From IMG/VR virus record IMGVR_UViG_2934734009_000001, positions 16,834 to 80,833 of that record: a DNA stretch of 64,000 nt, one strand, 5' to 3'. The stretch comes from a virus (taxonomy: Duplodnaviria > Caudoviricetes). How positions within the stretch are numbered: the stretch's first letter is position 1; the number at the start of each line of letters is the position of its first letter. The notes beneath the pieces were generated by a model. That model was not told the DNA's origin and ran no database searches. It was given only the letters and a program-made list of their open reading frames with translations. This document shows positions 1 to 64,000 of the stretch, one piece after another. Made by a program: the position numbers and the translations under genes.

Positions 1-1684
1 ACGTCGTATCCGCCAGGGCACCCGTCGTCCACCCGGCCCCGTCCGTGCGCCGAACCTCCACCGTCGTCGGCGTCACATCCAACTGGAAACTCATCGCCGC
101 ATCAGCCACCGGGGCCGTCGTCGCGATCACCGAACCCATCGTCGTCCCCGACGTCACCCCAGCCGTGTGCTTGTTCAGCTGCATCTGCCCGTTCGCCCGC
201 ATCACCAGGTGATACCCGCCCGTCACGTTCGACTGGCTGAACCGGTACGGGTCGTCCGACTGCTTCCCGAAGTAGATCCCGCCGTGCAGCGTGGCCGACG
301 GCAGCACCTTGAACTTCATGTCGAAGCTGAGCCGGTAGCCGCCCGCACCAGCAGCGACAGGGCAGTATGTACCCAACCCCACCGACTGGAACGGCAGAGC
401 CGGCACGCTCACCCAGCCCACGTCCGGGGTAGGGGCGAACACCATCGCGTAGTCGGGGTCGTAGTCGATCGTCGGCGTGCAGCCCGGTTCCTTGATCTGG
501 AGATCCCACCTGGACGCCGTGCGCATCGGGGCCGACGTCGACACGTACCGGGGGTCGGACGACATCATGCCGACGACGCCCAAGCCGGTGAGGCGGGCGA
601 CCTGGGACCTGCGGTAGACCGCCCACGCGAACACGGGCTTCCCCCGGGCGACCACCTGGCTGATCCGGGTGTCCGTGAACGTCGTGTTCACACCCCAGTA
701 GTCGACCATGGCGTCCTTGCCATCCATCGTCGCGTCAGAGGTGCCGGAGTCCAGGTACACCCACGTCCGGTAGCCGCGCGCCTTAGCCCACGGGAGGCTG
801 AGCGTCCCGATGTGCGCCTTCCAGATCACCGACCGTGGAGCGTGCGGGTACGAAGCGTCCAGGAGCTGCTGGCACGGCACCACCGCATCGTTCGCTTTCG
901 GCTCCAGCAAGATCGGCACCTTGCCCAGGAACTCATCCAGCACCTGCCGCAGCGGGACCAGCCGCTGCTCCGCCCAGCCGGCACCCAGCAGTGGCCGTGA
1001 GTTCGTCTGGACCTGCTGGCCGACCTCTTCGGTGGTGTACCCGTTGAGGTTCCCGGTCCGGTTCGTCGTCCGGTCCACAGTTGGGTCATGCAGGCACCAC
1101 AGCTCCCCGCTGGCATCGACGTTGACCGAGACTTCGAGCGGGTACCGCATCGCGGCAGCGGCCCGGTAGGCGACCAGCGTGTGCTCGGGGCGCACCATGC
1201 CGCCGCCACGGTGGGCGAAGTACACGGGGGCCACGGGGGTTGCCGGGTTGATGATGCTGTCGATCGTGGTGATCGCGTTCGGGAGGTACAGGGCGGCGGC
1301 GCTCTCTGCCGCGGCGGTGATAGCAGCAGTCTGTGCCGTAGCGGCTTTCGCCGTGGCGTCATCCGCAGCTTCGGTAACGACACCGGCGACCCGGGCGGAC
1401 ACGATCGCCGCGATGTCCGAGGCGACCATGGCGTAGCGGCGGCCGAGCCCGAAGTCCAGGTAGACCGTGGTGGCGTCCTCCGGCCCGTAGAACGCCACGA
1501 ATCCGTCGGAGGCTGCGACCACGCTCGTGATCGGCACCCCGCTGGTGTCCGTCAGGTCCGTGAGCTGCGTGCCACCGACAACCGCATTCCACACGGTGCC
1601 CGTGGCGCCAGGGCGCAGCAGAAGCTGGTTGCCGACCTGCTGCATGGCGTAGTCCGAGGTGGTGCCCCCGAAGAGGTGACGCAT
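1..1684 (-). CDS. Tail-associated protein with glycerophosphodiester phosphodiesterase (GDPD) domain, 3' end outside window
   Basis: Not in the ORF track because no stop lies in the window. Hand translation from ATG at 1684 (AAAGGA RBS) stays open to base 1: FAHRGGGMVRPEHTLVAY...LEVSVNVDASGELWCLHDPTVDRTT...VFAWAVY...LGVVGMMSSDP, the GDPD motif series, then a beta-rich C-terminal domain. Confidence 0.85.
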   Translation of the reverse strand, partial: MRHLFGGTTSDYAMQQVGNQLLLRPGATGTVWNAVVGGTQLTDLTDTSGVPITSVVAASDGFVAFYGPEDATTVYLDFGLGRRYAMVASDIAAIVSARVAGVVTEAADDATAKAATAQTAAITAAAESAAALYLPNAITTIDSIINPATPVAPVYFAHRGGGMVRPEHTLVAYRAAAAMRYPLEVSVNVDASGELWCLHDPTVDRTTNRTGNLNGYTTEEVGQQVQTNSRPLLGAGWAEQRLVPLRQVLDEFLGKVPILLEPKANDAVVPCQQLLDASYPHAPRSVIWKAHIGTLSLPWAKARGYRTWVYLDSGTSDATMDGKDAMVDYWGVNTTFTDTRISQVVARGKPVFAWAVYRRSQVARLTGLGVVGMMSSDPRYVSTSAPMRTASRWDLQIKEPGCTPTIDYDPDYAMVFAPTPDVGWVSVPALPFQSVGLGTYCPVAAGAGGYRLSFDMKFKVLPSATLHGGIYFGKQSDDPYRFSQSNVTGGYHLVMRANGQMQLNKHTAGVTSGTTMGSVIATTAPVADAAMSFQLDVTPTTVEVRRTDGAGWTTGALADTT

Positions 1685-1703
1685 AGTCGTGATCCTTTCG
1701 GGG

Positions 1704-2717
1704 TCAGGCGAGCCAGTAGGAGCCGTCGATGGTGAGGACGTCACCAGGACGGATATTGAAGGGCTGCCGAGTGAGAAGGGCTGCGGCGTTGATCGTGGAT
1801 GAGGCAGAGTTGCCGTCCGAAGTGCCGTACCGCAGGCGGGTGATTCGCGTAGTGGATTCGTCGGGGTAGGTGGTTGCCACGCCGACCGCGGCTCCTTCGC
1901 CGTTGGAGCTCGTGAATGTCCAGTTGAACGTGGCCCGGCGTTCCGGTGTGCACGGGTATCCCGCCGGCAGGCTGGCCTGGATCGGCCCCGGGTTCGCCGG
2001 GGGGTTTGCCGCTACGACGAGGTAGATGGAAACGCTGGCCCGTTTGCCCTGCACCTGGAATCGGCCGGTGTTCGTGGCCCCGGTTCCCCAGTTGATGGCA
2101 GTTGAGCCCGCTGTCCAGGCCGGCGTGTATGACCCCTCCTGCACACCGGGTGATGCGAGCCAGCGCCAGTCGGCGCCGTCCCCGACATAGAGGTCGGTGC
2201 CCTCGATGAGAAGCTGCCCTCGCACACTGGGCCGGCGGGCGCCGGGGATGCCGGGCATGGCGCCGCGGTCGGTGAACCAGCGGCGGTCGATCACGTTGAC
2301 GGCGGTGACGACGCTGGACCCGGCGGCGACGGTGCACTGGGCGAGCGGAATCTCGTAGATGCCGTTCTCGTCCGAGGTGAGGGTCGGTGCGCTACTGCCC
2401 CCGGTTTTGTAGACGGCGACGACGGACTTGGCGCTCATGGAGGCGCGGAGTATCACGGTGTCGACGCGCGTGGTCGATCCGGCGTTGGCTGTGACCGCGA
2501 TGTTCTTCACGGCGTCGTTGAGGTAGTAGAACCCGTTGACGAACGCCTCCCCGGGCTGGAGGGTCACGTTCCCGGTGCCGTTCCCGGTGACCTTCAGGGC
2601 GGTACTGGCGGGGTCGGAAGCGTGAACACCGTCGAGGCCCCATCGCCGTGCCATGCGGGACCACTGCGACTGGGTGGCGATCGGGGAGCCGTCGAACGGC
2701 GCACTGAACTCGGCCAT
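1704..2717 (-). CDS. Minor tail protein
   Basis: Position after a Gp37-like gene. N-terminal GEAFVNG...RVDTVILR...YEIPLAQ...DRR pattern typical of actinophage minor tail proteins. Confidence 0.8.
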   Translation of the reverse strand: MAEFSAPFDGSPIATQSQWSRMARRWGLDGVHASDPASTALKVTGNGTGNVTLQPGEAFVNGFYYLNDAVKNIAVTANAGSTTRVDTVILRASMSAKSVVAVYKTGGSSAPTLTSDENGIYEIPLAQCTVAAGSSVVTAVNVIDRRWFTDRGAMPGIPGARRPSVRGQLLIEGTDLYVGDGADWRWLASPGVQEGSYTPAWTAGSTAINWGTGATNTGRFQVQGKRASVSIYLVVAANPPANPGPIQASLPAGYPCTPERRATFNWTFTSSNGEGAAVGVATTYPDESTTRITRLRYGTSDGNSASSTINAAALLTRQPFNIRPGDVLTIDGSYWLA

Positions 2718-3886
2718 CAGGCGGCCTTCCTTGTCTTCAGGCGCCCAACGTCCTTCTTGACCTGGGCGAGGTACTTGTAGATCCGGGCCACCGTGCCGTC
2801 GCCGTCGCTGGACCCGACCGCAGCCTTGACCGTGGTGCCTTCGCTAGCAGTGCAGATGAGGGCCACTTCGCGGACCACGTCGGTCATCCACGATTCGCGG
2901 ACTTTCGCGGACACGGTGTCGCCGACTTGGTAGTCCCGCCCGTACTGGAGGAGCGGGATATCGATCGGGCTGATTGCCAGCGATCCTTGCCCGGCGCCTG
3001 CGGCGAGGGCCTCCTCGGCGGCCTGGTCCATCTGCGCCACCAGGTCGACAGAGGCCGTGTCCACGGAGGTCAGGTCGACGAACTGCTCGATGATCAGCCC
3101 GGGGAACAGCGGGTCGGCCCGGTCGTAGGTCTTGCACTGGCGGGGCGAGGACTGGCCGCCGGCGACAACGACGGCGCGTGTGCAAGTGGGCGGGGTGGTG
3201 GTGTAGTTGGCGTCGGTGAGGTTCCCGAGGTCGAACGCGAACCGTGCGGTGCCGCTGCGGTCGGCGGGCTCGTACACCTGGAACTGGAGCCCGGACCCCG
3301 CCTGGACGATCCGGAACCCGAGCCCGGCCGCGTTCGCGATGTCGGCGAGGAGGCCGAGGAGGCCATCGAACTGGTTGAGCTGCCGGGTGACCGCCGGCCC
3401 ACGGCCCCCGTCAGATGCGAGCGTGAGGAGCGTGTTCTTGCGAGCCGCCAGCGCCCCAGGCCCCGCGTTGAGGTTCACGAGGGACCGCATCGCAGTCTCC
3501 GCAGCCACACCGCTGATCTTGTACACCGTGTCTGCCTGAGACCCGATGGCGCTACCGGGCGCCGGCCAGCAGGTATAACGGGCCAGCAGCTCCGTGTCGG
3601 ACACCCCGCCGACGGTGAGCTTCCCCGCCCCGGAGTCGTCCTTGGAGCGGGACCAGTCGACGGTGCGAATCGGCCCGGAGTCAACGAGCGTGCCGTCAGC
3701 GGTGCGGATGATCAGCCCGCTGCCCTCGGCCAGCAGGTTCGCTTTGCCTGAGTCGGCGGAGATTTCCAGGACGTAGGACCCGATGGCGTTGTAGCGGGGG
3801 ATGACGGTGAGGCTGGTGTAGTCGTCGATCTGCCCGATGCGTTCCAGGGCGGGGTTGCGGACGTAGACACGAAGTGCGGTGCTCAT
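2717..3886 (-). CDS. Minor tail protein (siphovirus Gp37-like baseplate hub)
   Basis: 389 aa after the distal tail gene; RYNAIGSYVLEI and YGRDYQVGDTVS motifs. Confidence 0.8.
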   Translation of the reverse strand: MSTALRVYVRNPALERIGQIDDYTSLTVIPRYNAIGSYVLEISADSGKANLLAEGSGLIIRTADGTLVDSGPIRTVDWSRSKDDSGAGKLTVGGVSDTELLARYTCWPAPGSAIGSQADTVYKISGVAAETAMRSLVNLNAGPGALAARKNTLLTLASDGGRGPAVTRQLNQFDGLLGLLADIANAAGLGFRIVQAGSGLQFQVYEPADRSGTARFAFDLGNLTDANYTTTPPTCTRAVVVAGGQSSPRQCKTYDRADPLFPGLIIEQFVDLTSVDTASVDLVAQMDQAAEEALAAGAGQGSLAISPIDIPLLQYGRDYQVGDTVSAKVRESWMTDVVREVALICTASEGTTVKAAVGSSDGDGTVARIYKYLAQVKKDVGRLKTRKAA

Positions 3887-3899
3887 GGGGGTCCTCCTC

Positions 3900-4835
3900 T
3901 CAGGCGGCCAGGTAGCGGGGCTGGTACGTCATACGGACAGAGGTGGCCGACGTGGAGCCGGCCACGGTGAGGGTGAGCTGGTTGACGCCGGTCTCCAGGG
4001 GCCACAAGGAGGAGGCGTCGGAGAGGTTCGGCCACAGGTTGGTCGTGCCGTTCAGGAGGGCTGTCTGGCGGCGTTCCCGGGTGTCGATGACGATCGTGTC
4101 GGCGCCGGTGATGGTGCGGGTGAGGACGAGGGTCTGCCCAGTGGTCACGTTCGTGAGGGTGGCTGACGTGGCCGGGCCTTTGATGGTCCACACGGGGAAG
4201 GCGTCGTCGTCCCCGTCGTTGTCTACGGTGACCGACCCCAGCACCTGTGAGTCGCCGACCGTCAGCGGCAGGAACGGGAAGAAGTCGCCGCCCGTGTCGT
4301 TCATCCACTCGGTGGTGACCTCCCCCCCAGTCCAGTACGGGGACGGGGCTGCGAAAGTGACCACGCCGATGCACCAGCGGCGGCCCGCGGCGTCGAGGGA
4401 TTCGTCGCCTTCCATGCCGTCCTGGTAGCGGACCCCGATGCTGCGGACGTCACCGTCGGGCTGGGTGAGAGTCAGGGTCCCCTGCCCGCGCTTCGGGTTG
4501 AGCGCCCGGATGAAAGTGCGCCTGCGGGCCAGATAGGCGGCCCGTGAGTCGTTGGCCCAGAAAGCGAGCGGAATAGAGATCGTTTTGCCCTGGGCGCGGA
4601 CCTGCCGCACCTCGTACCCGTCGATGCCCGGTGATTCGTCGGTCGCCATGGCATACCCGGGCATGTCCAGGCCCTTGGCGCCGGGCTGGACAACCCAGCC
4701 GCGCTCCCAGTCGGTGAGGAGCGTCGTCACACCACCGGGGTCCGTGAAGCTGACCAGGGGCATCTCGACGAGGCGTTGCGGCCACTCCCACGGCGGCTGG
4801 ACCGGCAGGGTCGTCGAGGCTACGAGGATCGGCAT
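3900..4835 (-). CDS. Distal tail (Dit-like) protein
   Basis: Directly after the tape measure; NDGDDDAFPVWTIKGP and LWPLETGVNQL motifs. Confidence 0.8.
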   Translation of the reverse strand: MPILVASTTLPVQPPWEWPQRLVEMPLVSFTDPGGVTTLLTDWERGWVVQPGAKGLDMPGYAMATDESPGIDGYEVRQVRAQGKTISIPLAFWANDSRAAYLARRRTFIRALNPKRGQGTLTLTQPDGDVRSIGVRYQDGMEGDESLDAAGRRWCIGVVTFAAPSPYWTGGEVTTEWMNDTGGDFFPFLPLTVGDSQVLGSVTVDNDGDDDAFPVWTIKGPATSATLTNVTTGQTLVLTRTITGADTIVIDTRERRQTALLNGTTNLWPNLSDASSLWPLETGVNQLTLTVAGSTSATSVRMTYQPRYLAA

Positions 4836-7800
4836 CAGTAGGCTCCGCTCATGACCGGGCGGTGAAGCATGTCTTCCTGCGCCATGGCGTCGAGGATGCT
4901 GCGGCGGGAGGCGACCTCGCGGGTGGTTGCGTTGTAGTGCAGGTGCCGGTCACCGGTGGTGTTGTTGACCGTGCGCGTTTCGGTACGGGCCAGACCGGCG
5001 GCGGCTGTCGACCGGACGGTGCGGGCCATGGATGCGGCTGCTGCTGCGGCCTGCGGGATGGTGTCGCGGACGCCGCGGACGAAGCCGAGCCCGGTGAACC
5101 GGCCGAGGCTGGCGAGTACCTGCGACGGCGATTTGATCTTCAGTTCGACCTTGATGGTCTTCTGGATCTTCTTCGCCAGGTCGGCCATTGCCTTCACGAT
5201 CGCCGACTCCTGCGCCACCAGCCCTGTGAGAAATCCCTTCCCTGCCATGGCTCCGGCGTCGTACATGACGTCGGCGGCGGACTGTCCGTAGGCGGTGGCC
5301 GCCTTCCCGATCTGCACCTGAGTCGCGTTGATGGACTTGAGTTGGGCGTCGGTCGCATTCACCAGCGCCGCGGCGTAGGGTGCGCCCTGGTCCGGGCCCG
5401 CTTGGATGATCTGCCCGATCAGATCCTTGGACAGGCCGCGCTTGCCCAGGATCTCCAGGTTCTTCGAGAACGCCTGGAGCTGCCCGAGACGGACCTGAAG
5501 CCCGTTGAGGATTCCGTCCGCACCGAAAGGCAGCCCACTGTTCGGCAGGCCGGTCAGAGACGCGAAGCCGCTCGCGCTGGCAGTCGTCTCGGTGGCGAAC
5601 GCCTTAGCCTGGGCGATCTTCGCAGCGATGGTGTCGCGCTGCTTCGCCAGGGTCTGGAGCGCCTTGTTCTGTGTGGTGAGCTGCCGTACCAGCTTGTCAT
5701 CGAGAGTCGTCTTCACGCCCTTGAACGCGTTCTTCACGGCGGTGGCGACCTGGGTCATGGCCTTGTCGATCGCGGACGCCGTACCGGCCAGGGCCTTGAG
5801 GAAGTTCGCACCGACCGACGCCGCGATGGGTCCAGTGTCGATGCTCTTCCCGCCAACCCGAATGACACCGCCCGTGGCGTACCCGCCGCTGCGGCGGAAC
5901 CCGGTGCTGATCTGCACTCCTCCGCCGACGATGCCGCCTTGGGCGTACCCGCCGATCCGGTTGTACGCCGACGACAGGGATCCGTACCGGCTGAGGGCGT
6001 AGCGCATGGAGGCGTAGATGTTCGCCATCGGGTCGATGCTGACCCCGTACAGCTTGGGCCCGGTCTTGCGGTACTTCCCGGCGTAGGCATTGAACGTCGG
6101 CTCGATGACCTGCATCAACCCGACGCTGGGGGTGCCGTTGATCCAGTTGATGTCGTTGCGGTTGACCGCCTTCGGATTGCCGCCACTCTCCTGGTTCATC
6201 CGGCGGAGCGTCGTGTTCACCAGCGACAGGGACTGGCCGACCTGACCGAGGGCCTGAGTGACGACACCCCGGAACCGCTCGACGCCGGCGCCCGCCTCAC
6301 CCCCGGTGCCCCCTTCGAGATAGCGCATGGGGTCGACGGTCTTGCCGCTGATACGGGCTTCGAGGTGGAGGTGGGGGCCGGTGGTATTGCCGGTGGCTCC
6401 GACCCGGCCGATCTGCTGGCCGCGCTTCACTGTGTCGGAGGCGCGCGCCAACATGGCGGACATGTGGGCGTACAGCGACGACAAGCCGCTGCCGTGATTG
6501 ATCTCGATGTGCTTGCCGTAGGGGCCGGAGTCGACGGCCTGGCGGACGATGCCGGAGTCGACTGCCCGGATCGGTGCTCCCGTCTTCGCCGGGAAGTCCA
6601 GACCGGTATGCCGGCCCGAGCTCCACATGAGCCCGGCCTTCCCGAACGGCGTGCCGTAGGGGGCGGACACGGGCTTGAGCCACTGGCCGGCGCCTTCGAC
6701 GATGTCCTTGCCGCGGATGTAGTCGATGGCCTTGTTGATCAGCCCGATCGGGGCCTGCCCGATCATGCCGGGCCAGGTGCCCTTGTCCTTCCCGAGCGCC
6801 TTCGTGATGCCCTTCTTCACCGGGGAGAACGCCGACTCGGCAAGGTCGGCCAGCCCGCCGCGGGCGACGTCGGCGCCCTTGGAGAGCACGCTGCCGACGG
6901 CATTGGTGATGCCGTCGAAGATGCCGCCCTCAGCGAACCCACGGAACTGACGGAGACTGCGCCCCTGCATGGCAGCCTGGTTGACGGCGTGGAGCCTGGC
7001 CCGCTCATACGGGTCCTGCATAGCCTCGGAGACGTAGACGCCCTCGCCGCGGCGCATGGGGACAAGCTGATCGTCTCCCTGCCGCCATGACGACTGGCCG
7101 GGGAGGATCCCGCCGCGGGCGAAGCCCTTCGGCATGCCCATGGGCTTGAGGTCGGGGACCCCGGGGATTTTCGCAGCGGTCTTGTTCCAGACCGCGACGA
7201 TGCCCTTGTTGTAGACGACGTCGATCCAGAACTTGATCGGCGCCTTCACCAGGTCCTTGAGACCGGCCCAGATCTTCCCGAGACCCTTCTTCAGGGTCTC
7301 GAAGGCCCCGGAGAGCTTCTCGGCGAAGTTGTCGAAGCCGCGGCGGACGCTTCCCCAGGCATCAGTGGCGGTGGTTTTGATGTCGGTCCACAGCCCGGAC
7401 CAGGCGTCGGACACCTTGTCGCGGATCCAGTTGAAGATGCGGACCGCACCGTCGCGGAGGTTGGTGAACCACCTGATGGCCCCGTTGACGATGTCGGGGA
7501 TGACGGAGTGGCCGAGGAGAAAGTCGTACAGCCAACTGAAGGCCTTGGCGATGGCGTTGGTCAGCCACTTCACCGCGTCGACTCCGGGCTGGATGTCCTT
7601 GCGGAGGTCCGTCATCGACTTGATGAACATCTTCATCGCCGGGATGACGACCCGCAGGATGATCGCCGTGGCCAGCTGGGTCATCAGCATCGAAAACTGA
7701 ATCAGGGGCGGCAGCAGCGGCATGATCGCAGGCAGCAGCTGAATCAGGAACTCGGTTCCCAGCAGCGCCAACTGCGGGAGTAGCGGGGCCAGGGCGAGAA

Positions 7801-10696
7801 GGATGTCGCCGATGCTCTTCCCAAGCTGCATCAGCGGCGGCACGAGCATCGGGATGATCGGCAGCAGTTGCTGCAGGACCTGCATGAACGCTGCCGCGTA
7901 CTGCCCAGCCAGCTCGGAGATGACGGCGGACAGGCCCTTGATGATGGGGCTGAGGACCGGGCCAAGCATCCCGGCGATCTGGGCGATGACCGGGGCCAAC
8001 TGGTTGAAGACGACGATCAGCGTGTCGAAGATCGGTATGACCAGTGGCAGGAGGTCGGCGATCAGCTGTCCGAGAACGGGGAGGAGCGGTGACACGGCCT
8101 TGACCAGGGCGATGATCGCCTGGGCGGCAACCACCAGCACCGGGCCAAGGGCCTCCGCGACCGGGAGAAGTGCCTCTCCCAGCGTTGCGAACAGGTCGGA
8201 GATGGCGGGGCCGAGGAGCTTTGCAACCTGAGTCACCGAGGGCGCCAAGGCGGCGAGGACCGGAAGGACTGCCTGGATGGCGTCGCCCAGCGCCCCAGCG
8301 AGCAGTCCGGCCACTGCCTGGACCGCGGAGAAGATCGCCTTCAGCGACGCCTGCACCTCGGGCAGGGCGGTGACCCGGCGGATCTCTGCCAGGGCGGATC
8401 CGATGATGGCGAAGAAGTCGCCACCCCCGTCGGCGGCGGCCCCGAAGACGTTCTTGATGATGCCGCCGAGGTCCGCCAGGACCCCACCAAAGGACACGGC
8501 TACGTCGAGGGCCGTATTGATGGCCTCTTCGAGGCGCCCGTTCTCCAGTCCCTTGGCAAGCTTGCCCATGACCCGGTCCATGGCCTCGCCGGCGCCGCTG
8601 GTGATGCGGTCCCAGGCTGGGCCGGCGGCGATGGTGAGTTGGGACAGGCCGGTGAGGACTTGACCGGGGATGCGGTTGAGGTTCCCGAGGCCGTTGCGGA
8701 TGACGTCGAACGTGCCCTTGAGCTGCCCGGTCTTTTCGAGGCTATCGACGGCGGTTAGGGCGTTCTTCGCCATGTTGCCGAGTTCGCCTGCGGCTCCGAC
8801 GACCCCGGCCCGGACGGTGGGTAGGATGCGCCCGCCGACGGCCTGGAGACGGGTGCCGAGCCCGGCGAACAAGGCGTCCTGCACGTCGAGCTTCATAGCC
8901 CGCCACGCGGGCGCCATGGCCTGGAGGATGCTGACGAAGCTGCGGGCGTTCGGGCTGAGTTTGGAGATGGCGTCGTCGAGCTTCGTGGTTTGGATAGCGG
9001 CGGTCTGCTGGGCGTCCGCGACCGCTCGTGCGGCGTCGGCAACGGCACGGTGGGCGTCGGCGAGGCCACGCTCTTGTTCGGCAACCTGCTGGTTCGCCGT
9101 CCGGATCCGCTCCTGCGCCTGCACGACCGCGTCGGAACCAGCAACCCCAGCCTTGTTCGCTGCGGCGGTATCGACCTGGAGGCGCTTTTGTTGCCGCTTC
9201 TGCTCCTCGGCGGCGGCCCGTGCCCGCTCAAGTGCAAGGTCGGCCTGCTGAATCTGAAGCTGGGTGGCGGTCGGGTCGGAGCGCGTCTTAGCGAGGTCGA
9301 GTTCGGCCTGCTCGATGTCGAGCGCAGCCTGCTTCTGGTCGAGTGCGCCTTGGCGGAGGCGCTGGTTCATGTCCTCCAGGTCGCGGATGGCCTGCCGGCG
9401 GGCGGCGGACAGTTCCTGTTGGGCTTGCCGTGCGGTGCGCTGGGCTTGGGACAGGTTGCGTTCGGCGTCGGCGACGCCCCGCTGGGCGTTGGCGAGGGAG
9501 CGCTGCGCGGATTCGACCTGCCGGGCGGCGGTCACCGCCGCCTTCGCTTCGGCTGGCGCCGGGTTGAGCGCGGCCTTGATGGCGTCACCAACCCCGGAGG
9601 TGCCGAGCTTGATCGCGCCGAACGCGGTGGCCAGGGTCAGCACGCCGGGGGCGGCAACTGCAGCCAGAGGCCCAAGCTGAGCGACAGCTGAGCCGAGGGA
9701 GGCAACCTGAGGCAGGGCAAGAACTGCCGCGGCGGCCAGTGACCCGATGCCACCGGAGAGCCGGCCGAGGCCACCGCCGCTGCCGCTCGCGGACCCCAGT
9801 GACGCAAGAGAGCCAGTGAGCGCGGACAGTCCGACGGTGCGGACGCGGACGTTCGTGACTCGGTCACGGGTAAGTGTGGTGAGTGCGGTGGCGGCGCCAG
9901 CGGTGTCGGCGCGGGCGGTGATGCGGGCTGTGCGGCGGCGGGTGAGGTTGGCGATGTCGTCGGCGGCAACCCGGGTATCGACGTCAACGCCAAGGCGAAC
10001 GCGCTGCCTCTGGGTGAGGCCCCGGAGTTCGTTGGCCGCAACCCTGGTGTCGAGGGTGGCGCGGAGCTGGACAAAGCGGTCTGCTGTGAGCTTGTCGAGG
10101 GCCCGCTCGACTCGCTTGTACGCCGCATCCTGGATCTTCGCAACGATGTCGACGGTGCTTTGCCCGAACCCGGCGAGCTTAGATTTGGCTGCGGTGTCGT
10201 CGACTTGGGCGACGATCCGGACGGTGCGTTCGTCGTTGAGGCGGGCGAGTGCTGTCTTGGCGGCCCGGTCCTCAAGCTGGGCGGTGATCTTTACGGTGCG
10301 CTGGTCGGTGAGCTTGCCGAGCGCGGTGCGGGCCGCGGTGTCGTCGAGTTCGGCCCGGACCTTCACGGTGCGGTCGCGGGTGAGTCGAGTCAGGGTGGTG
10401 GTTGCGGCCTTGTCGTCCAACTCGGCCGTCACCTTGATCGTGCGGGCCTTGGTGAGCTTGGTGAGCTTGGCCTCGGCCACCGTCGTCAGTAGGTCGACAC
10501 CGACCCGCACGGTGGGCGTGGCTGCAGCCAACTTTCGCCGGATCCCGTCCAGGATCTGGTCTCCGGCGACTTCGCCGGCGAGTTTGGCGGGCTGGCGGAT
10601 GGCGGAGGGCAGCTCGATGCGGAGCTTGTCGCCGAAGGACGACGTGTCCGGGATGAGTGATACCCGGGTGGATCCGACGAGTGTCGGCTCGGCCAT
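4835..10696 (-). CDS. Tape measure protein with M23 peptidase and lytic transglycosylase domains
   Basis: About 1950 aa, Ala/Leu-rich, start MAEPTLVG after a GGAGGG RBS. M23 motifs HTGLDF, YAHMS, HLHLE; SLT motifs ESGGNPKAVN, SVGLMQVI. Confidence 0.93.
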   Translation of the reverse strand: MAEPTLVGSTRVSLIPDTSSFGDKLRIELPSAIRQPAKLAGEVAGDQILDGIRRKLAAATPTVRVGVDLLTTVAEAKLTKLTKARTIKVTAELDDKAATTTLTRLTRDRTVKVRAELDDTAARTALGKLTDQRTVKITAQLEDRAAKTALARLNDERTVRIVAQVDDTAAKSKLAGFGQSTVDIVAKIQDAAYKRVERALDKLTADRFVQLRATLDTRVAANELRGLTQRQRVRLGVDVDTRVAADDIANLTRRRTARITARADTAGAATALTTLTRDRVTNVRVRTVGLSALTGSLASLGSASGSGGGLGRLSGGIGSLAAAAVLALPQVASLGSAVAQLGPLAAVAAPGVLTLATAFGAIKLGTSGVGDAIKAALNPAPAEAKAAVTAARQVESAQRSLANAQRGVADAERNLSQAQRTARQAQQELSAARRQAIRDLEDMNQRLRQGALDQKQAALDIEQAELDLAKTRSDPTATQLQIQQADLALERARAAAEEQKRQQKRLQVDTAAANKAGVAGSDAVVQAQERIRTANQQVAEQERGLADAHRAVADAARAVADAQQTAAIQTTKLDDAISKLSPNARSFVSILQAMAPAWRAMKLDVQDALFAGLGTRLQAVGGRILPTVRAGVVGAAGELGNMAKNALTAVDSLEKTGQLKGTFDVIRNGLGNLNRIPGQVLTGLSQLTIAAGPAWDRITSGAGEAMDRVMGKLAKGLENGRLEEAINTALDVAVSFGGVLADLGGIIKNVFGAAADGGGDFFAIIGSALAEIRRVTALPEVQASLKAIFSAVQAVAGLLAGALGDAIQAVLPVLAALAPSVTQVAKLLGPAISDLFATLGEALLPVAEALGPVLVVAAQAIIALVKAVSPLLPVLGQLIADLLPLVIPIFDTLIVVFNQLAPVIAQIAGMLGPVLSPIIKGLSAVISELAGQYAAAFMQVLQQLLPIIPMLVPPLMQLGKSIGDILLALAPLLPQLALLGTEFLIQLLPAIMPLLPPLIQFSMLMTQLATAIILRVVIPAMKMFIKSMTDLRKDIQPGVDAVKWLTNAIAKAFSWLYDFLLGHSVIPDIVNGAIRWFTNLRDGAVRIFNWIRDKVSDAWSGLWTDIKTTATDAWGSVRRGFDNFAEKLSGAFETLKKGLGKIWAGLKDLVKAPIKFWIDVVYNKGIVAVWNKTAAKIPGVPDLKPMGMPKGFARGGILPGQSSWRQGDDQLVPMRRGEGVYVSEAMQDPYERARLHAVNQAAMQGRSLRQFRGFAEGGIFDGITNAVGSVLSKGADVARGGLADLAESAFSPVKKGITKALGKDKGTWPGMIGQAPIGLINKAIDYIRGKDIVEGAGQWLKPVSAPYGTPFGKAGLMWSSGRHTGLDFPAKTGAPIRAVDSGIVRQAVDSGPYGKHIEINHGSGLSSLYAHMSAMLARASDTVKRGQQIGRVGATGNTTGPHLHLEARISGKTVDPMRYLEGGTGGEAGAGVERFRGVVTQALGQVGQSLSLVNTTLRRMNQESGGNPKAVNRNDINWINGTPSVGLMQVIEPTFNAYAGKYRKTGPKLYGVSIDPMANIYASMRYALSRYGSLSSAYNRIGGYAQGGIVGGGVQISTGFRRSGGYATGGVIRVGGKSIDTGPIAASVGANFLKALAGTASAIDKAMTQVATAVKNAFKGVKTTLDDKLVRQLTTQNKALQTLAKQRDTIAAKIAQAKAFATETTASASGFASLTGLPNSGLPFGADGILNGLQVRLGQLQAFSKNLEILGKRGLSKDLIGQIIQAGPDQGAPYAAALVNATDAQLKSINATQVQIGKAATAYGQSAADVMYDAGAMAGKGFLTGLVAQESAIVKAMADLAKKIQKTIKVELKIKSPSQVLASLGRFTGLGFVRGVRDTIPQAAAAAASMARTVRSTAAAGLARTETRTVNNTTGDRHLHYNATTREVASRRSILDAMAQEDMLHRPVMSGAY

Positions 10697-10710
10697 GCTG
10701 CCCTCCCCTC

Positions 10711-11208
10711 CTACGGTGCTGCTTCGAGTTCGCGGAGCTTGCTGGCCCAGTGGTCGATCTCCGCTTGGCGGCCCTGGGTGGTGCCGGGCGAGAACTGGTT
10801 GAGCACTGCCTCGCTGTAGGCCACCCCGGCGGCGTCTAGTTCGGCTTGCCGCTCGTCGACTTCCGTGGCCGGAGATTCGACGGGCGGCATGTCCGGCGGG
10901 TCGCCCTTGAGGTGGGCGGCCCACAGGACGCGGATCATGAGGAGAAGGGCGTTGTACTGGGCTGCTTGCAGGTAGGTGTTCTGCGTCCAGCGCCTTCCGT
11001 CCACGTCTCCAGCGGTGGCCGCCTTGGTCGCAGAGTCCTCCGGCAAGTGCTCGACTAGGTCCCGGAGCTCGGCCCAGTTCATGGACCCTTCACCCCAGGA
11101 CATGGCCCAGAACTCGTCTAGGCGGCGGCCTGGGTAGTAGCGCTGGAGGTCGGCGCGGACGGCTCCTGGATGCTCTTCGAGGAGCTGGAGGAGCCGGAGC
11201 CTTCCCCC
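10711..11208 (-). CDS. Tail assembly chaperone, -1 frameshift extension (gpGT-like C-terminus)
   Basis: Slippery GGGGGAA at 11202-11208 (minus strand). The -1 frame reads GRLRLLQLLEEHPGAVRADLQRYYPGRRLDEFWAMSWGEG... and continues into ORF 10711..11103. Confidence 0.8.
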   Translation of the reverse strand, partial: GGRLRLLQLLEEHPGAVRADLQRYYPGRRLDEFWAMSWGEGSMNWAELRDLVEHLPEDSATKAATAGDVDGRRWTQNTYLQAAQYNALLLMIRVLWAAHLKGDPPDMPPVESPATEVDERQAELDAAGVAYSEAVLNQFSPGTTQGRQAEIDHWASKLRELEAAP

Positions 11209-11546
11209 GTGTCGGTGCCCGCCTCCCCGTTGATCTCCTTGAGGAGTTCGGTGAGTTCACCCACGGTGAGCTGGGCGACCTCGACGAGCTGGTCGAACGC
11301 CTCGGGCGGGGAGGCGATCTTGCGGAGGATGCTGAGGTTGTTGCTGTCGCCGTCCGCTTCGACGGCCTTGACGACGGCGAGGGGCCAGTAGTCCTGGGTG
11401 AGGAACGAGCAGCGGCGCTCCTCGACCTCGTACTCGGTGTCACCGGGCACCTCGAAGACGAGGTCGACGTGCTTGACCCCGGCCTTCTGGGCGATCTGGG
11501 CGCGCATCTCCTGGAGCTTGATGACCTTGCGGTTCGGCTTGGACAT
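11118..11546 (-). CDS. Tail assembly chaperone (gpG-like)
   Basis: Between major tail and tape measure genes; contains the slippery site. Confidence 0.85.
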   Translation of the reverse strand: MSKPNRKVIKLQEMRAQIAQKAGVKHVDLVFEVPGDTEYEVEERRCSFLTQDYWPLAVVKAVEADGDSNNLSILRKIASPPEAFDQLVEVAQLTVGELTELLKEINGEAGTDTGEGSGSSSSSKSIQEPSAPTSSATTQAAA

Positions 11547-11591
11547 GGTCCGGGTTCCTTACTCAGGCGGGGGCAGGCGGGGGCTTTGCAG

Positions 11592-11638
11592 GTGATCCGT
11601 CGTGCCGCCCCCGCCAGGGATTGGGCGCGACGGATCAC
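11592..11638 (-). terminator. Long stem-loop after major tail gene
   Basis: GTGATCCGTCGTGCC...GGGCGCGACGGATCAC inverted repeat in the intergenic gap. Confidence 0.5.
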
Positions 11639-11648
11639 CAGTCAGGGG

Positions 11649-12239
11649 TTAGTCCTCCGGAAGCGCCACGTCGGTGATCATGTGCTGGACGGACTGGGCG
11701 CCGCCCGGTGCGCTGAGCGCGGTGAAGGTGAGCTCGTAGTTCGAGCTGTCGTCCGCGCTGTGCTTGCGGGCGCCGCGGTCGGACACGCCGCAGCGGGCGA
11801 TCATGATGCGGTGCCGCTTCCCGCCGTAGATGACGTCCAGGCCCAGGCCGATCTCCACCGTGTCCTGAGTGGAGCCCGACCCGAAGGAGAGGAACTGCTT
11901 GGTCGCCGGCGGGCCGACAGCCGCTGCGGTGCTGGTCATGTTCGCCAACTGCACCTGGTAGTACAGGGACAGCAGCTGGGCGGTGGTCTCGCGGAAAGTG
12001 AGCTTGAACGTCTGGGTGCGCTTCTTCGCGAGGTCGACAACGGGTGCGTCTTCACCCCAGGCGTCGAGCTGGGTGCGCTCCTCTGCCATGGCCTCCTCAA
12101 GGCCGTCGGGGGTGATGAACCCCATGTCGGTGAATCCGGCGGGCCAGGCGATCTCCGGGCCGGCGGGGAAGGTGGTGCCGACGGGGGCGGCGTAGGCCTT
12201 GCCCGCTGTGCCGACGATGATGTTTGCCGAGTCGCCCAC
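11649..12239 (-). CDS. Major tail (tube) protein
   Basis: NIIVGTAGKAYAAPVGT...FTDMGFITPDGL...AWGE, typical of actinophage tail tube proteins; synteny fits. Confidence 0.88.
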   Translation of the reverse strand: MGDSANIIVGTAGKAYAAPVGTTFPAGPEIAWPAGFTDMGFITPDGLEEAMAEERTQLDAWGEDAPVVDLAKKRTQTFKLTFRETTAQLLSLYYQVQLANMTSTAAAVGPPATKQFLSFGSGSTQDTVEIGLGLDVIYGGKRHRIMIARCGVSDRGARKHSADDSSNYELTFTALSAPGGAQSVQHMITDVALPED

Positions 12240-12249
12240 GACGGGCCTC

Positions 12250-12678
12250 CTAGCTGTTCGGGAGGGGTGGGCGGACGCTCATCCCCAGGATCATGCCGAC
12301 ACGGGCTACGCCGGTGTTGGGCTCTTCTGGTCGGTCTTGCGGGCCGGTCTCCTGCGAGATGGCGCTGACGATGCCGTCCTCCGTCGACCGGCCGGGGAAC
12401 AGCTCCCACTCGGCACACACCCGAAGGGCGAGGCGCATGGCTGATCCTTCGTTGGCGGCGTAGCAGTCGATCGAGAACCGGGGTCGGTCGGTTGTGGCGG
12501 GGTCGGACCAGCCGCGCATGGTGCTGGTGCCGCCGACCCTCAGGACCCTGACCGCCGGAAGCTTGGCGGCGAGCGCCTTGCCCTCGGGGAGCTTCGACGC
12601 CACGTAGGCGTCGGGCATGGCGAGGTCGAGAAGGTCGATGGCGACCTTCTTGCCGTCGGGGAGGACCAGCGCGGCCAT
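12250..12678 (-). CDS. Tail terminator/completion protein
   Basis: VRVLRVGG...DRPRFSIDCYA motif; directly upstream of the major tail gene. Confidence 0.75.
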   Translation of the reverse strand: MAALVLPDGKKVAIDLLDLAMPDAYVASKLPEGKALAAKLPAVRVLRVGGTSTMRGWSDPATTDRPRFSIDCYAANEGSAMRLALRVCAEWELFPGRSTEDGIVSAISQETGPQDRPEEPNTGVARVGMILGMSVRPPLPNS

Positions 12679-12680
12679 GG

Positions 12681-12893
12681 CTACTTGCCTGCGGCCTTCT
12701 GCGGCTGGCTGCCGGTCGTCGGGTTCTTCTCCCCGGCGGTCTTGGCGGCTTCGTCGGCCTTCTTGTCGTCGACGACTTCGGCGAAGCCCTTCCAGCGGTG
12801 GACCTCGTCGGCGGGGACGTCAACGGTGTCGCCGGGCTGCTTGTCGCCACGCCAGAACGTCAGGCGCATCTTCACAGTGCTGCGGTCAGACAT
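12681..12893 (-). CDS. Small virion-region protein
   Basis: MSDRSTVKMRLTFWRGDKQPGDTVDVP...; overlaps the upstream gene end and has an RBS. Confidence 0.65.
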   Translation of the reverse strand: MSDRSTVKMRLTFWRGDKQPGDTVDVPADEVHRWKGFAEVVDDKKADEAAKTAGEKNPTTGSQPQKAAGK

Positions 12894-13221
12894 GGTGGTC
12901 GCCTCCTGCGGCGTCGAGAGCGTTGCCCAGCACATGCTGAGGCAGATGGATGCGGCGGCCGTTCCGGTCGGTCTGCCGGGTGCCGAGCTCCACGTAGATT
13001 GCGTAGTGGACTGGGGCGTCTACGTGGACCGACCCCGACTCCGGGTCCGGGCGTTCGACGCGGTGGATGGTGTCCCGGTACAGGCCCGTGTCGACCGGAG
13101 CGGCCAGTTTCGCCACCCCGACGACGGCGTCCGCGCGGGCCGCCATGTCGGCCTGCACCGCCGGATCGTGGACCAGCCCAGCGATGGCGTCCTCATCGAG
13201 ATCGATACGGAAGTCGTTCAT
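12886..13221 (-). CDS. HK97 gp10-like head-tail joining protein
   Basis: APVDTGLYRDTI...YAIYVELGT motif; start overlaps the upstream stop. Confidence 0.85.
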   Translation of the reverse strand: MNDFRIDLDEDAIAGLVHDPAVQADMAARADAVVGVAKLAAPVDTGLYRDTIHRVERPDPESGSVHVDAPVHYAIYVELGTRQTDRNGRRIHLPQHVLGNALDAAGGDHHV

Positions 13222-13556
13222 CCCGCCACCTCCAAAAGCCGCACCGTCTGCCCCGACAGCGGACCGGCCTCCTGAACATCGAGCGGAACCCCGTCGACCT
13301 CCCAGGTACGCCCGTCCCACTCGACGCGCTGCCACTCCGACACCTTCGGGGCACGGCGAGGCATGAACAGCTGGGCGACAGTGGCCGTCTGGTCCTTCGC
13401 TTCCTTCGACTCCGAGGAAGACGAGTAGTCGACGGTGCACCCGTACACCGGAGTCCGGGTGGCATGCGCCCAGTCCCGCACCTGCGTGTTGTAGTCCCCG
13501 CCGACCAGCGGCGCGTCGACGAGCACGACGGTTTGGCGTCCGATATGGCCCGGCAT
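13218..13556 (-). CDS. Head-closure (head-to-tail stopper) protein
   Basis: MPGHIGRQTVVLV...RVEWDGRTWEVDG; synteny. Confidence 0.75.
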   Translation of the reverse strand: MPGHIGRQTVVLVDAPLVGGDYNTQVRDWAHATRTPVYGCTVDYSSSSESKEAKDQTATVAQLFMPRRAPKVSEWQRVEWDGRTWEVDGVPLDVQEAGPLSGQTVRLLEVAG

Positions 13557-13927
13557 CAGCCCACCACCAGCGGATCGAACCGGAACAGACCGCAGGTGCG
13601 CAGCAGGTCCGCCACGGCTGCGGCGAGCTTCTGCGACTGCTCCCCGTCCCTCAACGGGCGCTTCGAGAACGACCTGATCCCCGTCGACATCGACTGCAGG
13701 TCCGACTGGGCCTCGGTTTCGTCGCCGCGCTCCAGCATCCAGTGCACCTGCTGGACCGTCGCCTGCCGCAGCACCTCCACGACTTCGGCGTCGTCGCGGT
13801 CGTACCACGCCCCAAGCAGGGCGCGGTCAATACGCTGCGACGCCAACGCCAACAGGCGCACAGCGCTCGGCGGGGCCGGCTCGGGGGCCAGCCACGCCGC
13901 GAGGTCGGGGACGGTTGCGTAGGGCAC
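13556..13927 (-). CDS. Head-to-tail adaptor
   Basis: YATVPDLAAWL...RLLALASQRID...ATVQQV pattern; synteny. Confidence 0.75.
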   Translation of the reverse strand: MPYATVPDLAAWLAPEPAPPSAVRLLALASQRIDRALLGAWYDRDDAEVVEVLRQATVQQVHWMLERGDETEAQSDLQSMSTGIRSFSKRPLRDGEQSQKLAAAVADLLRTCGLFRFDPLVVG

Positions 13928-13930
13928 CGG

Positions 13931-14251
13931 CTACTCCTGGCCCTCTTCGGCGTCCTCGATGACCTGGACGTACTCCTGGCAGTCCTTCTTCGTGGCCGCC
14001 GCCGCGTCATCCTCAGGCATGCCGAGGCTGGCCGCGTAGAACCGCCAGTCGTCGACCTTCGCGGTCGCCGACGGCTTCGCTACTGCGGCGTCCAGGCCGG
14101 AAGGCTCCGGCACCTCGGCAACCTCCGAATCCGAAGCATCGCCGACGCGAGACAGCTGCCCGCTCGAAAGCTGCTTCGCCATTTCCGAGTTGAGCGGCTC
14201 ATCGAGCAGCACGACCAGTCCGCCCGGACCTCGGTACTCGCCCGCCGCCAT
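13931..14251 (-). CDS. Hypothetical head-region protein
   Basis: ATG overlaps the upstream stop; C-terminal KPSATAKVDDWRFYAASLG...ATKKD motif. Confidence 0.65.
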   Translation of the reverse strand: MAAGEYRGPGGLVVLLDEPLNSEMAKQLSSGQLSRVGDASDSEVAEVPEPSGLDAAVAKPSATAKVDDWRFYAASLGMPEDDAAAATKKDCQEYVQVIEDAEEGQE

Positions 14252-14628
14252 CAGAGCGCCCGCGGGAGCTTGAAGACGGTGATCGCACCGGTGTGGCCGG
14301 ACGCGAAGTCGACGTGCAGCTTGGATCCCTGCTGCTGGAACCGGGCCGATGTGAACGGGCCCAGCCACTCCACACCGGAGGTGAGGGCCACAGACTGCAC
14401 CAGGTCCCCCTGGCCAGCCATCCACGCGGCCGTACCGGAACCGGCCTTGACAGTGACGTTCTTCGCCGAGCCGGCAGTGTTCGTGACCCGGATCAGCGTG
14501 TGCTCCGGGTCGACGTTGTTGATGACGACCCCGTTCGTGACGAGCGTGGAGTCGATCGTGGTCCCCGCCGGGTCGGTGAGGTGGTTGTTCGGAACGAGGG
14601 GCGTGTACGAGACTGCGGTGCGAGGCAT
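14251..14628 (-). CDS. Putative capsid decoration/accessory protein
   Basis: 125 aa beta-rich protein directly after the major capsid gene; function inferred from position. Confidence 0.55.
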   Translation of the reverse strand: MPRTAVSYTPLVPNNHLTDPAGTTIDSTLVTNGVVINNVDPEHTLIRVTNTAGSAKNVTVKAGSGTAAWMAGQGDLVQSVALTSGVEWLGPFTSARFQQQGSKLHVDFASGHTGAITVFKLPRAL

Positions 14629-14679
14629 GGGTGGGCTCCCGGGTCTGGGTCAGAGTGGCTGCGAAGGTGCGCGGGCGAG

Positions 14680-15537
14680 TTACGCCGGGTCGATGAAGGC
14701 CACAGCGATGCCGGTCGGGCGCACGAGCTTCGCGCCGTACACGTGGAGGCCACGGACCGCGTCCGCGAACGTGTTCGGGAGCCGGAGCGCCTCGGTCTCC
14801 AGGATCTGGTCGGCGTAGGTGATCGCGCCCGGGTAGCCGGCCTGGATGACCTGGACGTCGCCGGTGGGGTTGGGGGCGTTGTTCGACATGAGGATGTCGA
14901 AGCCGGCGGCGCGGCCGATGATGCCGTTGCGGAGACCCTCGCTGGTGCCGGAGGCGTCGACCTTCACGAAGCGGTCGTCCTGGAGGAGGCTTCCCTCCAG
15001 CTCCGGGGTGATGACGACGTAGCGACCCTCGGTGGGAACGCTGGCCCGATTGAGCCTGACGCGCAGCGGGATGAGCACCTTGTTGTAGGCGTCCGTCGGC
15101 GCGGTGAACGTGTTGACCGGGGCGCCCGTCGAGCCGACCGCGTTGGCGGCGGCGACCCCGGTGTAGAGGCTGGCCACGTAGGCGTCGGCGGCGTCGCGCA
15201 TCTTGTACGCCGAGTTCGTCGCCATCTTCGTCATCGGGTTGACGCGGGCCTGCGCCTTGTCGACGTCGTCGAGCTTGAACGCGAAGAACTTCTTCCGGTC
15301 GATGATCAGGTCGACGCCCGCGGTCTCGATCTCTTCGTAGTTGAGGTCGATGTTGGGGTCGTAGTCGCTGACCGTCGGGTCACCGATGGTCGTGATGTGG
15401 ACGGACTGGCCGAAGTTCTGGATCTCGCCTTCGTAGTCGCTGTTGACGAGCTGCGGCTGGGCGTAGACGAGGCTGTTGCGGAGGGCGTCGAGGAGCAGTG
15501 CGCTCCAGATCTCCGGCTTGAAGTTGGCGACGGACAA
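14680..15537 (-). CDS. Major capsid protein (P22 coat-like family)
   Basis: FKPEIWSA...NSDYEGEI...FKLDDVDKAQ...ADAVRGLHVYGAKLVRP. Confidence 0.92.
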   Translation of the reverse strand: MSVANFKPEIWSALLLDALRNSLVYAQPQLVNSDYEGEIQNFGQSVHITTIGDPTVSDYDPNIDLNYEEIETAGVDLIIDRKKFFAFKLDDVDKAQARVNPMTKMATNSAYKMRDAADAYVASLYTGVAAANAVGSTGAPVNTFTAPTDAYNKVLIPLRVRLNRASVPTEGRYVVITPELEGSLLQDDRFVKVDASGTSEGLRNGIIGRAAGFDILMSNNAPNPTGDVQVIQAGYPGAITYADQILETEALRLPNTFADAVRGLHVYGAKLVRPTGIAVAFIDPA

Positions 15538-15552
15538 GGGAGGCTCCTAGGG

Positions 15553-16347
15553 TCAGCCTCCGCCACCCAGGTAGGCGGCGAAGCGCCCTTCCTTGACGGC
15601 TTTGGCGATCTGTTCGGGTGTCATGCGCTTGCGGTCCTCCGCGCCCAGCTGCCGCTTACCTCCGCCGGCCCCGTCCATCGGTGCGCCACCTGCGGGGGCG
15701 GGCGCCGGCTCCTTCGGCTGCGGCGCCTTGGCCGCGAGCTTGGAGTTGGTGTCGACTGCCGTCTTCACCGCCTTGCCGACCTGTTCGTCGAAGTCGGCCG
15801 CTGTCGGGTCGAGCTTCGAGATGGCGTTGGCGAAGGAACGTGAGTCGAGCAGTGCGTCGGGGTCGCCGCCGTACTTCCCAGCCGTCTTGTAGACGGCGAG
15901 TTCCACCTGCGTCTGGCGGGCCTGCGCGCGGGACTCCTTGGTCTCTCCGCGGGCCTCGTCCAGCTGCTGAGCGAGCTCTTCGGGGGTGGGCGGCTTGGCC
16001 TCGTCGGTCTCCAGGCCGAACGCTGCGGCGACCTTCTTCATGAAGGCCGTCTGCTCGTCGGCTGCTCTCTGCTTGTCCTCGGCGCGCTTCTGCTTCTGCT
16101 CGTCGACCTCCGTGCGGAGGCTTTCGATCGCTCGCATGGCGCGCTCGGGGTCGAAGTCGCCGTCGAACTTGGGCGCCTTGGCCTTGGGTTCGTTGGGCTT
16201 CGGTTCAGAGACCGGCTCGGTGGGCGTAGTGGGTGCGGCCGGCTCTGGCGGAGTCGGTGCGGCCGGGGGCGCGGGCGGGGTGGCCGGCTGGGTGCCGGGG
16301 TCCGGTGTCGTTCCCTCGGGTGCTGCGGGCTGGGCGGGGGTGCTCAT
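15553..16347 (-). CDS. Capsid scaffolding protein
   Basis: Pro-rich N-terminus, coiled coil, DPDALLDSRSF motif; directly upstream of the capsid gene. Confidence 0.85.
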   Translation of the reverse strand: MSTPAQPAAPEGTTPDPGTQPATPPAPPAAPTPPEPAAPTTPTEPVSEPKPNEPKAKAPKFDGDFDPERAMRAIESLRTEVDEQKQKRAEDKQRAADEQTAFMKKVAAAFGLETDEAKPPTPEELAQQLDEARGETKESRAQARQTQVELAVYKTAGKYGGDPDALLDSRSFANAISKLDPTAADFDEQVGKAVKTAVDTNSKLAAKAPQPKEPAPAPAGGAPMDGAGGGKRQLGAEDRKRMTPEQIAKAVKEGRFAAYLGGGG

Positions 16348-16493
16348 CTCGGTGCCTCCTTGGGCGGCCTACACGCTGGTGCGACACCTTGTTCGCTGGC
16401 GTGTTAGCCCAGATGTTAACCCTGAACCCACCACAATGCTGCACAATCAAAGGTCATAGCGCAAGATGTCCTTAGAATCCAAGGATCAAGGGG
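16348..16493. promoter_or_regulatory. Divergent late promoter region
   Basis: Relatively AT-rich gap between oppositely oriented virion operons; CACAAT twice 10 bp apart (16432, 16442) and TAGAAT at 16473. Confidence 0.55.
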
Positions 16494-17372
16494 GTGGGTG
16501 GGGTGGTCAGCAGCAACCGCATAGCCGACGCGGCACGGCAACTCCCCGCCGCCCTGCGCCGCATCGAACAGCAAGCCGCCCGCGACGCCGCAGCGCCCCT
16601 CGCCCAGGCCCTCACCGGCGCTCAGCAGGCAGCCACCCGGCAATGGCTCCACGCCACCGACCGGCAGACCCTCCCGTCACCCAGCGCCCTAGACCGGCTC
16701 ATCGCAGCCATCAAGCAACTCCTCGCCGACGCGTTCCGCGGCAAAGGCAAGCTGGCCGCCGACACCATCCGCATCGCCGCGTTCAACTCGGCCCAGCTCA
16801 GCGCCCGCCAAGCGTCCGCGCTCGCCACCGCCATGAGCGGAGAACCCACCCCGCCGATGCAGCCCGTCATCGGCCCGGAGGCCGCCACCGCCGCCGACGC
16901 TGTTCCCGCCGCAGTCGAAGACGAACATCAGCGGGCCCTCGCGCTCCTAACCGCGGCCAGCGTCACCGCCCTCGGATTCGCAGGCGTCACAGGAGTGTTC
17001 AACCGGGCCCGGCGCGCCGTTACCCGCATCAGCCGGCACGCCGCCGTCGCCGTCACCAGCGCCGCTGCACACGCCGCCACCGCCGTTGCCCGCGCCATCG
17101 GGCCCACCACCCGGCTCCTCTGGGTCGCCGAACCCGGGGCATGCCCTGCCTGTGGCGCCTACGCCGGGCGCAGCGTCGTCGCCGGCCGCCGGTTTCCCGC
17201 CGCCCTCAGCCTCGACCCGCGGCGCACCGTATTCGCCACCGCCCCCACCGGGCCCCCGCTGCACCCGCACTGCCAGTGCTGGACGATCCCCTACTCCCCC
17301 ACCTGGCCCGTCGACGGCACACCACTACCCGCCCTACTGCGCCGGGCCGCACGAACCGAACGGAGGGTCTGA
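16494..17372 (+). CDS. Minor capsid / head morphogenesis (MuF-like) protein
   Basis: LLWVAEPGACPAC...PPLHPHCQC motif; exact start uncertain. Confidence 0.75.
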   Translation: MGGVVSSNRIADAARQLPAALRRIEQQAARDAAAPLAQALTGAQQAATRQWLHATDRQTLPSPSALDRLIAAIKQLLADAFRGKGKLAADTIRIAAFNSAQLSARQASALATAMSGEPTPPMQPVIGPEAATAADAVPAAVEDEHQRALALLTAASVTALGFAGVTGVFNRARRAVTRISRHAAVAVTSAAAHAATAVARAIGPTTRLLWVAEPGACPACGAYAGRSVVAGRRFPAALSLDPRRTVFATAPTGPPLHPHCQCWTIPYSPTWPVDGTPLPALLRRAARTERRV

Positions 17373-17920
17373 TGGCTGACGACATTGAGGAGGCCGACGT
17401 GCCCCAAGGCGTAATGGCCTCCAGCAAGTGGAAGCGGTTCCGTGAACTGCACACCCAAGGGCTCGGCCGCAACGCAATCTCCCGCGAGATGGGGATCTGC
17501 TTTGCGGTGGTGTCGCGGACTGCAGAACACCTGGAGCTCACCTTCGACCGGTCGCGCATCGAGGCCGCAACGGCCGCGCGCCTCGCCGACCTTGCTGAGC
17601 GGCGCAGCATCCTTGCTGAGCAACTCACCAGCGACGCCGAACGCCTCCGGAAGAAGCTGTGGGAGCCGACGTTCGTGTACGCCTTCGGCGGGGCGCAGAA
17701 CATCTACAACAGCGAGCCCGTCGACGAACCGCCGCCTGCCGACAAACGCTCCCTCATGAGCACCGCTGGCATAGCCATCGATAAGTCAATCAAGCTCGCG
17801 CCGGCGGAGACCAGCGGTAGCGGAGCGGATGACGCCAAGTCCATGCTCGGGAAGCTCGCACAGGGCATTGCGGAGATCGCCAACCAGCCTGACGAAACAC
17901 CCCTAGAGGGCGAGCAGTGA
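17372..17920 (+). CDS. Putative terminase small subunit (HTH)
   Basis: Start MADDIEE overlaps the upstream stop; RELHTQGLGRNAISREMG HTH and C-terminal AKSMLGKL; upstream of terL. Confidence 0.7.
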   Translation: MADDIEEADVPQGVMASSKWKRFRELHTQGLGRNAISREMGICFAVVSRTAEHLELTFDRSRIEAATAARLADLAERRSILAEQLTSDAERLRKKLWEPTFVYAFGGAQNIYNSEPVDEPPPADKRSLMSTAGIAIDKSIKLAPAETSGSGADDAKSMLGKLAQGIAEIANQPDETPLEGEQ

Positions 17921-18045
17921 TGAGGCTCGCGACGGCCCCAAGTCGCGTCAAAATTGGTAGAATTGGCAGGTCAAACTACATACAGGACCCCCGCGACGGC
18001 TGGAACCGTCCGGGGGCGCGGCCGACACTTCAGAGGAGTGCCGAC

Positions 18046-18891
18046 ATGACCAAGCGTACCTGCGACGTGCCTGAATGCGAAGAGATCCACTACGGGCGCG
18101 GGTGGTGCAGACTGCATTACCACCGCTGGTTTCACCACGGGAGCACAGACAAGCCAGTCCGGAAGCGCTCCATTGCGCCGCCGTGCAGTGTCGACGGATG
18201 CGAGCAGCCGTCCGCAGACAAGGGCCTCTGCTCTACCCACTGGCACGAGATGCGGGCGCGGCAAACCGCCACTCGGCAGAGCCCCAAGCCCCACGAGACC
18301 GCCCGGCATCACTCCGACACCGAGGCGGTCAAGCCAAAGGGCGATCGGATTTGCACCCGTGGCGACTGCGACAAGAACACCGCCGCTAAGGGGCTTTGCA
18401 GTTGGCACTACCAGCTGGCCCGAGACGCCCGCCAGCCTGCCTGTTCGGTCGACGGGTGTGAAAGGCCGGAGCGAGCCAAGGGGCTGTGCCCTAACCACTA
18501 CGCCTATAAGAGGAAGTACGGCATTCTCTCCCCGCAGTTCACGTGCGAGGGCTGCCGGAAGGTCTTCCCAGGGAGGGCGATTACTCGGCATTGCGTTGCT
18601 TGCAAGCCGACCCCCAACTTCTACGCCGTGGGGCGCAAAACGCGCCTGTCAATCAACAATGCGGGCATGACCGACGCCGACCACGAGGAGTCGGCCGCGT
18701 ACCGGCAGATCATCAAGGGAGACCCCTGCGTGTACTGCGGGGCCACCAGCGTGGCCATTGACCACGTCACCCCCGTCATCGAAGGGGGAACTGACCTCTG
18801 GGTCAACTTGGCCCCCGTCTGCAAGCCCTGCAACTCCTCGAAGAGGAGCCGGTCTGTCCTGACCGTCCTTCTCGACAGGCTCACGCCATGA
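18046..18891 (+). CDS. HNH endonuclease with four repeated Cys/His zinc-finger units
   Basis: GAGGAG RBS; four C-x4-C-x9-C-x2-H repeats; C-terminal CVYCG...IDHVTP...GG...NLAPVCKPCNSSK. Confidence 0.88.
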   Translation: MTKRTCDVPECEEIHYGRGWCRLHYHRWFHHGSTDKPVRKRSIAPPCSVDGCEQPSADKGLCSTHWHEMRARQTATRQSPKPHETARHHSDTEAVKPKGDRICTRGDCDKNTAAKGLCSWHYQLARDARQPACSVDGCERPERAKGLCPNHYAYKRKYGILSPQFTCEGCRKVFPGRAITRHCVACKPTPNFYAVGRKTRLSINNAGMTDADHEESAAYRQIIKGDPCVYCGATSVAIDHVTPVIEGGTDLWVNLAPVCKPCNSSKRSRSVLTVLLDRLTP

Positions 18892-20141
18892 GCCGGGCCG
18901 CAATCGACTTGCCGCTTTCGCGTAAGCAGCTCGACTTCATTGGTCGGTCGACTGCGCGCATCAACCTGGCCCATGGTTCGGTGCGTAGTGGCAAGTCGAT
19001 CGCGGTCACGCTGGCATTTTTCATCGCGGTATCGCAGGCTCCGGCTTCAGGCCTCATTTTGATCGTCGGGCGCTCGCTGCAGACGATCGAGCGGAACGTG
19101 CTGGAACCAATGCAGGACCCCGAGCTATTCGGCTCGCTCGCTCAAGAGGTAGTCCACACTCGCGGCGCCACGACTGCCGTGATCCTGGGGCGAACCGTGC
19201 ACTTGGTTGGCGCCTCCGACGCGCGAGCGGAGGGTCGCCTCCGAGGGCTTACTGCCTGCCTGGCCATGGCCGACGAGCTGACCCTTCTGCCTGAGGGGTT
19301 CGTGAAGCAGCTGCTAGGGCGCCTCAGTGTCCCAAATGCCCAACTTTACGCGAGTACGAACCCGGATAGCCCCAGTCACTGGGTGCGCCGTGACTTCCTC
19401 GCCCGCGAAAGTGAGCTGGACTTGCGTTCGTGGCACTTCACTCTCAAGGACAACCCAAGCCTCACCCAGGAATACATCGACAACCTCAGCACCGAGTACA
19501 CCGGCCTGTGGCGGAAGCGGTTCCTCGAAGGGCTCTGGGTGGCCGCCGAAGGCGCCATCTACGACATGTGGGACGAAGGCCAGCACGTCGTCGACGCCCT
19601 CCCTCGAATGCATCGCTGGCTCGCCGTGGGGGTCGACTACGGCACGACAAACGCCTTCGCAGCAGTACTGCTCGGCCTCGGTATCGATCGCCGACTGTAC
19701 GTGGCCTCCGAGTGGCGGTACGACGCGCGTCACCAGCGGAGGCAACTGACCGACTTTGAGTACTCGGAGCGCCTTCGGGGTTGGCTGCGAGACGTCCCCG
19801 GTATCGGCCCGGTCCGCCCGCAGTTCGTGACTGTCGACCCGTCCGCGGCGTCTTTCATTCAGCAGCTCAGGCGGGACAAGCTCACGCCAACACCAGCCAA
19901 GAACTCCGTGCTGGACGGCATCCGCACCGTCTCCTCGCTGTTCGCAACCGACCGACTCAAGGTGCATGCCTCGTGCCAAGAGCTGATCGCCGAAATCAGC
20001 GGCTACGCCTGGGACGACACCGCCGCTGGGAAGGGCGAGGACAAGCCGATCAAGGCAGCAGACCACAGCTGCGACGCGCTCAGGTACGGAATTTTTACCA
20101 CCCGCGCTCTGTGGCAGCGCCAGCTCGCCCAAGCCGCTTAG
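18888..20141 (+). CDS. terL: Terminase large subunit (PBSX-like)
   Basis: Walker A GSVRSGKS, Walker B MADELTLL, STNPDSPSHW, nuclease motifs VDYGTTNA and DHSCDALRY. Confidence 0.93.
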   Translation: MSRAAIDLPLSRKQLDFIGRSTARINLAHGSVRSGKSIAVTLAFFIAVSQAPASGLILIVGRSLQTIERNVLEPMQDPELFGSLAQEVVHTRGATTAVILGRTVHLVGASDARAEGRLRGLTACLAMADELTLLPEGFVKQLLGRLSVPNAQLYASTNPDSPSHWVRRDFLARESELDLRSWHFTLKDNPSLTQEYIDNLSTEYTGLWRKRFLEGLWVAAEGAIYDMWDEGQHVVDALPRMHRWLAVGVDYGTTNAFAAVLLGLGIDRRLYVASEWRYDARHQRRQLTDFEYSERLRGWLRDVPGIGPVRPQFVTVDPSAASFIQQLRRDKLTPTPAKNSVLDGIRTVSSLFATDRLKVHASCQELIAEISGYAWDDTAAGKGEDKPIKAADHSCDALRYGIFTTRALWQRQLAQAA

Positions 20142-20154
20142 GAAGGACTCTGTC

Positions 20155-21849
20155 ATGCCGCTGCCTCCGTCTGGGAACACCCCGTGGCCCCCGCCTCGCC
20201 TGGATATCCCGCACGCCGACATGGACATGTGGCGGGCCTGGTACGCCGGCGACACCGGGCATCTGGCGCAGGTGTACGGCGGGACGGCCGCCTACACGCG
20301 GAATGGTGTGGCCCGCGCGTTCTTCGACGTCGACAAGCGGCGGGCGGTGGGTGGTGACGAGCTCAGGATGTTCTGGGGGCAGGAGCCGTCACCCGGCCAG
20401 CAGGCGGCGAAGCTGCATGTGCCGATCGGCGGGGACATTGCGGAGATGTCCGCGAACCTGCTGTGGGCGGAGGTGCCGCAGGTCACCGTCGACGTTGACT
20501 CGACGGACAAGGCTACGGCCGCGTCGACGCAGGCGCAGATCGGCCGGTACTTGGATGACCGGGGGCACGCGAAGATGCGTGAGGCGGCCGAGCTGGCGGC
20601 CGGCTTGTCGAACGTGTACCTGCGGGCTGTGTGGGACACGTCGCTGCGCCCGCGGCCGTGGTCGGATGTGATCCAGGCGAACGCCGTGGTGCCGGAGTGG
20701 CGGTGGGGGATGCTCGCCGCGGCGACGGTGTGGCGGGAGCTGGAGCCACTAGACGAGGACAGTGGCGTGTGGCGGCTGTTGGAGTACCACACCCCGGGGG
20801 CGATCGAGTACGGGGTGTATAAGGGCGACGGCCGCACCCTCGGCATGACCATGGCGTTCGCCGACCATCACGAGACCGAGTTCCTGGTGAAGCGCACCGA
20901 CAGCCAGGGGCGGCAGGCGACGGGGATTGACCGGCTGCTGATTACACACCTGCCGAACGTGCTGCCCAACCGGATCTGGGACGGGGTCGCGGACACCGCC
21001 CCGCTCGGCCGCTCCGACTACGCGGGCATCGAGCCGATGATGGACGCGCTCGATGAGAGCTGGACGTCATGGATGCGCGATCTGCGGCTCGGCAAGGCCA
21101 AGATCGTTGTCCCTCAGTCGATGCTGGATACGGACGGCGCTGGCTCGGGGGCGACGTTCGACCTGGACAGGGAGGTCGTCGTCGCTCTGGGTGGCCTGAT
21201 CGGCGCAGAGACGATGAAGGACTCGCTCACCGAGATCCAGTTCAAGATCCGGGTCGAGGAGCATGAGGCGACGACCAAGGCGCTGCGCCGCCAGATCCTG
21301 GCTTCGGCCGGCTACTCCGCCCAGTCCTACGGCGAGGAGGGGTCGGTGGCAGTGACCGCAACGGAGGTCGCAGCCCGCAAGGAAGAGAGCCTGACGACCC
21401 GCGGCCTGAAGATCCTGTATCAGCGGCCAGCACTGCTGGAGCATCTAACGACCCTGATGACGGTTGACGTGACGCACTGCGGGGCGAAGGGTGTGGACCC
21501 GACAGCAGAGCTGACCGCGTCGTGGCCTCAGGCGGTGCAGCCGGACCCGGAGGCGACGGCGCGCACGCTGTCGTTGCTGGAGTCGGCGGGTGCGATCAGC
21601 ACGTACATGAAGGTGAAGATGCGGAGCCCTGAGCTGGACGAGCCGGAGGTGTTGGCGGAGGTCCGGCGGATCCGGGACGACAAGGCGCAGGCAACGCCAG
21701 CCGGGGACCCCTTCAATACGGACGGCGAGGCTCCGAACGAGGAGCAGCCGGACGACGAGGTCGAGCCCGGCTTCGATGAGGGCCAGGGCGAGGAGCCGGA
21801 CGAGGAGGAGCCGGTGGGCGGGGGCTCGCGTCCGGAGCTGGCGGCTTAG
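20155..21849 (+). CDS. Portal protein
   Basis: 564 aa after terL; LGRSDYAG, DESWTSWMRD and TATEV motifs of A118/SPP1-type portals. Confidence 0.9.
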   Translation: MPLPPSGNTPWPPPRLDIPHADMDMWRAWYAGDTGHLAQVYGGTAAYTRNGVARAFFDVDKRRAVGGDELRMFWGQEPSPGQQAAKLHVPIGGDIAEMSANLLWAEVPQVTVDVDSTDKATAASTQAQIGRYLDDRGHAKMREAAELAAGLSNVYLRAVWDTSLRPRPWSDVIQANAVVPEWRWGMLAAATVWRELEPLDEDSGVWRLLEYHTPGAIEYGVYKGDGRTLGMTMAFADHHETEFLVKRTDSQGRQATGIDRLLITHLPNVLPNRIWDGVADTAPLGRSDYAGIEPMMDALDESWTSWMRDLRLGKAKIVVPQSMLDTDGAGSGATFDLDREVVVALGGLIGAETMKDSLTEIQFKIRVEEHEATTKALRRQILASAGYSAQSYGEEGSVAVTATEVAARKEESLTTRGLKILYQRPALLEHLTTLMTVDVTHCGAKGVDPTAELTASWPQAVQPDPEATARTLSLLESAGAISTYMKVKMRSPELDEPEVLAEVRRIRDDKAQATPAGDPFNTDGEAPNEEQPDDEVEPGFDEGQGEEPDEEEPVGGGSRPELAA

Positions 21850-22010
21850 CGGCGGCGCGCACCCCTGCGGGCGGGGAGTGTGCGGTAGCCGGTGGTCTTG
21901 CCGTAGCTGCGCTTCCGGGCTCGGGCCCAGCGGTGCGCGAAGCGTTGACGGGTGGCGAAGGCCCAGCGCCACTGCGCCTGGGAGCGGACCTTGCCGCGCT
22001 GTCTGGCCAT
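21846..22010 (-). CDS. Small Arg-rich basic protein
   Basis: MARQRGKVRSQAQWRWAFAT..., GGAGA RBS; converges on the portal gene. Confidence 0.65.
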   Translation of the reverse strand: MARQRGKVRSQAQWRWAFATRQRFAHRWARARKRSYGKTTGYRTLPARRGARRR

Positions 22011-22114
22011 GACGTTCTCCATTCGTTGACCTCCCTGGAGTGTTCCCGCCGACCACCTGCGCACAACGCCTCGGGCCCGCCTGATGGTTCAGGGCGGGCC
22101 CAGGGTGGGGGTGG

Positions 22115-22336
22115 TCACATCTGCTGGAGGTCTTCGTTGTGCATGGCGAGGGCTTCGTCGGTGCTTGCCGCTTGGTCCACCGTGCCGTCGGGGAGAACGT
22201 GAGTGGCGGTGACGATGATCCATCCGCCGTCGGGGCGGAGGTGGATTCGGTGGTCGGCGTCGGGGTCTCGGTGCTCGGCGAGTAGGGCGACGATCTGGTC
22301 TCGGGGCAGGCTGATGCGCGGGTAGCTGGCCGTCAC
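22115..22336 (-). CDS. Hypothetical protein
   Basis: GTG start overlaps the upstream stop; GGAGG RBS. Confidence 0.6.
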   Translation of the reverse strand: MTASYPRISLPRDQIVALLAEHRDPDADHRIHLRPDGGWIIVTATHVLPDGTVDQAASTDEALAMHNEDLQQM

Positions 22337-22593
22337 ATGTCCTCCTGTACGTATCCGGTGCGGCGGGGTGTGCCGTCGCGGGTGGTGGCTGTGGTGTGGA
22401 GCTGGGTGACCTCGACGGCGCGGCGGCGGATCTCCCGACCGTTGTCGGTGATGGTGACGATGTCGACCTTGTTGAGCCCGTAGACGCCTGGCTTGCCGAT
22501 GAGCTCGTCGACGACCTTGATCCGGGTGTGCCGCTGTTGGGGGTCGGACTTGATCGGAGACGCGGACCGGTAGGTCTGTCCGGGCTGGATCAT
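22333..22593 (-). CDS. Hypothetical phage protein
   Basis: MIQPGQTYRS...TRDGTPRRTGY; coupled start/stop. Confidence 0.65.
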   Translation of the reverse strand: MIQPGQTYRSASPIKSDPQQRHTRIKVVDELIGKPGVYGLNKVDIVTITDNGREIRRRAVEVTQLHTTATTRDGTPRRTGYVQEDM

Positions 22594-22841
22594 CGCGGGG
22601 GCTCCTGGGTGGTGGTGTCGTTCTTGTTCCAGGCGTTCTCGTAGCGCTGCCACCGCTGCCCGTCGACGTCCCACTGTTCGACGGTGATGCGGGTGACGCG
22701 GCTGCTGCCGTTGGCGACGCGCTGCTTCTCTTCGTCGATCGCTCGGTAGGTGGCGGGCTTGGATCGGTGGGTGGTGTAGACGGGTCCACCGGCGGTGATG
22801 AGGACGAGCCGCCAGGGCTTGGAGGGCTTGCGAGCGTTCAC
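22590..22841 (-). CDS. Hypothetical protein, paralog of 22897..23109
   Basis: RKPSKPWRLVL...HRS...VEQW...W; GAGGAG RBS. Confidence 0.65.
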   Translation of the reverse strand: MNARKPSKPWRLVLITAGGPVYTTHRSKPATYRAIDEEKQRVANGSSRVTRITVEQWDVDGQRWQRYENAWNKNDTTTQEPPR

Positions 22842-22896
22842 GGGCGTTCTCCTCGGGTTGTGGGCTGCCGTGCCGTACACAGCAGCCCAGGGGCGG

Positions 22897-23109
22897 TCAG
22901 GGGATGTCGTCGGCGTTGACGGTCTCGAACCACCGCCACTGGCCGCTCTCCCAGTACTCGACGCGGGCCTGTTCGGCTGGGCTGTCACCGCCGAGCGTCG
23001 CACGCACCAGGGCGTAGGCCTTGGCCTCGCTGCCGTGGTCGGAGGTGGCACGGACGTCAGGCCCGGTGACGATGACTCGCCACGGCTTCCGGGGCTTCCT
23101 GGTGGCCAT
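22897..23109 (-). CDS. Hypothetical protein
   Basis: RKPRKPWRVIV...HGS...VEYW...W; AGGAG RBS. Confidence 0.65.
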   Translation of the reverse strand: MATRKPRKPWRVIVTGPDVRATSDHGSEAKAYALVRATLGGDSPAEQARVEYWESGQWRWFETVNADDIP

Positions 23110-23113
23110 CGGT

Positions 23114-23413
23114 CTACTCCTGGGCGAGGTTGGCGAGGCGCGAGAGCATGCTGGCCTGGTCGCCGCTGCTGGTGACCCATGCCCCGCCCGGCGCGTAAGC
23201 GGTCGTCCGGGTCGGAAGGAACGCCTCCTGGTGACCCTCCGGCGTGATCAGGAGCGAGCCCCGCAACTGGTCGTCGGCCGGGGCTTCTCCGGCGTACAGG
23301 CAGAGTCGGAGAAGCCCGGCGTTGTCGGTGCCGAGGGCGAGGACGTGCCCGTCGGGGGTGGTGTCGTCGGTACCGGTCCACCGAATGTCCAGGTCGGCAA
23401 GGCGGATGCTCAT
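23114..23413 (-). CDS. Hypothetical protein
   Basis: RBS, operon context, GC-rich third codon positions. Confidence 0.65.
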   Translation of the reverse strand: MSIRLADLDIRWTGTDDTTPDGHVLALGTDNAGLLRLCLYAGEAPADDQLRGSLLITPEGHQEAFLPTRTTAYAPGGAWVTSSGDQASMLSRLANLAQE

Positions 23414-23417
23414 CGGT

Positions 23418-23519
23418 CTACTCCTCGTTGTCTTCCTGCTCGCTGCGCCAGGTGTCGCAGTTCTGGCAGTGCTCGTCGTCCTGCTGGTTCTCGGTGCCGC
23501 AGTTCTCGCAGGTCCACAT
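23418..23519 (-). CDS. 33-aa RanBP2-type zinc-finger microprotein
   Basis: Hand translation MWTCENCGTENQQDDEHCQNCDTWRSEQEDNEE; GAGGA RBS; fills the operon gap. Confidence 0.7.
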   Translation of the reverse strand: MWTCENCGTENQQDDEHCQNCDTWRSEQEDNEE

Positions 23520-23521
23520 GG

Positions 23522-23635
23522 TCAGTCCTCGTTGTTGTCGTATCGAGCGTCCCAGTACCGGTCGTCAGACTGGGCGACTTCGCGTGCGGTGTCCTCCCAC
23601 GGCGGCAACGGGGCCGGGGCAGGCGGCGGGGTCAC
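23522..23635 (-). CDS. 37-aa hypothetical microprotein
   Basis: GTG overlaps the upstream stop; MTPPPAPAPLPPWEDTAREVAQSDDRYWDARYDNNED. Confidence 0.5.
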   Translation of the reverse strand: MTPPPAPAPLPPWEDTAREVAQSDDRYWDARYDNNED

Positions 23636-24087
23636 GGGGTGCCGCCGTGTTCACGGGCGGTGTGGCGGTACAGCTCTTCCTCGGCGGACCCGTCGTCGAC
23701 GTGCCACACCGTGGTGCGCCACCCGCACGTGCTGCACTTGCGGGACACTTCGGCGCTGGTCGCGGTGACGGACCGGAGGTACAGGCCCCCGCCGCCACCA
23801 CCGAACGGGCTGCTCTCGGAGGTGTAGCCGTGGCAGTCGTCGGCCTCGCACGCATACGGGTCGAAGACCGGGGCGAATGGCTTCGGGTAGTCGTCCTGCG
23901 GGCAGCGGCACACGGCCTTTCGGGCTGCGCGCCGGGCTTTCATGCGGGCGAGGCGTTGGGCGTTGGTGGGCTGCTCCCACTGGTGGCCGCCCTTCCCGCG
24001 CAGGTACTGCCAGCCGTGCGGCTTGTCGTAGCCGCACCACCGGCAACCATCCGGGTTCGGGGCGGTCTGATGGCGGATGGCATTCAA
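23632..24087 (-). CDS. Cys/His-rich hypothetical protein
   Basis: PDGCRWCG...HQWEQPT; CSTCGW; coupled to neighbours. Confidence 0.65.
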   Translation of the reverse strand: MNAIRHQTAPNPDGCRWCGYDKPHGWQYLRGKGGHQWEQPTNAQRLARMKARRAARKAVCRCPQDDYPKPFAPVFDPYACEADDCHGYTSESSPFGGGGGGLYLRSVTATSAEVSRKCSTCGWRTTVWHVDDGSAEEELYRHTAREHGGTP

Positions 24088-24533
24088 GGGCGAGCGTCCT
24101 TCGGGGCGTTGCGGCGGGCGGTCTCAATTGCGACGCGGGCGTCGTGCCGCGCCCTGCCGGTGAGGCCGGGAGGGAGGCCCGTCGGGCGGGCGCCGGACGG
24201 GGCATCGGCGTTCAACTTGAGTGCGTCGAGGAGCAGGTCGGTGTCGACGGTGGAGTTGCACTTGTCGTCGGCTTCCTCGGCCAGGCGCTCCACGGCGGCA
24301 AGGCGGGACTCGGCGGTGTCGCGGTGCCGGCGGAGGACGTTCATGGCACGGGCGTTCTCCGCCAGCTCGGCGGTCACGTCGGACAGCTCCCCACGGAGTC
24401 GGTCGACCTCGGCCAGCAGGTCACCAAGGGCTTCGCGTCGCGCCACGGCGGTGCGATCCGTCAGACGGTGCAGCTCCTTGTGGCAAATCCGGATCATGCG
24501 CTCGCGCTCAGGGGTCATGGGGGTGTCGGTCAT
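24084..24533 (-). CDS. Hypothetical coiled-coil phage protein
   Basis: LLAEVDRLRGEL motif; coupled start. Confidence 0.6.
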   Translation of the reverse strand: MTDTPMTPERERMIRICHKELHRLTDRTAVARREALGDLLAEVDRLRGELSDVTAELAENARAMNVLRRHRDTAESRLAAVERLAEEADDKCNSTVDTDLLLDALKLNADAPSGARPTGLPPGLTGRARHDARVAIETARRNAPKDARP

Positions 24534-24748
24534 CGGGGTCCTTCCGGAGACAGGGCGGGGATCAGCTCGTTGGCGGTGTAGCTGGCGGGCAGTTGATCCG
24601 GGTCGCCGTCGAGGAGCACCCCGTACTGGTCCCCGTAGATCCCGGTGACCGTTCCCTGGGTTCCGGCGGGCGCGGACCATGCGCCTTCCCATGCGGCGGG
24701 GGCGTCAACGGTCGTCTGTACCCGTTGGCCGATCTCGTAGTTCGTCAT
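24530..24748 (-). CDS. Small SH3-like hypothetical protein
   Basis: IGQRVQT...GTQGTVTG...YGVLLDG; GGAG RBS. Confidence 0.65.
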   Translation of the reverse strand: MTNYEIGQRVQTTVDAPAAWEGAWSAPAGTQGTVTGIYGDQYGVLLDGDPDQLPASYTANELIPALSPEGPR

Positions 24749-24757
24749 TGGGGTCTC

Positions 24758-25096
24758 CTAGGCGGCAAGGGCGAGCTTGGCGGCAACAAGGCGGTAAGCG
24801 GGCTTGCGTGCCTTGTAGTTGGCGGCGATGAGGGCGACCTGGGTACAGGTGTAGCGGAGGCAGTTCCGCATGTGACGCCCGGCGTGGGCACGACCGGCGG
24901 TGCCGAGGATGCCGAGCTTCGCGGCGACCTTACGGAGGGTTCCGGCGACGGAGGTGGCGTCGCGGTGGGACAGCCCCTGGGCCATGGCGTGCGCGGCGAG
25001 GGTGCCGGTGCCGCGCCGGCGGATGCGTGCGGCGGCCCGGTTGGCGAGCTGGCGGGCCTTGAGTGTGGCGCGGCGGGTGCGGTTGCTGGCGATCAC
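24758..25096 (-). CDS. Basic hypothetical protein, first gene of leftward operon
   Basis: GAGGGGG RBS; Arg/Ala-rich. Confidence 0.7.
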   Translation of the reverse strand: MIASNRTRRATLKARQLANRAAARIRRRGTGTLAAHAMAQGLSHRDATSVAGTLRKVAAKLGILGTAGRAHAGRHMRNCLRYTCTQVALIAANYKARKPAYRLVAAKLALAA

Positions 25097-25141
25097 GGGT
25101 CCCCCTCGGGTGGTGCTGTGCGGCTTGGCGATGACTCCATA

Positions 25142-25167
25142 GTTGCATCACGAGGATGCAACGTCAA
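25142..25167 (-). promoter_or_regulatory. Operator palindrome inside leftward promoter
   Basis: GTTGCATC-ACGAG-GATGCAAC perfect 8-bp inverted repeat (25142-25162) beside minus-strand TTGACG; more GATGC/GCATC half-sites up to 25249. Confidence 0.6.
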
Positions 25168-25249
25168 GCGGTATTCTGGAGTGACAACATAGGGATGCAT
25201 CGCTAGGGTGCCTATCGGGGATGCGACAAGACGTGGCATCATCAGATGC

Positions 25250-25537
25250 ATGACCGCGACCGAGAAGAAGCAGCAGGCAGCACGCGACAAGCTCACCGAG
25301 CTCGGAGCCGCCTACAACGCGGCCGAGGAACAACTCGACGCCGCCCGCACCGCCCTCAACGAGGGCATCGTCGAAGTCCTCAAGGCCCGCACCCTAGGCC
25401 CCTCCGAGGTCACCCGACTCGTCCCCTACGAGCGGCAGCACGTCGGCCGCATCTCCAAGGCAGCCGGCATCCCGCCGCTGCGAGAACGAACCGTCGTCAG
25501 CGCCAAGAAGGCAGTTGGAGGAGATACCTCCGGCTGA
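25250..25537 (+). CDS. Small HTH-like DNA-binding protein, probably leaderless
   Basis: LGPSEVTRLVPYERQHVGRI HTH-like segment; CATCAT 7 nt before ATG, no RBS. Confidence 0.65.
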   Translation: MTATEKKQQAARDKLTELGAAYNAAEEQLDAARTALNEGIVEVLKARTLGPSEVTRLVPYERQHVGRISKAAGIPPLRERTVVSAKKAVGGDTSG

Positions 25538-25547
25538 GGAGGAATCC

Positions 25548-26081
25548 ATGGCAAAGAACCCCGGGCGGACCGCCCTGTACCGCCTCTACGACTCCGGAGA
25601 CGTGTTGCTGTACGTCGGAATCGCGGCAGATCCCAGAGAGCGCTGGACCCAGCACGCGATTGACAAGCCCTGGTGGTCGGAAGTTACTAGGCGCGATGTC
25701 GAGTGGGTGCCGAGTCGATTCGACGCCGAGACCGCCGAGCGCGAGGCCATCGCAAGCGAGAAGCCGCGCTACAACACTCAGCACGCAATCGCCGAGCTAT
25801 CCAGCGAGGAGGCTGCTGTGCTTTTCGCTGAGTACAAGGCGGCCTACGAAGCGGAGCGACGGCTGAAGGAGCCCATGCGGAAGGCGGCGTTGCGAGAGCT
25901 TGAGCAGGGCACAACCCTCAAGGCGCTAGCTCATGCCACGGGCCTCACGCAGGAGACCTTCCGCCGCATCCGCGACGCCAACGACATCCCCGTCGACCCC
26001 CGCTACCAGAGCCGCGCCGAACTCGCACGAGCCCGCAAGGAAGCCCTCAAGTCCACCAACCAGCCCGGGAGTCCCTCATGA
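25548..26081 (+). CDS. GIY-YIG-like domain plus C-terminal HTH
   Basis: TALYRLYDSGDVLLYVGIA...RW.QH...E..AI..EKP.YN; TLKALAHATGLTQETFRRI. Confidence 0.75.
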   Translation: MAKNPGRTALYRLYDSGDVLLYVGIAADPRERWTQHAIDKPWWSEVTRRDVEWVPSRFDAETAEREAIASEKPRYNTQHAIAELSSEEAAVLFAEYKAAYEAERRLKEPMRKAALRELEQGTTLKALAHATGLTQETFRRIRDANDIPVDPRYQSRAELARARKEALKSTNQPGSPS

Positions 26082-26371
26082 CCGACGCCTTGGTGACCTT
26101 CCTCCGGGCCCGGTTCACCGAGGAGCTGGAGAAGGCCCGCTTCGCGAGCGGCACGGTGACCCAGGACCCCGAACGGTTCGGTGTCGCCCCCAAGGACGCC
26201 GCGAAGCACGCCCGGTTCACCATCGCCAACGCCGAGGTGCGCATCGCGCTCCTGGAGGACACCATCGTTCCGCACCTGGGCGCGGAGGGAGCGGCCGGCC
26301 GGACTGCCGAGTACCAGCTGCGACTCCTCGCCGCACCGTATGTCGAGCACAACGACTACCCGCACGACTAG
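26078..26371 (+). CDS. Hypothetical protein (DUF6221-like)
   Basis: LVTFLRARFTEE...LRLLAAPYVEHNDY; followed by a hairpin at about 26412-26439. Confidence 0.65.
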   Translation: MTDALVTFLRARFTEELEKARFASGTVTQDPERFGVAPKDAAKHARFTIANAEVRIALLEDTIVPHLGAEGAAGRTAEYQLRLLAAPYVEHNDYPHD

Positions 26372-26451
26372 CCGCCGGCCCGCACAGAGGCGCCCTTACC
26401 GCCCACGACAAAGCCCCCGCACCGCGCTGGTGCGGGGGCGCTGCTCACTGC

Positions 26452-26655
26452 TCAGTGGCGCCGACGGCCACTCTCGAAGCCTGTCGGCATGGCGCGTACT
26501 GATTCTGACGGCTCGTCCGGCGGGATCTCGTTGACGCGACCGTAGACCCTGTACTGGCGCTGCCGTTCGGCTTCCTGCTCATTGGCGAGCTGAGCTTTCG
26601 CGATGCGCTCGCGCACCCACCAGCCCTTTGGCTTCTTCGGCTTCTTCTTCGCCAC
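26452..26655 (-). CDS. Small basic hypothetical protein
   Basis: GGAGG RBS then GTG AKKKPKKPKGWW...FESGRRRH. Confidence 0.55.
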   Translation of the reverse strand: MAKKKPKKPKGWWVRERIAKAQLANEQEAERQRQYRVYGRVNEIPPDEPSESVRAMPTGFESGRRRH

Positions 26656-26771
26656 GTCGCCCCCTCCCCCGAGTTGGACGTTGAGCGTAATCCTGGCTTC
26701 GGGCTGACGGCCAGGGTTCGTTGTGCCTGTTCGCACACCACCACCCCTGCTTCCCCGGCAGAATGCACGTC

Positions 26772-26954
26772 ATGGCGAGGTTCACGGTCCACGGCCGCAC
26801 CCAGGACGAGTGCCAGCAGGCGCTGGACGACCTGCGCCGGCTGCTGGACGTCGAGGTGACCCTGCCGCCCACAGACCGGCTCGGTGGGTCGTGGATCGCC
26901 CGCGCAACGCGCAAGGCCCCGGACCAGACGGTCCGGGGCTTTGCTGTGCGGTGA
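26772..26954 (+). CDS. Small hypothetical protein
   Basis: MARFTVHGRTQDECQQALD...; CAGAAT 7 nt upstream suggests a leaderless mRNA. Confidence 0.55.
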   Translation: MARFTVHGRTQDECQQALDDLRRLLDVEVTLPPTDRLGGSWIARATRKAPDQTVRGFAVR

Positions 26955-26968
26955 GCTAGCTCCACTGG

Positions 26969-27256
26969 TCAGGCACCATCGCTCTCGGCTTCGGAGCGAG
27001 GCCGGCGAAGCATGACCATCAGGAACGCTGCGGCCAGCAGCGCTGCCCCCGCCCCGGCACCCAGTGCGCCAGCTAGCTCCACGGTGGTCCACAGGTCGCT
27101 CTCCGCGCGTCGGCAAGTCGGTTCGCACTCCCATGACATGGCCCCGTCGCTCTGCGAACTGGCAATGCCAGCCAGGCCGGCCGCGAGGAGCAGAATGCCG
27201 GACCAGGCCATCGTGCGTGCGGCGAGCAGGTACCGGCGCGAGTGAGTGTCGACCAT
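26969..27256 (-). CDS. Small two-TM membrane protein
   Basis: Two hydrophobic segments flanking a C-x3-C loop. Confidence 0.5.
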   Translation of the reverse strand: MVDTHSRRYLLAARTMAWSGILLLAAGLAGIASSQSDGAMSWECEPTCRRAESDLWTTVELAGALGAGAGAALLAAAFLMVMLRRPRSEAESDGA

Positions 27257-27327
27257 GCGACCACGGTCCCAGCCGCCCATCAGGCAGGCAACAGGGCGGG
27301 GATGGGTGCACCGGAGATTAGCGTCTG

Positions 27328-27816
27328 TCAGTCGCGCGGGTGCTGGTTCCGGTTGTTGGCAATGACGCCGCGGGTGGTGCTGATGACGGTGCGCTCGTCG
27401 TGGTGGACGGTGCCGTGGAAGTGGTTGGTGACCGGCTGCGCGGCCTGGTTGGCATCCTTGACCTTCGCGACCAGCCGGGCCACGGCCAGGGCGACCGCGG
27501 CAGGCGAGCCGAGGACGATGCCGAGGGTCAGCGGGTCGACCTGCCCGACGATCCACACTGCGACCCCGATCGGTAGCGACACAACACTGACGGCCTTGAG
27601 GACCCCGCTGACGTCGATCGCCCACTGCGACATCGGCGGCGGCCCCGGCTGCGCCACAGGCAGTGCCGAACCGACCGCGGGGAGCGGGGTGTCGTCGCGG
27701 TACGAGGTGGACTGGCCGGCGAGCAGGGCCTCGTCGACGGCGGCGAGGAAGCGGGCGGCGTTCTGCTGGATGGTGGGGTCGGGCTGCCCGGCGACGGGCT
27801 GCTCGGGCAGCTGCAT
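27328..27816 (-). CDS. Two-TM membrane protein, putative Spd (spread)-like
   Basis: Pro-rich N-terminus and two TM helices; last gene of the traB operon; Spd role inferred from context. Confidence 0.6.
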   Translation of the reverse strand: MQLPEQPVAGQPDPTIQQNAARFLAAVDEALLAGQSTSYRDDTPLPAVGSALPVAQPGPPPMSQWAIDVSGVLKAVSVVSLPIGVAVWIVGQVDPLTLGIVLGSPAAVALAVARLVAKVKDANQAAQPVTNHFHGTVHHDERTVISTTRGVIANNRNQHPRD

Positions 27817-27826
27817 GACGGTCTCC

Positions 27827-28027
27827 TCAGTGGTTGCGGTTGCGGCGGCGGGTGGTGCGGAACCCGAACGGGCCGGGGAGGTCCATGGACGTGGTGCGCT
27901 GGCCGGTCGAGCTGATGGTGTGCCGGGGGCCGCGGCCGGCTCCGAGGGTGATGGACCAGGACAGCCGGTTGATGTTGAGCCGGACCCCGGGGAAGATCCA
28001 AAAGCTCTTGCGGAACGTGATCGGCAT
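27827..28027 (-). CDS. DUF4236-like small basic protein
   Basis: MPITFRKSFWIFPGVRLNINRLSWSITLG...SMDLPG; AGGAG RBS. Confidence 0.75.
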   Translation of the reverse strand: MPITFRKSFWIFPGVRLNINRLSWSITLGAGRGPRHTISSTGQRTTSMDLPGPFGFRTTRRRNRNH

Positions 28028-28057
28028 GCGGGCTCCTAGCTGGTTGAGGTGGCGCCG

Positions 28058-28243
28058 GACCCTGCCTGGACCGTGTCCGGCAGTTGCGTTTCCGCAGGTG
28101 GCGACCCTGCCCGGACCCTGTCTGGGCGGATTGGATGCCGTTCCAGGCCGGGGCGACCCTGCCCGTGCGGGGCAGGGTCCGGGCAGGGTGTCCGGTGAGC
28201 TGACCTGCGGTGATGCGGGGCCGGGCAGGGTCGGGGCAGGGTG
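28058..28243. repeat. clt-like repeat cluster (putative TraB recognition sites)
   Basis: Nine copies of consensus (G/C)ACCCTGCCC: forward at 28058, 28069, 28103, 28114, 28155; reverse at 28170, 28181, 28223, 28234. Four pairs are exactly 11 bp apart. Non-coding and directly downstream of traB. Confidence 0.75.
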
Positions 28244-28253
28244 CAAAAGTGAT

Positions 28254-30467
28254 CTATAGGGCGGCGTGGAGGGCGGCGAGCTTGAATCCACGCCCCTCCC
28301 CGCCGTCCGCCGTCGACACCTTCACGGCCTTCAACTCGACCTCGTCGGCCTCCAGGTCGGCAGACAGAAGCTTCCCGGCCCGCGACCCGTACTGGGCGTC
28401 GCTCTCCGCGTCGCCCCGCTCGTATCGCTCGTCGACCGTGGCCATGTACGCGAAGACCTCTCCGCGGGTCGCTTCGCCGCGGCCGGTGGCGGTGACGGCC
28501 TTGACGATGTGGTCGAGGATCGTCGGCTCCGCCTCGGCCTGGACCGCGGTGCCCTTTCCGGTGGGCCCGCCGGCGACCATGCTGATGCCGGTGTCGGCCC
28601 TGAGCTGGTCCTCGATCGGGTCCGGGCAGTGCTGGGGCAGGCGGCCTATGGCCTGGCGGAGCGCCATGCCCGCCTTGGCGGCCTTGCGGAGGTCCCCGTT
28701 CTCGACGTCGACAAACAGGGAGCGGGCTTCGATGAATCCGGTGTCGGGAGTGGTGAGCCAGCCGCGACCCCGGGTCGACTTGCTGTTCTTGATGTCGCTG
28801 GCGTCGTACCCGTCGCCCGCAACACCGTCACCGAGGATGGTGTTGGACGCTGTTGCGGACTCGACGCGCATCGACCACCGGCCAGCACAGTTGCCGCGGA
28901 GCCGGGACGGAATGACGTCGACCTTGGGGTGCTGGGTGGCGAGGACGAGGATGATCCCGACCGCGGCGCCGACAGCCGCGATCTGGGCGAGGAGCTCGAC
29001 GCTTTCTTCGGCGTACTGGCCGTTGAGACCGCCCTTGACGGTGTACGTGGCGAGCTCGTCGACGATGACGAGTTCGATGCCGCCGAGCTCCTCCAGGAGC
29101 TCCTCGGTGGCCTTGGAGACACCGAGGTCGACGAGGATCTCGGTGCGTCGTTCCAGTTCGGCGACGAGGACCTTGAGGAAGTCGCGGAGCCGTTCGGGGT
29201 TGCGGCGGACGAACGTGTCGAGGGCGGGGGCGATGCCGACGTACTCGCCGGTGCCCTTGCCGTCGAAGAGGCGGACACGGATGCGGGGGTCGAGCATGGC
29301 GCCGACGAGGAGGTTCGCGACGGCCATGCCCTTCCCGGAGCGGGTGGTGCCACCGACGAGCAGCGAGTAGTCGGAGATGGTGGCGAGGATGATGCTGCCG
29401 CGCTTGTCGAAACCGAGCGGGAGGCCATCACGCCAGGCGTTGACCTTGTCTGTGGTGCCGATGAGGGGGTTGGGGACGGCCCTGCCGAACGGGTCGGTCA
29501 TGGACACCCACAGGCTCAGGTGGTCTTCGCGGCCTTCGTGGCGGATGTCCATCTGGTGCTTCGGGATACCGAGCGCGGAGGCCAGGGATCCGGTCTTCTT
29601 CTGTACGTCGGCGACTTCGACGCCGCCGGTGACCTCCAGGTGAGCAAGCCAGGCTCGCCCGTCCTGGATAACTGGGGAACGGAACACAACGGCCTGGTCG
29701 GCCTTGATGATCCCGGCGTCACGGAACGCCCGGTCGATCATGTCGTCGGTCATCCGGTCGCCGTTGCCGATCTTCGCGTCCCGGTCGGTGTACACCTCTC
29801 CGCCCATGGTGCGCCGGCCGATCAGGGCGAGCGCGAGGAGAGCGGATCCGGTGGCGATGACACCGCCGGTGCCGCCAATGAGGTAGATGCCAGCCCCTTC
29901 CGGTACAGCGATGGCTGCGGCGGCGAGCGCACTGCGGGCTCCGCGCCGGACCCGGGCGTCCTTGCGGGCGGACTTGTACTTGGTCATGGCGGTAACGGAG
30001 CCGGCGAACGCTTTCTCCATGACGACGCGCCGCTTGTTCTTTTCAGGTCCGGGGATGAGCCGCTTGTCGTGCCCCCACTTCGCGGTTTTGTAGTCGGCCT
30101 GGGCCTGCTGGACTTCGCGGCGGGCGGTGGCGACCTGGACGCCTTCGGTGCCCTGGATCCAGAGGAACGTGCGCCGCATGCCCCGGAACAGCTGGGCGCC
30201 GTGTCCGTGTTCGCCACCCTGTCGGCGGACCCACCGGCGGAACGCCCGGGTGGAGTTGACCTTGCCGACCGCAGCACGGGTGCGCCACCCGGCGGAGGTG
30301 CGTACCCACTCCGGGGTGAGGGGGGTGTCGCCGAGAAGGTCGGGCCGGTTGACGGGGGTGTCGGCGGTCTTCTGGAGGAGCGGGCTGTCGGCCTTGTCGG
30401 CGAAGCCGGCGATGAGCTTGTCCCACTCCGGGTCTGGGGTGCTGGCGGGGGTGGTCTCGATGCTCAC
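28254..30467 (-). CDS. traB: FtsK/SpoIIIE-family conjugative DNA translocase (TraB/TraSA-like)
   Basis: GTG start overlaps the upstream TGA. N-terminal TM pair, Walker A GGTTRSGKG, LFDGKG, Walker B LVIVDELATY, LVLATQHP, GRGWL and a short wHTH-like C-terminus. Confidence 0.88.
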   Translation of the reverse strand: MSIETTPASTPDPEWDKLIAGFADKADSPLLQKTADTPVNRPDLLGDTPLTPEWVRTSAGWRTRAAVGKVNSTRAFRRWVRRQGGEHGHGAQLFRGMRRTFLWIQGTEGVQVATARREVQQAQADYKTAKWGHDKRLIPGPEKNKRRVVMEKAFAGSVTAMTKYKSARKDARVRRGARSALAAAAIAVPEGAGIYLIGGTGGVIATGSALLALALIGRRTMGGEVYTDRDAKIGNGDRMTDDMIDRAFRDAGIIKADQAVVFRSPVIQDGRAWLAHLEVTGGVEVADVQKKTGSLASALGIPKHQMDIRHEGREDHLSLWVSMTDPFGRAVPNPLIGTTDKVNAWRDGLPLGFDKRGSIILATISDYSLLVGGTTRSGKGMAVANLLVGAMLDPRIRVRLFDGKGTGEYVGIAPALDTFVRRNPERLRDFLKVLVAELERRTEILVDLGVSKATEELLEELGGIELVIVDELATYTVKGGLNGQYAEESVELLAQIAAVGAAVGIILVLATQHPKVDVIPSRLRGNCAGRWSMRVESATASNTILGDGVAGDGYDASDIKNSKSTRGRGWLTTPDTGFIEARSLFVDVENGDLRKAAKAGMALRQAIGRLPQHCPDPIEDQLRADTGISMVAGGPTGKGTAVQAEAEPTILDHIVKAVTATGRGEATRGEVFAYMATVDERYERGDAESDAQYGSRAGKLLSADLEADEVELKAVKVSTADGGEGRGFKLAALHAAL

Positions 30468-31813
30468 TTCTGCTCCTCGGTGGCGTCGGGCTGTACGGCG
30501 TCGCGGACTCGGCGGGCGTAGACCTTGCTGCGGCCGAGGAGCTTGGCGACGGCGGGGGTGGAGAACTGCTCGGCGGGTACGGCGTCGCGAAGCTTCTTCG
30601 CTGCTTCGATGTCCTCGCTCCGGAGGGGCTCTACGGCGTCGGTTCGGGGAGCGCGGCCAGAGGGTTGGTTGCCAATCCCCCCAAGGGCTCCAGACTTCTT
30701 CGGGTCGACCGGGCGACGGGCCCGTGACCCTCCCCCTGCACCACCCTTCGGCCCGCCTTCTGCGGGCTTCTGAGACGGTCCGCTGTCGCCGCCGTCGGGG
30801 CGGAAGATCTCGGCGAGGAGCCGGTCGACCGCTTCGCTCTCGGGGGTGCGGTCGACGTTCGACAGGACCGCGTTGATCGCGGCGCGCGCTTCCTCGCGGC
30901 CGGCGAGCGTGTCCGCTGTCGTGGCGAGCGGAAGTAGGTGCTCGTTGTCCCACGCCTGCTGCCACGCAGCCTCGCGGCTGATCGCCCCGGTGGGGTGCGC
31001 GACGATGATCCGCTCGTACTCCGTGAACTCTCGCGGGAAGAGCTTCTTCCGCCGCTTGTCCTCAGTCGCGTGGACCTTCGCGAGCGCCCGCTGCTCCCGT
31101 GCCTGCTTCTTCGCCGCGGCTTTCGCGGCGGCGCGCTGCTCCAGGCTTCGGGTGTCGGCGGCGGCCCGACCTTCGAGGAAGTCCCGGACCTCTGCGAGGA
31201 CCGGTCCGATCACCGAGGTGGCGGCCAGGGCGACACCGGCAACGATCCCGTACTCGTCCATGCCGTGCGCCAGGTTGATGTACCCGGCGACCGAGGCCAG
31301 CGAGGCGGTCAGGACCCAGAACGGCCACCGGGGCAGCCCCTTGCGGTGCGCCCACCGGGTGCCGAGGACACCGACCCAGGCGAGGAGCTCCAGGAAGAAC
31401 GGAATGGGTCCGAGAAGCCACGCGGTGCTGGGGTTCTTCTCACCCTCCTTGTGAAGGGTGAGGAAGTACGACAACTGAGCGGGGAGTGCGGCGAGGAGGC
31501 CAAGGACGACGGCGACGTTGACGATGAGCTTGAACGCGGTGCCGTTGTCGGCACTGGCCTCGCGGCGACGGGCCTTGAGCTCCGCCTTCTCGTCCTTGGC
31601 GGCTTCGGTGACGGCGTCGAGCTTCTTCTTGAGCCCGGCCTGCTTGACCTGCTCGGCGAGGAGGTCGGTGGCGGTCTTGGCAGCCCCGGCCTCGGCGGCC
31701 TGGGAGCCGGCAGTACGGGCGGCTTCGGCTTCGGCGGAGATGCGTGCCGCCTCAGCGCGGGTCTTCTCGGCGGCGGCCTCACGCTCCTCCCAGGAACGGT
31801 AGTCGGCACTCAT
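30464..31813 (-). CDS. SpdB/DUF2637-like membrane protein with C-terminal HTH
   Basis: Coiled coil, four TM segments, C-terminal FSTPAVAKLLGRSKVYARRVRD; translationally coupled to traB. Confidence 0.7.
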   Translation of the reverse strand: MSADYRSWEEREAAAEKTRAEAARISAEAEAARTAGSQAAEAGAAKTATDLLAEQVKQAGLKKKLDAVTEAAKDEKAELKARRREASADNGTAFKLIVNVAVVLGLLAALPAQLSYFLTLHKEGEKNPSTAWLLGPIPFFLELLAWVGVLGTRWAHRKGLPRWPFWVLTASLASVAGYINLAHGMDEYGIVAGVALAATSVIGPVLAEVRDFLEGRAAADTRSLEQRAAAKAAAKKQAREQRALAKVHATEDKRRKKLFPREFTEYERIIVAHPTGAISREAAWQQAWDNEHLLPLATTADTLAGREEARAAINAVLSNVDRTPESEAVDRLLAEIFRPDGGDSGPSQKPAEGGPKGGAGGGSRARRPVDPKKSGALGGIGNQPSGRAPRTDAVEPLRSEDIEAAKKLRDAVPAEQFSTPAVAKLLGRSKVYARRVRDAVQPDATEEQK

Positions 31814-31858
31814 GACGGTGTGTCCTTCCGGGACGGGTGGGGGTGACGGGCAGGCGGG

Positions 31859-32185
31859 TCAGGCGGGCTTGGGGATGGCGCGGCAGGTCTCGGCGTGGGA
31901 CTGCGCCCACTTCTTGGCGCCAGGGAGGAAGCTCTCGTCGGTGGAGTCGAAGTTGAGTTGCGGGCCCTTCCCGAACTCGTCGTGATAGGCGTCGAACCCC
32001 CAGTCCTCGGTGCGGGTGTCACCGCATCCGTGACAGGCGATGAAGTGCTCGGTCGGAAAAGCGATGCCGTAGTAGCCGGGGCGCTCGGCGATGTCGACGG
32101 CGATGTCGTCGCGGCCGAGGGGCGATCCGGCGACGGTGAGGTAGCGGGCGATGACGTTCTCGGGCCAGACGGTCTGCGCAGTCAT
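31859..32185 (-). CDS. Zinc-binding hypothetical protein
   Basis: WPENVIARYLT...CHGCG...WAQSHAETCRA; GAAAGGA RBS. Confidence 0.7.
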   Translation of the reverse strand: MTAQTVWPENVIARYLTVAGSPLGRDDIAVDIAERPGYYGIAFPTEHFIACHGCGDTRTEDWGFDAYHDEFGKGPQLNFDSTDESFLPGAKKWAQSHAETCRAIPKPA

Positions 32186-32203
32186 GGCGGGTGTCCTTTC
32201 GGG

Positions 32204-32398
32204 TCAGATGCGGGCGGTGGCGGGGTTCTTGCCGCGCAGGTGGGTGAGGGTGGCGACACCGAGCCCGAAGCCCAGCAACACGGGCTGGGCGGCTACGAAC
32301 TGCACGGTCGCGGCCAGCACATTGGCAACGGCCTGGGCGAGGCTGGGGAACAGGATCAGCAGCACCAGGGCTGCGGCGATCAACATCAGCTTCTTCAC
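32204..32398 (-). CDS. Small two-TM membrane protein
   Basis: VKKLMLIAAALVLLILFP...PVLLGFGLGV; GGAGG RBS. Confidence 0.65.
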   Translation of the reverse strand: MKKLMLIAAALVLLILFPSLAQAVANVLAATVQFVAAQPVLLGFGLGVATLTHLRGKNPATARI

Positions 32399-32440
32399 GG
32401 GGTGCGCCCCTCCGGGCTCGGGTTTGGGTGGTACGGGATA

Positions 32441-32488
32441 GCCCCGGGCGGGAGTTGATCCCGCGCCCTCGCGGCTGAAAGCCGGGGC
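32441..32488 (-). ncRNA. tRNA-like element 1 (acceptor stem plus T-arm, no anticodon arm)
   Basis: Minus strand GCCCCGG-17nt-GCGGG-ATCAACT-CCCGC-CCGGGGC. Confidence 0.55.
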
Positions 32489-32496
32489 TGTGATCA

Positions 32497-32682
32497 CTAC
32501 TTGTGCGGGCAGCGACCCTTGCAGGTGCACGGGACGTCGATCTGGTTGCGGATCGGGGCGAGAACGGCGTTGGCGACGGCGTCTCCGGCGCGCCCCCCTG
32601 CCTTCCCAGCAGCCTTGGTGCCCGCCCGGTGCAGAGCACCAGCGGCGGAGTCGAGCTTCTCGGCAGCCTTGCGTCCGAACAT
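32497..32682 (-). CDS. MFGR-start microprotein
   Basis: 61 aa, AAGGAG RBS, C-terminal CTCKGRC. Confidence 0.7.
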   Translation of the reverse strand: MFGRKAAEKLDSAAGALHRAGTKAAGKAGGRAGDAVANAVLAPIRNQIDVPCTCKGRCPHK

Positions 32683-32721
32683 TGGGTTCTCCTTCGGTAT
32701 GACCGACCTGGTGGTCGGAGC

Positions 32722-32768
32722 GCCCCGGGCCGGAGTCGATCCGGCAGCCTCACGCCGTAATCCGGGGC
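32722..32768 (-). ncRNA. tRNA-like element 2
   Basis: Minus strand GCCCCGG-16nt-GCCGG-ATCGACT-CCGGC-CCGGGGC; compensatory T-stem change relative to element 1. Confidence 0.55.
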
Positions 32769-32774
32769 GGCGGG

Positions 32775-33023
32775 TCAGCGGTTCAGCCAGCCGGCGCGCC
32801 GGCCGTCGCCGTCCGCAGCGACGACCTTCTCGACGTAGGCCACGACCTCTTCGCCGCGGGCATTGCAGCCCTTTGCCGTCAGCGCAGCCGCCAGGGTGCC
32901 GGTCCGGAACGTGGCCGCAGCCTCCTGGTCACCGCCCTTGACGGCCTTGCGAATGTCCTTGGTGAGTCCGGCGTGGCCGCTGACCTCAGTCGCGGTGTCG
33001 GTGATCCGGCTAAACAGGCCCAT
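32775..33023 (-). CDS. MGLFSR-start small protein
   Basis: 82 aa, GAAAGGA RBS. Confidence 0.7.
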   Translation of the reverse strand: MGLFSRITDTATEVSGHAGLTKDIRKAVKGGDQEAAATFRTGTLAAALTAKGCNARGEEVVAYVEKVVAADGDGRRAGWLNR

Positions 33024-33116
33024 GACGGTCCTTTCGGGTCAGTGCCCGGCGGATGCGGCCGGGCTTCGCGGTGATCAGATACGAGTGCACGACAGCCCCT
33101 TCTCGGAGCCGATGGG

Positions 33117-33500
33117 TCAGCGGCAGCGTCGGCAGCCAGCGCCGTGGGCGATGCGGCACAGCTCGGCCGGGGTGAAGCCGCCCAGGGTGCCGGTGTGGGT
33201 GACCTCGGTTTCCATCACGCGCCCGCGTCCGCTGCCGTCGGGGACGTCGATCTCCCACCCGGTGGTGGCGTACTTGCCACGACCGACCTTCTTGATCTGT
33301 CCGACGGTCCTGACCCGGGCGCGCTTTGCTGCCTTGGCCTCCCGGCGTTCCTGCGCACGGGCCATCGCGGTCTGCTTGGCCTCCTGGTAGACGGCCTCCG
33401 GGATGGCTGCCGCAGGGGTGGCTGCCGCAGCCTGCTGGGCGGCGCGATAGCGCTCCTCCGGGGTGCTGACACGGTCGATCTTTCGGCTGAACAGGCCCAT
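33117..33500 (-). CDS. MGLFSR-start small protein
   Basis: 127 aa, GAGAGGA RBS, C-terminal C-x3-H-x3-CRRC. Confidence 0.7.
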   Translation of the reverse strand: MGLFSRKIDRVSTPEERYRAAQQAAAATPAAAIPEAVYQEAKQTAMARAQERREAKAAKRARVRTVGQIKKVGRGKYATTGWEIDVPDGSGRGRVMETEVTHTGTLGGFTPAELCRIAHGAGCRRCR

Positions 33501-33529
33501 GGCGGTCCTCTCGGGTCGGGGGGCTTCGG

Positions 33530-33760
33530 CTACCGGCTGGTCTCTGCGGCGACCGCGGCTTCCCGCACCTCGGCGATCGCCGCGGCAATCCGACCGGTGT
33601 CCCCGCCTGCCGCCTCGTTGAGCTGCCGGGCGGCGGCGGTCTGCCGGTTGATGTCGTCGTCCGACATGCGACCCGGGTTCGTGAGGGCACCGCTGTGGGC
33701 GACCTCGGACAGCAGGTTGGCGGCGGCCTGACGCTCGGCGGGGGTGCTACGTCCGAACAC
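33530..33760 (-). CDS. MFGR-start small protein
   Basis: 76 aa, AAGGAG RBS. Confidence 0.7.
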   Translation of the reverse strand: MFGRSTPAERQAAANLLSEVAHSGALTNPGRMSDDDINRQTAAARQLNEAAGGDTGRIAAAIAEVREAAVAAETSR

Positions 33761-33775
33761 GGAGTTCTCCTTGGG

Positions 33776-34258
33776 TTAGTTGGCGATCAGGTTGAGTGCG
33801 GCGGTGACGGTGCCGGGGAGGGTGGTGCAGACAGGCACGTTGTGGCGGCGGGCCACGTAGGCCAAGTACCGGTTCCGCTCCGGGTTGGGGCAGTCGTCCG
33901 GAATCCCGAGGACCGCCCGGCCGCTGGTGACGTCCAACCCGAACTCGACGTTGGTCGTCATGCCCGGCATCGTCTTCAGGTCCCGGGGGATCCAGAAGAG
34001 AATCGCGGTGGCAGCGGCGCGGGCGTCGGTCTCCCAGTCGACCTGCGTCTCGTACCGGTCGGCCCGCACGCCGTTCCGGGACTCGGGGCTCAGCACAGTC
34101 AGGGTTTCCGGGCCGGCCCACTGGTCGGCCAGGATCTTGAGGGCGGTGGGCCGCCACGACGGAACCGGGTTGCTCTTGTCCGGAGTCGGCCCCGCCAAGA
34201 ACACAGACGGGCCGACGGGGAGGGGCTCGCGGGCCATGACCAGCTTGACGATGCTCAT
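33776..34258 (-). CDS. Nucleoside 2-deoxyribosyltransferase-like domain protein
   Basis: SVFLAGP...SWR...SPE...QVDWE...ILFWIPR...TTNVEFG motif series. Confidence 0.8.
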   Translation of the reverse strand: MSIVKLVMAREPLPVGPSVFLAGPTPDKSNPVPSWRPTALKILADQWAGPETLTVLSPESRNGVRADRYETQVDWETDARAAATAILFWIPRDLKTMPGMTTNVEFGLDVTSGRAVLGIPDDCPNPERNRYLAYVARRHNVPVCTTLPGTVTAALNLIAN

Positions 34259-34629
34259 GCCCCCGCCTCCTTCGCCGCGGCACGGGCCTCGTGCTGCGGA
34301 GTCCACGGCAAGGGCAGGTCGTCGCCGTCCCGCCGGGGGACGATGTGGACGTGGAGGTGGAAGACGCTCTGCGTCGCCTCGGTGCCCTTGCTGGTGATGA
34401 GGTTCGCGGCGGGCAGCTCGGCCATCAGCTCGGCTGCCCGCCCCATCACCGCCTTGGTGACCTCGATGTCGGTTCCCGCGTCCTCGACGTGAACCCGCGG
34501 CAGGACGAAGACGTGGCCGTCGGTGCAGCCACCGCTACGGGGACGGATCGCAATCGCGTCGTCCCACTCACGCACGATGGTGGCGGGCACCTGGCCGGCG
34601 ACGATGCGGCAGAAAACGCAGTCCGACAT
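34255..34629 (-). CDS. HIT family nucleotide hydrolase
   Basis: CVFCRIVAG...GHVFVLPRVHV...QSVFHLHVHIVPR histidine triad. Confidence 0.92.
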   Translation of the reverse strand: MSDCVFCRIVAGQVPATIVREWDDAIAIRPRSGGCTDGHVFVLPRVHVEDAGTDIEVTKAVMGRAAELMAELPAANLITSKGTEATQSVFHLHVHIVPRRDGDDLPLPWTPQHEARAAAKEAGA

Positions 34630-34669
34630 GAGCTACTCCTTGAATCAGATCGGATGAACTGAGGCGGGG

Positions 34670-34882
34670 TCAGGCGTGGTTGGGCTTCCAGGTGCCGTTG
34701 TTCAGCCGGTTCAGCTCGTCGAGGTTCTCGTCGGCGGCCTGCCGCATCGACTCGGCGAGGCGGTGCTGGCCGTTCGCGGCGGCGTCACGCTGCGCCTGCC
34801 GGCTGTTCTGGATGTCGGCGGTAATGTCGGCGCGGGTCTGCTCGGCGGACTGGCTCTTGAAAAAGTGACGGGCGCTGGCCAT
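34670..34882 (-). CDS. Small helical hypothetical protein
   Basis: MASARHFFKS...; AAGGAG RBS. Confidence 0.65.
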   Translation of the reverse strand: MASARHFFKSQSAEQTRADITADIQNSRQAQRDAAANGQHRLAESMRQAADENLDELNRLNNGTWKPNHA

Positions 34883-34977
34883 GGGTTTCTCCTTGGGTTG
34901 GCGTCGGGTCCGGGTGACTCCCGGGCCACTCCGCCGCCACCAGCTGCGGGCCTGGGGGCGACAGGGCAAGCCGGGGG

Positions 34978-35280
34978 TCAGGCGGCAGCCGGGGTGTTCA
35001 GCCCGTCCAGCTCGTCGAGTTCGTCCAGCAGCCGGGGCCCGAACGGCTGCCCGGCGTCGTGCTCGACGGCCAGGCCCCGCAGCCAGTGCCGGGTGCTGTG
35101 GTCACCCCGGGCCGCGACGTACCGGGTGACGATCTCCCCCGGCGACAGGCCCTCCGCCTCCTCCCACGTCACCTGCACGTCGGAGGTCAGGAGCGCCGCC
35201 CGCAGGTTGTGGATCTCGGCGGACACGGTGGCGAGGTCGCCGGAAAACAGGTCAGTGACGGTCGAGACGTAAGGAGACAT
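34978..35280 (-). CDS. Hypothetical protein
   Basis: 100 aa, GAAGG RBS. Confidence 0.6.
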   Translation of the reverse strand: MSPYVSTVTDLFSGDLATVSAEIHNLRAALLTSDVQVTWEEAEGLSPGEIVTRYVAARGDHSTRHWLRGLAVEHDAGQPFGPRLLDELDELDGLNTPAAA

Positions 35281-35387
35281 GGGGGTGCCCTTCGGTTGAG
35301 TGATGGGTGAAGAGAGAGGTGGGGGTGGAGAGCCGCGCCCGGCCGGCCGGGGGATGTCGCCAGCGGGGCGCGGCGGACTGTGGGGTG

Positions 35388-35522
35388 CTACCGGCGGCGG
35401 GCTTCCTGCCGGGCCATCGCGGCCCGAACATCAGCACCAGCCTCGTAGTCGCGCTTGCACGCGTCCGGGGTGGCGGGCTCAGAGACGATCGTGTTCTCGC
35501 GCGGCCGCTCGGCCGTCGCCAT
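35388..35522 (-). CDS. Microprotein
   Basis: ATG overlaps the upstream TGA; PDACKRDYEAGADVR. Confidence 0.5.
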   Translation of the reverse strand: MATAERPRENTIVSEPATPDACKRDYEAGADVRAAMARQEARRR

Positions 35523-35695
35523 CAGAGACGCCGCTGGGCGATCAGCCGGCGACGAGCAGCCGGATCGGCGGGGAGAGTGACCGACTCGCGGCACGGGGTC
35601 ACCGGGCGGCGGACGTAGGAGCCAGCCTCGTGGGCGGCGATGTCGGCCGGGGTCATGGTCGCCGGGGTGGCGAGGGTAGAGTTCTTGGCAGCCAT
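35522..35695 (-). CDS. Microprotein, first gene of transfer operon
   Basis: GAGAGGA RBS; MAAKNSTLATP. Confidence 0.55.
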   Translation of the reverse strand: MAAKNSTLATPATMTPADIAAHEAGSYVRRPVTPCRESVTLPADPAARRRLIAQRRL

Positions 35696-35737
35696 CAGGG
35701 GTCCTCTCAAAGATCCTGGTGGTAGGCCCTGGCCAGC

Positions 35738-35812
35738 GGTGGAGTCGCTGAGCTGGGGCCGTTTGCTTTTGGTGCCGGTGGAGTCGGCGGTGGAGCCTTC
35801 TGGGGTGGAGTC
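35738..35812 (-). repeat. Four GGTGGAG(T/C)C repeats in hairpin loops of the operon leader
   Basis: Plus-strand copies at 35738, 35777, 35789, 35804, each flanked by short complementary arms. Confidence 0.6.
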
Positions 35813-35869
35813 CCGTTCGGCTTCAAGGGATATCTTGTAGCTAGTCGACCCCTCCCGTCAAGAGGTCTA

Positions 35870-35898
35870 TTGAAGTCGTGTCGCATCGGCCTTACGAT
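35870..35898 (+). promoter_or_regulatory. Sigma70/HrdB-type promoter for a leaderless gene
   Basis: TTGAAG-17-TACGAT, with ATG 6 nt downstream at 35905; a divergent TTGACG lies on the minus strand at about 35856-35861. Confidence 0.7.
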
Positions 35899-35904
35899 TC
35901 GGAC

Positions 35905-36150
35905 ATGACAGACGCCCTCAACACCGCCATCGACGAAGCCGTAAACTCCCTGGCCACCATCGACGACCCCGTTGAGCGCTACCACGCCAGCCGCCGCATC
36001 CGCGTCCAGCTCGACACCGGAAGCAGCGCCCTCAAGGAAGCCCAAGCCCGTATCGCCGCCGAGCTCAAGGCCGGCAGATCGTGGCGCGAAGTCGGCATCC
36101 TGATGGGTGTCAGCGGGTCCCGCGCCGAGCAAATCTCCAACGGGAAGTGA
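35905..36150 (+). CDS. Small HTH regulator (candidate Kor-like repressor of transfer operon)
   Basis: RSWREVGILMGVSGSRAEQI HTH; divergent from the transfer operon. Confidence 0.75.
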   Translation: MTDALNTAIDEAVNSLATIDDPVERYHASRRIRVQLDTGSSALKEAQARIAAELKAGRSWREVGILMGVSGSRAEQISNGK

Positions 36151-36302
36151 CCGGGTGTCTGTCATGCCCCCAAGTCAACTCGCGGCCGACTTACCGAGCG
36201 ATGAGCTTCCAGTGCGGTGGCAGTGCACCGGATCGGCCCCTAGTGCAGTAGCAGTGCAGCAGTGATGCAGAACCGCAGCGCCACGACCCGGGGAGCCGGA
36301 TA

Positions 36303-36941
36303 GTGAACGTCACCACGTGGACCGGCCGCACCGCCTGCGCCTTGCAGGCCGCGCTCCGCATGACGAACGAGGGCTTCGCCGCGAAGCTCGGTGTCGCGGT
36401 TCGCACGGTTGCCGGCTGGCACCGGAACCCGGAGATTGTGCCGCGCACCGAAATACAGCAGGCCCTCGACACCACCTACGAGAGGGCCAACGAGCACGTG
36501 CGACGACGCTTCACTCTTCTGTCCCGCCCGCCCGAGGAGCCCGCCCAGGCTGAGGCGCAGGCGCTGCGCGTGGCTATCGCCGTGGTTCTGCGCGGCGCCG
36601 AGGTGCTGCTGGTGTGCCGCCGCGGCGACGACACGCTCACCTGGCAGTTCCCGGCCGGGATGTGCAAGCCGGGCGCCGCCGTGGCGTCGGTGGCGGTGCA
36701 GGAAACCCACGCGGAGACCGGCGTGCACGTCGCGGTCCGCGAGGAGCTCGGCACCCGCGTCCACCCGAAAACCGGGGTGCTGGCCAGCTACGTCCTCTGC
36801 GACTATCTCGCCGGCGAGGCGAGGAACTTGGATACCGTCGAGAACATGGACGTCGCCTGGGTGCCCCTCGCCAGCCTGACCCGTTTCATTCCGGCCGAGA
36901 ACATCTACCCGCCGATCCTGAGTGCCTTGGAGGCAGCGTGA
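36303..36941 (+). CDS. XRE-HTH plus degenerate Nudix domain protein
   Basis: [25 protein letters not shown]; WQFPAG...[12 protein letters not shown] degenerate Nudix box. Confidence 0.82.
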
Positions 36942-37345
36942 CCGAGCAGAGTGTTCAGCCCCCCGTCTCCACGGCGATCATCGTGGACGGTGGAAAGGTG
37001 CTGATGATCCGACGCCAGGTGCGGGAGGGGAAGCTGCTGTGGGCGTTCCCCGGCGGCGGCATCGAAGCCGGGGAGACCCCGGAGCGGGCTGCGGTGCGGG
37101 AGACCGCGGAGGAGGTCGGCCTGGAGGTGAAGGCCGCCCGTGTCCTCGGCGACCGGGTGCATCCGCAGACCGGGGTTCCGATGACATATGTGGCCTGTGA
37201 GCTGATCTCCGGTGACGCGATCGTCGGGGACGCCGAGGAGATCGCAGCTGTCGCGTGGATCCGGCACGAGGAGATCGCAGAGTACGTGCCGTGGGGGCTG
37301 TTTGGACCCGTACAGGACTACCTGGATGACGCGCTCCCCCGCTGA
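36938..37345 (+). CDS. Nudix hydrolase (MutT/Pif-like)
   Basis: GTG overlaps the upstream TGA; intact Nudix box [26 protein letters not shown]. Confidence 0.9.
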
Positions 37346-37360
37346 CCGCGAACACGAGAG

Positions 37361-37389
37361 AGGCCCCCGCCGTTGACGGTGGGGGCCTT
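37361..37389. terminator. Hairpin between convergent genes
   Basis: AGGCCCCCGCC...GGTGGGGGCCT. Confidence 0.6.
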
Positions 37390-37404
37390 GTGCGTGCGAG
37401 GCGA

Positions 37405-37815
37405 CTAGACGTGACCGCGGCGCCTCAACTCTTCAACTGCCTTGCGTGCGACCTCACGGATCTCGGCGGCGGTCATGTTGTCGACGGTCGCGACCATGGC
37501 GTTCGTGATGGCCTGGTCGAGCTCGCCATCGGGGATCTTGGCAAGTCCGCCCGCTGACCGTGCGCCCTTCATCTCGATGGGGCCGGCGGCGCCATCGAGG
37601 ACGCCCAAGCAGGACCCCGAAGCCCATTCCAGAGCTGCATCGATCTTGGCGTAGGAAGTCTCTCGCACCTGCGCCCCCTCTTCCACGCGGCGCCAGGTGT
37701 CTTTCGACATGCCCGCGCCGGCGGCGGCAGCAGCAACGCCGACTCGAAGTTCCAGGCGACGCTCGCGCACCTTGGCGGCAAGCCGCTGATGATTATGCAG
37801 CTCGTGGGTGGTCAT
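37405..37815 (-). CDS. XRE-family HTH regulator
   Basis: LAAKVRERRLEL...GMSKDTWRRVEEG...IDAALEW; CATAGT 6 nt before ATG (leaderless). Confidence 0.8.
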   Translation of the reverse strand: MTTHELHNHQRLAAKVRERRLELRVGVAAAAAGAGMSKDTWRRVEEGAQVRETSYAKIDAALEWASGSCLGVLDGAAGPIEMKGARSAGGLAKIPDGELDQAITNAMVATVDNMTAAEIREVARKAVEELRRRGHV

Positions 37816-38033
37816 AGGCCCACTATGCCAACAGCGGCGATAAGGCGCTACCTCCACCCCAGAAGTTAGCCGAATTGCTAGCTAGTTAGCCGGACATCGA
37901 CTACCGTTGGAGTTGCCGGCCGCAGCACGCCGAGCGGCCTAATTCACACCAGCGGGCAGAGCTCGCGCATCCACGGGAGTGCCGTGTTCGTGCCGTTCAT
38001 CTCCACGCCAACCCGACCAAAGGAGGGCGCACC

Positions 38034-39203
38034 ATGGGTGTCCGTCTGATTGTCGAGGTGCTGGATCACTGGCAGGGTGCCGGGTTGACCGCGGGCGAAC
38101 GGAGCGACCTTCTACTGCTCGCGGAGAACGCGAACGACCAGAGCCGACTGACGTGGGGCCCGGTGCACGAGGAGTACATGCTGCACCGGGCGAACAAGTC
38201 GGCGGCGGGGTGGAAGAACTCGATCGGCAAGCTGCTGAAGAAGGGTGTGCTGGTTCAGCACGCGCAGGGGCATGTCGGCCAGGTCGCGGTGTACCGGCTT
38301 GCACAGTTGTGCTCGGAGGCTCCGCACGACGGTTGGAGAGGGCACTGCACCCGGCCAGAAAGGGTCACCCCAGAGGTGACCCTTTCTGGGGGCGGCCCAG
38401 GGAAGGGTCACCTCTCAGATGACCCTGAGGGTCACTCCTCAGGTGACCCTCTTGAGCGAAAGGGTCACCTGACAGGTGGGGAAAGGGTCATCTCTCAGGT
38501 GACCCCTACTCCTCCTGTCTCCTCTTTTAAGACCCCCTCTAACACCTCCTCCTCCCCCGCGGCGGAGTCGTCGCCTGCGGCCCGTCAGTCGGACACCGAG
38601 GGAGGAGGCGGTGGCGATTCCTTCTTCGAAGGGCCAACAGCGGTTGGGGCTTCCGCGGGGCAAGGGGTAGTGGTGGCTCCCCCTTCGGTCGAGCTTCACC
38701 CGCAGGCCGAGCCCCTGGTCGCCGCCCTGGACTTCCGGGGCCGTCCGCCGGGGTCGAAGCAGCACCGACAACTGGTCGCCTTTGCTGCCGCCGCCCTTAA
38801 CGCCGGCTGGGTCGAGCAGGACCTGAAGACGTACCTCGACCTCGGGGGTGCGGCGGTAAACAGCGCTGCGGCCGTGTACGCGCACCGTCTGGCCGCGGAT
38901 GAGCTCCCGGACCCGGTGACGTTCCGGGAGGCTGCGAGACGCCCCCTGGAGGGCACGGACGCCATCGTGGACGGGTGGATGCAGCTCGCCGGGCGTTCGG
39001 GCCCGCACAGGCCGTATCAGGACTCGTGGCGGCGCCTGGAGGAGGAGGGCCGGAACGGGGCACGGCCGCAGGGGTGGGAGAAGGTGCCGCACTGCGGGGA
39101 CCCGGACTGCGATGAGGTCACCCGCCGACGGGACGAGACCAGTTGGGACGGATTGCCGACAGCCTCACCGTGTCAGCGCTGCCACCCGGCCATGAGGTTC
39201 TGA
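38034..39203 (+). CDS. Putative replication initiator (second Rep-like gene)
   Basis: AGGAGG RBS; N-terminal wHTH-like region (LTAGERSDLLLLAENAND), internal iteron block, C-terminal CGDPDC...CQRCHP. Confidence 0.65.
   Translation: MGVRLIVEVLDHWQGAGLTAGERSDLLLLAENANDQSRLTWGPVHEEYMLHRANKSAAGWKNSIGKLLKKGVLVQHAQGHVGQVAVYRLAQLCSEAPHDGWRGHCTRPERVTPEVTLSGGGPGKGHLSDDPEGHSSGDPLERKGHLTGGERVISQVTPTPPVSSFKTPSNTSSSPAAESSPAARQSDTEGGGGGDSFFEGPTAVGASAGQGVVVAPPSVELHPQAEPLVAALDFRGRPPGSKQHRQLVAFAAAALNAGWVEQDLKTYLDLGGAAVNSAAAVYAHRLAADELPDPVTFREAARRPLEGTDAIVDGWMQLAGRSGPHRPYQDSWRRLEEEGRNGARPQGWEKVPHCGDPDCDEVTRRRDETSWDGLPTASPCQRCHPAMRF
38355..38506. repeat. Palindromic iterons AGGGTCA-N9-TGACCCT (putative origin)
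   Basis: Units at 38361, 38404, 38428, 38461 (degenerate) and 38484; the first extends to a perfect 15-bp inverted repeat (38355-38389). Confidence 0.8.
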
Positions 39204-39285
39204 GGACGAAGGAGCCCGAAGTCGAGACGGGCAAGCCAGCCTCAGGACAACATCGACATCAGAGCTGCCCTACGGAGAGGACCGC

Positions 39286-40134
39286 ATGACCAGACAACTC
39301 ACCACCCAGAACGCGACGATCACCACCGCCGCGGTCGAGGTGAAGACCCTCACCATCAGCGGCAAGCAGGTCACTCTCGCCGTCTTCCGGCAACTTCAAG
39401 AGGAACCCTTGATCGCATGGGACGGCACCCTCAAGGGCGAACCGTGGGGCACCGTCAACTACCACCCTGACAAGTGCTCGGACAGTCCGTTCGCGCACAG
39501 CCACGTGGTGTGGCAGCGAGGCGTCGAACTCCATCGCGCTCGCGTCGACAAGATCCCTAGCTTCGAAACCGGGGGGCGATATCTGCTCAGAGTAGGGGGA
39601 TACGAGAGGCGAGACTCAACTGCCTCGTTCAAGGCTGCGGAGACCGATCGCTTTCTGACCGGAAGCGTCCTGGAATGGCTCGCCGGCCGGGCAGACAAGT
39701 GCCCACTCGAAGCTCGTGCCGGATGGACAGCTCAGTACGACGACCGGGCCATCCTTGACTCCGGTCACGGGTTCTCCGCATTCGCGAAAGCCTCCAAAGC
39801 TGCGGTAGAAGCCGCCAACGCGCGCACCAAGGCGGATGAAGCCCTAGCGGCTGTGGCCAAGAAGGAGGAAGAGGAGCGAGCCAACCCCCAACAATCCGCC
39901 CGGTGGGAGTGGCAGAGCCTTGACCAGCTCCAAGCCGAGGCGGGCGCCGCCAACGCAGAAGCATCGGCCGCGCTGAACGTTCTCGTCGCCGAAGTAGCCG
40001 CATGGGGCCTCGACCTCTCAGATGTTCGGGCAGCGCACGATCAACTCATCGAGGCCGAAGCGGCCCGCCGAGAGCGACACCGGGCTGCTCGCAGGTCCCT
40101 GGCAGAGCTCCCTCAACTGTTCATCGCCGTCTGA
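39286..40134 (+). CDS. Hypothetical protein
   Basis: GGAGAGG RBS; EVKTLTISGKQVTLAVFRQL...PWGTVNYH; followed by a hairpin at about 40145-40173. Confidence 0.75.
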   Translation: MTRQLTTQNATITTAAVEVKTLTISGKQVTLAVFRQLQEEPLIAWDGTLKGEPWGTVNYHPDKCSDSPFAHSHVVWQRGVELHRARVDKIPSFETGGRYLLRVGGYERRDSTASFKAAETDRFLTGSVLEWLAGRADKCPLEARAGWTAQYDDRAILDSGHGFSAFAKASKAAVEAANARTKADEALAAVAKKEEEERANPQQSARWEWQSLDQLQAEAGAANAEASAALNVLVAEVAAWGLDLSDVRAAHDQLIEAEAARRERHRAARRSLAELPQLFIAV

Positions 40135-40212
40135 CCCGCGCCATGGCCGCCCCCGCGGGATTCGGGGGCGGCCTTCTTCAGCTAACCACGGGGTCCAGCA
40201 CCAGCCAGGTGC

Positions 40213-41100
40213 TCACAGAGTTTGTTGCCCGGGTACGGAGGCGACGACAACAGACTGTGGCGGGGGCGGTGGTTGGGGTCCGGCGACCATGGCCTGCACA
40301 AGGGCGGAGAGGATTTCCCCGCGCTGCTCCTGGGTGAGGTCTCCGTCGGCGACGAGGCGTTCCGCGGCGAGGTAGCGGGAGAGTTCGAGGGGCTGGTCGA
40401 AGTAGGACCGGAGGTGTGTGGCGGCGGCTTCCTGGGAGCGGATGAACGTCTTGGCGACGTATCCGGCGAGAGCCGCTGACACGGCGCCAAGTCCGCCGGC
40501 AACGATCGCGACGGCGGTGGTGCTGGCCCAGAGGGCGATCCCGGCGAAGAGCACCAGGAGGAGGAATCCGGTGCCCATGGCCACCTGGGCGTTCCGGAAC
40601 GAGGTCTTGGCCTGGCCGGTGGCGATCTGGTGATAGAGGTCGAGGCGGGCATGAGTGGCCTCCCAGAGTTCGGGGAGCCCGAGGGTGCCTCGCCGTCCAG
40701 TATCAGCAGCTGGGGGGTGATCTTCGTCCACGGCCAGGTCGGGAAATAGCGTGGCATCACGGCTGTGCATGAGGCTGCCGCCGATGATGATGTCTGCCGC
40801 GGTGTACTCGCGGCGAATCGCATCCGCGAGCGCGCTTTCCGCGCGTGTCAGGCGTTGTCGGCTCTCACCGACGGCAGCGGCCTGCCTGGCGGCGAACGAC
40901 CTGACCTGTGCGAAGACGACTACGGAGGCAGCCACGAAGGGAACTACCAGAAAGGCGGGCTCGATGGCATCGCGCCAGACGTACAGGGTGAGGAAGTACG
41001 TCGCTGCGAGCGCCAAGGCGGACGCGACGTATAGGACTGTGCGCGTGAGGCGGATTCGCGGCGCGCGCTCGGCGTCGTCGGGGAGATCACTGGGCGGCAT
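40213..41100 (-). CDS. Membrane protein with TRADD-N-associated 2TM-like domain
   Basis: YHQIATGQAKTSFRNAQVAM-TM-TM-TFIRSQEAA...LRSYF pattern; family call from motif recollection. Confidence 0.65.
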   Translation of the reverse strand: MPPSDLPDDAERAPRIRLTRTVLYVASALALAATYFLTLYVWRDAIEPAFLVVPFVAASVVVFAQVRSFAARQAAAVGESRQRLTRAESALADAIRREYTAADIIIGGSLMHSRDATLFPDLAVDEDHPPAADTGRRGTLGLPELWEATHARLDLYHQIATGQAKTSFRNAQVAMGTGFLLLVLFAGIALWASTTAVAIVAGGLGAVSAALAGYVAKTFIRSQEAAATHLRSYFDQPLELSRYLAAERLVADGDLTQEQRGEILSALVQAMVAGPQPPPPPQSVVVASVPGQQTL

Positions 41101-41304
41101 GGATCAAGAGGATGCCGGGCCCGCGCCGGGGCGTCCACCGGTTCCGGTGAACCCGGCTGGAGGCGACGACCTTGTACCAGCGCTGCCATGCGGCGATGCG
41201 GTTCTGAGGGCCAAAGGAGCCTAGGACCCGTCCGGTGTCACAAGGTTCCTCAAGCCTGCGGTGGGGCCGGTGACGTGGCACGCCTGATCCGCCACACTGA
41301 TGTG

Positions 41305-41589
41305 ATGGGGACACAGGGACAGCGAGTACCGATGACTACTACCGATTCGCCGTTGACGGGGCGTGCGATTGCGCAGAGTTGGATGATTTGGGGGGCGGAG
41401 GCCCCGAATTTGGGTGAGGCGCACTCCAGTCTGGAGTCGACGGCCGCGAGTCATGGGGCTGACGCGGTCATTGGGGTGCGTTTCGTCACTGTGTCGGATA
41501 CGCGCACGAGGGTGGGCTTCGTGTCTGGCGAGAGGATCGAGACCCAGACGGTTTGCCAGGGCTATGGCACAGCCATCCGCTATTCGTGA
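41305..41589 (+). CDS. YbjQ/heavy-metal-binding-like domain protein
   Basis: LESTAASHGADAVIGVRF...GYGTAI. Confidence 0.7.
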   Translation: MGTQGQRVPMTTTDSPLTGRAIAQSWMIWGAEAPNLGEAHSSLESTAASHGADAVIGVRFVTVSDTRTRVGFVSGERIETQTVCQGYGTAIRYS

Positions 41590-41707
41590 GGTGCGGAGCA
41601 TGACCCATGCGTCAGCGGTGGCGATGCGGTTCTGAGCCCGAGATGCGGGGACGACGGCCCGGGGTGAGCCTGGAGGGAGTCCCTCTTCCTTCACTGCTTG
41701 GAGCGTC

Positions 41708-41953
41708 ATGATCGTCAAGATGTTGCATGACAAGGGCCTCAAGGCTGAGCACGCCTACACGGCGGCGTTCGTGTCGATCGGGTTGTCGATTGCATCGTGG
41801 TGCGGGTCGATGAAGGTCGAGCCGGCGGGCACTGCGCGGGCTGACCGGTGGGGGATTTTCGTCGGGGAGTGGGCGCCTACGTTCTTCGGGCTGGGTCTGG
41901 CGCTGGCGCATTACGAGCATGACGAGGACACGCTGCACTCGGTGACGCGCTGA
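41708..41953 (+). CDS. Small actinobacterial membrane protein
   Basis: SIGLSIASW...ADRWGIFVGEWAPTFFGLG. Confidence 0.75.
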   Translation: MIVKMLHDKGLKAEHAYTAAFVSIGLSIASWCGSMKVEPAGTARADRWGIFVGEWAPTFFGLGLALAHYEHDEDTLHSVTR

Positions 41954-42009
41954 CGGCGCTCCTGGCCACGCAACGTGTCCTGACCCCACCTCGCCCCGTT
42001 GGGCCGGTC

Positions 42010-42180
42010 ATGGACTCCCCCACCGGCTCGTACCCCACGGCACCCCGTCTCCCGCTGGTCACCCTGGAGGAGGCGCGGGAGGCGGTCCGGCTGTTGCAGC
42101 ACTTCGCCGACGACAGCCCGGAGGGCCAGCAGGCTGGTGTCTGGGCTGCTGACGTGGCACTCCGGTTGCCGTCAGAGTGA
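42010..42180 (+). CDS. Small hypothetical protein
   Basis: Hand translation MDSPTGSYPTAPRLPLVTLEEAREAVRLL...VALRLPSE. Confidence 0.55.
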   Translation: MDSPTGSYPTAPRLPLVTLEEAREAVRLLQHFADDSPEGQQAGVWAADVALRLPSE

Positions 42181-42212
42181 ACGTGAAGCCCTGCCAAGGC
42201 ATGCCAGCCGTG

Positions 42213-42737
42213 TCACCTGCGGAACGGGGGCGCCCCGGAGTAGCCGCGGACTCTCTTGTGGCCGTCCTCAAACGGTGCGGCTGCCTTCGGGCCAGCAGCT
42301 CGGATCGCTTCCTTCCGGATCGGGTCGATCGGGGTCTCGCTCTTTGCGTACTCGGTGAGGCGTTCGATGCGGAGAATTTCCAGGCGTTGCTTCTGCTGCG
42401 GTGTCAGTCGCTTGACGCGCTGGACTGGAACAGCTTCACGACGGTCCGCTAGAAGAGCGCTGGAGCTTAGGTCTTTCCTTGGTCGACCCTTGAGACGCCT
42501 GTTGGCGTGGACGGCCCAGGGCCGGTTCTCGCGATACCCGACCGCACGGAGAGGCTTCCACCCTTTGGAGTTGGACACCCATTGATCGACGACGATCTTC
42601 TGGCCCTCGTGGGCCAGTTCGTTGGCGCGCTGGTTCGCACCGGCCAGCGCGGAGAATTGTTCGAACCTGAGCTTGCCTTTGGGCTGTTTGATGCTGACGG
42701 TCCTGTACTGGCGTCGTCCTGATGAGTCCTGAGTCAT
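42213..42737 (-). CDS. Basic hypothetical protein
   Basis: 174 aa ORF with visibly lower GC than its neighbours. Confidence 0.55.
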   Translation of the reverse strand: MTQDSSGRRQYRTVSIKQPKGKLRFEQFSALAGANQRANELAHEGQKIVVDQWVSNSKGWKPLRAVGYRENRPWAVHANRRLKGRPRKDLSSSALLADRREAVPVQRVKRLTPQQKQRLEILRIERLTEYAKSETPIDPIRKEAIRAAGPKAAAPFEDGHKRVRGYSGAPPFRR

Positions 42738-42779
42738 CTGCCCCCCAGCAGCCTTCTGTGTAGCCCTACGAACTTGTCT

Positions 42780-42959
42780 TCAGTCGCTGTCTGGCAGGTG
42801 TCCGTGTCCGTCGCAGGTGGTGCACTGGATGACGTCGGAGTCCTGGCACAGCGGGCTGTCGCAGTCGTGGGCGTAGGGGTTTTCGATTCGCCCGGTGCTG
42901 TGGCAGTCCCGGCATGCGACGCGCCCGGCGGGGACGGCGATGTCGGCGGTGTGCGGCAT
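42780..42959 (-). CDS. Small DnaJ-type zinc-finger protein
   Basis: Hand translation ...CRDCHSTG...CTTCDGHG...; CAGGAT 6 nt before ATG. Confidence 0.55.
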   Translation of the reverse strand: MPHTADIAVPAGRVACRDCHSTGRIENPYAHDCDSPLCQDSDVIQCTTCDGHGHLPDSD

Positions 42960-43051
42960 GGGCCAATCCTGCCCTGCAGCCGCAGCCTGTTGGGCCCGAA
43001 CACACGGAAGCGGCCCCTACCCGTCTGGGGGGGGCCGCGGCGCGTCCGGGG

Positions 43052-43417
43052 TCAGCTCTGGTGGCAGTCGCATTCGCAGCCGGCCCCGCACCATTTACAC
43101 GACGCCGGCTTCTTCGCCCCCACCTTCCCGGTCTTCCCCTGGCAGTACCCGTGCTCACCGTGCAGGCAGCCCGTCGACAGATACACGTGCACGGTTGCGT
43201 CGGGGTGATCGGCCTGCCGGATGAACTCTGTACTGACGTCCGGTTGGGCGCCGTCGAGGAGGTAGTCGATGCTCTCGACGGTGGCCCAGATGTCGTGATG
43301 CTCGGGGTACAGCTGGAACGCGGCGGCGCGTTCGCGGAGGACGGTTTCGGTGAGCCCGGTCGACGCGATCAGCCGGGCGCGCTGTTCCTGTAGCTCGGCG
43401 GGGGTTTTCTCGGTCAT
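43052..43417 (-). CDS. Cys/His-rich hypothetical protein
   Basis: HVYLSTGCLHGEHGYC...CKWCGAGCECDCH; GAAGGA RBS. Confidence 0.65.
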   Translation of the reverse strand: MTEKTPAELQEQRARLIASTGLTETVLRERAAAFQLYPEHHDIWATVESIDYLLDGAQPDVSTEFIRQADHPDATVHVYLSTGCLHGEHGYCQGKTGKVGAKKPASCKWCGAGCECDCHQS

Positions 43418-43574
43418 CGGTTCTTCCTTCGTGCTGCTCGCCGTGTGGCCCGGTTGGCCCGTGGCTGTGGTTGGCCGTCGGGAACAACGCGTTCGCCGCC
43501 GGGTTGGAGGACGGTTTCCCACCGGGCCCCGGGGCGACCGGCACGCTCGCCCCGGGGGCTGCTGGACGGCCGGC

Positions 43575-43739
43575 TCATGGCCGTTGCTGCTTGACGTTGC
43601 CCGCCGCGTCGAGGTGCCCGTCGGCGGTCGCGAGGAGCCGCATCGCCCGGCCGAGGACACTGGCTGGCGACTCGCCGCGGTACAGGCGCAGCAGCCGGGA
43701 CGTGTCCGGGTCGAGGCGGACGGTGAGTGGGCGGATCAT
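43575..43739 (-). CDS. Small RHH-like protein
   Basis: MIRPLTVRLDPDTSRLL...SVLGRAMRLL; coupled start. Confidence 0.5.
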   Translation of the reverse strand: MIRPLTVRLDPDTSRLLRLYRGESPASVLGRAMRLLATADGHLDAAGNVKQQRP

Positions 43740-43987
43740 GTGGGCTCCTTCGTGGCGGGCCTGCACACGCAGGCGCAGTGGAGGCTGGGACTGCCGGTCG
43801 GACAGGGCTGGCAGGGCCCGGGGTCGGGCCGCCCGCACCCGCACAGGTCGGCGACCGGGGGCGGGTTGAGTGCGGCTCGGATGAGGCGGGCGCAGCAAGA
43901 TCCGACTGGCCCGGCGTCTACCGCCTGGCGGACGCGGGCGACGACGGTCCGGAGGTGCTGGAGCTCGGTGTCGCGGGTGTCGGTCAT
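43736..43987 (-). CDS. Hypothetical protein
   Basis: GAGGAG RBS; Cys-rich C-terminus. Confidence 0.55.
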   Translation of the reverse strand: MTDTRDTELQHLRTVVARVRQAVDAGPVGSCCARLIRAALNPPPVADLCGCGRPDPGPCQPCPTGSPSLHCACVCRPATKEPT

Positions 43988-43995
43988 GGGTCTCC

Positions 43996-44226
43996 TCAGG
44001 CGGTGGCTGCGCGTTGGTCGCGGTCACGTGCGGCCCGGCATCGGGGGTACGGGCAGCCGGCCACCGGGGGCAGGTGGTGGGTGTTGCAGACGGCGAGTTG
44101 GTCGGTGCACTGGGCAGCGACGAGGTGCCCGACGAGGGTGCGGAGCCGGGCGCTCTCCTCGGGGAGGAGGACGTTGCGGTCGGCCCGGTCGAGGAGGTGG
44201 TCGAGCTCGGTGGGCTGGGTGGTCAC
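43996..44226 (-). CDS. Hypothetical protein
   Basis: LDHLLDRADRNVLLPEESARLR; coupled start. Confidence 0.55.
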   Translation of the reverse strand: MTTQPTELDHLLDRADRNVLLPEESARLRTLVGHLVAAQCTDQLAVCNTHHLPPVAGCPYPRCRAARDRDQRAATA

Positions 44227-44417
44227 CGGGCCCCCTCGGTGGTCTCGGCGTCGAGCAGGGCCAGGGCGTGGACGAGGAGCGCCCGGCAGATGGCCCGCTC
44301 GCGGGCGTCGGAGACGGGCATGTGGTCGACGAGGGTGATGGCGTCTCCGGTGCTGGAGGCGTAGACGATGCAGGGGCCTCGGTCAGCGGTAAAGGTGAAG
44401 GCGGCGGTGTCGGCCAT
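44223..44417 (-). CDS. Hypothetical protein
   Basis: RERAICRALLVHALALLD; GGAAGGA RBS. Confidence 0.6.
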   Translation of the reverse strand: MADTAAFTFTADRGPCIVYASSTGDAITLVDHMPVSDARERAICRALLVHALALLDAETTEGAR

Positions 44418-44482
44418 GGCGGGTGGTCCTTCCGGGTCAGGGTGGCCGCCTGTGGTGGGGCGGCCACACAGCAGACAGGCGG

Positions 44483-44956
44483 TCAGGCGGCGGGCTTCCG
44501 CCAGGCGTCGACGTTGTGCTTGTGGTCGGGGTCGGGCATGACGATCGCGTCGCGGCGCAGCCCGTACCCGATGACCGTGCCGGAGCGGAGGTGCGGGTTC
44601 CCGGCGGACGTTCCGTTGCAGTCGTCGTCAGGCCCGCAGGCGTCGCCCTGGTGGCGGCCGTGCTGGCACCGGTCGAGGTCGGCGAGGAGGGTTCGCCAGA
44701 GGCAGTGCGCTTCGGAGTGCTGCTGGGACAGCTCGTTGAGGGGTACGGCGGGCTTGGTGCGGTTGAGGGCGTGGTCGATGCTCTGGAGTGCGGCGGTGAC
44801 CTTGGCGTGGAGCGGGGAGTACATGACGCGCTCGGCGCAGTGCAGGGCGGCGTTCATCTCGGCGTGGGCGGTGAGGTGCCGCTGGGTGGCGTCAAGGGCG
44901 AGCCAGGCTTTCTCCAGCTCGCGGCGAAGGTCGGCGACGGTGGCGGACTCGGTCAT
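44483..44956 (-). CDS. Hypothetical protein
   Basis: GAGGAG RBS; DLDRCQHGRHQGDAC motif. Confidence 0.65.
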   Translation of the reverse strand: MTESATVADLRRELEKAWLALDATQRHLTAHAEMNAALHCAERVMYSPLHAKVTAALQSIDHALNRTKPAVPLNELSQQHSEAHCLWRTLLADLDRCQHGRHQGDACGPDDDCNGTSAGNPHLRSGTVIGYGLRRDAIVMPDPDHKHNVDAWRKPAA

Positions 44957-44981
44957 GTGGTGTCTCCTCGGTGGGCCGGGA

Positions 44982-45248
44982 TCACCCGGCAGCAGGGGCG
45001 GGGGTGTTGGCGGTTCGGCTCACGAGAGCGAGCGAAAGGGCGACCAGCTCGTTGTCGGGTCGAGGGTCGTTTCGCCACCGCAGGACGGAACATCCGGCGA
45101 TGGATCCCTCGTCGATCTCGTGCAGGGTCGGCTCCTGCCAGGCGTGGTTCTGCCAGTCCTCGGGGGGAGGTGTGGCCCCGCGCTGGGCGCTGTCCGGCCA
45201 CCGGACCACGACGGTCCGCTCAACCAGAGCGGCGGTGAACTCGGTCAT
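44982..45248 (-). CDS. Hypothetical protein
   Basis: Start lies within the 27-bp junction repeat. Confidence 0.5.
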   Translation of the reverse strand: MTEFTAALVERTVVVRWPDSAQRGATPPPEDWQNHAWQEPTLHEIDEGSIAGCSVLRWRNDPRPDNELVALSLALVSRTANTPAPAAG

Positions 45249-45468
45249 CGTGTGGGCTCCTCGGGCGCTCGGGTGCGGTCCTTGCGGCAGCCGGGGCAAA
45301 GGTCGCGGCGGCCGCGCTTGCGGGACCAGCCGTAGCTCTTGGCCTCTCGCAGGGCCTCGCTGATGTTTCGGGCGGACGGCACGGTGCTGTTGTCCATGGG
45401 TTCGTCGCAGCCGTCGCAGTAGACGAAGGCGCGCAGGAAGGCGGTCATCGTGTGGGCTCCTCGGGCGC
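45242..45468. repeat. 27-bp exact direct repeat at gene junctions
   Basis: CGGTCATCGTGTGGGCTCCTCGGGCGC at 45242-45268 and 45442-45468. Confidence 0.85.
45245..45448 (-). CDS. Small zinc-ribbon protein
   Basis: CDGC...GW...DLCPGC. Confidence 0.6.
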   Translation of the reverse strand: MTAFLRAFVYCDGCDEPMDNSTVPSARNISEALREAKSYGWSRKRGRRDLCPGCRKDRTRAPEEPTR

Positions 45469-46140
45469 GGCAGGGACAGCGGGGGTCGGGGTGTGCGGGT
45501 CGTCCGGCTGCCCGGCTTGGTGGTCGGCGTTCTTCTCGCACCGGCCGCCGCCGGGGATCATCACGGGGCAGCGTCCGGGGCGGTGCGCCTGCTCGGTCTG
45601 GTGTGCCCCGGCGGCAGCCTCACCGGCCAGACGGCGCAGCTCCGACGTGGCCCACGTGATTCCGGCGGCGAGACGGGGCCGGGTGGCTTCGTCCGCAGCG
45701 TCGAGGCGGTCGGCCTCGGCCCGGAGCACGGCGGCCCGGTCGGCAGGCGCGGGCGGGACGGCAACGGGGCGCGCGTCCAGGCAGCGGGTATCCGAGCCGG
45801 GGCTGTGGATCCACCCGGGCCCGTCAGGGTGCGTCATCCACTCGACGGGGTCTCCGCAAACGCAGCGGCGGTCGTCCTCGCTCGTGGTGCCGAGGAGCTG
45901 CCGGGCCACCGCCAGGGCAGGGCGCTCGGCCTCGAACGTCATCGCCGCGTCGAGCAGCTCGCGAATGAACGGCGTCTCCTCGTCAGCCGTCAGCTCAGCA
46001 GCGTGAAGACGCAGCGAGTACGCGGCAGGGTCCGGCGCGTAGGCGTCCCAACGAGAGGCGAGGACGTCGGCGTGATGGGCAAGCAGCGCGGCGAGGCGGT
46101 CGCGCAGCTGGTCGGCGGGGCGGTCAGAGGTGGTGGGCAT
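45445..46140 (-). CDS. Mosaic hypothetical phage protein
   Basis: GGAG RBS; PADRAAVLRAEAD...ELRRLA segments. Confidence 0.6.
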   Translation of the reverse strand: MPTTSDRPADQLRDRLAALLAHHADVLASRWDAYAPDPAAYSLRLHAAELTADEETPFIRELLDAAMTFEAERPALAVARQLLGTTSEDDRRCVCGDPVEWMTHPDGPGWIHSPGSDTRCLDARPVAVPPAPADRAAVLRAEADRLDAADEATRPRLAAGITWATSELRRLAGEAAAGAHQTEQAHRPGRCPVMIPGGGRCEKNADHQAGQPDDPHTPTPAVPAAPEEPTR

Positions 46141-46481
46141 CAAGGGCTCCAAGGTGGTCGGCGGTACGGTGGGTGGGCCGGCTGCCCCCGGGTCGAACGG
46201 GGGCAGCCGGTACTGCGTTCAGGTCGGCGATCACAGCGACCACAAGGTCGGCTGCATGTGCCTAAGTTCCAGGGCGGTTTGGCCGCGAATCTGTTCGTCT
46301 GGGGGCGGATCGGCCCGCTGTGCGCCTCGCTGACGTTTTTCGCCCCGCTGGGACTCGGGGACACCAGAAGCCTGTTCGTCGGCGAGAGGGCCCGTTCTGG
46401 CCCGCGACGGGGGTGCCACGGCCTCGCGCCCGCGCCCCGCCCGACGACCGGTCCCCCTCACGTCGGGGTTCAACGTGCACA

Positions 46482-46751
46482 TCAGGCGGCCTCCGCCAGC
46501 GCCGCCAGCAACGCCTTTCGGTTCGCCGCGGCCTGTGCGGGTGAGGTCTGGACCCGGGTCGGCCTGTCGCCCAACACCCGCCCGGTGGGGAGCGCTTCGG
46601 CGTACAGGCGGCCGAGCCGGTCGGCGGGCGGGAGGCGGAGTGCGTGCCTGGCCCGGCCGACGGTGGCGGGGTCGCAGCCGAGGCGGTGGGCGATGGAGGC
46701 GTTGGTGTGGCCTTCGCGGATGAGCTCGGCGATGTCGGCGCGGATCTTCAT
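46482..46751 (-). CDS. HTH domain protein
   Basis: GHTNASIAHRLGCDPATVGRAR. Confidence 0.7.
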   Translation of the reverse strand: MKIRADIAELIREGHTNASIAHRLGCDPATVGRARHALRLPPADRLGRLYAEALPTGRVLGDRPTRVQTSPAQAAANRKALLAALAEAA

Positions 46752-47161
46752 GTGCTGGCCTCCTTGGCGATGGCGTTCTCGTAGCAAGCGCGGGCGGCAA
46801 TGAACTGGGCGTCGGTGCCGCCCCGGTCGGGATGGGCTGCGGCCATCTCGGCTTTGAGCCGGGGCAGGTCGAGATCCCACTGAGGCGGGAAGGTCTGCGG
46901 CGGCTGGGCGTGAAGCCGGAGGTCCGGCTCCCACCACTGGCCTCGCCGGGTGATCTCACCGTCGGTCTCAAGGCGGTACCGGTCGACGAACCGGATGCGC
47001 GGGCCTCGGCCATAGAGCTCGGCGTCGTAGTAGATCCGCTTCGCGGTCTTCTTCGTGATCCGGAAGGCGACGACGCTCTCGGGCTGCCAGTCGTCGTTGG
47101 CATCGAAGCGGCCGGGCTTGATGCCGTACAGGAACTCAACCTGCACCGGGGCGGCGCTCAT
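46748..47161 (-). CDS. Hypothetical protein with C-terminal J-domain-like HPD motif
   Basis: LKAEMAAAHPDRGGTDAQFIAARACYE. Confidence 0.65.
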   Translation of the reverse strand: MSAAPVQVEFLYGIKPGRFDANDDWQPESVVAFRITKKTAKRIYYDAELYGRGPRIRFVDRYRLETDGEITRRGQWWEPDLRLHAQPPQTFPPQWDLDLPRLKAEMAAAHPDRGGTDAQFIAARACYENAIAKEAST

Positions 47162-47478
47162 GCGGCACTCCGGTCGGCCTCGACGTGCCGGGCCGGGTGC
47201 ACAACCCCGCCCTCAAGGGCCCGTCCGTCGGCGTGGCACGGCACGGTCGGGGTCACCTGGCAGGTGGGGCAGCAGGCCACCATCTGGGCCCGTGCGTCAA
47301 CCCGCTGCTGGTGAACCTGGGCAAGCGGCACACCGCGGGACGGAATCCGGCAGGGCTTGTGGGCGCCGACCCCGCAGTGGGGGCACGGGAGGGCGCGGGC
47401 GGGGTGCTGGCCGGCGCGCATGAAGTGCCGGATCGAGTCGGGCATCGGGGCGGTGGCCCCGTAGCGCTTGGTGGTCAT
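47158..47478 (-). CDS. Double zinc-finger protein
   Basis: CPHCGV..HKPC...H; CPTCQV...PC...H. Confidence 0.7.
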   Translation of the reverse strand: MTTKRYGATAPMPDSIRHFMRAGQHPARALPCPHCGVGAHKPCRIPSRGVPLAQVHQQRVDARAQMVACCPTCQVTPTVPCHADGRALEGGVVHPARHVEADRSAA

Positions 47479-47493
47479 CGGGTGTCCTTTCGG

Positions 47494-47775
47494 CTAGCAG
47501 TTGCCGCAGTGGCAGGGGTCGTTGTCGTGGCCTTGGCCGGTCCGGTAGCGGTCGAGCTCCCGCTGCCAGTCGGTGGCGGTGTGCCGGATCGGCCGCGGGT
47601 CGGGTGGTCTGGTTCCGGTGGGCCAGTGGCCGGGGCGGTGACCGGGCGGCTTCGGCGGCGGCACGGGCGGGGTGGTCTTCTGGGTGCGCCCGGCGCGGAG
47701 TTGGCCGCGGAGGAAGCCGCTGAGGTCGCCCTCCCGGCGCATCGCGGCGATGTCGGAGGCGTCGAAGTCCGTCAC
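47494..47775 (-). CDS. Hypothetical protein
   Basis: DIAAMRREGDL...HRPGHWPTG; coupled start. Confidence 0.6.
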   Translation of the reverse strand: MTDFDASDIAAMRREGDLSGFLRGQLRAGRTQKTTPPVPPPKPPGHRPGHWPTGTRPPDPRPIRHTATDWQRELDRYRTGQGHDNDPCHCGNC

Positions 47776-48503
47776 GACGCCTCGGCTTCCGGGGGCTCCT
47801 CGGCGGCGGCCATGCGTTCGAGGGCTGCGAGGGACGCGGCACGCCGCTGCTGGATCTCTTCCGGCGTCTCGAGCTGGGCGGGCTCCCCTCGAGCTACCCG
47901 GCCGCGGGCGGCGTGCGGGTTCTTCAGCTCTCGAGGTCGGCGCCCCCCGAACCCCTCCGCCTTGCAGGGGCGGCCGATGGCCGCCTTGCAGATCGGGCAG
48001 TCGACTCCGAGCGGTCCGGGCCTGCGGATCGCGGCGACTTCGTCCGACTGCTCCTCGGGCTCCTCGTCCGGGACTTCGCGTCCGATGAGGTTGGTGAGTG
48101 CCTTCATGTCGCGGGGTGTGCCGGAGGGGAGTGCCAGCCGTTCGGGTGCTGCGGGCCGTTCGCCGTTCGCGGTGGCCTCGAGCTGGTTGCGGAGCCGCTG
48201 GAGGTAGTGCGGGTCGGTGTCGCCGGGCGGCGGTTCGTAGACGAAGTCGGCGACTCGCTCGGCTCGGATTTTGCGGGCGATGCCGATGATGTCGGGGGTG
48301 GTTACGCGGCGCCGCTGGTCGGGCTCGAGGCTGGCCATGTCCCGGGCGTAGAACCGGGTCAGGGCCTGCTCGGCTACCTGGAAGGTGACGTTGGCGGCGT
48401 TGAGGTCGGCGTGCCAGGCGAGGACGTCGGCGTCTCCGACGGTGCGCTGATCGCGGGCGGCGGCGAGTCCGAGGAGCCTGCCCGCCTCTTCGAAGGTGAT
48501 CAC
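47772..48503 (-). CDS. Putative helicase loader/inhibitor-like protein with zinc finger
   Basis: EEAGRLLGLAAARDQRTVGDADVLAWH...TPDII directly after the rep gene; CPIC...PC...H. Confidence 0.6.
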   Translation of the reverse strand: MITFEEAGRLLGLAAARDQRTVGDADVLAWHADLNAANVTFQVAEQALTRFYARDMASLEPDQRRRVTTPDIIGIARKIRAERVADFVYEPPPGDTDPHYLQRLRNQLEATANGERPAAPERLALPSGTPRDMKALTNLIGREVPDEEPEEQSDEVAAIRRPGPLGVDCPICKAAIGRPCKAEGFGGRRPRELKNPHAARGRVARGEPAQLETPEEIQQRRAASLAALERMAAAEEPPEAEAS

Positions 48504-49498
48504 TGGTTCTCCTGGGTCTGTGCGTCGTGGAGTGCTTGGAGGCGGCGGCCGGTCTCGAGTGCTTGGTTCACCCGGGCGTCGGTGGTGGAGGGGCGCTGGC
48601 CGGGGGTGAAGCGCAGGACGTTGCCGCCGATCTCCGTGGAGGGCTGGCTGTCGGGCAGTGCCGGGACGGCCTCAGGTTCGGGCTCGAGGGATTCCCAGTC
48701 GGCAAGCCAGGCGCTCGCGCTTCCGGGGGCTCCGCGGTAGCTGGCATTGCTGACGGCCATGGCGACCATGGGGGCGATGCCGACGTACTCGCGGACTTGG
48801 CGGGCTCGTTCGATCTGGGATGCCTGGAGGTTCCAGCTGACGCCTGTGATGCCGGCGGCGGCGATGGCCCGCTTGAGGTCGCCGAGGGTGTCGTAGGAGC
48901 GGATCTCGGGCTCGCCCCCGCGTGCTGCAGCTACAGGGGTACTTCCGGAGGAAGTACCCGGCAAAGGCGTGGCAGCGGCATGGGTATGCGCAGCACCTCC
49001 AGCGGGCGTGCGGTGTGACAGAGTGCCCTGACCTGCGGTGGAGCCCGAAAAGTGGGGTTCATTTTGAACGCGATTTGAACGCGAATCGGATCCATTTCGG
49101 TTCGCTTTTGGATCCGAATCGCGTTCAGTTTCGGCAGCTTTTCGGTTCGCACGGCTCTTGGCGGCGCGCTCGGCGGCCCCCTGCTTGTTCGCTTCGTGCT
49201 GCGCCCGGGTGGTGTTCCGGCCGCCCTCGAAGAAGTCGTGGATCATGTAGCCGTCGGTGGGCTGGGGGCAGCTCTTGCAGTCGTGCCCGGCCTCGTGCCA
49301 CAGGCCGGCGTCGATGAGCTTCCGCACCTGCGCCGGTGTGCCCTTGAAGGGCTTCACGATGTCCATGGGGACGAACCCCTCGAGGAGGTGCTGGGCGGAG
49401 TAGGAGCCGCACCGCAGCCACAGACCGAGCGCAGCGTTCCCTGCCCGAATGAACTTCGGGTGGGAGTGCGCTGAGTCGTCGATCTTGAACCAGGGCAT
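48500..49498 (-). CDS. Phage replication initiator
   Basis: MPWFKIDDSAHSHPKF...ALGLWLRCGSY...LIDAGLW...YMIHDF N-terminal domain; internal AT-rich repeat block. Confidence 0.75.
   Translation of the reverse strand: MPWFKIDDSAHSHPKFIRAGNAALGLWLRCGSYSAQHLLEGFVPMDIVKPFKGTPAQVRKLIDAGLWHEAGHDCKSCPQPTDGYMIHDFFEGGRNTTRAQHEANKQGAAERAAKSRANRKAAETERDSDPKANRNGSDSRSNRVQNEPHFSGSTAGQGTLSHRTPAGGAAHTHAAATPLPGTSSGSTPVAAARGGEPEIRSYDTLGDLKRAIAAAGITGVSWNLQASQIERARQVREYVGIAPMVAMAVSNASYRGAPGSASAWLADWESLEPEPEAVPALPDSQPSTEIGGNVLRFTPGQRPSTTDARVNQALETGRRLQALHDAQTQENQ
49063..49150. repeat. Putative phage replication origin iterons
   Basis: TTTGAACGCGA twice in tandem (49063, 49074); 19-bp inverted repeat with one mismatch (49076/49109); TTTCGGTTCGC twice (49095, 49140). 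Confidence 0.65.
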
Positions 49499-49562
49499 CG
49501 GGACTTCCTTCTGGCGGTACGGATAGGTACGGGCTGTCAGCGGTGTGGGGCCCGCGGTCGGG

Positions 49563-50234
49563 TCAGTCGTCGCCGGCGTCGCCGGGGGTCACGAGATGCC
49601 GGTTGGCGGGCTCGTGGCCGGCGGGGAGGATGCAGCCGGCGCCGTGGGTCTGGTCTTCGCCGTAGGGGCAGACCCCGCTGGGGAAGGCGTTCGGCTTGCC
49701 GGCGGCCCGGTCCCGCCCGGCGTCGGTGATGGTGATGTGCCGACCGCCGGCGAAGCTGTAGGTGATCTCCGCGTATCCGGCGGTGGCCACGGCGAAGTAG
49801 GTGTTGTCGCGGGCGCTGAATCCGTCGGGGCTACCGAGGTGCCAGATGCCGCGCCGCTGCCCGGAGTGGATGAGCACCGGTTCGGCGTGCTCGGCGAGGG
49901 CGCGGAGGAGCTTGAGCGCCGCCGGCGACTCGGGGTTGGGGGGCTTTGTCTCGCGCTTGGGCTTGGCTGCGGCGTCGAGGTGGGCGAGCAGTCGCCGGCC
50001 GGCTTCGGTGATGCGCACCGGTGATTCGTCGTTGCCGCCGTCCGTGACGAGGTCGCGGGCGGTGAGCGGGTAGAAGGTGCGGGCGTTGTAGGCGGCGAGG
50101 GTGTTGGGGTGGGTGTAGCGGGCTCGGGCGGCGTGCTGGAACTGGACGCCGGCGCCGGTGTCGTACTTCGCGATTTCGCGGAGCAGCTTTTCGGAGGCCG
50201 GCGGGAGGGGCTGCGGGTGTGTGGGCTGTGCCAT
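49563..50234 (-). CDS. Hypothetical protein with two wHTH-like repeats
   Basis: VRITEAGRR and ITITDAGRD repeated ends. Confidence 0.6.
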   Translation of the reverse strand: MAQPTHPQPLPPASEKLLREIAKYDTGAGVQFQHAARARYTHPNTLAAYNARTFYPLTARDLVTDGGNDESPVRITEAGRRLLAHLDAAAKPKRETKPPNPESPAALKLLRALAEHAEPVLIHSGQRRGIWHLGSPDGFSARDNTYFAVATAGYAEITYSFAGGRHITITDAGRDRAAGKPNAFPSGVCPYGEDQTHGAGCILPAGHEPANRHLVTPGDAGDD

Positions 50235-50284
50235 CGGAGTCCTCGTCTCGACGAAGGAGGTCATGGGGGCCGAGTGGGCGGCGG

Positions 50285-50725
50285 TCACGCGGCGGCCCCG
50301 GCGGTGTCGGCGTCGAGGGCGGTCACGGTGGGGCAGGGCCACTCATGCCGGTCGGGCCGCCAACTGGGGCCGTCGTCGTCCTCGTTGATGCAGGTGCCGC
50401 AGATCCATCCGAGGTGGCGGCGGGCGCACAGGTACTCGCCGCCCTGGTCGGATTCGCAGTGGTCGTCGTCGTAGCCGTCGCTATTCGGGTCGCAGCCGCA
50501 GTCGTCGGCGATGGGGAGGATCTCCTGCCGGGGGTGCTCGAACCGGATGAGGAGTTCGGGGTGGTTGCGTTCGGCGGCGTAGCGGATGCGGGCGAGGACT
50601 TCGGTGGCTGTCTCGCCGGAGTTGGGGGTGATGTTGAGCGCCTGCCAGGCGACGGCTTCGGCAGCGCGTGCACGCCGTTTCAGCAGGTCGTATCCGGTGC
50701 GGTTCAGGTCGTCGGCGATGGTCAT
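50285..50725 (-). CDS. Cys-rich hypothetical protein
   Basis: GAGAGGG RBS; CGTC...WPCPTVTAL; flanked by an 18-bp direct repeat (50263, 50751). Confidence 0.6.
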   Translation of the reverse strand: MTIADDLNRTGYDLLKRRARAAEAVAWQALNITPNSGETATEVLARIRYAAERNHPELLIRFEHPRQEILPIADDCGCDPNSDGYDDDHCESDQGGEYLCARRHLGWICGTCINEDDDGPSWRPDRHEWPCPTVTALDADTAGAAA

Positions 50726-50884
50726 TTCGATCCCTCTCGCGGAACGGGTTATGGGGGCCGAGTGGGCGCACGGAACCAGGCCCATGTGGGCCGGGCCGTT
50801 TTCCCGCTTGGCTACAACGCCATCATAGCTAAGAAAGCGAATTAGCGTTGTTGTGATTCGTAGCGAATCCGCTACTGTTGAGTC

Positions 50885-51100
50885 ATGACCGCGACCCGCA
50901 TCGAGCGCCGAACCAAGATCGCCAAGGCCAGAAACGTCCTTGGCGAGGTCATCTCGCGCTCCCGATACGCCGGCGAGGCGACGATCCTGGTGAACCGCCG
51001 GAAGGAAGCGGCCGTGATCGTTCCCTACGACTTCTACGAGCGCGCCATCGCAGCGCTCGGCGAAACCAGGGAACTCGTCGAGTCCGAAGACGACGACTGA
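50885..51100 (+). CDS. Phd/YefM-family antitoxin-like protein (orphan)
   Basis: IAKARNVLGEVISR...GEATILVNRRKEAAVIVP; TACTGT 6 nt before ATG; GTAGCG-AATC-CGCTAC palindrome in the promoter. Confidence 0.75.
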   Translation: MTATRIERRTKIAKARNVLGEVISRSRYAGEATILVNRRKEAAVIVPYDFYERAIAALGETRELVESEDDD

Positions 51101-51183
51101 CGTCACTTCTCCTCCTCCCTCCCCCGCCCCGGCGGGGTTTTGTCGTGCCTGTGGGCGGGCCACGTGTGGTGGCCCGCCCGTTG

Positions 51184-51417
51184 TCATGCGGTCTGCTTGC
51201 GTGCGCCGGCCCGCCGGAGTTCCCGTTCGCCGAGCCCGCCCCACACCCCGTGGCGCTGCCCGGTGCTGAGCGCGTAGGCCAGGCATTCGGTGCGAACTTC
51301 GCAGGCCAGGCAGGTCTTCTTCGCCTGCCGGCTGCTTCCGCCGCGGTCCGGGAAGTGGGCTTCCGGGTCGGTTTGGGCGCAGAGAGCGGACTCACGCCAC
51401 GACAGGTCGGGGATCAT
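51184..51417 (-). CDS. whiB: WhiB-family transcription factor
   Basis: WRESALCAQTDPEAHFP...CLACEVRTEC...GVWGG. Confidence 0.93.
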   Translation of the reverse strand: MIPDLSWRESALCAQTDPEAHFPDRGGSSRQAKKTCLACEVRTECLAYALSTGQRHGVWGGLGERELRRAGARKQTA

Positions 51418-52256
51418 GCCGCCGCCCCGATGTCCGTCTGGCCGAGGACCCGGTCGATGTACGACCGGTCTTTCCCAAGGCGCTCGGCGGCCTGGGCCCG
51501 CGTGAGGCCAGCAGTCTGGATGAGCCACCGGGTTTCCTCCGCGAGGATCTCCGCCTTGGTGACCTTGTACTCAGGGGTGAAGTGCGGGTCGTCGATCGCG
51601 CCGGGGAACCGCGCCCAGTACTTCGGGGTCGGCCACCTGTTGGCGGCGGCCCGGTTCTTGGTCCGGCTGACAGAGTTCTTCGACACCCCGTTTCGCAGGG
51701 GGTTGCGGCAGCTCAGGTCGTCATAGACGGCGGTGACCGCCTGCATGGTGCTGGCGAGCACGGTCGGCTGGTCCGTGATCTTCCAGGCGTTGCGGGCGCT
51801 GAGCCCCGCACGGCGGATGACCGTTTCCCGGGGCCAGCCGACAGCTGCCAGCGCTTGAACGCGGCGCCGGAGCCCGGTCGGGTCGACCTTCGCCGGGGTG
51901 ATCTCGTTGATGTCGAGGGCCAGCAGGCGTGCGGCAACAACCGGGGTGATGCGGCGCCGCCGCGGCTCCTTGTAGCTGTAGGCGTGCTGGGTGTAGATGC
52001 GGACCTTCTTGTAGTCCATGCCGGCGAGTTCAGCGACGCGGTAGATGCTGATGCCCGCCTCGTGGAGCTTGAGGAGGTGCTGGCGGACTGGTTCGGCGTC
52101 GATGAGCCCGCTCCAGGTTCCGTTCGCCTGGGTGACGCGACGCTCCTGGTTGCGCTGGGTGTACCGCTCGACGCATTCGGGGAGCCGGCACTCGTATTTG
52201 ACGTAGCAGGTGAGGGTGTTGTGGTGCGGGGCTTCCTTGCGGATTGCGGTGGTCAT
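51414..52256 (-). CDS. DNA-binding hypothetical phage protein
   Basis: CRLPEC, DAEPVRQHL, RRRVQALAAVGWP and a C-terminal HTH (AAERLGKDRSYIDR). Confidence 0.75.
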   Translation of the reverse strand: MTTAIRKEAPHHNTLTCYVKYECRLPECVERYTQRNQERRVTQANGTWSGLIDAEPVRQHLLKLHEAGISIYRVAELAGMDYKKVRIYTQHAYSYKEPRRRRITPVVAARLLALDINEITPAKVDPTGLRRRVQALAAVGWPRETVIRRAGLSARNAWKITDQPTVLASTMQAVTAVYDDLSCRNPLRNGVSKNSVSRTKNRAAANRWPTPKYWARFPGAIDDPHFTPEYKVTKAEILAEETRWLIQTAGLTRAQAAERLGKDRSYIDRVLGQTDIGAAA

Positions 52257-52450
52257 CGGCCCTCCCTGGGGGCGTTGTTGGCGGGTGTGGCCCAGATCAG
52301 TTCGCAGTCGTCTGCGGTCTGAAGGTCGGTGCCGGCCTGGTTGTCGGGGGCGGCGGGGATGTTGCGGATGGCGGCGAGCCATTGGTCGGCGGCGCCTTCG
52401 CGTGGGGTGCCGAGCTCGCCGCGCTGACGGTGTTCGCGTCGGGGGTTCAC
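52253..52450 (-). CDS. Small hypothetical protein
   Basis: Coupled to both neighbours. Confidence 0.5.
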   Translation of the reverse strand: MNPRREHRQRGELGTPREGAADQWLAAIRNIPAAPDNQAGTDLQTADDCELIWATPANNAPREGR

Positions 52451-52896
52451 AGCGCCCACCGCCTCGTGGGCACTCCGGCTTTGGCGAGCCGGCGGAGGCA
52501 GTCGGCGGTTCCGGTGGAGTCCCCTACCTGGAAGGCCAGGGCGATGAGCGGGCGGTGGTCGACCATGTTCTGGTTGCGGCGGTGTCCGGCGAGCGGGCAG
52601 AACTCGGTGTCGTCGCGCCGGGTCTTTCGGTGGCCGGGCGGGCAGGTGTCGACGCAGGGGCCTTCCCAGTCGGCTTCGACGGGGAGGTGGCCGACACCGT
52701 GCTCGAAGCGGGCCTTGGCCCAGTCGCCGCACATGCGGTCGGCGCCGGGTGCGGTGCCCTCCATGACCTCGATGCCGGAGTAGCCGTTCTGGCGGGCGTC
52801 GTGCCACACCTCGGTGAGGGCGGTATCGATGGTGGTGCGGTCGGTCCAGGCGCGGGAGCCGAGGCCGAGAACGAGGGCGAGGTAGGGGCCGTTCAT
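52447..52896 (-). CDS. SLOG (YspA/DUF2493-like) protein
   Basis: GSRAWTD...EGTAPGAD...ADW...AGHRRNQNMVD...STGTADC. Confidence 0.8.
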   Translation of the reverse strand: MNGPYLALVLGLGSRAWTDRTTIDTALTEVWHDARQNGYSGIEVMEGTAPGADRMCGDWAKARFEHGVGHLPVEADWEGPCVDTCPPGHRKTRRDDTEFCPLAGHRRNQNMVDHRPLIALAFQVGDSTGTADCLRRLAKAGVPTRRWAL

Positions 52897-53258
52897 GCCG
52901 CACTCCCCCGGGCTCGGGCAGTGCGCTCGGCTGCGACGGCGAGGCCGCGGGGTGACAACTGCCAGACGGAGATGCGGTGCCCGTGGGTGTTGGGCTGCGT
53001 GGAGGGCACCATCTGGCCGGTGTGTTCGATGAGCCCGCCCTGCCGCATCGCGTTGATCGCGGCACCGAGGTAGCCGTGGCCGAGCTCGGGGAGGACTTCG
53101 CGGATGTCGTTGCACGAGAAGGGCCCGCGGCGGCCGAAGGTGAGCACGGCCTGCTCGACAAGGAACTGGGACCAGGTCGACTGGGTGGCTATGTCGGTGA
53201 GGAGGAGGTCCTTCTCGGCGGCGGCATGGCGTTCGGCGACGGACAGGCGGCGGGTCAT
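52893..53258 (-). CDS. wHTH-like hypothetical protein
   Basis: PFSCNDIREVLP...LGAAI...GLIEHTGQMVPST...HGHRISVW. Confidence 0.7.
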   Translation of the reverse strand: MTRRLSVAERHAAAEKDLLLTDIATQSTWSQFLVEQAVLTFGRRGPFSCNDIREVLPELGHGYLGAAINAMRQGGLIEHTGQMVPSTQPNTHGHRISVWQLSPRGLAVAAERTARARGSAA

Positions 53259-54016
53259 GAGGCTTCTCCCAGGTCGTCGAAGGAGAGGGCGGTCTGCGGG
53301 CGGGTTCCGCCCCGGGCTTCCCAGGCCGTGCGGTATCGGTAGACGCCGCCGGAGCACTCTTCGCGTGCGTGGAAGATCGCGGAGTGTTCGGGGAGGTCGG
53401 GGCGCCACAGGTTCGGGCCGGGGAACCGGGTGGACCTCTGGCGGCGGGTGATGTGCTCGCCGCAGCTCATGCAGTGCCCGGCGGGAATCTCCATGAGGAC
53501 TTCAGTGCGGGCCATCTCCCGGTCAGCGTTGGTCTCGGCCTCTTCGTGGCGGCAGGGCGGGAGTTCGCCGCAGGCCCGGCAGATCAGGTAGTGCTCGGGC
53601 AGGATCTGCCACGTGTAGTGGGCGGGCGCTTCGAGGTGCACGGGCTTCGCGGTGGGGTCCTGGTCGGGGACGGCGACGACAACGAAGGGGCGCAAGGACC
53701 ACGTGGCCCGCTCGGGCTTGTCACCGCTAGGGTTCTTCTCCCAAGCGCGGAGGCGCCCGGCGAACATGGCCTCGCGCTCGTCGTCCCAGTCCTGGAGCCG
53801 GTCGATGATCTCGACGATGCGCCACGGTGCCCGCTCGTAGATGAAGATGACACCGGGGGTGAGCTGGACGTATCCGGCGATGGCGAGCTTCTCGTGGACG
53901 CGGTCCTGGTAGCGGCGGGACGCGGTGGAGGACTCGCCGATGCGGTTCCACTTGGTGACGGGCGGGTTGATGCCGCCCTTCTTCGTGGTCTGACGTGGGT
54001 ACCAGCGGGCTGCCAT
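53255..54016 (-). CDS. Zinc-binding hypothetical protein
   Basis: LPEHYLICRACGELPPC; CMSCGE; FHAREEC. Confidence 0.7.
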   Translation of the reverse strand: MAARWYPRQTTKKGGINPPVTKWNRIGESSTASRRYQDRVHEKLAIAGYVQLTPGVIFIYERAPWRIVEIIDRLQDWDDEREAMFAGRLRAWEKNPSGDKPERATWSLRPFVVVAVPDQDPTAKPVHLEAPAHYTWQILPEHYLICRACGELPPCRHEEAETNADREMARTEVLMEIPAGHCMSCGEHITRRQRSTRFPGPNLWRPDLPEHSAIFHAREECSGGVYRYRTAWEARGGTRPQTALSFDDLGEAS

Positions 54017-54096
54017 GACGTGCTTCCTTCCGTGTGCTCTCCTGGTGGGTGGGGCGGCCCGCATTGCCCGCGGGCCGCCCCAAGGTGCGGGCTGGA

Positions 54097-55056
54097 CTAA
54101 GCGGCGGACGCGGCCTTGAGCGCGGTGCCGCGCTCCTTGATGCGGTCGCCGAGGCTGATCGGCTTGCCGGTCTCCGGGTGCAGCAGCGGGGTGGCCAGGG
54201 CGCTGGCGGCTTCGACCTCGCGGTAGAGGGCGAGGAGGCTGTCCGTGGTGGCTTCCGGCGAGTTCGCGGCGTCGATCCAGACGACCGGGTCGATGGGCTT
54301 CGCGCCGTCGCGCAGCCAGTCCAGGTACGGCTTGGCGATGTCGCGGGCGCCGTCGGGCCGGTCGAACTCGCGGCCCCTGAAGGCGGGGCAGCGGGACTTG
54401 ATGAACCGCAGCTGGTTGCTCGCGTCCATCTCGGCGGCCACACCGAACTCGAACTCGATGCCGCGGCGCTGTTCGACCCGGGTGCCCTTGTTCACGGGCC
54501 CGCCCCGCTCCAGGACCCAGTCGGTGTAGGACCGCATCGTCACGACGACGTGCCCCGGGTAGGACATGAGCGCCTCGATCATGCCGTTCTGGATCGGGGT
54601 GCCGTCCTTCCAGCCGGCGAACTTGTTGCCGCCGTACTTCGACTTGGCGTTCTCGACCTGGTCGAGGGTGCCGTCGGCGCCGGACCAGAAGTGGCTGAGG
54701 CTGTCGACCATGACGACCGGGTAGCGGCGTTGTGCTGCGGCGGCGAGGGCCTTCTGGAGGTCGCGGGGGTCGTAGCGGTGCATGGGCAGGGTGTCGAAGC
54801 TGGCGGCGAGGTCGTTGACGTAGAGGGCGGCGGCGCCGCGCTCGGTGTCGATGACGGCGAACCGCTGGCCTTCGGCGAGGCCGCTGGCGACGCAGAGCCC
54901 GGTCCAGGTTTTGCCGGAGCCGGACGGGCCCTGGATGGCGACGCTGGCGTTGTGGCCGTCTTTGGTGGCGGGCCGGAAGGTGAACGGCCCGTCGTCGTAC
55001 TCGTTGGTGGTGTCGGCCTGCGGCCGGCCGACGCTGCTGGGTGCGGGAAGGGTCAT
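54097..55056 (-). CDS. AAA-family ATPase (Sak4-like recombination protein)
   Basis: GPSGSGKT, VIDTERG, VDSLSHFW; adjacent to the RecE-like nuclease. Confidence 0.85.
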   Translation of the reverse strand: MTLPAPSSVGRPQADTTNEYDDGPFTFRPATKDGHNASVAIQGPSGSGKTWTGLCVASGLAEGQRFAVIDTERGAAALYVNDLAASFDTLPMHRYDPRDLQKALAAAAQRRYPVVMVDSLSHFWSGADGTLDQVENAKSKYGGNKFAGWKDGTPIQNGMIEALMSYPGHVVVTMRSYTDWVLERGGPVNKGTRVEQRRGIEFEFGVAAEMDASNQLRFIKSRCPAFRGREFDRPDGARDIAKPYLDWLRDGAKPIDPVVWIDAANSPEATTDSLLALYREVEAASALATPLLHPETGKPISLGDRIKERGTALKAASAA

Positions 55057-55065
55057 GGCGGGCTC

Positions 55066-55893
55066 CTAGGCGTACTGGCGGTCGAGCCAGGCGGGCGGCG
55101 AGATGTAGGCGGTGTCGGTGGTGTAGCCGGGCCAGTGGCCGGTGGTGCGGCAGGAGTCGTAGAGGAACAGGGCCTGCTCACTGACCTGGTGGCCGATGTG
55201 CCGCCACAGGTCGAGGCGGGCCACCGTCACCAGGTACGGCGGTTCCTTCTCCTGGAAGATGAAGTGGAACGGGGCGTCCTGCGGCAGGACTCCGAGGGCC
55301 GCGGCGCCACGCCGGTACCAGTCGTCCTGGACGTGGTATCCGTGCTCGGCGACGGCCTTCTGGATGGCATCGGGGTGGGCGGAGCGGGCCGTCTTGTAGT
55401 CGACGATTCCGTCTTCGCGGAGCCAGTCGATACGGCTGCGGCACCACACGTTGCCGGTCTGCCAGAACATGGACTGCTCGGCGATGCCGCTGTCGGGGTG
55501 GAGCAGGTCAGCGGCCTCGGGGTCCTCGCTGAGGGCAGTGGCCATGTCGTGGACGCGCTGCAGGTCGGGCTTCTTGAGCGGGATGTTCCCGGCCTCGCGG
55601 ATCTCGACGATGCGGGCCTTGATCTCGTTGGTGTCCCACCGGGCCGCGTCGACGAGGACCAGTTCAGGGCCGTCTCCGAGAACCAGCTTGTGAGCCGCGG
55701 TGCCGAAGTCAAAGACCTTCTTGTACGGCTCCGGGTGGTCCAGGTCGTAACGGAACTTCGCCGGCGCTTTGACGAGGGTGCGGGCACCGGTCGACGAGAG
55801 GCTGCCGCCGGGGATCGGGTCGCCGTGGTACATCTCGGCGGGGATGTCGTAGACCCCGGGGATGACCTCGGTCTCCTCGACGGTGGCGGTCAC
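55066..55893 (-). CDS. RecE/exonuclease VIII-like PD-(D/E)XK nuclease
   Basis: YHGDP...LSSTGA...GTAAH...EQS...CRSRIDW...VDYKT...YHVQ...F..QEKEPPY. Confidence 0.88.
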   Translation of the reverse strand: MTATVEETEVIPGVYDIPAEMYHGDPIPGGSLSSTGARTLVKAPAKFRYDLDHPEPYKKVFDFGTAAHKLVLGDGPELVLVDAARWDTNEIKARIVEIREAGNIPLKKPDLQRVHDMATALSEDPEAADLLHPDSGIAEQSMFWQTGNVWCRSRIDWLREDGIVDYKTARSAHPDAIQKAVAEHGYHVQDDWYRRGAAALGVLPQDAPFHFIFQEKEPPYLVTVARLDLWRHIGHQVSEQALFLYDSCRTTGHWPGYTTDTAYISPPAWLDRQYA

Positions 55894-56000
55894 CGGGTGC
55901 CGTCCTGTTCGTCGAGGCAGTCTTCGCAGACCGGGCCTTCGGGCTTGCGGGCGAACGGGCCTGCGGTGCCCTGGCAGCGGGCGCATTCGATGGGGCTCAT
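55890..56000 (-). CDS. Zinc-ribbon microprotein
   Basis: MSPIECARCQGTAGPF...CEDC; GGAGA RBS; stop overlaps the recE start. Confidence 0.5.
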   Translation of the reverse strand: MSPIECARCQGTAGPFARKPEGPVCEDCLDEQDGTR

Positions 56001-56236
56001 GTCGTTCTCCGGTTGGGCGGGGTCTGCGGGGCTTCGTCGGCGCAGGTTTCGCAGAGGGGTCTGCGGGAGCGGCCGATGAACGGGCCTTTGGTGTCGCCGC
56101 ATCGGCGGCAGTGAACGTCGGGGTTCGGAGGGCGCGGCATGTGGTTCTCCAGTTCGGGGTTGCTGCGGGCCGCCTGGGGATGGGCGGCCCGCAGCGGGCA
56201 GACGGAGCCGGGCTCAGACGCCTGCCGGTCGGTGGG

Positions 56237-57247
56237 TCAGGTGGAGGGCTGCTCGGCGGCGGCCTTCTCCGCGAGCTTCTTGAGGTGCGCCTCGTAGTCG
56301 GCCGCCCACTTCTTCGGGTCGTGACCGGCGGCCTCCGCCTCGTCCCAGGCCCACTCGCCGATCTCGCCGGACTCCAGCTGCTCGGAGAGGTCGCGCACGG
56401 TCTGCTCAGCGAGGTCCGGGTCGGCCTTCTTCAGCGCCTGCAGCAGCCGGTACGCGGACCAGGCGTAGACGCCGGAGTGGACCCAGGCGTTGAAGGCGCC
56501 GCGCCCCTTCACGGTGTCCATGTCCGTGCCGAACATCTCCCCGGTTGAGCGCAGGGTCTGCCGGAGCATCTCCTCGGCCATCTCGGCGACGGCGCCCGGC
56601 TGCGGGAGCGGCGCGACAGGCTCGGCGTGCTCGCCCTTCTTCTTGGCGAGGCTGCCGATCCACTCGCCGATGACCTCGGCCCGGTCCTTGTTGTCGCCGC
56701 TGTACCGGCACGGCATCTGCAGGCCGAGGAACTCCTCACCGATGAGGAGGAGCGGCTTCTCGGCGCCCGTCTGCCACACCCGGAGATGGGTGTCGGCGTG
56801 CTTCCAGCGGCCGAGCATGTCGGTGTCGACGGAGACGAGATCACCCGACGCGGAGGCGTCATGCAAGGCGTCGCGGAACAGGTTCTGCCACTTCGGGAAG
56901 GTCGTCTCGGTGACGGGGACGGTGAGCTTGCCGTCGTCGTCGGTGATGGTCAGCCCGTCGACCGTGACCGCGAGGTTGAGGATCGTGTCGCCCTTGTGCG
57001 TCTCCAGCCACGGGGTGAGCCAGCCGAGGGTCTTCTCGCTGATGGTGACGGACCAGGTGTCGGTCTCCTCGCGAACCTTGGTGCGGGCCACGGCGAAGGT
57101 GTAGCGGTCGGTGGCGAGGGCGTGGATGTGGACGCCGTCGCACTCGAAGCGGATGCCGTTGATGGGCGGGAGGGTGTCGTCGGGGCTGATGTGGGCGCTG
57201 GTCTGCTTGATGAGCCGCTGGAGCTTGTGGGCGTTGATGGTCGTCAT
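56237..57247 (-). CDS. DNA polymerase III beta-clamp-like protein with extra C-terminal domain
   Basis: PPINGIRFE...ALATDRYTFA...FPKWQNLF...FLGLQMP. Confidence 0.75.
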   Translation of the reverse strand: MTTINAHKLQRLIKQTSAHISPDDTLPPINGIRFECDGVHIHALATDRYTFAVARTKVREETDTWSVTISEKTLGWLTPWLETHKGDTILNLAVTVDGLTITDDDGKLTVPVTETTFPKWQNLFRDALHDASASGDLVSVDTDMLGRWKHADTHLRVWQTGAEKPLLLIGEEFLGLQMPCRYSGDNKDRAEVIGEWIGSLAKKKGEHAEPVAPLPQPGAVAEMAEEMLRQTLRSTGEMFGTDMDTVKGRGAFNAWVHSGVYAWSAYRLLQALKKADPDLAEQTVRDLSEQLESGEIGEWAWDEAEAAGHDPKKWAADYEAHLKKLAEKAAAEQPST

Positions 57248-57322
57248 GGCGTCCTTCTCTGGGATGCTGGTGGTGGACGCCCCTGCCGAATTCGCCTCGG
57301 CGGGGGCGCAAGCTCTGAGGGG

Positions 57323-58069
57323 TCAAGGGGTGTCAGGTACGTCGCCGGCTGGCACACGGGGCGATCGGACCGGGGTGCGCCTGGCGGCCCAATGGGCACG
57401 CTCCGCCGCCTTGCAGGGCTCGCAGCGACACCCGCCCCGTGTGTAGGTGCTGCGCTTGCCGTGCGTCATTCCCGGCGTTAGAGCCTTCTCCGGTCGAGAC
57501 TTGGACCAGATCCGCTGGCAGGCCCGGCAGGCTCGTCCACCGTTCGCCAGTACCCGGGTGTTCTGCGGGGTGTACTCATGTCCCCGACGGCACCGACTCT
57601 TGGCCCGATTGCCGGCCGCCACGGTTCGCCCCCTTAGGACGTTGTCCCGAGGGGTGGCAAGCCTGAGGTGCTCGGGGTTGACGCAGCGTCGATGAGCGCA
57701 TCTCGGTCCAGCCATGCACTTCAGGTCCAAGTTGTGGCACTCGTGATCAACTTGGAGCCCAGGAGGTATCGAGCCGCAGTGGTACGTGTACGACATTCGG
57801 TGGGTTGAGGATGTCTTCCCGTTGTCGTCGGTGATCCGCCCATACCCCTGAGGGTCCAGCTGGCCTGAGTACAGCCAGCACCCGTTGGGCGCCTTCTCGA
57901 CCCTGGAAAGTAGCCGCTCGATCGCGGGACGGGGCTGACGCCCAGCACCCAGGGGGGTGAATTCACCGTCCTGCTTCAGGGCTTTGACGAGGCGGCGGTA
58001 GCAATTGCCGCAACGTCCTCGTCTGCGCTTCTGAACTTCCTCATCACACTCGGCGCATCGCATGGCCAT
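57323..58069 (-). CDS. HNH homing endonuclease
   Basis: GCWLYSG...GYG...HRMSY...VDHECHN...CVNPEHL...N; CRRGHEY...RACRAC; lower GC than neighbours. Confidence 0.88.
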   Translation of the reverse strand: MAMRCAECDEEVQKRRRGRCGNCYRRLVKALKQDGEFTPLGAGRQPRPAIERLLSRVEKAPNGCWLYSGQLDPQGYGRITDDNGKTSSTHRMSYTYHCGSIPPGLQVDHECHNLDLKCMAGPRCAHRRCVNPEHLRLATPRDNVLRGRTVAAGNRAKSRCRRGHEYTPQNTRVLANGGRACRACQRIWSKSRPEKALTPGMTHGKRSTYTRGGCRCEPCKAAERAHWAARRTPVRSPRVPAGDVPDTP

Positions 58070-58144
58070 CGTCCACTCCCTTCTCGTTGTTGGGACCTGG
58101 TGCGCCGGGCCGGGGGCCGGTGGCATCCGCCGGCCCGGCGGGTT

Positions 58145-58639
58145 TCAGGCGGCCGGTGCCGGGATGTGCGTCGGGTCTGCGGCCTGCGGGGAGTGCTGCA
58201 GCGACACGACCGGGCCGGCGGCGAACCGGGCACGGAGGTCGCGGACGTCGATCGGGGCGGTCGCCTGGTCCTCGAACCGGCTGGTGTCGCGCTCGGCGGG
58301 CGGGACGGTGACCGCGTTGGCGTTGGCATCCGCCGCGAGGTACGGGGCGAGCTGGGCGCGGAGCTGGCTCGCCTCTGTGAGGGCCTGGTCGCGCTCCTCA
58401 GTCCGCTCGTCCAGGTCGGCGGCGAGGCACACCACGACCTGCTCGGCCTCCGCCCGCTTGGCTCGGACGTCGGCCAGGTCGGCTTCGAGGATCGCGATGG
58501 TGTCGGCCGCCCCGATCAGCTGGCCGAACGCGCTGGCCGTCTGTGCCTGCTGATCTTTCAGCTGCTGCTTCAGCTCGGCCACCTTGTCGGCGGCGCGGTG
58601 CTTTGGCTTGGTTCGGGATATGGCGGACATGAGGCTCAT
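58145..58639 (-). CDS. Coiled-coil hypothetical protein
   Basis: KHRAADKVAELK...; coupled start. Confidence 0.65.
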   Translation of the reverse strand: MSLMSAISRTKPKHRAADKVAELKQQLKDQQAQTASAFGQLIGAADTIAILEADLADVRAKRAEAEQVVVCLAADLDERTEERDQALTEASQLRAQLAPYLAADANANAVTVPPAERDTSRFEDQATAPIDVRDLRARFAAGPVVSLQHSPQAADPTHIPAPAA

Positions 58640-58724
58640 GACTTGCCCTTCCGGGTCCAGAGGCTGGGGGCCACCGCCATCAGGCAGAACACGACGTCGA
58701 TGACGGTGGCGGTGATCAGGTAGG

Positions 58725-59015
58725 TCATCCGGCGGTCGGCCGGTGTCCGCAGCAGCCGAGGAAGCACGGCTTGGCCTGCTCGTCCCACTGCTGCGGGGTG
58801 AGGAGGAGGTGCTGCATGCCGTGCTTGTCGTCCGACGCCCGCTGCCGCTTCGTCGTAGACCACTCGCGCTGGGCCTGCTGCGGGGTGGCGATCAGGTCGT
58901 CGCCGAGGTCCGGGCGAACCGAACCGACCGCGCAACCAGCCGAGTTGGCCCGCACCCAGAAGCAGTCCGCGAGCGGCACGGTCTCGCCGTCGATCTGCAC
59001 CATCAGGTCAGTCAC
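58725..59015 (-). CDS. Hypothetical protein
   Basis: VQIDGETVPLADCFWV...CFLGCC. Confidence 0.6.
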   Translation of the reverse strand: MTDLMVQIDGETVPLADCFWVRANSAGCAVGSVRPDLGDDLIATPQQAQREWSTTKRQRASDDKHGMQHLLLTPQQWDEQAKPCFLGCCGHRPTAG

Positions 59016-59397
59016 GGCGCTCCCCCTTGATCGTGGTGAGGAACGCCCGCCACCCGTAGTGCAGCGGGGCGGCCGGCAGGTGGTGGGCGGTTAGGGCCGG
59101 TGCGACAGCGGCGACGATGTGGTTCTCGACGTACCCGGCGGCGACGGTTGCCGCATAGTCCGGGTCGACCGCTGCCCGGTACTGGGCGGCCGACGGTCGA
59201 CGGCTGATCGGGATCAGCGGCCCGTGGTCGCGGTACACGTCCGGGAGCGGTACCGGGGACTCCGGCAGGCCCGGGGAGACGAGGAGCGGTTCCCCGGCCG
59301 GAGTCCACTGGCCGTGCCATTCCCACTCGACTCCGAGCACGTCGACGAAGCTGCGGGTCAGGTCGAAGATGATGTTGTCGTGCAGGTAGGTGTTCAT
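59008..59397 (-). CDS. Hypothetical Streptomyces phage protein
   Basis: DLTRSFVDVLGVEWEW...GEPL...LPDVYRDHGPL. Confidence 0.65.
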   Translation of the reverse strand: MNTYLHDNIIFDLTRSFVDVLGVEWEWHGQWTPAGEPLLVSPGLPESPVPLPDVYRDHGPLIPISRRPSAAQYRAAVDPDYAATVAAGYVENHIVAAVAPALTAHHLPAAPLHYGWRAFLTTIKGERRD

Positions 59398-59663
59398 GCC
59401 GCCACCGGCCTCCGCTGGAAGGGGACGCTGATGCTGCGCACCCCGTCCTCGGCCGCGACCTGATCGGCGACGTCGGCCGCCCGGTAGCGGTCCCGCTGGT
59501 GGTCGGCCAGGTCTGCGGCGACCTCGGCGAGCCGGTCCAGCTGGTCGAGGGACGCGTCGGTTACATCGATCCGCAGGTTGGATCCGAGACGGAGGACTGT
59601 GCGGCCGTCGACGGTTTCCAGGGAGATCGGGCGGTCGCCCCACGACAGAGTGATGGTGGTCAT
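59394..59663 (-). CDS. Hypothetical protein
   Basis: Coupled start and stop. Confidence 0.6.
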   Translation of the reverse strand: MTTITLSWGDRPISLETVDGRTVLRLGSNLRIDVTDASLDQLDRLAEVAADLADHQRDRYRAADVADQVAAEDGVRSISVPFQRRPVAA

Positions 59664-59869
59664 CGGGTCCCCCTGCGGGTGGTGGTGTGGTGGTGGAGGT
59701 CGACGAACGCCGGGACGGTGGCGTCCGGGTCCGCGTCGTATAGGAGGTGCCGGTTCTCGGCGGTGGCCTCGGCAAGGCTGCGGGCAGCGTTCGCAGCAGC
59801 GATCTCATCCACCGCGGCGATCAGCACGTCGAGCGGGACGTCTACGCGCTCCATGTCGGCGGCAGTCAC
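59660..59869 (-). CDS. Hypothetical protein
   Basis: GTG overlaps the upstream stop. Confidence 0.5.
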   Translation of the reverse strand: MTAADMERVDVPLDVLIAAVDEIAAANAARSLAEATAENRHLLYDADPDATVPAFVDLHHHTTTRRGTR

Positions 59870-60411
59870 GACGTCACCTCGATCGGGTCCAGGTGCGTGA
59901 GCTTGATGTAGCTGGAGTGGTTCTCGACCAGCGCGACAGGCGTGTGGCCGTGGGCCGTCCATGCCCGGCTCGTCGTCCAGGTCACGAACCCGTCCTCGCC
60001 GTGCACCCCCGGGTACGCCATCACCCGCGTACCAACCGGGTACTTGGCGTTCCACTCGGCAGCCGTCAGCTCACCCGTCGGCTCCTGCGTCGGACGGACC
60101 GAGTGCTTGCCGCCGTAGTGGCGGACGATCGTGTTGCCGAACTTCGCGACCACCCGGCTCTCGCCCTGCCCGATCCGGAGACCGGTGACGATGTTCTCGC
60201 CGTCGACGAACTCCCAGAACTGCTTCGCGAAGACACCGGCGTTGTCGAGCCAGGTGTCGACGCTGTACAGGTTCGACGGGGTCAGGACCCAGCAGCGGAC
60301 GCAGGTCTTGTCGTCGCAGTCGTCGGCGTGCATCTCGGGGATGTACGGGGCGGCGGCCAGCGCTGCCAGGTGCTCGGTGGTCTCCCGGTCGATGCGGGCG
60401 GCGGCGCTCAC
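59866..60411 (-). CDS. Hypothetical phage protein
   Basis: WNAKYPVGTRVMAYPG...TTSRAW motif. Confidence 0.65.
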   Translation of the reverse strand: MSAAARIDRETTEHLAALAAAPYIPEMHADDCDDKTCVRCWVLTPSNLYSVDTWLDNAGVFAKQFWEFVDGENIVTGLRIGQGESRVVAKFGNTIVRHYGGKHSVRPTQEPTGELTAAEWNAKYPVGTRVMAYPGVHGEDGFVTWTTSRAWTAHGHTPVALVENHSSYIKLTHLDPIEVTS

Positions 60412-60791
60412 AGGGCACCTGCCTCACGCTGCGACGGGGCAGAGGCCGCCTTGCGGAGGAGCTGCTTGGCCGTGGACTGGCTGGCAGCGAGCTGCTGCTC
60501 CAACTCGGCGATCCGGGCCCGCAGCGCGTCGACCTCGGCCGCCGGTGTGACCAGCTCGAAGGCGTTCGCCCACGGGTTGTTCCCGGACGAGTGCTCCCCG
60601 ATGACCTCCTCCGGAGCGACCGCGAGAGCGAACCGGTCGAGCGCGTCGTGGTGTGCGTCCCGCTCGGTCATCACCTCGTCGAGGGTCTTGTCGAGCTGGT
60701 CGTACTGGGTGCGCAGGCGTTCGAGCTCGGGGGTCAGGTTCGTCGTGGGGTTCGTGTCACCCGCAGCAGCAGGTGTGGGATTCTGGGGCAC
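60408..60791 (-). CDS. Coiled-coil hypothetical protein
   Basis: IGEHSSGNNPWANA; LRARIAELE. Confidence 0.65.
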   Translation of the reverse strand: MPQNPTPAAAGDTNPTTNLTPELERLRTQYDQLDKTLDEVMTERDAHHDALDRFALAVAPEEVIGEHSSGNNPWANAFELVTPAAEVDALRARIAELEQQLAASQSTAKQLLRKAASAPSQREAGAL

Positions 60792-60877
60792 GGGGCCCGC
60801 CTTTCGTCATGAACGGTGAGGGTGGGTCTCAGAGGTCGCCTCGGGGCTGGCGTTTCGGGGCGGCCTCACTTGCTGCG

Positions 60878-61102
60878 TCAGGCAGCGGCGGTGGCTCGGT
60901 CGGAGTCGACGTAGTCGCTGTTCATCCAGGCGTCGAGCTCGCTGATCTTGTACGCGTAGCGGCGGCGGCCGATCTGCTTGCCCTTCGGCCCGATCTCGTC
61001 CCGCCGCCAGCGGTAGAGCGTCACCACGTGGACGCCCATGTAGTCGGCCGCTCCTGCGCTCCAGAGCCAGCCCTTCGGCGGATCCTTTGGCGTGTTCGCC
61101 AC
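60878..61102 (-). CDS. xis: Excisionase / MerR-type HTH protein
   Basis: AADYMGVHVVTLYRWR...GP...IGRRRYAYKISELDAWM. Confidence 0.8.
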   Translation of the reverse strand: MANTPKDPPKGWLWSAGAADYMGVHVVTLYRWRRDEIGPKGKQIGRRRYAYKISELDAWMNSDYVDSDRATAAA

Positions 61103-61106
61103 TGAT

Positions 61107-61391
61107 TCACTCCTTACTCGGTCGATTCAGGTCATGGGGCATTCGTTTCAGGTTTGGAGACGGCGGCGGCGCGAAGAGGACGTTGATGGCGACCCCCACC
61201 GCCTCTGCAATCGCTATGGCGTCATCCACGTCGGCCGAGCGCTGCCGGCCGGTCAAGAGCTTCTCGACGACCCCCTGCCCGACCCCTGCTGCTTCCGCCA
61301 GGGATCGAACCGAGAAGGGGCCACCTCGGCCGGGGTTTGCCATGCAGTGCTTGAGGACCGGAATGCTGCGCAGGGACCAGCGTCGGCTCAC
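61107..61391 (-). CDS. Cro-like XRE HTH protein
   Basis: FSVRSLAEAAGVGQGVVEKLLTG...AIAIAEAVGV..LF; divergent from the repressor. Confidence 0.8.
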   Translation of the reverse strand: MSRRWSLRSIPVLKHCMANPGRGGPFSVRSLAEAAGVGQGVVEKLLTGRQRSADVDDAIAIAEAVGVAINVLFAPPPSPNLKRMPHDLNRPSKE

Positions 61392-61440
61392 GATTCCCCC
61401 GAGTGGTGCGGAACTGTTTGCCTAACAGAGTGAAGCATAG

Positions 61441-61536
61441 TGGAGACGTTTCGTCTAGAAACCTGAGACACCCAACCGGCGAGAACAGGCGAACCTCATG
61501 GCGGGATAGCGTCACCGCGTAGACGAACCGTCTCCA
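61441..61536. promoter_or_regulatory. Immunity operators
   Basis: TGGAGACGTTTCGTCTA (61441) and an inverted copy TAGACGAACCGTCTCCA (61520, one mismatch), each with an internal AGACG-N3-CGTCT palindrome, between cro and the repressor. Confidence 0.7.
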
Positions 61537-61635
61537 ATCCCGGATGGTTGTATGGACTGAGCTGGTACTTTTCCGAGTGCCAGCGACCATCTACCGAGAC
61601 AGCTGGGGCCTGAGTTGACCCGAAGGGAAGAGGAA

Positions 61636-62067
61636 ATGACGTCAGCGGCCACCGACCGGGAGACCGGGGCGGACGAGCCGAACCCCTCCGGAGCGCTCTC
61701 CGAGCTCATCCGCGAGGCAAACGTCCGGGGCCTCTCCTACCGCAAAATGGCAGCCCGAGCCGCCGACCCGGAGGGAGAACTCAAGCTCACCTCCGCCTAC
61801 CTGCAGCGACTCGTCGAGAACCCGCCGGTCAAGCCGCCCAACCCAGCGCAACTTCGCGCCATCGGCGCAGCGCTGGGGCTCAACGACTCCATCCCGAAAC
61901 GAGCAGCCGCCGAGCAGTGGCTTGAGTACGAAGCCACCGAACTCGCCGGCTACGGGGACGAGGTCCGCATCATCGTGGCCCACCTCGCAGGCATGAGCGA
62001 CCTGGACCTCAAGCGCTGGCGCGCCATGATCGAAGCGGATGAGCGCGCGCGGCGCGACGGGGCCTAG
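61636..62067 (+). CDS. Immunity repressor (XRE-like)
   Basis: LSELIREA...GLSYRKMAARA...LRAIGAALGL...AAAEQW; between cro and the integrase. Confidence 0.8.
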   Translation: MTSAATDRETGADEPNPSGALSELIREANVRGLSYRKMAARAADPEGELKLTSAYLQRLVENPPVKPPNPAQLRAIGAALGLNDSIPKRAAAEQWLEYEATELAGYGDEVRIIVAHLAGMSDLDLKRWRAMIEADERARRDGA

Positions 62068-62224
62068 CAGGCAAGGAGCGGCGGCAGACCCGAAGTCTGC
62101 AAGTCGCCCAGACTGACCATTTTCTGCAACTTAATGTCTCACTGCGCTCACGCGGCGTACCCTTTCACAACCGCGTGCGCCGGGCTCATTGCGCTCGCGC
62201 CGCACCACGCTAACGGGAGGGCGC

Positions 62225-62686
62225 ATGCTGCAGATCGTGTACGAAGCCACCACCGACATCGACGCCCAGCAGGTCGTCCAGATCCACGAGACCCGCGGCC
62301 AGATCACCATCAAGATCCACGCAGACGCCCCGGTCGACGAAGCCGCACAAGCCCTCACTCGCGAAGTACGCGACTTCCTCGCCAAGAACACCTGGTTCCA
62401 GATATGGCGCGGCCGGATCATCAGCGCCGACTCCCCGGACCACCCGCTCGCCGTGAAGTACGAAGTCGACGACCTCGTCGACTCGATGAAGGTCGTCGAG
62501 ATCAGGGAAACCTGCGGACTCGTCACCTACCACATGGCCCGCACCAGCAGCATCCCCCTGCTCGTCCACGCACTCAATCGGGCCCTGGAGTGCTTCCTGG
62601 CCGGCGGCCAGTGGTTCCAGTTCTGGGAGGGTGAGATCGTCACCATCGACTCCCCCGACCGCATCAAGGTCGGATCTGCCAGCTAG
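62225..62686 (+). CDS. Hypothetical protein with internal two-fold repeat
   Basis: GGGAGG RBS; halves end FLAKNTWFQIWRGRIISADSPD and FLAGGQWFQFWEGEIVTIDSPD. Confidence 0.75.
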   Translation: MLQIVYEATTDIDAQQVVQIHETRGQITIKIHADAPVDEAAQALTREVRDFLAKNTWFQIWRGRIISADSPDHPLAVKYEVDDLVDSMKVVEIRETCGLVTYHMARTSSIPLLVHALNRALECFLAGGQWFQFWEGEIVTIDSPDRIKVGSAS

Positions 62687-62695
62687 GGGGCCCTC

Positions 62696-64000
62696 GTGGC
62701 CGGATACGTGGAAGACCGCTGGTACAAGAAGGGGCCGTCCGACGCGAACGGGAAGGCCACCCGCGTCGAAACAGCCCGCTACGGGCAAGGAAAGCGCTAC
62801 AAGGTCACCGGCATCCCCGGAGTCAGGGCGCGCAGCTTCGAGCGCCTGACAGGTCCTCACGGCGCCAACGCGTGGCTCGCCAAAGCGCAGCACCAGGCCA
62901 CAGCCGGGGAATTCGTCGACCCCCGCCGCGGCGAGATGCTCCTGAAGGAGTACATCGAGCAGGAGTGGTGGCCGAACAAGGCCTACGACGACCCGGCGAC
63001 CAGCAATACCGTGCACAGCCGGATCTGGACACACGTCATCCCCCACCTCGGCTCTCTCCAGCTGAACGCGGTAAAGACGCCGCAGCTGAAGCGGTGGCTG
63101 ACGACCATGAGGGGGTTGGTCGGGCCCGGGACAACCAACGAGGCGTGGAACTACCTGGCGTCCATTCTTCAGGCCGCCGTGGACGACGAGCGGATCACGA
63201 AGAACTACTGCCGGGCGCAGAAGTCCGTTCGCCCGCCGGCCCGCCCTTCCCCGAAGCCGCGGGCGTGGGACAAGGCCCAGGTTCTGGCGGTGCGCGAGGC
63301 CATGGATTCGCGCTACCGGATCGCCGTCGACATCGGTGTGGGTGCCGGGCTCCGGGCAGGCGAGGTCTTCGGCCTGGCTGTCGAGGACATTGACGAGGAA
63401 GGCGAGCGGATCCTGGTCAGGCGGCAGATCAAGAAAATTGGATCGAAGCTCTGCTACGCCCTGCCGAAGGGGCAGAAGACGCGCGGCGTGCCAGTACCCA
63501 GCTACCTGCTGAAGCGAATCTCAGAGCATCTCGCTGTACGGCCGGCACAGATGGTCAGCCTGCCTTGGTCCAATCCTGCCCCGGGAGAGACCGACCGCGA
63601 GAAGGAGCTGCGTGCCCCCCGTGAGCATGCCCTGATCGTCCCAGGGGCAATGGGAGGCGGGATGCGCCGGGACGCCTGGGACACACGCATCTGGAAGCCG
63701 GCCCTTGCCGCGGCTGGCGTTATCCCTGCGGCCAAGGTGACGAAGGTGCCCATGAAGGCGAAGCCGGGCGCGCACAAGACGGTGCACGCCTACGTGGAGA
63801 GCCGCGAGAACGGCTTCCACGCGCTGCGCCACACCTTCGCCTCGGTGCAGCTGGACGCCCGTGAGCCGATCGTGGCAGTGTCGAGTTGGCTCGGCCACGA
63901 GAACGCGGCGATCACTCTGCGGATCTACGCGCACATGATGCCGGAGGCCGACGGGCGGGGAAGGTCCGCGATGCAGGCCTGGTTTGAGGGCTCCGCGTAA
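62696..64000 (+). CDS. int: Tyrosine integrase
   Basis: GLRAGEVFGL, FHALRHTFAS, WLGH and IYAH catalytic residues. Confidence 0.95.
   Translation: MAGYVEDRWYKKGPSDANGKATRVETARYGQGKRYKVTGIPGVRARSFERLTGPHGANAWLAKAQHQATAGEFVDPRRGEMLLKEYIEQEWWPNKAYDDPATSNTVHSRIWTHVIPHLGSLQLNAVKTPQLKRWLTTMRGLVGPGTTNEAWNYLASILQAAVDDERITKNYCRAQKSVRPPARPSPKPRAWDKAQVLAVREAMDSRYRIAVDIGVGAGLRAGEVFGLAVEDIDEEGERILVRRQIKKIGSKLCYALPKGQKTRGVPVPSYLLKRISEHLAVRPAQMVSLPWSNPAPGETDREKELRAPREHALIVPGAMGGGMRRDAWDTRIWKPALAAAGVIPAAKVTKVPMKAKPGAHKTVHAYVESRENGFHALRHTFASVQLDAREPIVAVSSWLGHENAAITLRIYAHMMPEADGRGRSAMQAWFEGSA

Follow-up and report, generated by a model that had tools for sequence, protein, structure and literature searches.

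A putative plasmid-type TraB-clt-SpdB2 transfer module within integrated tailed prophages of Streptomyces

The stretch of DNA analysed here, called the window, comprises 64,000 nt of the IMG/VR record IMGVR_UViG_2934734009_000001 (record positions 16,834 to 80,833). This record, 80.8 kb long and of provirus class, has a CheckV completeness of 100% and terminates at one end in a tyrosine integrase; the window covers the greater part of a temperate Streptomyces siphophage in its integrated form. Its gene layout was established from codon-usage gene calls combined with family searches. The virion module (2-21849) consists of leftward genes for the tail fibre, the tape measure protein (4835-10696, minus strand), the major capsid protein (14680-15537, minus strand) and the scaffold, and of rightward genes for a MuF-like protein, an HNH protein, the large terminase (terL, 18888-20141, plus strand) and the portal (20155-21849, plus strand). 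The leftward early operon and its surroundings (43052-64000) include a replication initiator gene (48500-49498), an exonuclease gene (55066-55893) and a beta-clamp-like gene (56237-57247), as well as the sole integrase gene (62696-64000, plus strand), which is cut off by the record end. The virion, lysis and early modules all look complete. A leftward operon, running from about 35695 down to 27328 (minus strand), sits with the virion genes on one side and the early operon on the other, and gene calls and family searches confirm this layout, proposed in a preceding reading of the letters alone (the sequence-only reading), in which the operon was already described as being of transfer type.

The operon carries a gene (28254-30467, minus strand) for a 737-aa FtsK-like translocase of double-stranded DNA, which had been interpreted as a TraB-type member of the FtsK family. 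Its translation contains Walker A (GGTTRSGKG) and Walker B (LVIVDE) motifs and a single hydrophobic segment at about residues 196-214, and it matches the FtsK/SpoIIIE domain PF01580 (E 5e-10, above the Pfam cut-off) and phrog_1358 (E 4e-83). The protein is 32% identical to the characterised TraB of plasmid pSVH1 over 614 aa (residues 30-624, E 3e-61), and this homology reaches the N-terminal region outside the ATPase. Matches were found in 57 plasmid records, 51 of them from Streptomyces. In a phylogenetic tree, from which three distant sequences were excluded, all 28 TraB proteins (23 from prophages and 5 from plasmids) form one clade with a support of 0.975, with FtsK, EccC and a further two proteins of FtsK-domain type placed outside it. 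The ATPase thus groups with plasmid TraB and not with FtsK or EccC. Because of the full-length homology to pSVH1 TraB, the tree and the clt-like repeats adjacent to the gene (see later in the text), we assign the protein, on sequence grounds, to TraB. With the NCBIfam model plasmid_TraB (NF041214), which appears to cover a narrow subgroup, its score is 25.1 bits, the cut-off being 800 bits.

In its predicted fold, TraB resembles the motor domain of FtsK (E 1.7e-14); the full-length model is of mediocre quality (pLDDT 64). Its last 98 aa are modelled with a pLDDT of 90 and the topology H-S-H-H-S-S; the best solved neighbours of this domain are forkhead-type winged helices, all of them weak matches (E 0.017, TM 0.46-0.53, none at or below E 0.001). 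The C-terminal domain is a predicted winged helix of DNA-binding type. With a dN/dS of 0.14-0.19 at a dS of 0.31-0.37, traB is under purifying selection over its whole length.

Directly past the traB stop lies a clt-like locus (28059-28242) built from the 8-bp word (G/C)ACCCTGCC: four exact copies in the direction of traB are followed by three inverted ones, together with degenerate copies. The word ACCCTGCC occurs 12 times exactly in the window, and 7 of these copies fall in this locus, within 184 bp past the traB stop, which bears out the repeat cluster noticed earlier beside the ATPase gene. The count expected for the whole window is 3.9 ± 2.1, and 12 copies were reached in none of 100 shuffles. 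This layout is shared by pSVH1, where 5 of the 7 copies of GACCCGGA lie at 8158-8256, past the traB stop at 8142. The positions of the repeats are kept in three relatives (G001, G005 and L027), with variable spacers. At 20 of the 23 prophage loci a 7-mer recurs at least four times within 230 nt past traB, and at 19 of the 23 the observed count was reached by at most 25 of 500 shuffles. Moreover, the repeat word tracks the type of the predicted C-terminal winged helix of TraB: the 23 loci fall into six classes, with agreement inside each class and difference between them. One locus (L035) encodes a distant ATPase (43% identity), yet has a C-terminus of the window type and the window's word. The winged-helix-coding end of traB and the repeats are about 300 bp apart at most; recombination would therefore pass both on together, and linkage could in part account for the way they co-vary.

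The gene translationally coupled to traB (30464-31813, minus strand), whose stop overlaps the traB start, encodes a 449-aa protein with a coiled-coil N-terminus and, in line with the earlier description, about four transmembrane segments (three strong hydrophobic segments and a weaker fourth). When 16 prophage proteins of this type were aligned by hhalign with pSVH1 SpdB2 and three plasmid DUF2637 proteins, the match had a probability of 99.95% (E 4.5e-38, 355 columns). The 449-aa protein itself falls short of the Pfam DUF2637 model, and two of the 16 relatives give matches to it, with E values no better than 3.4e-4. From this profile comparison, the partner of TraB is identified as a SpdB2 homologue. 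Gene calls and family searches place further operon genes upstream (31859-35695, minus strand). These include a gene for a conserved 64-aa, Spd-like protein with two transmembrane segments (32204-32398, minus strand), homologues of which lie just ahead of the spdB2 homologue in 6 of 18 genome loci, a nucleoside 2-deoxyribosyltransferase-like gene (33776-34258, minus strand) and a HIT gene (34255-34629, minus strand).

Past the repeats, the operon continues with a gene for a small DUF4236 protein (27827-28027, minus strand; PF14020, E 2.9e-15), as suspected previously; it is present in G001 and missing at the same position in G005. The last module gene (27328-27816, minus strand) encodes a conserved 162-aa membrane protein (phrog_19266, E 3.7e-57) which, as the sequence-only reading had it, has two hydrophobic segments, and which also contains a Pro-rich PPVxQPGxPPMS motif and a His-rich tail. 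A homologue lies directly past traB in 15 aligned sequences. Compared with the ORFs past traB on five plasmids, the protein has no similarity (hhalign probability 1.4%). It is not phage-specific: of 401 Streptomyces genomes, 75 contain it, at 84 places in all, and most of these places have no recognisable terL.

At the head of the operon stands a divergent unit (35905-37345, plus strand) composed of an 81-aa gene and two Nudix genes (36303-36941 and 36938-37345), the latter confirmed by profile matches of E 1e-12 and 9e-22. The 81-aa product had been taken for an HTH protein; in the family searches it matched no HTH profile. In G002/G004, L027, L028, L040 and L041 these three genes likewise stand at the head of the traB operon, and in L031 a Nudix pair occupies this place. 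In other relatives, a GntR/UTRA regulator stands at the operon head (GntR and UTRA domains in all four homologues tested), and this regulator is absent from the window. The Nudix pair is thus an alternative to the GntR regulator. According to PMC2440964, Nudix and GntR or XRE regulators are typical of the transfer regions of AICEs and plasmids, and the earlier view that the Nudix genes fit such regions agrees with it. Similarity between the window's Nudix proteins and a NUDIX protein of plasmid pZL1 is confined to the Nudix box (E 2e-4). The next gene (37405-37815, minus strand) encodes a 136-aa protein that had been called an XRE regulator, an assignment upheld by HTH_31 (E 2e-5), though under the Pfam cut-off (25.3 versus 27 bits). 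Its homologues (37-39% identity) adjoin the integrase in G002; in G001 and G005 they are located at the end of the record, the point at which the collinear early genes start.

Further right is a gene for a conserved 389-aa protein (38034-39203, plus strand), whose coding sequence itself contains four to five palindromic 22-nt repeats (38358-38505). The L027 counterpart shares 85% identity with it, and the search gave 126 homologues, the named ones nearly all from Streptomyces and none with a Pfam domain; language-model features point to HTH_36 (0.96), as a lead only. This protein is possibly a replication initiator with an internal origin. The adjacent 282-aa ORF (39286-40134, plus strand) was formerly regarded as Rep-like. 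We find no support for this name, as the ORF matched no family in Pfam, PHROGs or NCBIfam, gave no usable Atlas match and has no homologue in G001, G005, G003 or G002. The GC content of the window falls to 0.66 at 38-42 kb.

The sequence-only reading had considered the locus a one-off hybrid of a phage and an AICE. Instead, the transfer block recurs as a module across many prophages of Streptomyces, and these carry terL of at least four types. A search with the TraB alignment returned 18 genome loci, all in Streptomyces, and the suggested survey of terL and traB co-occurrence placed terL within 10 kb downstream in 16 of them. The module occupies an identical position in two syntenic relatives (G001 and G005). 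In G003 it also lies between early and virion genes, and the virion module there is unrelated (SPP1-type portal, HK97-type capsid); in G008, early genes and a TraB (93%) of the window type are joined to a virion module of the G003 type. In the sample of 401 Streptomyces genomes, a phage hallmark accompanied 10 of 79 loci with the 162-aa protein, and most lacked a terL of the reference set; therefore, the module family in the wider sense also extends beyond recognisable prophages. A tblastn search of 50,697 deposited phage records with TraB (E up to 1e-5) and SpdB2 (E up to 1e-3) gave no match, so the module is absent from all the sequenced phage isolates of that collection. The prophages with the module are known here from sequence, not from virions.

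One of the closest known systems is the TraB-clt-SpdB2 system of pSVH1/pSG5, which shares with the window the order of small spd genes, spdB2, traB, clt repeats and a downstream ORF. The window TraB is 31-32% identical to its counterparts lengthwise, the 8-bp repeats lie directly past traB with direct copies followed by inverted ones in both, and SpdB2 homology is apparent at the profile level. However, the plasmid system resides on a 12-kb plasmid whereas that of the window lies within an 80-kb tailed prophage, the repeat words differ (ACCCTGCC in the window, GACCCGGA in pSVH1), the window lacks the GntR-type TraR, and its ORF past clt is unrelated to the plasmid ORF.

A Streptomyces element joining virion and transfer genes is known in the plasmid-phage pZL12, rightly named as a precedent before: its transfer calls for a main tra gene together with adjacent genes (PMC3583192). 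We count Thoma et al. as a precedent beside this tra locus. pZL12 was compared by description, and NZ_CP046906.1 is probably pZL12-like, judging from the description in PMC4487206. The virion genes of this circular 91-kb Streptomyces plasmid are collinear with those of the window (36-78% protein identity), and a GntR-headed operon annotated 'conjugal transfer protein' converges on its portal gene, in the same position as in the window. In NZ_CP046906.1, PF01580 was not detected, and neither TraB nor SpdB2 of the window had a match there. Whereas pZL12-type elements are extrachromosomal replicons with ParA/ParB, the window phage is integrated; we rejected its placement among such circular replicons, given the provirus class, the tyrosine integrase and a BLAST of all record proteins against NZ_CP046906.1 in which none matched ParA/ParB. 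AICEs such as pSAM2 and pMEA300 resemble the window in integrase-based maintenance, an FtsK-like Tra protein, regulators of the GntR or XRE type and a Nudix hydrolase, which in pSAM2 is Pif (PMC2440964), but they span 9-24 kb without virion genes, whereas the window is a tailed prophage in which traB and the integrase are 32 kb apart, the latter terminating a phage that looks complete. Finally, for the actinophages phiC31 and VWB PMC4447253 reports SpdB2 homologues, together with the notion that phage DNA might be served by such a plasmid spreading protein; in that account they have SpdB2 only, whereas the window has the whole set, pump and clt included.

We consider it probable that the prophage natively carries a plasmid-type system moving double-stranded DNA between and within hyphae. 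Could the block instead be an AICE in its own right, lodged inside the prophage, or the decaying remnant of one? The likeness of the Tra, Nudix and XRE genes to AICEs and the GC dip at 38-42 kb would suit this, but no integrase or transposase family was detected among the 22 genes scanned (27328-41100; the small genes at 21846-27000 lie outside the scan) and no long exact direct repeat was found bracketing the block, in agreement with the boundaries reported previously. Moreover, the block keeps its position in G001 and G005 and recurs in prophages of other backbones, its reading frames are intact and the dN/dS of traB is well below 1, none of which points to an independently excising or dead insertion. 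A nested AICE, with its own integrase at att, Rep and Tra within about 9-24 kb, was rejected, the sole integrase being 32 kb off at the phage end, and we regard this origin as very improbable. The converse, a conjugative plasmid or AICE-like element at heart that has retained a virion module, with a secondary or defective capsid side and conjugation as its main route, is unlikely, although less so. It would account for the plasmid-type regulators, for a virion module shared with the circular 91-kb plasmid bearing ParA/ParB and for the absence of TraB and SpdB2 from the deposited phage records. Against it, nothing seems to be missing from the virion, lysis or early modules (100% completeness by CheckV), all virion genes align lengthwise with those of that plasmid (terL over residues 8-405 of 417), and the early operon, with its exonuclease, replication initiator and beta-clamp-like gene, is phage-like.

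Two further readings concern function, and we hold each to be improbable. The module might work from the integrated prophage, through Hfr-like mobilisation of the host chromosome or exchange between lysogens, and not in phage movement: pSVH1 TraB acts on clt in cis without nicking (PMC4447253 and PMC3583192), and an integrated clt would give a chromosomal entry point. But clt is kept inside the phage adjoining traB at all 23 loci (at least four recurrences of a 7-mer at 20), and the phage's own integrase allows a circular substrate. Alternatively, the phage may have reused these genes for the exclusion of conjugative elements or phages, for membrane permeabilisation at lysis or for DNA handling during infection, with no intercellular transfer; the PHROGs category 'moron, auxiliary metabolic gene and host takeover' and pore formation by SpdB2 (PMC4447253) are compatible with this. 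The retention of pump, recognition domain and matching repeats speaks against such reuse, because DNA translocation needs this set and another use would not, as does purifying selection over the whole length of traB.

In the transfer reading that we favour, the module would comprise TraB as a hexameric pump, its cognate clt, a pore-forming SpdB2, small membrane proteins resembling Spd and a regulatory head, made up in the window of a small protein and two Nudix hydrolases. Once the integrase has excised the phage, or while it replicates, the circular phage DNA would be bound at the ACCCTGCC repeats by TraB through its predicted C-terminal winged helix, and TraB would drive the DNA through the membrane to a touching hypha. 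SpdB2 and the small membrane proteins would then let it cross septal cross-walls, giving mycelial spread without virions, and the phage DNA would integrate or replicate in the new compartment. No RNA run covers this stretch, which speaks neither for nor against the reading. The plasmid-phage pZL12 and the SpdB2 homologues on phiC31 and VWB were already known; the canonical TraB-clt-SpdB2 set in integrated tailed prophages was not found in the literature searched, and its presence there appears to be new. Since such a phage carries a DNA pump, a pore protein and recognition repeats, we infer that it may spread conjugatively, without virions.

The leftward operon of the window ends in a gene for a 449-aa membrane protein (30464-31813), whose stop overlaps the start of a gene for a 737-aa FtsK/SpoIIIE-domain protein (28254-30467). 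Beyond a repeat cluster (28059-28242) lie a DUF4236 gene and a gene for a 162-aa protein with two hydrophobic segments (the 2-TM protein, 27328-27816), and an 81-aa gene, two NUDIX genes and an XRE-type gene lie on the other side of the block. This layout, with the block between the virion genes and the early operon, is as the sequence-only reading had described it. The Nudix pair and the XRE-type gene of the divergent side also stood, whereas the 81-aa product, taken for an HTH protein, has no HTH profile match.

The ATPase is a TraB. Its alignment with TraB of the Streptomyces plasmid pSVH1, a characterised protein, extends over residues 30-624 (32% identity, E 3e-61) and includes the N-terminal region absent from FtsK. 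Matches were also obtained to 57 plasmid records (51 from Streptomyces), pSG5 and pZL1 among them. The cut-off of the NCBIfam plasmid_TraB model was not reached. In a maximum-likelihood tree built from 33 sequences (23 prophage TraB, five plasmid TraB, two FtsK, one EccC and two other Streptomyces FtsK-domain proteins; three distant sequences were left out beforehand), all 28 TraB sequences formed a single clade with a support of 0.975. This phylogeny against FtsK and EccC had been proposed as a check on the ATPase, which falls inside the TraB clade. The prophage proteins form two groups: 13, including that of the window, are sister to the pZL1-type plasmid TraB (0.993), and 10 cluster with pSVH1 and pSG5 (0.993). 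In a full-length model of mediocre quality (pLDDT 64), the core is predicted to have a fold that matches the FtsK motor domain (E 1.7e-14). The last 98 residues are modelled at a pLDDT of 90 as helix-strand-helix-helix-strand-strand, and their nearest solved neighbours are winged-helix DNA-binding domains, with weak E-values (best 0.017). Moreover, traB is under purifying selection, with a dN/dS of 0.14-0.19 at a dS of 0.31-0.37 against its three closest relatives.

The partner of TraB is, as judged from profile comparison, SpdB2. Pairwise BLAST between the window protein and SpdB2 of pSVH1 was marginal (E 0.014); profile-profile alignment of 16 prophage proteins with pSVH1 SpdB2 and three plasmid DUF2637 proteins gave a probability of 99.95% (E 4.5e-38, 355 columns). 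The dN/dS of spdB2 is 0.11-0.28 against its two closest relatives, remoter pairs being saturated and uninformative. The plasmid pZL1, the NBC_01241 plasmid and a Kitasatospora plasmid share the order small ORFs, DUF2637/SpdB2, small ORF, TraB and downstream ORF. At the head of the operon, pZL1 and the Kitasatospora plasmid have a divergent GntR gene, whereas a GNAT acetyltransferase gene takes this position in the NBC_01241 plasmid, which, like pZL1, has a NUDIX gene farther along. No similarity was detected between the 2-TM protein and the ORFs 3' of traB on plasmids.

The surrounding element is a tailed prophage. The IMG/VR provirus record comprises 80,833 bases, of which the window covers 16834-80833, with a CheckV completeness of 100%; the GC content of the window, in which genes were called by codon usage, ranges from 0.64 to 0.73. 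A siphophage virion module occupies the left third, with the tail fibre (2-1684), tape measure (4835-10696), major capsid (14680-15537) and scaffold-like genes leftward, and a MuF-like gene, an HNH endonuclease ORF (17917-18891), terL (18888-20141) and the portal gene (20155-21849) rightward. The two arms diverge at about 16347-16494 within 2-21849; the virion genes of the circular plasmid NZ_CP046906.1 are arranged in this way too, so the divergence is native rather than the result of a local inversion. The HNH ORF encodes a 324-aa protein that has an HNH-like motif at its C-terminus besides Cys-rich repeats, and adjoins terL on its 5' side, overlapping the terL start; between the 180-aa gene and terL, it has no counterpart in the related provirus G001 or in NZ_CP046906.1, and a similar-sized gap is present in the related provirus G005. 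A leftward early operon fills the right third and includes a replication initiator (48500-49498), an exonuclease (55066-55893) and a beta-clamp-like gene (56237-57247); a tyrosine integrase gene (62696-64000) is truncated by the record end. A tRNA search of the window found none. The 16.8 kb to the left of the window carry lysis and tail-fibre genes, a ligase gene and an IS607-like gene pair. This pair (locus L003, 4275-6193), a small serine recombinase with a Resolvase domain and a 437-aa protein with a zinc-ribbon match, has the appearance of an IS607-type insertion and is distant from the TraB block.

A conjugative module inside a prophage could be a nested AICE. The sequence-only reading had seen no second integrase, transposase or att-like boundary, and our search around the block likewise found no integrase or transposase family in the 22 genes scanned at 27328-41100 and no bracketing repeat. 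In G001 and G005, whose virion genes are syntenic with those of the window at about 78-86% nucleotide identity, TraB (90% and 89%, respectively) and SpdB2 (94% and 85%) occupy the same position. With neither recombinase nor bracketing repeat, and with a position shared by both relatives, a nested AICE is rejected, and the evidence supports the module as part of the phage. In a third provirus, G003, the virion module is unrelated (SPP1-type portal, HK97-type capsid) and a DnaB helicase is encoded; it nevertheless carries the SpdB2-TraB-2-TM set (TraB 68-73%) between early and virion genes on a single strand. A TraB-alignment scan covering one genome per species yielded 18 loci, every one from Streptomyces, all with the order SpdB2-like gene, TraB and ~150-aa gene. 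A survey of terL and traB co-occurrence in this genus had been suggested; in 16 of the 18 loci, a terL gene is located no more than 10 kb downstream. Six of these terL genes were recognised by BLAST, nine by PHROGs (all nine tested, plus one portal) and one by 73% identity to a PHROG-confirmed neighbour. The sequence of L042 stops short of the 10-kb zone, and L027, in genome G008, has terL, portal, capsid and tape measure genes of the G003 type from about 18 kb downstream. It shares its type of early genes with the window, and an integrase gene lies 35 kb upstream. The terL genes are of at least four types (PHROG families 2, 38 and 9, the last in long and short forms), and the module therefore moves within the temperate-phage gene pool, always just before the packaging genes. 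Loci L071-L074 and L027 (G008, contig C7, about 182.7-268 kb) form a complete-looking prophage of about 85 kb, in which early genes and TraB (93%) of the window type are joined to a G003-type virion module; its spdB2 belongs to a different type from the spdB2 of the window, which places a recombination joint at the spdB2/traB border.

Four Streptomyces plasmids of 88-93 kb carry genes with 64-67% identity to the portal of the window. Among them is the circular NZ_CP046906.1, which encodes ParA/ParB, an integrase and a type III polyketide synthase, and whose virion module is collinear with that of the window, divergent arrangement included. These features agree with the description of pZL12 and pSLE1 (PMC4487206). 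In the slot of the TraB operon, this plasmid carries an operon headed by a GntR gene; among its products are an annotated 'conjugal transfer protein' and a 976-aa protein, neither of which has a demonstrable relation to TraB or SpdB2. As TraB/SpdB2 homologues, the 976-aa and 440-aa proteins of this plasmid were rejected (hhalign probability 5%, BLAST E 1.6), and the plasmid has no match to PF01580 or to a purpose-built TraB/FtsK HMM. With a collinear virion module and a TraB system in the same slot, the window phage looks like an integrating relative of this plasmid group that has a classical TraB system at that place.

The head of the operon varies among the prophages. A GntR+UTRA regulator is present in G001, G005, L029 and L036 (all four tested), and BLAST homologues of it occur at the operon head in L030, L033, L034, L035, L039 and L042. 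The plasmid and AICE regulators TraR and KorSA are placed in the GntR family in passages of PMC4447253 and PMC2440964. Two Nudix genes are found there instead in the window, the related records G002/G004, L027, L028, L031, L040 and L041, preceded by a small gene in all these loci but L031; a passage of PMC2440964 describes Pif, the conjugal immunity factor of the AICE pSAM2, as a Nudix protein. In L032 (2998-4485, minus strand), a divergent gene for a 495-aa XRE-type HTH/peptide deformylase fusion, with BLAST homologues in L037 and L044, takes the place of the GntR or Nudix genes.

A 282-aa ORF had been read as Rep-like, an assignment that was not borne out, with zero matches in Pfam, PHROGs, NCBIfam and Atlas. 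The ORF at 38034-39203 (389 aa) is real, with 126 homologues, the best 10 of the 126 being 84-90% identical over at least 99% of its length. Within its own coding sequence (38358-38505) lie four to five 22-nt palindromic repeats (AGGGTCACC..GGTGACCC), which may serve as an origin or as an array of operators, and language-model features of the protein point, as a lead only, toward HTH_36 proteins. The lambda O protein is an initiator whose origin is located inside its gene, and by analogy a reasonable guess is that the 389-aa ORF encodes an initiator with an intragenic origin; if so, the Rep-like gene of the region would be this ORF and not the adjacent 282-aa one. A gene at 40213-41100 (minus strand), within a lower-GC stretch at 38-42 kb, encodes a 295-aa protein with four hydrophobic segments and a weak TRADD-N-associated 2-TM domain match (E 8e-5, below cut-off); it has no homologue in G001, G005, G003 or G002 and may be an accessory or defence gene. 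Genes for nucleoside 2-deoxyribosyltransferase-like and HIT-family proteins lie within the transfer operon (33776-34629, minus strand), and among the same four records a HIT homologue is present in G001 only, elsewhere in that record.

Directly 3' of the traB stop, the cluster at 28059-28242 contains seven of the 12 exact ACCCTGCC copies of the window, and a total of 12 was reached in none of 100 shuffles; in the reading direction of traB, four direct copies are followed by three inverted ones. At least four copies of one 7-mer occur within 230 nt 3' of traB in 20 of 23 prophage loci, and in 19 of the 23 the observed count was matched by at most 25 of 500 mononucleotide shuffles. The repeat word tracks the C-terminal type of TraB in six classes. 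The wing DG(G/R)E(G/S)RG(F/Y) goes with ACCCTGCC in 7/7 loci and DGxR(S/A)MGYRL with CCTGGAC in 5/6, QRGxxRxRGWRL with GGTGCGC or GGTGCA in four loci, and DGKRVWGW with CACAGGG, WGGGRGYYL with CGTGAT and VSVYPLTAVRR with CCCGTCC in two loci each. The ATPase of L035 is just 43% identical to that of the window, yet has its C-terminal type and its word. The end encoding the C-terminus and the repeats lie within about 300 bp, so linkage contributes to this co-variation; repeat positions persist though the spacers diverge, which argues that the repeats are in use. A short element, CAGGTCAG, is found between the direct repeats (about 28195-28215), with a partly complementary CCTGC element amid the inverted ones, and recurs across loci with differing repeat words (G000, G001, G005, G003, G002, L027 and L031). 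With their matched C-termini and repeat words, these classes lend themselves naturally to working out the code by which TraB recognises DNA.

None of 50,697 deposited phage records matches TraB or SpdB2; PHROGs includes TraB (phrog_1358) and the 2-TM protein (phrog_19266). Among sequencing runs, none of RNA contains the stretch, and a single DNA run, which may be its source, contains it entire. As a marker of phage-borne modules the 2-TM protein fails, not being phage-specific. It occurs at 84 places in 75 of 401 sampled Streptomyces genomes. Among the 81 places examined (the three weakest were excluded), phage-type TraB was found by tblastn at 12, terL at 11 and both at four; a further TraB search, over the 401 genomes, scored two candidates per genome and is an undercount, and terL was sought with 11 references, a small set that makes its absence weak. 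In 40 of 79 scorable flanks an HMM built for the purpose detected an FtsK-like ORF just upstream of the 2-TM gene, and in 11 (L083, L088, L102-L105, L125, L129, L140, L144 and L149) an ORF resembling the 976-aa protein of NZ_CP046906.1 precedes it; 25 of the other 28 have at that position an ORF of at least 400 aa outside both HMM types. The 976-aa protein itself lacks an FtsK-domain match; such ORFs may encode a highly divergent translocase that stands in for TraB. A phage hallmark of the small reference set was present in just 10 of the 79 flanks, and the wider module family is therefore also present in contexts that we could not identify as phage.

Altogether, the identity of the parts and their membership of the phage are supported, and their role in transfer is putative. 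Integrated tailed prophages of several lineages that combine a canonical TraB with SpdB2 and a matching clt extend a kind of element already known from the plasmid-phage pZL12, from AICEs and from the SpdB2 note of Thoma et al.; in a literature search, with most subscription journals outside its range, no paper on a TraB of an integrated tailed prophage came up. If the module acts on the phage genome, these phages would have two routes of spread, particles and hyphal DNA transfer, and the boundary between prophage and conjugative element would be blurred in the main antibiotic-producing genus. This would bear on the measurement of phage host range, on judgements of adsorption resistance, on estimates of soil gene flow and on the classification of prophages by AICE-finding pipelines keyed to Int, Tra and Rep. 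We advance only tentatively, as a possibility we would not favour over its opposite, that a wide set of temperate Streptomyces phages can also be transmitted without virions, as a second route: the TraB pump of each phage, with a private clt word, would carry the phage DNA between hyphae and through cross-walls, and the pumps would fall into at least six specificity classes. Were this true, the module would be a bacterial counterpart to the movement proteins of plant viruses, and the phage could bypass receptor-level resistance and spread inside the mycelium before, or instead of, lysis.

Follow-up and report, generated by a model that had tools for sequence, protein, structure and literature searches.

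Introduction

tRNAs punctuate mitochondrial transcripts, and in plant mitochondria tRNA-like ‘t-elements’ serve as processing signals for RNase P and RNase Z. The same two enzymes cut mascRNA-type tRNA-like small RNAs out of long transcripts. In bacteria, G+C-rich structures that follow stop codons include REP/BOX-type intergenic repeats and the U-tract-less hairpin ‘terminators’ of actinomycetes, and U-tract-less terminators have been proposed for actinomycetes and for the early region of phiC31. Here we describe two elements, E1 and E2, which lie 234 nt apart inside one operon of the window (the whole 64-kb stretch of viral DNA that was analysed) and belong to a large, apparently undescribed family found on Streptomyces conjugative plasmids, integrated elements and phages.

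Two elements with one architecture

An initial annotation of this DNA had proposed that two intergenic elements share one architecture, and both their minus-strand sequence and their fold confirm it (Table 1). In blocks of P1 5' strand, linker, P2, P3 and P1 3' strand, E1 reads GCCCCGG / ATTAC / GGC-GTGAG-GCT / GCCGG-ATCGACT-CCGGC / CCGGGGC and E2 reads GCCCCGG / CTTTCA / GCC-GCGAG-GGC / GCGGG-ATCAACT-CCCGC / CCGGGGC. Common to both are a 7-bp P1, a 3-bp P2 closed by a GYGAG loop, and a 5-bp P3 closed by an AUCRACU loop, the last abutting the 3' strand of P1. The covariation first noticed in P3, the T-stem (GCCGG/CCGGC in E1, GCGGG/CCCGC in E2), is real. The description of the elements as ‘armless’, with an unstructured ‘linker’, had to be given up: that stretch holds a covarying 3-bp hairpin (GGC/GCU in E1, GCC/GGC in E2), which makes each element a three-way junction. 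The gap between P1 and P3 holds only 15-18 nt, enough for this one hairpin, and contains neither a D arm nor an anticodon arm.

Table 1. Positions of the two elements, their parts and the neighbouring features in the window
Feature	Position	Strand	Details
E1, tRNA-like element (47 nt)	32722..32768	minus	sequence, fold, model R1 68.1 bits, E 5e-12
E1 P1	32768-32762 with 32728-32722	minus	7 bp
E1 linker	32761-32757	minus	
E1 P2	32756-32754 with 32748-32746	minus	loop GUGAG 32753-32749
E1 P3	32745-32741 with 32733-32729	minus	T-like loop AUCGACU 32740-32734
E1 3' flank	32721	minus	unpaired G at 32721, then CUCC
E2, tRNA-like element (48 nt)	32441..32488	minus	sequence, fold, model R1 71.2 bits, E 1.1e-12
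E2 P1	32488-32482 with 32447-32441	minus	7 bp
E2 linker	32481-32476	minus	
E2 P2	32475-32473 with 32467-32465	minus	loop GCGAG 32472-32468
E2 P3	32464-32460 with 32452-32448	minus	T-like loop AUCAACU 32459-32453
E2 3' flank	32440	minus	U at 32440
82-aa ORF (MGLFSRITDT...)	32775..33023	minus	stop codon (TGA) 6 nt upstream of E1
61-aa MFGR ORF (MFGRKAAEK...)	32497..32682	minus	ATG 39 nt after E1; TAG 8 nt before E2
64-aa hydrophobic, membrane-like ORF (VKKLMLIAAALVLL...)	32204..32398	minus	GTG 42 nt after E2
FtsK/SpoIIIE-type, TraB-like DNA translocase gene	28254..30401	minus	Pfam FtsK_SpoIIIE 4.7e-10
Simple 7-bp hairpin GCCCGGC/GCCGGGC, 7-nt loop, then ACU	33044..33064	minus	sequence

The same shape is the minimum-free-energy fold of both elements (E1 -30.2 and E2 -30.8 kcal/mol, z -1.2 and -2.7), and for sequence of 75% G+C this folding energy is by itself unremarkable. 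In a global fold of 411 nt (z +0.67), the minimum-free-energy structure joins the 5' arm of E1 to the 3' arm of E2, these arms being identical, and such a fold is uninformative on local co-transcriptional folding. The sequence GCCCCGG-N30-45-CCGGGGC occurs three times in the window against 0.13 expected, a count reached in none of 100 shuffles. A third look-alike in the window (46814-46871, 24.6 bits with R1, a model built from the elements) is without a P3, lies inside a coding ORF and was not accepted as a member.

The coordinates of the open reading frames bear out that E1 and E2 flank the 61-aa MFGR gene, whose GC3 is 0.82 and whose ATG is preceded by a Shine-Dalgarno sequence, GAAGGAG. 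The 82-aa ORF is coding-like in its GC by codon position (0.69/0.55/0.86) and matched no Pfam or NCBIfam family; after its homologues at other loci an element likewise follows at 6 nt. The 64-aa hydrophobic ORF has a GC3 of 0.91, with homologues in two other loci (L127 and L142) that sit 48 nt after an element. The label ‘transfer operon’ given to this region fits the TraB-like FtsK/SpoIIIE gene about 2 kb downstream on the same strand (the NCBIfam plasmid_TraB model scores 25 bits against it, far under its cut-off), but the family also occurs in phage-type records. The next intergenic region upstream holds a simple hairpin, 20 nt before the ATG of the 82-aa ORF, which does not match the model (R1 only 10.1 bits for 33038-33070) and may be a reduced relative of E1 and E2.

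A family under selection for its fold

A search for homologues, as put forward in the initial annotation, recovers many loci with many compensatory changes. A pattern in which P1 and the loop cores were fixed and P2 and P3 left free matches at least 120 loci in genome contigs and 34 loci in viral contigs, and Streptomyces accounts for 77 of the 80 genome-contig titles among the matches listed. These matches, at least 173 in number, yield at least 146 distinct cores. P2 is fully paired in 142 of the 146 collected cores and P3 in 138, the latter in 21 different fully paired versions of the stem. Over both stems 99.3% of cells are paired, compared with 91.8% after shuffling (none of 500 shuffles reaches the observed value), and double-change cells number 107 against 18.7, statistics that kinship among the copies inflates. 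Sliding one partner by a single column brings pairing down to 53-64%. Because the search pattern fixed P1, covariation in that stem is seen only in a few model-found variants, mostly G.U, and in subfamily C (GCCCCGC/GCGGGGC).

Within P2 and P3, G.U combinations outnumber A.C by 63 to 3, and the structure is therefore read on the sense strand. Taken with the compensatory substitutions, this bias shows selection on an RNA fold, and the identification of E1 and E2 as structured RNA on the sense strand is supported. The core lengths of 46, 47, 48 and 49 nt (30, 20, 59 and 37 copies respectively) show that the elements are not coding.

A match is present in 23 of 151 Streptomyces species genomes, and a complete genome of 8-11 Mb carries one to three strong copies, which as a rule lie within a few kb to about 80 kb of one another. 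Between otherwise dissimilar plasmids, the sequence of the element is 85-93% conserved. The plasmid pFP11 has a single copy. The phage-plasmid pZL12 has a homologous operon without any copy, and the element is therefore dispensable for this type of operon. A dispersed repeat of the REP or MITE kind was considered and set aside, as the copies are neither many and scattered nor found in both orientations (129 same, 7 opposite).

The view that no described family accounts for these elements has held up, with none matched in Rfam 15 and none found in the full-text literature. Rfam 15 gives no gathering-level match in the window; at E up to 10 over 32300-32900, it returns only noise and a tRNA alignment, below threshold, in which the 5' strand of P1 is wrongly taken for an anticodon stem. 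A full-text literature search found no such element described, though one could be listed among the motifs in supplements to RNA-discovery papers, and the element goes unmentioned in the available portions of PMC10732093, PMC10126417 and PMC4447253. Nor do the elements match a known terminator or REP family: they have no U-tract, and their copies are few, clustered and co-oriented.

Position between genes

The observed positions support the conclusion that the elements sit exactly between cistrons. Of 169 copies, 129 have downstream coding phase on their own strand and 7 have it on the other; for upstream coding phase the numbers are 83 and 7. With heuristic ORF calls, the element starts 6-14 nt past the stop codon in 75 of the 101 copies that have a called upstream ORF, and ends 37-41 nt before the start codon in 48 of 159; Shine-Dalgarno-like purines lie at -12 to -7. 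Some elements follow one another in arrays. In locus L130 four ORFs alternate with three elements, which start 8, 8 and 7 nt after the preceding ORF and end 42, 44 and 41 nt before the next; both this locus and L002 have three elements in a row within 700 nt. The genes downstream are diverse, forming 66 sequence clusters among 159. In the spacers leading to them, the first 22 nt are 52% C and 16% G, and from +1 to +40 T is less frequent than any other base at nearly all positions.

Likeness to the acceptor/T-arm half of tRNA

That the elements mimic the acceptor/T-arm half of a tRNA is supported by their covariation, by a 12-nt paired 3' strand kept across subfamilies, by the unpaired purine that follows a strict 7-bp stem, and by the appearance of tRNAs as the next-best matches to their model. 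In all 146 collected cores, as in E1 and E2, stems of 7+5 bp end in a 7-nt T-like loop. The same operons also hold sister subfamilies, which divide their stems into 6+6 or 7+5 bp, keep the 12-nt paired 3' strand throughout and combine canonical UUCGAMU loops (UUCGAAU type) with the same ACUC trailer; an unconstrained scan has its peak at a stem total of 12 (34, compared with 10 each at 11 and 13). Pairing between the bases that border P1, at -1 and +1, is possible in just 14 of 146 copies. Of 169 copies, 158 have a purine directly after P1 and 162 a C at the following position, and the conserved sequence directly 3' of P1 is an unpaired purine, C, U or G, and C. The trailer is ACUC or, in about a third of copies, ACGC, not ACCA, and RCCA is encoded in only 7 of 146. 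The downstream ACCA to which attention was first drawn is present in both E1 and E2 but is not conserved across the family, the spacer being merely C/A-rich.

The T-loop keeps U55, C56 and R57, and its position 54 is occupied by A in the main family and by U in subfamilies B and C, a comparison to be read with the knowledge that A, U, C and the final U of the loop were preset in the search pattern. The near-universal A58 gives way to G in 29 of 146 copies (loops AUCGGAU and AUCAGAU), and by minimum-free-energy prediction the A and the last U of the T-like loop could pair, leaving a plain loop of 5 nt. In five complete genomes, the matches to model R1 that rank next after the elements (33.9-36.4 bits) are tRNAs confirmed by Rfam and ARAGORN. 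The Rfam tRNA model (RF00005) scores E2 at 17.9 bits (E 0.64), under its 29-bit gathering threshold, and leaves E1 unmatched; ARAGORN finds 0 tRNA genes in the window. Some variants have gained a fourth hairpin and with it a cloverleaf-like shape. ARAGORN calls three subfamily-C copies ‘tRNAs’ of 66-68 nt with differing anticodons. The annotated ‘tRNA-Gly’ (88 nt) of phage Lilbooboo, which begins 6 nt past a stop, ends 37 nt ahead of a start and has the trailer ACUCAC, stands in an identical context. An integrase attachment site, as the 3' part of a tRNA gene, was also considered and rejected, since two copies lie within the operon (up to three elsewhere) and the 5' acceptor strand is included.

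A proposed role in processing

Of the first interpretation, the structured RNA on the sense strand, the acceptor/T-arm mimicry and the intercistronic position stand, whereas the armless fold and the conserved ACCA do not, and nothing in this analysis speaks for the idea of a toxin decoy. In the reading that we favour, with a probability of roughly 0.55, E1 and E2 belong to a widespread Streptomyces mobile-element RNA family of intercistronic acceptor/T-arm mimics at which tRNA-maturation enzymes cut the polycistron. The analysis establishes the family, its structure, its strand, its tRNA likeness and its position, and from these we infer cleavage by RNase P and RNase Z, the identity of these enzymes and an effect on expression. 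The operon would be transcribed as a single long RNA in which each element would fold locally, its 7-bp P1 and 5-bp P3 stacking into a 12-bp coaxial ‘minihelix’ capped by the T-like loop, with P2 occupying the place of the D and anticodon region. RNase P of the host would cut on the 5' side of G1, and RNase Z, or 3' trimming, would cut past the unpaired purine. The polycistron would in this way be resolved into single-gene mRNAs, the upstream one ending a few nt past its stop codon and the downstream one starting with a C/A-rich leader, some 40 nt long, in which the ribosome-binding site lies.

Candidates for both enzymes are encoded by the hosts: type-A RNase P RNA scores over the cut-off in five of five host genomes, and all five have a full-length RNase Z homologue at 266-284 bits, just under the cut-off of 293. 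In one operon (L025) the order is gene, element, gene, hammerhead type II, gene, subfamily-C element, gene, the ribozyme scoring 50.1 bits against a threshold of 37. A regular-expression scan for hammerheads across all loci gave 25 raw matches compared with 21 in reversed controls, and only those in L025, L066 and L146 are convincing; over 32300-32900, no Rfam ribozyme family appears at E up to 10. Several points speak against this reading: the A at position 54 of the main family and the G at position 58 of some copies, the predicted pair that would leave a plain 5-nt loop, a trailer other than ACCA, the pZL12 operon with no element, and the fact that cutting on both sides would strip the upstream mRNA of a protective 3' structure. 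A bolder version, which we think unlikely, would have Streptomyces mobile elements use a mitochondria-like ‘tRNA punctuation’ with miniature mimics interchangeable with hammerheads, the released RNAs of about 48 nt being CCA-tailed, accumulating and acting in trans when the element conjugates or infects, where they might, for instance, occupy the recipient's tRNA-binding enzymes or its defence nucleases.

Alternative explanations

The elements could instead be structural stabilisers or insulators that are never cut, blocking 3' exonucleases or 5'-end-dependent decay or separating translation, their tRNA likeness a relic of descent from a tRNA gene. Their great stability (about -30 kcal/mol), their place directly after stop codons, the simple hairpins that fill some neighbouring intergenic regions and the ability of the pZL12 operon to manage without one all suit this explanation, which we nevertheless find rather unlikely: it accounts neither for the conserved loops with their invariant UC, nor for the strict 7-bp P1 followed by an unpaired purine and then C, nor for the 12-nt rule across subfamilies that partition their stems differently, nor for a hammerhead ribozyme in the equivalent slot. 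A terminator or attenuator without a U-tract, setting the polarity of the operon, is a doubtful proposition. A G+C-rich hairpin past the stop, followed by a C-rich, G-poor stretch able to load Rho, would be in keeping with it, yet there is no U-tract, the trailer is RC(U/G)C and then C/A-rich, a terminator scan finds no minus-strand site at the positions of E1 and E2, three such structures in 700 nt (L130, L002) would silence distal genes including traB, and termination needs neither a three-way junction nor a T-like loop. Equally doubtful is a selfish miniature repeat, derived from a tRNA, that moves from one mobile element to another and does nothing for the operon. Near-identical copies do lie between unrelated genes, homologous operons do differ in their presence or absence, and the spread over 23 of 151 Streptomyces species genomes is patchy; against this, genomes hold only one to three strong, usually clustered copies with no genome-wide spread, the copies are co-linear with genes (129 vs 7), their compensatory changes and G.U bias reflect selection on the fold, and their spacing to stop and start codons is fixed.

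An excised RNA of about 48 nt acting in trans, the decoy idea of the initial annotation, might titrate nucleases or enzymes that bind tRNA in either the donor or the recipient. It would be compatible with processing and could draw on the same evidence of mimicry, on the several copies per operon and on the 85-93% sequence conservation between otherwise dissimilar plasmids. We consider it improbable: anticodon nucleases would not be mimicked because the elements have no anticodon arm, and a position so tightly constrained relative to stop and start codons points to a role in cis. Less probable still is a translational operator, bound by a host or element protein that controls the downstream gene; although the element keeps a fixed distance of about 40 nt from the next start codon and its ACUCC trailer is complementary to GGAG in the Shine-Dalgarno sequence that follows, the genes controlled would be very diverse (66 clusters/159), no protein family constantly co-occurs and the ACGC trailer, in about a third of copies, is not Shine-Dalgarno-complementary. 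We give hardly any credence to a site acting at the level of DNA, whether for recognition by TraB (clt), as a pseudo-attachment site for tRNA-targeting integrases or as a single-strand replication origin. The clt locus is a cluster of 8-bp direct repeats, with the motif GACCCGGA in pSVH1. P1 of E1 resembles this 8-mer in 7/8 bases, but the window's 17 exact GACCCGGA sites all lie outside E1 and E2 and are not clustered there. Actinomycete integrative elements do integrate into tRNA genes, according to the abstract of PMC2440964, which would favour an attachment site; a protein site on duplex DNA would not be expected to show the 63:3 asymmetry of G.U over A.C, operons carry several copies, always in the direction of transcription, and the same type of element occurs in a double-stranded DNA phage.

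Significance and comparison with known systems

If tRNA-maturation enzymes do cut these elements, they would be the first dedicated family of tRNA mimics to serve as intercistronic punctuation in bacteria, a principle known from mitochondria and a few eukaryotic long RNAs. Such punctuation would explain how Streptomyces plasmids, integrative elements and phages obtain individually tuned messages for small genes from their long operons for transfer and spread, would give annotators a marker for operons in which the elements now go unannotated or are mis-called as odd short tRNAs, and would offer a compact, natural ‘cut here’ module of 48 nt for multigene expression in actinomycetes. Even without confirmed cleavage, this is a new and well-supported structured RNA family with more than 150 copies.

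With the G+C-rich intergenic hairpins known from REP/BOX repeats and actinomycete terminators, the elements share a place past stop codons; unlike either, they are three-way junctions with conserved loops, few copies per genome, confinement to mobile elements and strict orientation. Type II hammerheads (RF02276) of phage and prophage operons share with them the slot directly at the stop codon between small genes and a presumed cutting of the polycistron, as in L025, but a hammerhead cleaves itself, whereas E1 and E2, without the CUGANGA and GAAA core, would need host enzymes. Like a CCA-less tRNA precursor (RF00005), they have a 7-bp acceptor-like stem stacked on a 5-bp stem, a 7-nt loop with UC-R-A and an unpaired purine after the stem; they differ in their length of 46-49 nt, in the 3-bp hairpin that replaces the D and anticodon arms and, in the main family, in an A for U54. 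The mascRNA too is a tRNA-like fold within a longer RNA, which in that system sets the ends of the flanking RNA, but it is eukaryotic, a full cloverleaf of about 60 nt with no sequence relation to the elements, and the Rfam mascRNA family is unmatched here. In mitochondrial tRNA punctuation and the t-elements, too, tRNA or tRNA-like structures stand between the coding units of a polycistron with hardly any spacer after the stop, and it is the acceptor/T-arm domain that is mimicked there. What sets the present elements apart from mitochondrial punctuation is a bacterial host, carriage by plasmids, integrative elements and phages, a dedicated family conserved in sequence, and processing that we infer.

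Structure and setting of the two elements

The two intergenic tRNA-like elements on the minus strand of the window, E1 and E2, are each predicted to fold as a three-way junction, in which an outer 7-bp stem (P1) encloses a 3-bp hairpin with loop GYGAG (P2) and a 5-bp stem with a T-like 7-nt loop (P3) that abuts the 3' strand of P1 with no gap. E1 lies between an 82-aa ORF, whose stop precedes it by 6 nt, and MFGR (61 aa), whose ATG follows 39 nt after it; E2 starts 8 nt past the MFGR stop and ends 42 nt upstream of a 64-aa hydrophobic ORF. The flanking ORFs have coding-type GC3 (0.82-0.91), a TraB-like FtsK/SpoIIIE gene lies downstream on the same strand, the operon includes a gene similar to phage-plasmid pZL12, and the source IMG/VR record (80.8 kb) is of provirus class. 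Across the window, ARAGORN called no tRNAs and Rfam gave no gathering-level match. Because the P1 arms of E1 and E2 are identical, a global fold joins the 5' arm of E1 to the 3' arm of E2 (32441-32768, minus), so that the entire MFGR cistron is looped out, a predicted cross-pairing that may be an equilibrium-folding artefact or a genuine alternative conformation.

Features of the window and of comparison loci (L numbers)
Feature	Position	Strand	Details
E1	32768..32722	minus	GCCCCGG-ATTAC-GGC-GTGAG-GCT-GCCGG-ATCGACT-CCGGC-CCGGGGC
E2	32488..32441	minus	GCCCCGG-CTTTCA-GCC-GCGAG-GGC-GCGGG-ATCAACT-CCCGC-CCGGGGC
Plain 7-bp hairpin	33044-33064	minus	GCCCGGC/GCCGGGC, then ACU; next intergenic region upstream (93 nt)
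Look-alike	46814-46871	minus	same P1, P2-like hairpin; 24.6 bits
Shared-N-terminus genes	33530-33760, 33117-33500, 32775-33023, 32497-32682	minus	also in L002, L130
Nucleoside 2-deoxyribosyltransferase-like gene	33776-34306	minus	
HIT-family (HinT-like) gene	34255-34629	minus	overlaps preceding ORF by ~50 nt
Hammerhead type II ribozyme	L025:1504-1566	-	50.1 bits (Rfam threshold 37)
Weaker hammerhead type II	L066:722-785	-	32.1 bits (Rfam threshold 37)
Weaker hammerhead type II	L146, homologous position	-	
Annotated 88-nt 'tRNA-Gly'	L167:1440-1527	+	Streptomyces phage Lilbooboo (phiBT1 group); odd anticodon position

The plain hairpin, 20 nt ahead of an ATG, could represent the element in a reduced, related form. 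The look-alike was rejected as a family member, as P3 is absent and it lies inside a coding ORF (46748-47161); the resemblance is judged to be chance or decayed. The TraB recognition 8-mer GACCCGGA occurs at 17 sites in the window against ~7 expected, a count reached in 0 of 100 shuffles; 13 of the 17 are on the minus strand, examples of sites being 14485, 14504, 30427 and 59159, and none falls within E1 or E2. The deoxyribosyltransferase-like and HIT-family pair sits just upstream and shares the strand of the transfer-type genes.

Family size and genomic position

E1 and E2 are members of a large family and not an isolated pair. Against plasmids, blastn with a 2-kb query returned isolated ~55-nt matches spanning the element alone (85-93% identity); these fell in intergenic, unannotated stretches of Streptomyces plasmids that were dissimilar elsewhere. 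In one such plasmid (32 kb), three copies separate successive small genes ahead of traA and traB. A search pattern that fixed P1, GYGAS and ATCNNNT and left both inner stems free found at least 120 loci in a species-representative genome collection, with Streptomyces in 77 of the 80 titles among the genome matches listed, and 34 loci in IMG/VR, yielding overall at least 173 matches and at least 146 distinct cores. Complete chromosomes of 8-11 Mb hold just 1-3 strong copies each, mostly clustered, and in an even sample of 151 Streptomyces species genomes a match (E <= 1e-5, strict filters) is present in 23; the element thus travels as cargo of mobile elements and is no genome-wide repeat.

Coding phase, judged by codon-position GC, was found downstream on the element strand in 129 cases and on the opposite one in 7, and upstream in 83 and 7 (n=169), the remaining flanks being weak or too short. 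With ORFs called heuristically, 75/101 copies start 6-14 nt past a stop codon and 48/159 end 37-41 nt ahead of a start codon. The downstream spacer is C/A-rich (C 52%, G 16% in the first 22 nt) and finishes in a Shine-Dalgarno-like purine run. One array (L130) reads ORF56, 8 nt, element, 42 nt, ORF67, 8 nt, element, 44 nt, ORF72, 7 nt, element, 41 nt, ORF63. Downstream ORFs are varied (159 ORFs in 66 clusters), and flanking proteins include TraB/FtsK-like, small membrane and conserved AICE proteins. Many of the element-separated small proteins share N-termini (MGLFSRK..., MFGRK..., MFGKK..., MGLFTRK...), the remainder of each differing; none of them has a Pfam or NCBIfam family.

Selection on the fold

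The fold is selected, and on the sense strand. Among 146 cores P3 pairs completely in 138, in 21 different fully paired versions, and P2 in 142. In the alignment of pattern-found cores, 99.3% of stem-column cells pair against 91.8% after shuffling, and 107 cells are double changes against 18.7, shuffle counts that are not probabilities because P1 was set by the search pattern and copies are related to one another; shifting partners by one column drops pairing to 53-64%. The T-stem covariation seen in the initial annotation is borne out. G.U pairs outnumber A.C pairs 63 : 3, a bias that neither a structure on the opposite strand nor a duplex DNA site would produce, and a conserved reading frame is excluded because cores come in lengths of 46, 47, 48 and 49 nt.

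Likeness to tRNA and sister subfamilies

On a model built from this alignment E2 reaches 71.2 bits and E1 68.1 bits; in five whole genomes the model's next-best matches below the elements (33.9-36.4 bits) are true tRNAs, as both ARAGORN and Rfam confirm. The -1/+1 bases are pairable in just 14/146 copies, so P1 is not extended; +1 is a purine in 158/169 and +2 is C in 162/169, matching the discriminator base and C74 of tRNA, whereas RCCA is encoded in just 7/146, the usual continuation being U or G, then C. In some main-family variants P1 and P2 are separated by an additional hairpin, and the outline becomes a cloverleaf with four arms. Against a perfect tRNA mimic stand A at T-loop position 54 in the main family, G at position 58 in 29/146 copies, and a loop A and final U that could pair with each other, as the energy model favours.

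Sister subfamilies with canonical T loops occur in the same operons. Subfamily B pairs over 6+6 bp, with a linker of 10-11 nt (AUGGUCGYAG) and the loop UUCGACU; B' is identical in plan except that its linker contains a GNRA-capped hairpin; C combines P1 GCCCCGC/GCGGGGC with an insert of 32-35 nt and a loop reading UUCGAAU or UUCGAAC. All have exactly 12 paired nt from loop to unpaired purine and an ACUC trailer after P1; a scan with free total length peaked at 12 (34, with 10 each at 11 and 13, and 5 in a reversed-sequence control). ARAGORN labels three C copies 'tRNA-Gly' or 'tRNA-Glu' (66-68 nt), which are unlikely to decode since the 'anticodon' varies between homologous copies. The Lilbooboo 'tRNA-Gly' scores 41.8 bits on the same model, lies 6 nt past a stop and 37 nt ahead of a start, and has trailer ACUCAC; phiBT1-group phages match at this place, the stretch being unannotated in phiBT1 and four others, and it looks like a full-size relative in the equivalent slot.

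Probable function

The coaxial acceptor/T-arm domain is what RNase P, RNase Z and the CCA-adding enzyme of bacteria recognise, and minihelices also serve them as substrates. Of five element-bearing host genomes, all five encode a type-A RNase P RNA that scores over threshold, and all five an RNase Z homologue of full length (266-284 bits, just below the curated 293). For these reasons the likeliest function, at a probability of roughly 0.55, is that the element would be excised, or cut on one side, by host RNase P or RNase Z-type enzymes. A review places RNase P in S. coelicolor (PMC10126417). Hammerheads also sit between small genes of operons bearing tRNA-like elements: one operon (L025) reads ORF60, 11 nt, main-family element, 36 nt, ORF143, hammerhead, small ORF, subfamily-C element, 22 nt, ORF63, the ribozyme overlapping the stop codon of ORF143 (143 aa). 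A self-cleaving RNA in a slot otherwise held by tRNA mimics is circumstantial evidence that the slots between genes are RNA-cutting sites.

Six other readings follow, in descending order of likelihood. The element might passively stabilise or insulate the transcript, or act in trans as a small RNA, a role that does not conflict with processing; behind these come a terminator lacking a U-tract, a selfish repeat and a translational operator, and last a DNA-level site, as a site in duplex DNA would not give the G.U excess. The element is modular and dispensable, because the partly homologous operon of pZL12 (L169, GQ919031 60823-69212) has no copy; there a GntR regulator points away from small genes, a membrane protein and an FtsK-like gene, with intergenic gaps of just ~40 nt.

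Comparison with known systems

The Rfam comparison proposed in the initial annotation was run, and no Rfam 15 family matched the element; nor did searches of full-text articles bring up a description, though an earlier mention in supplements or in older Streptomyces work is possible. That tRNA-like structures serve as processing signals is a principle known from organelles and from eukaryotic long RNAs, and a dedicated family of miniaturised tRNA mimics that punctuates operons in bacterial mobile elements is apparently new.
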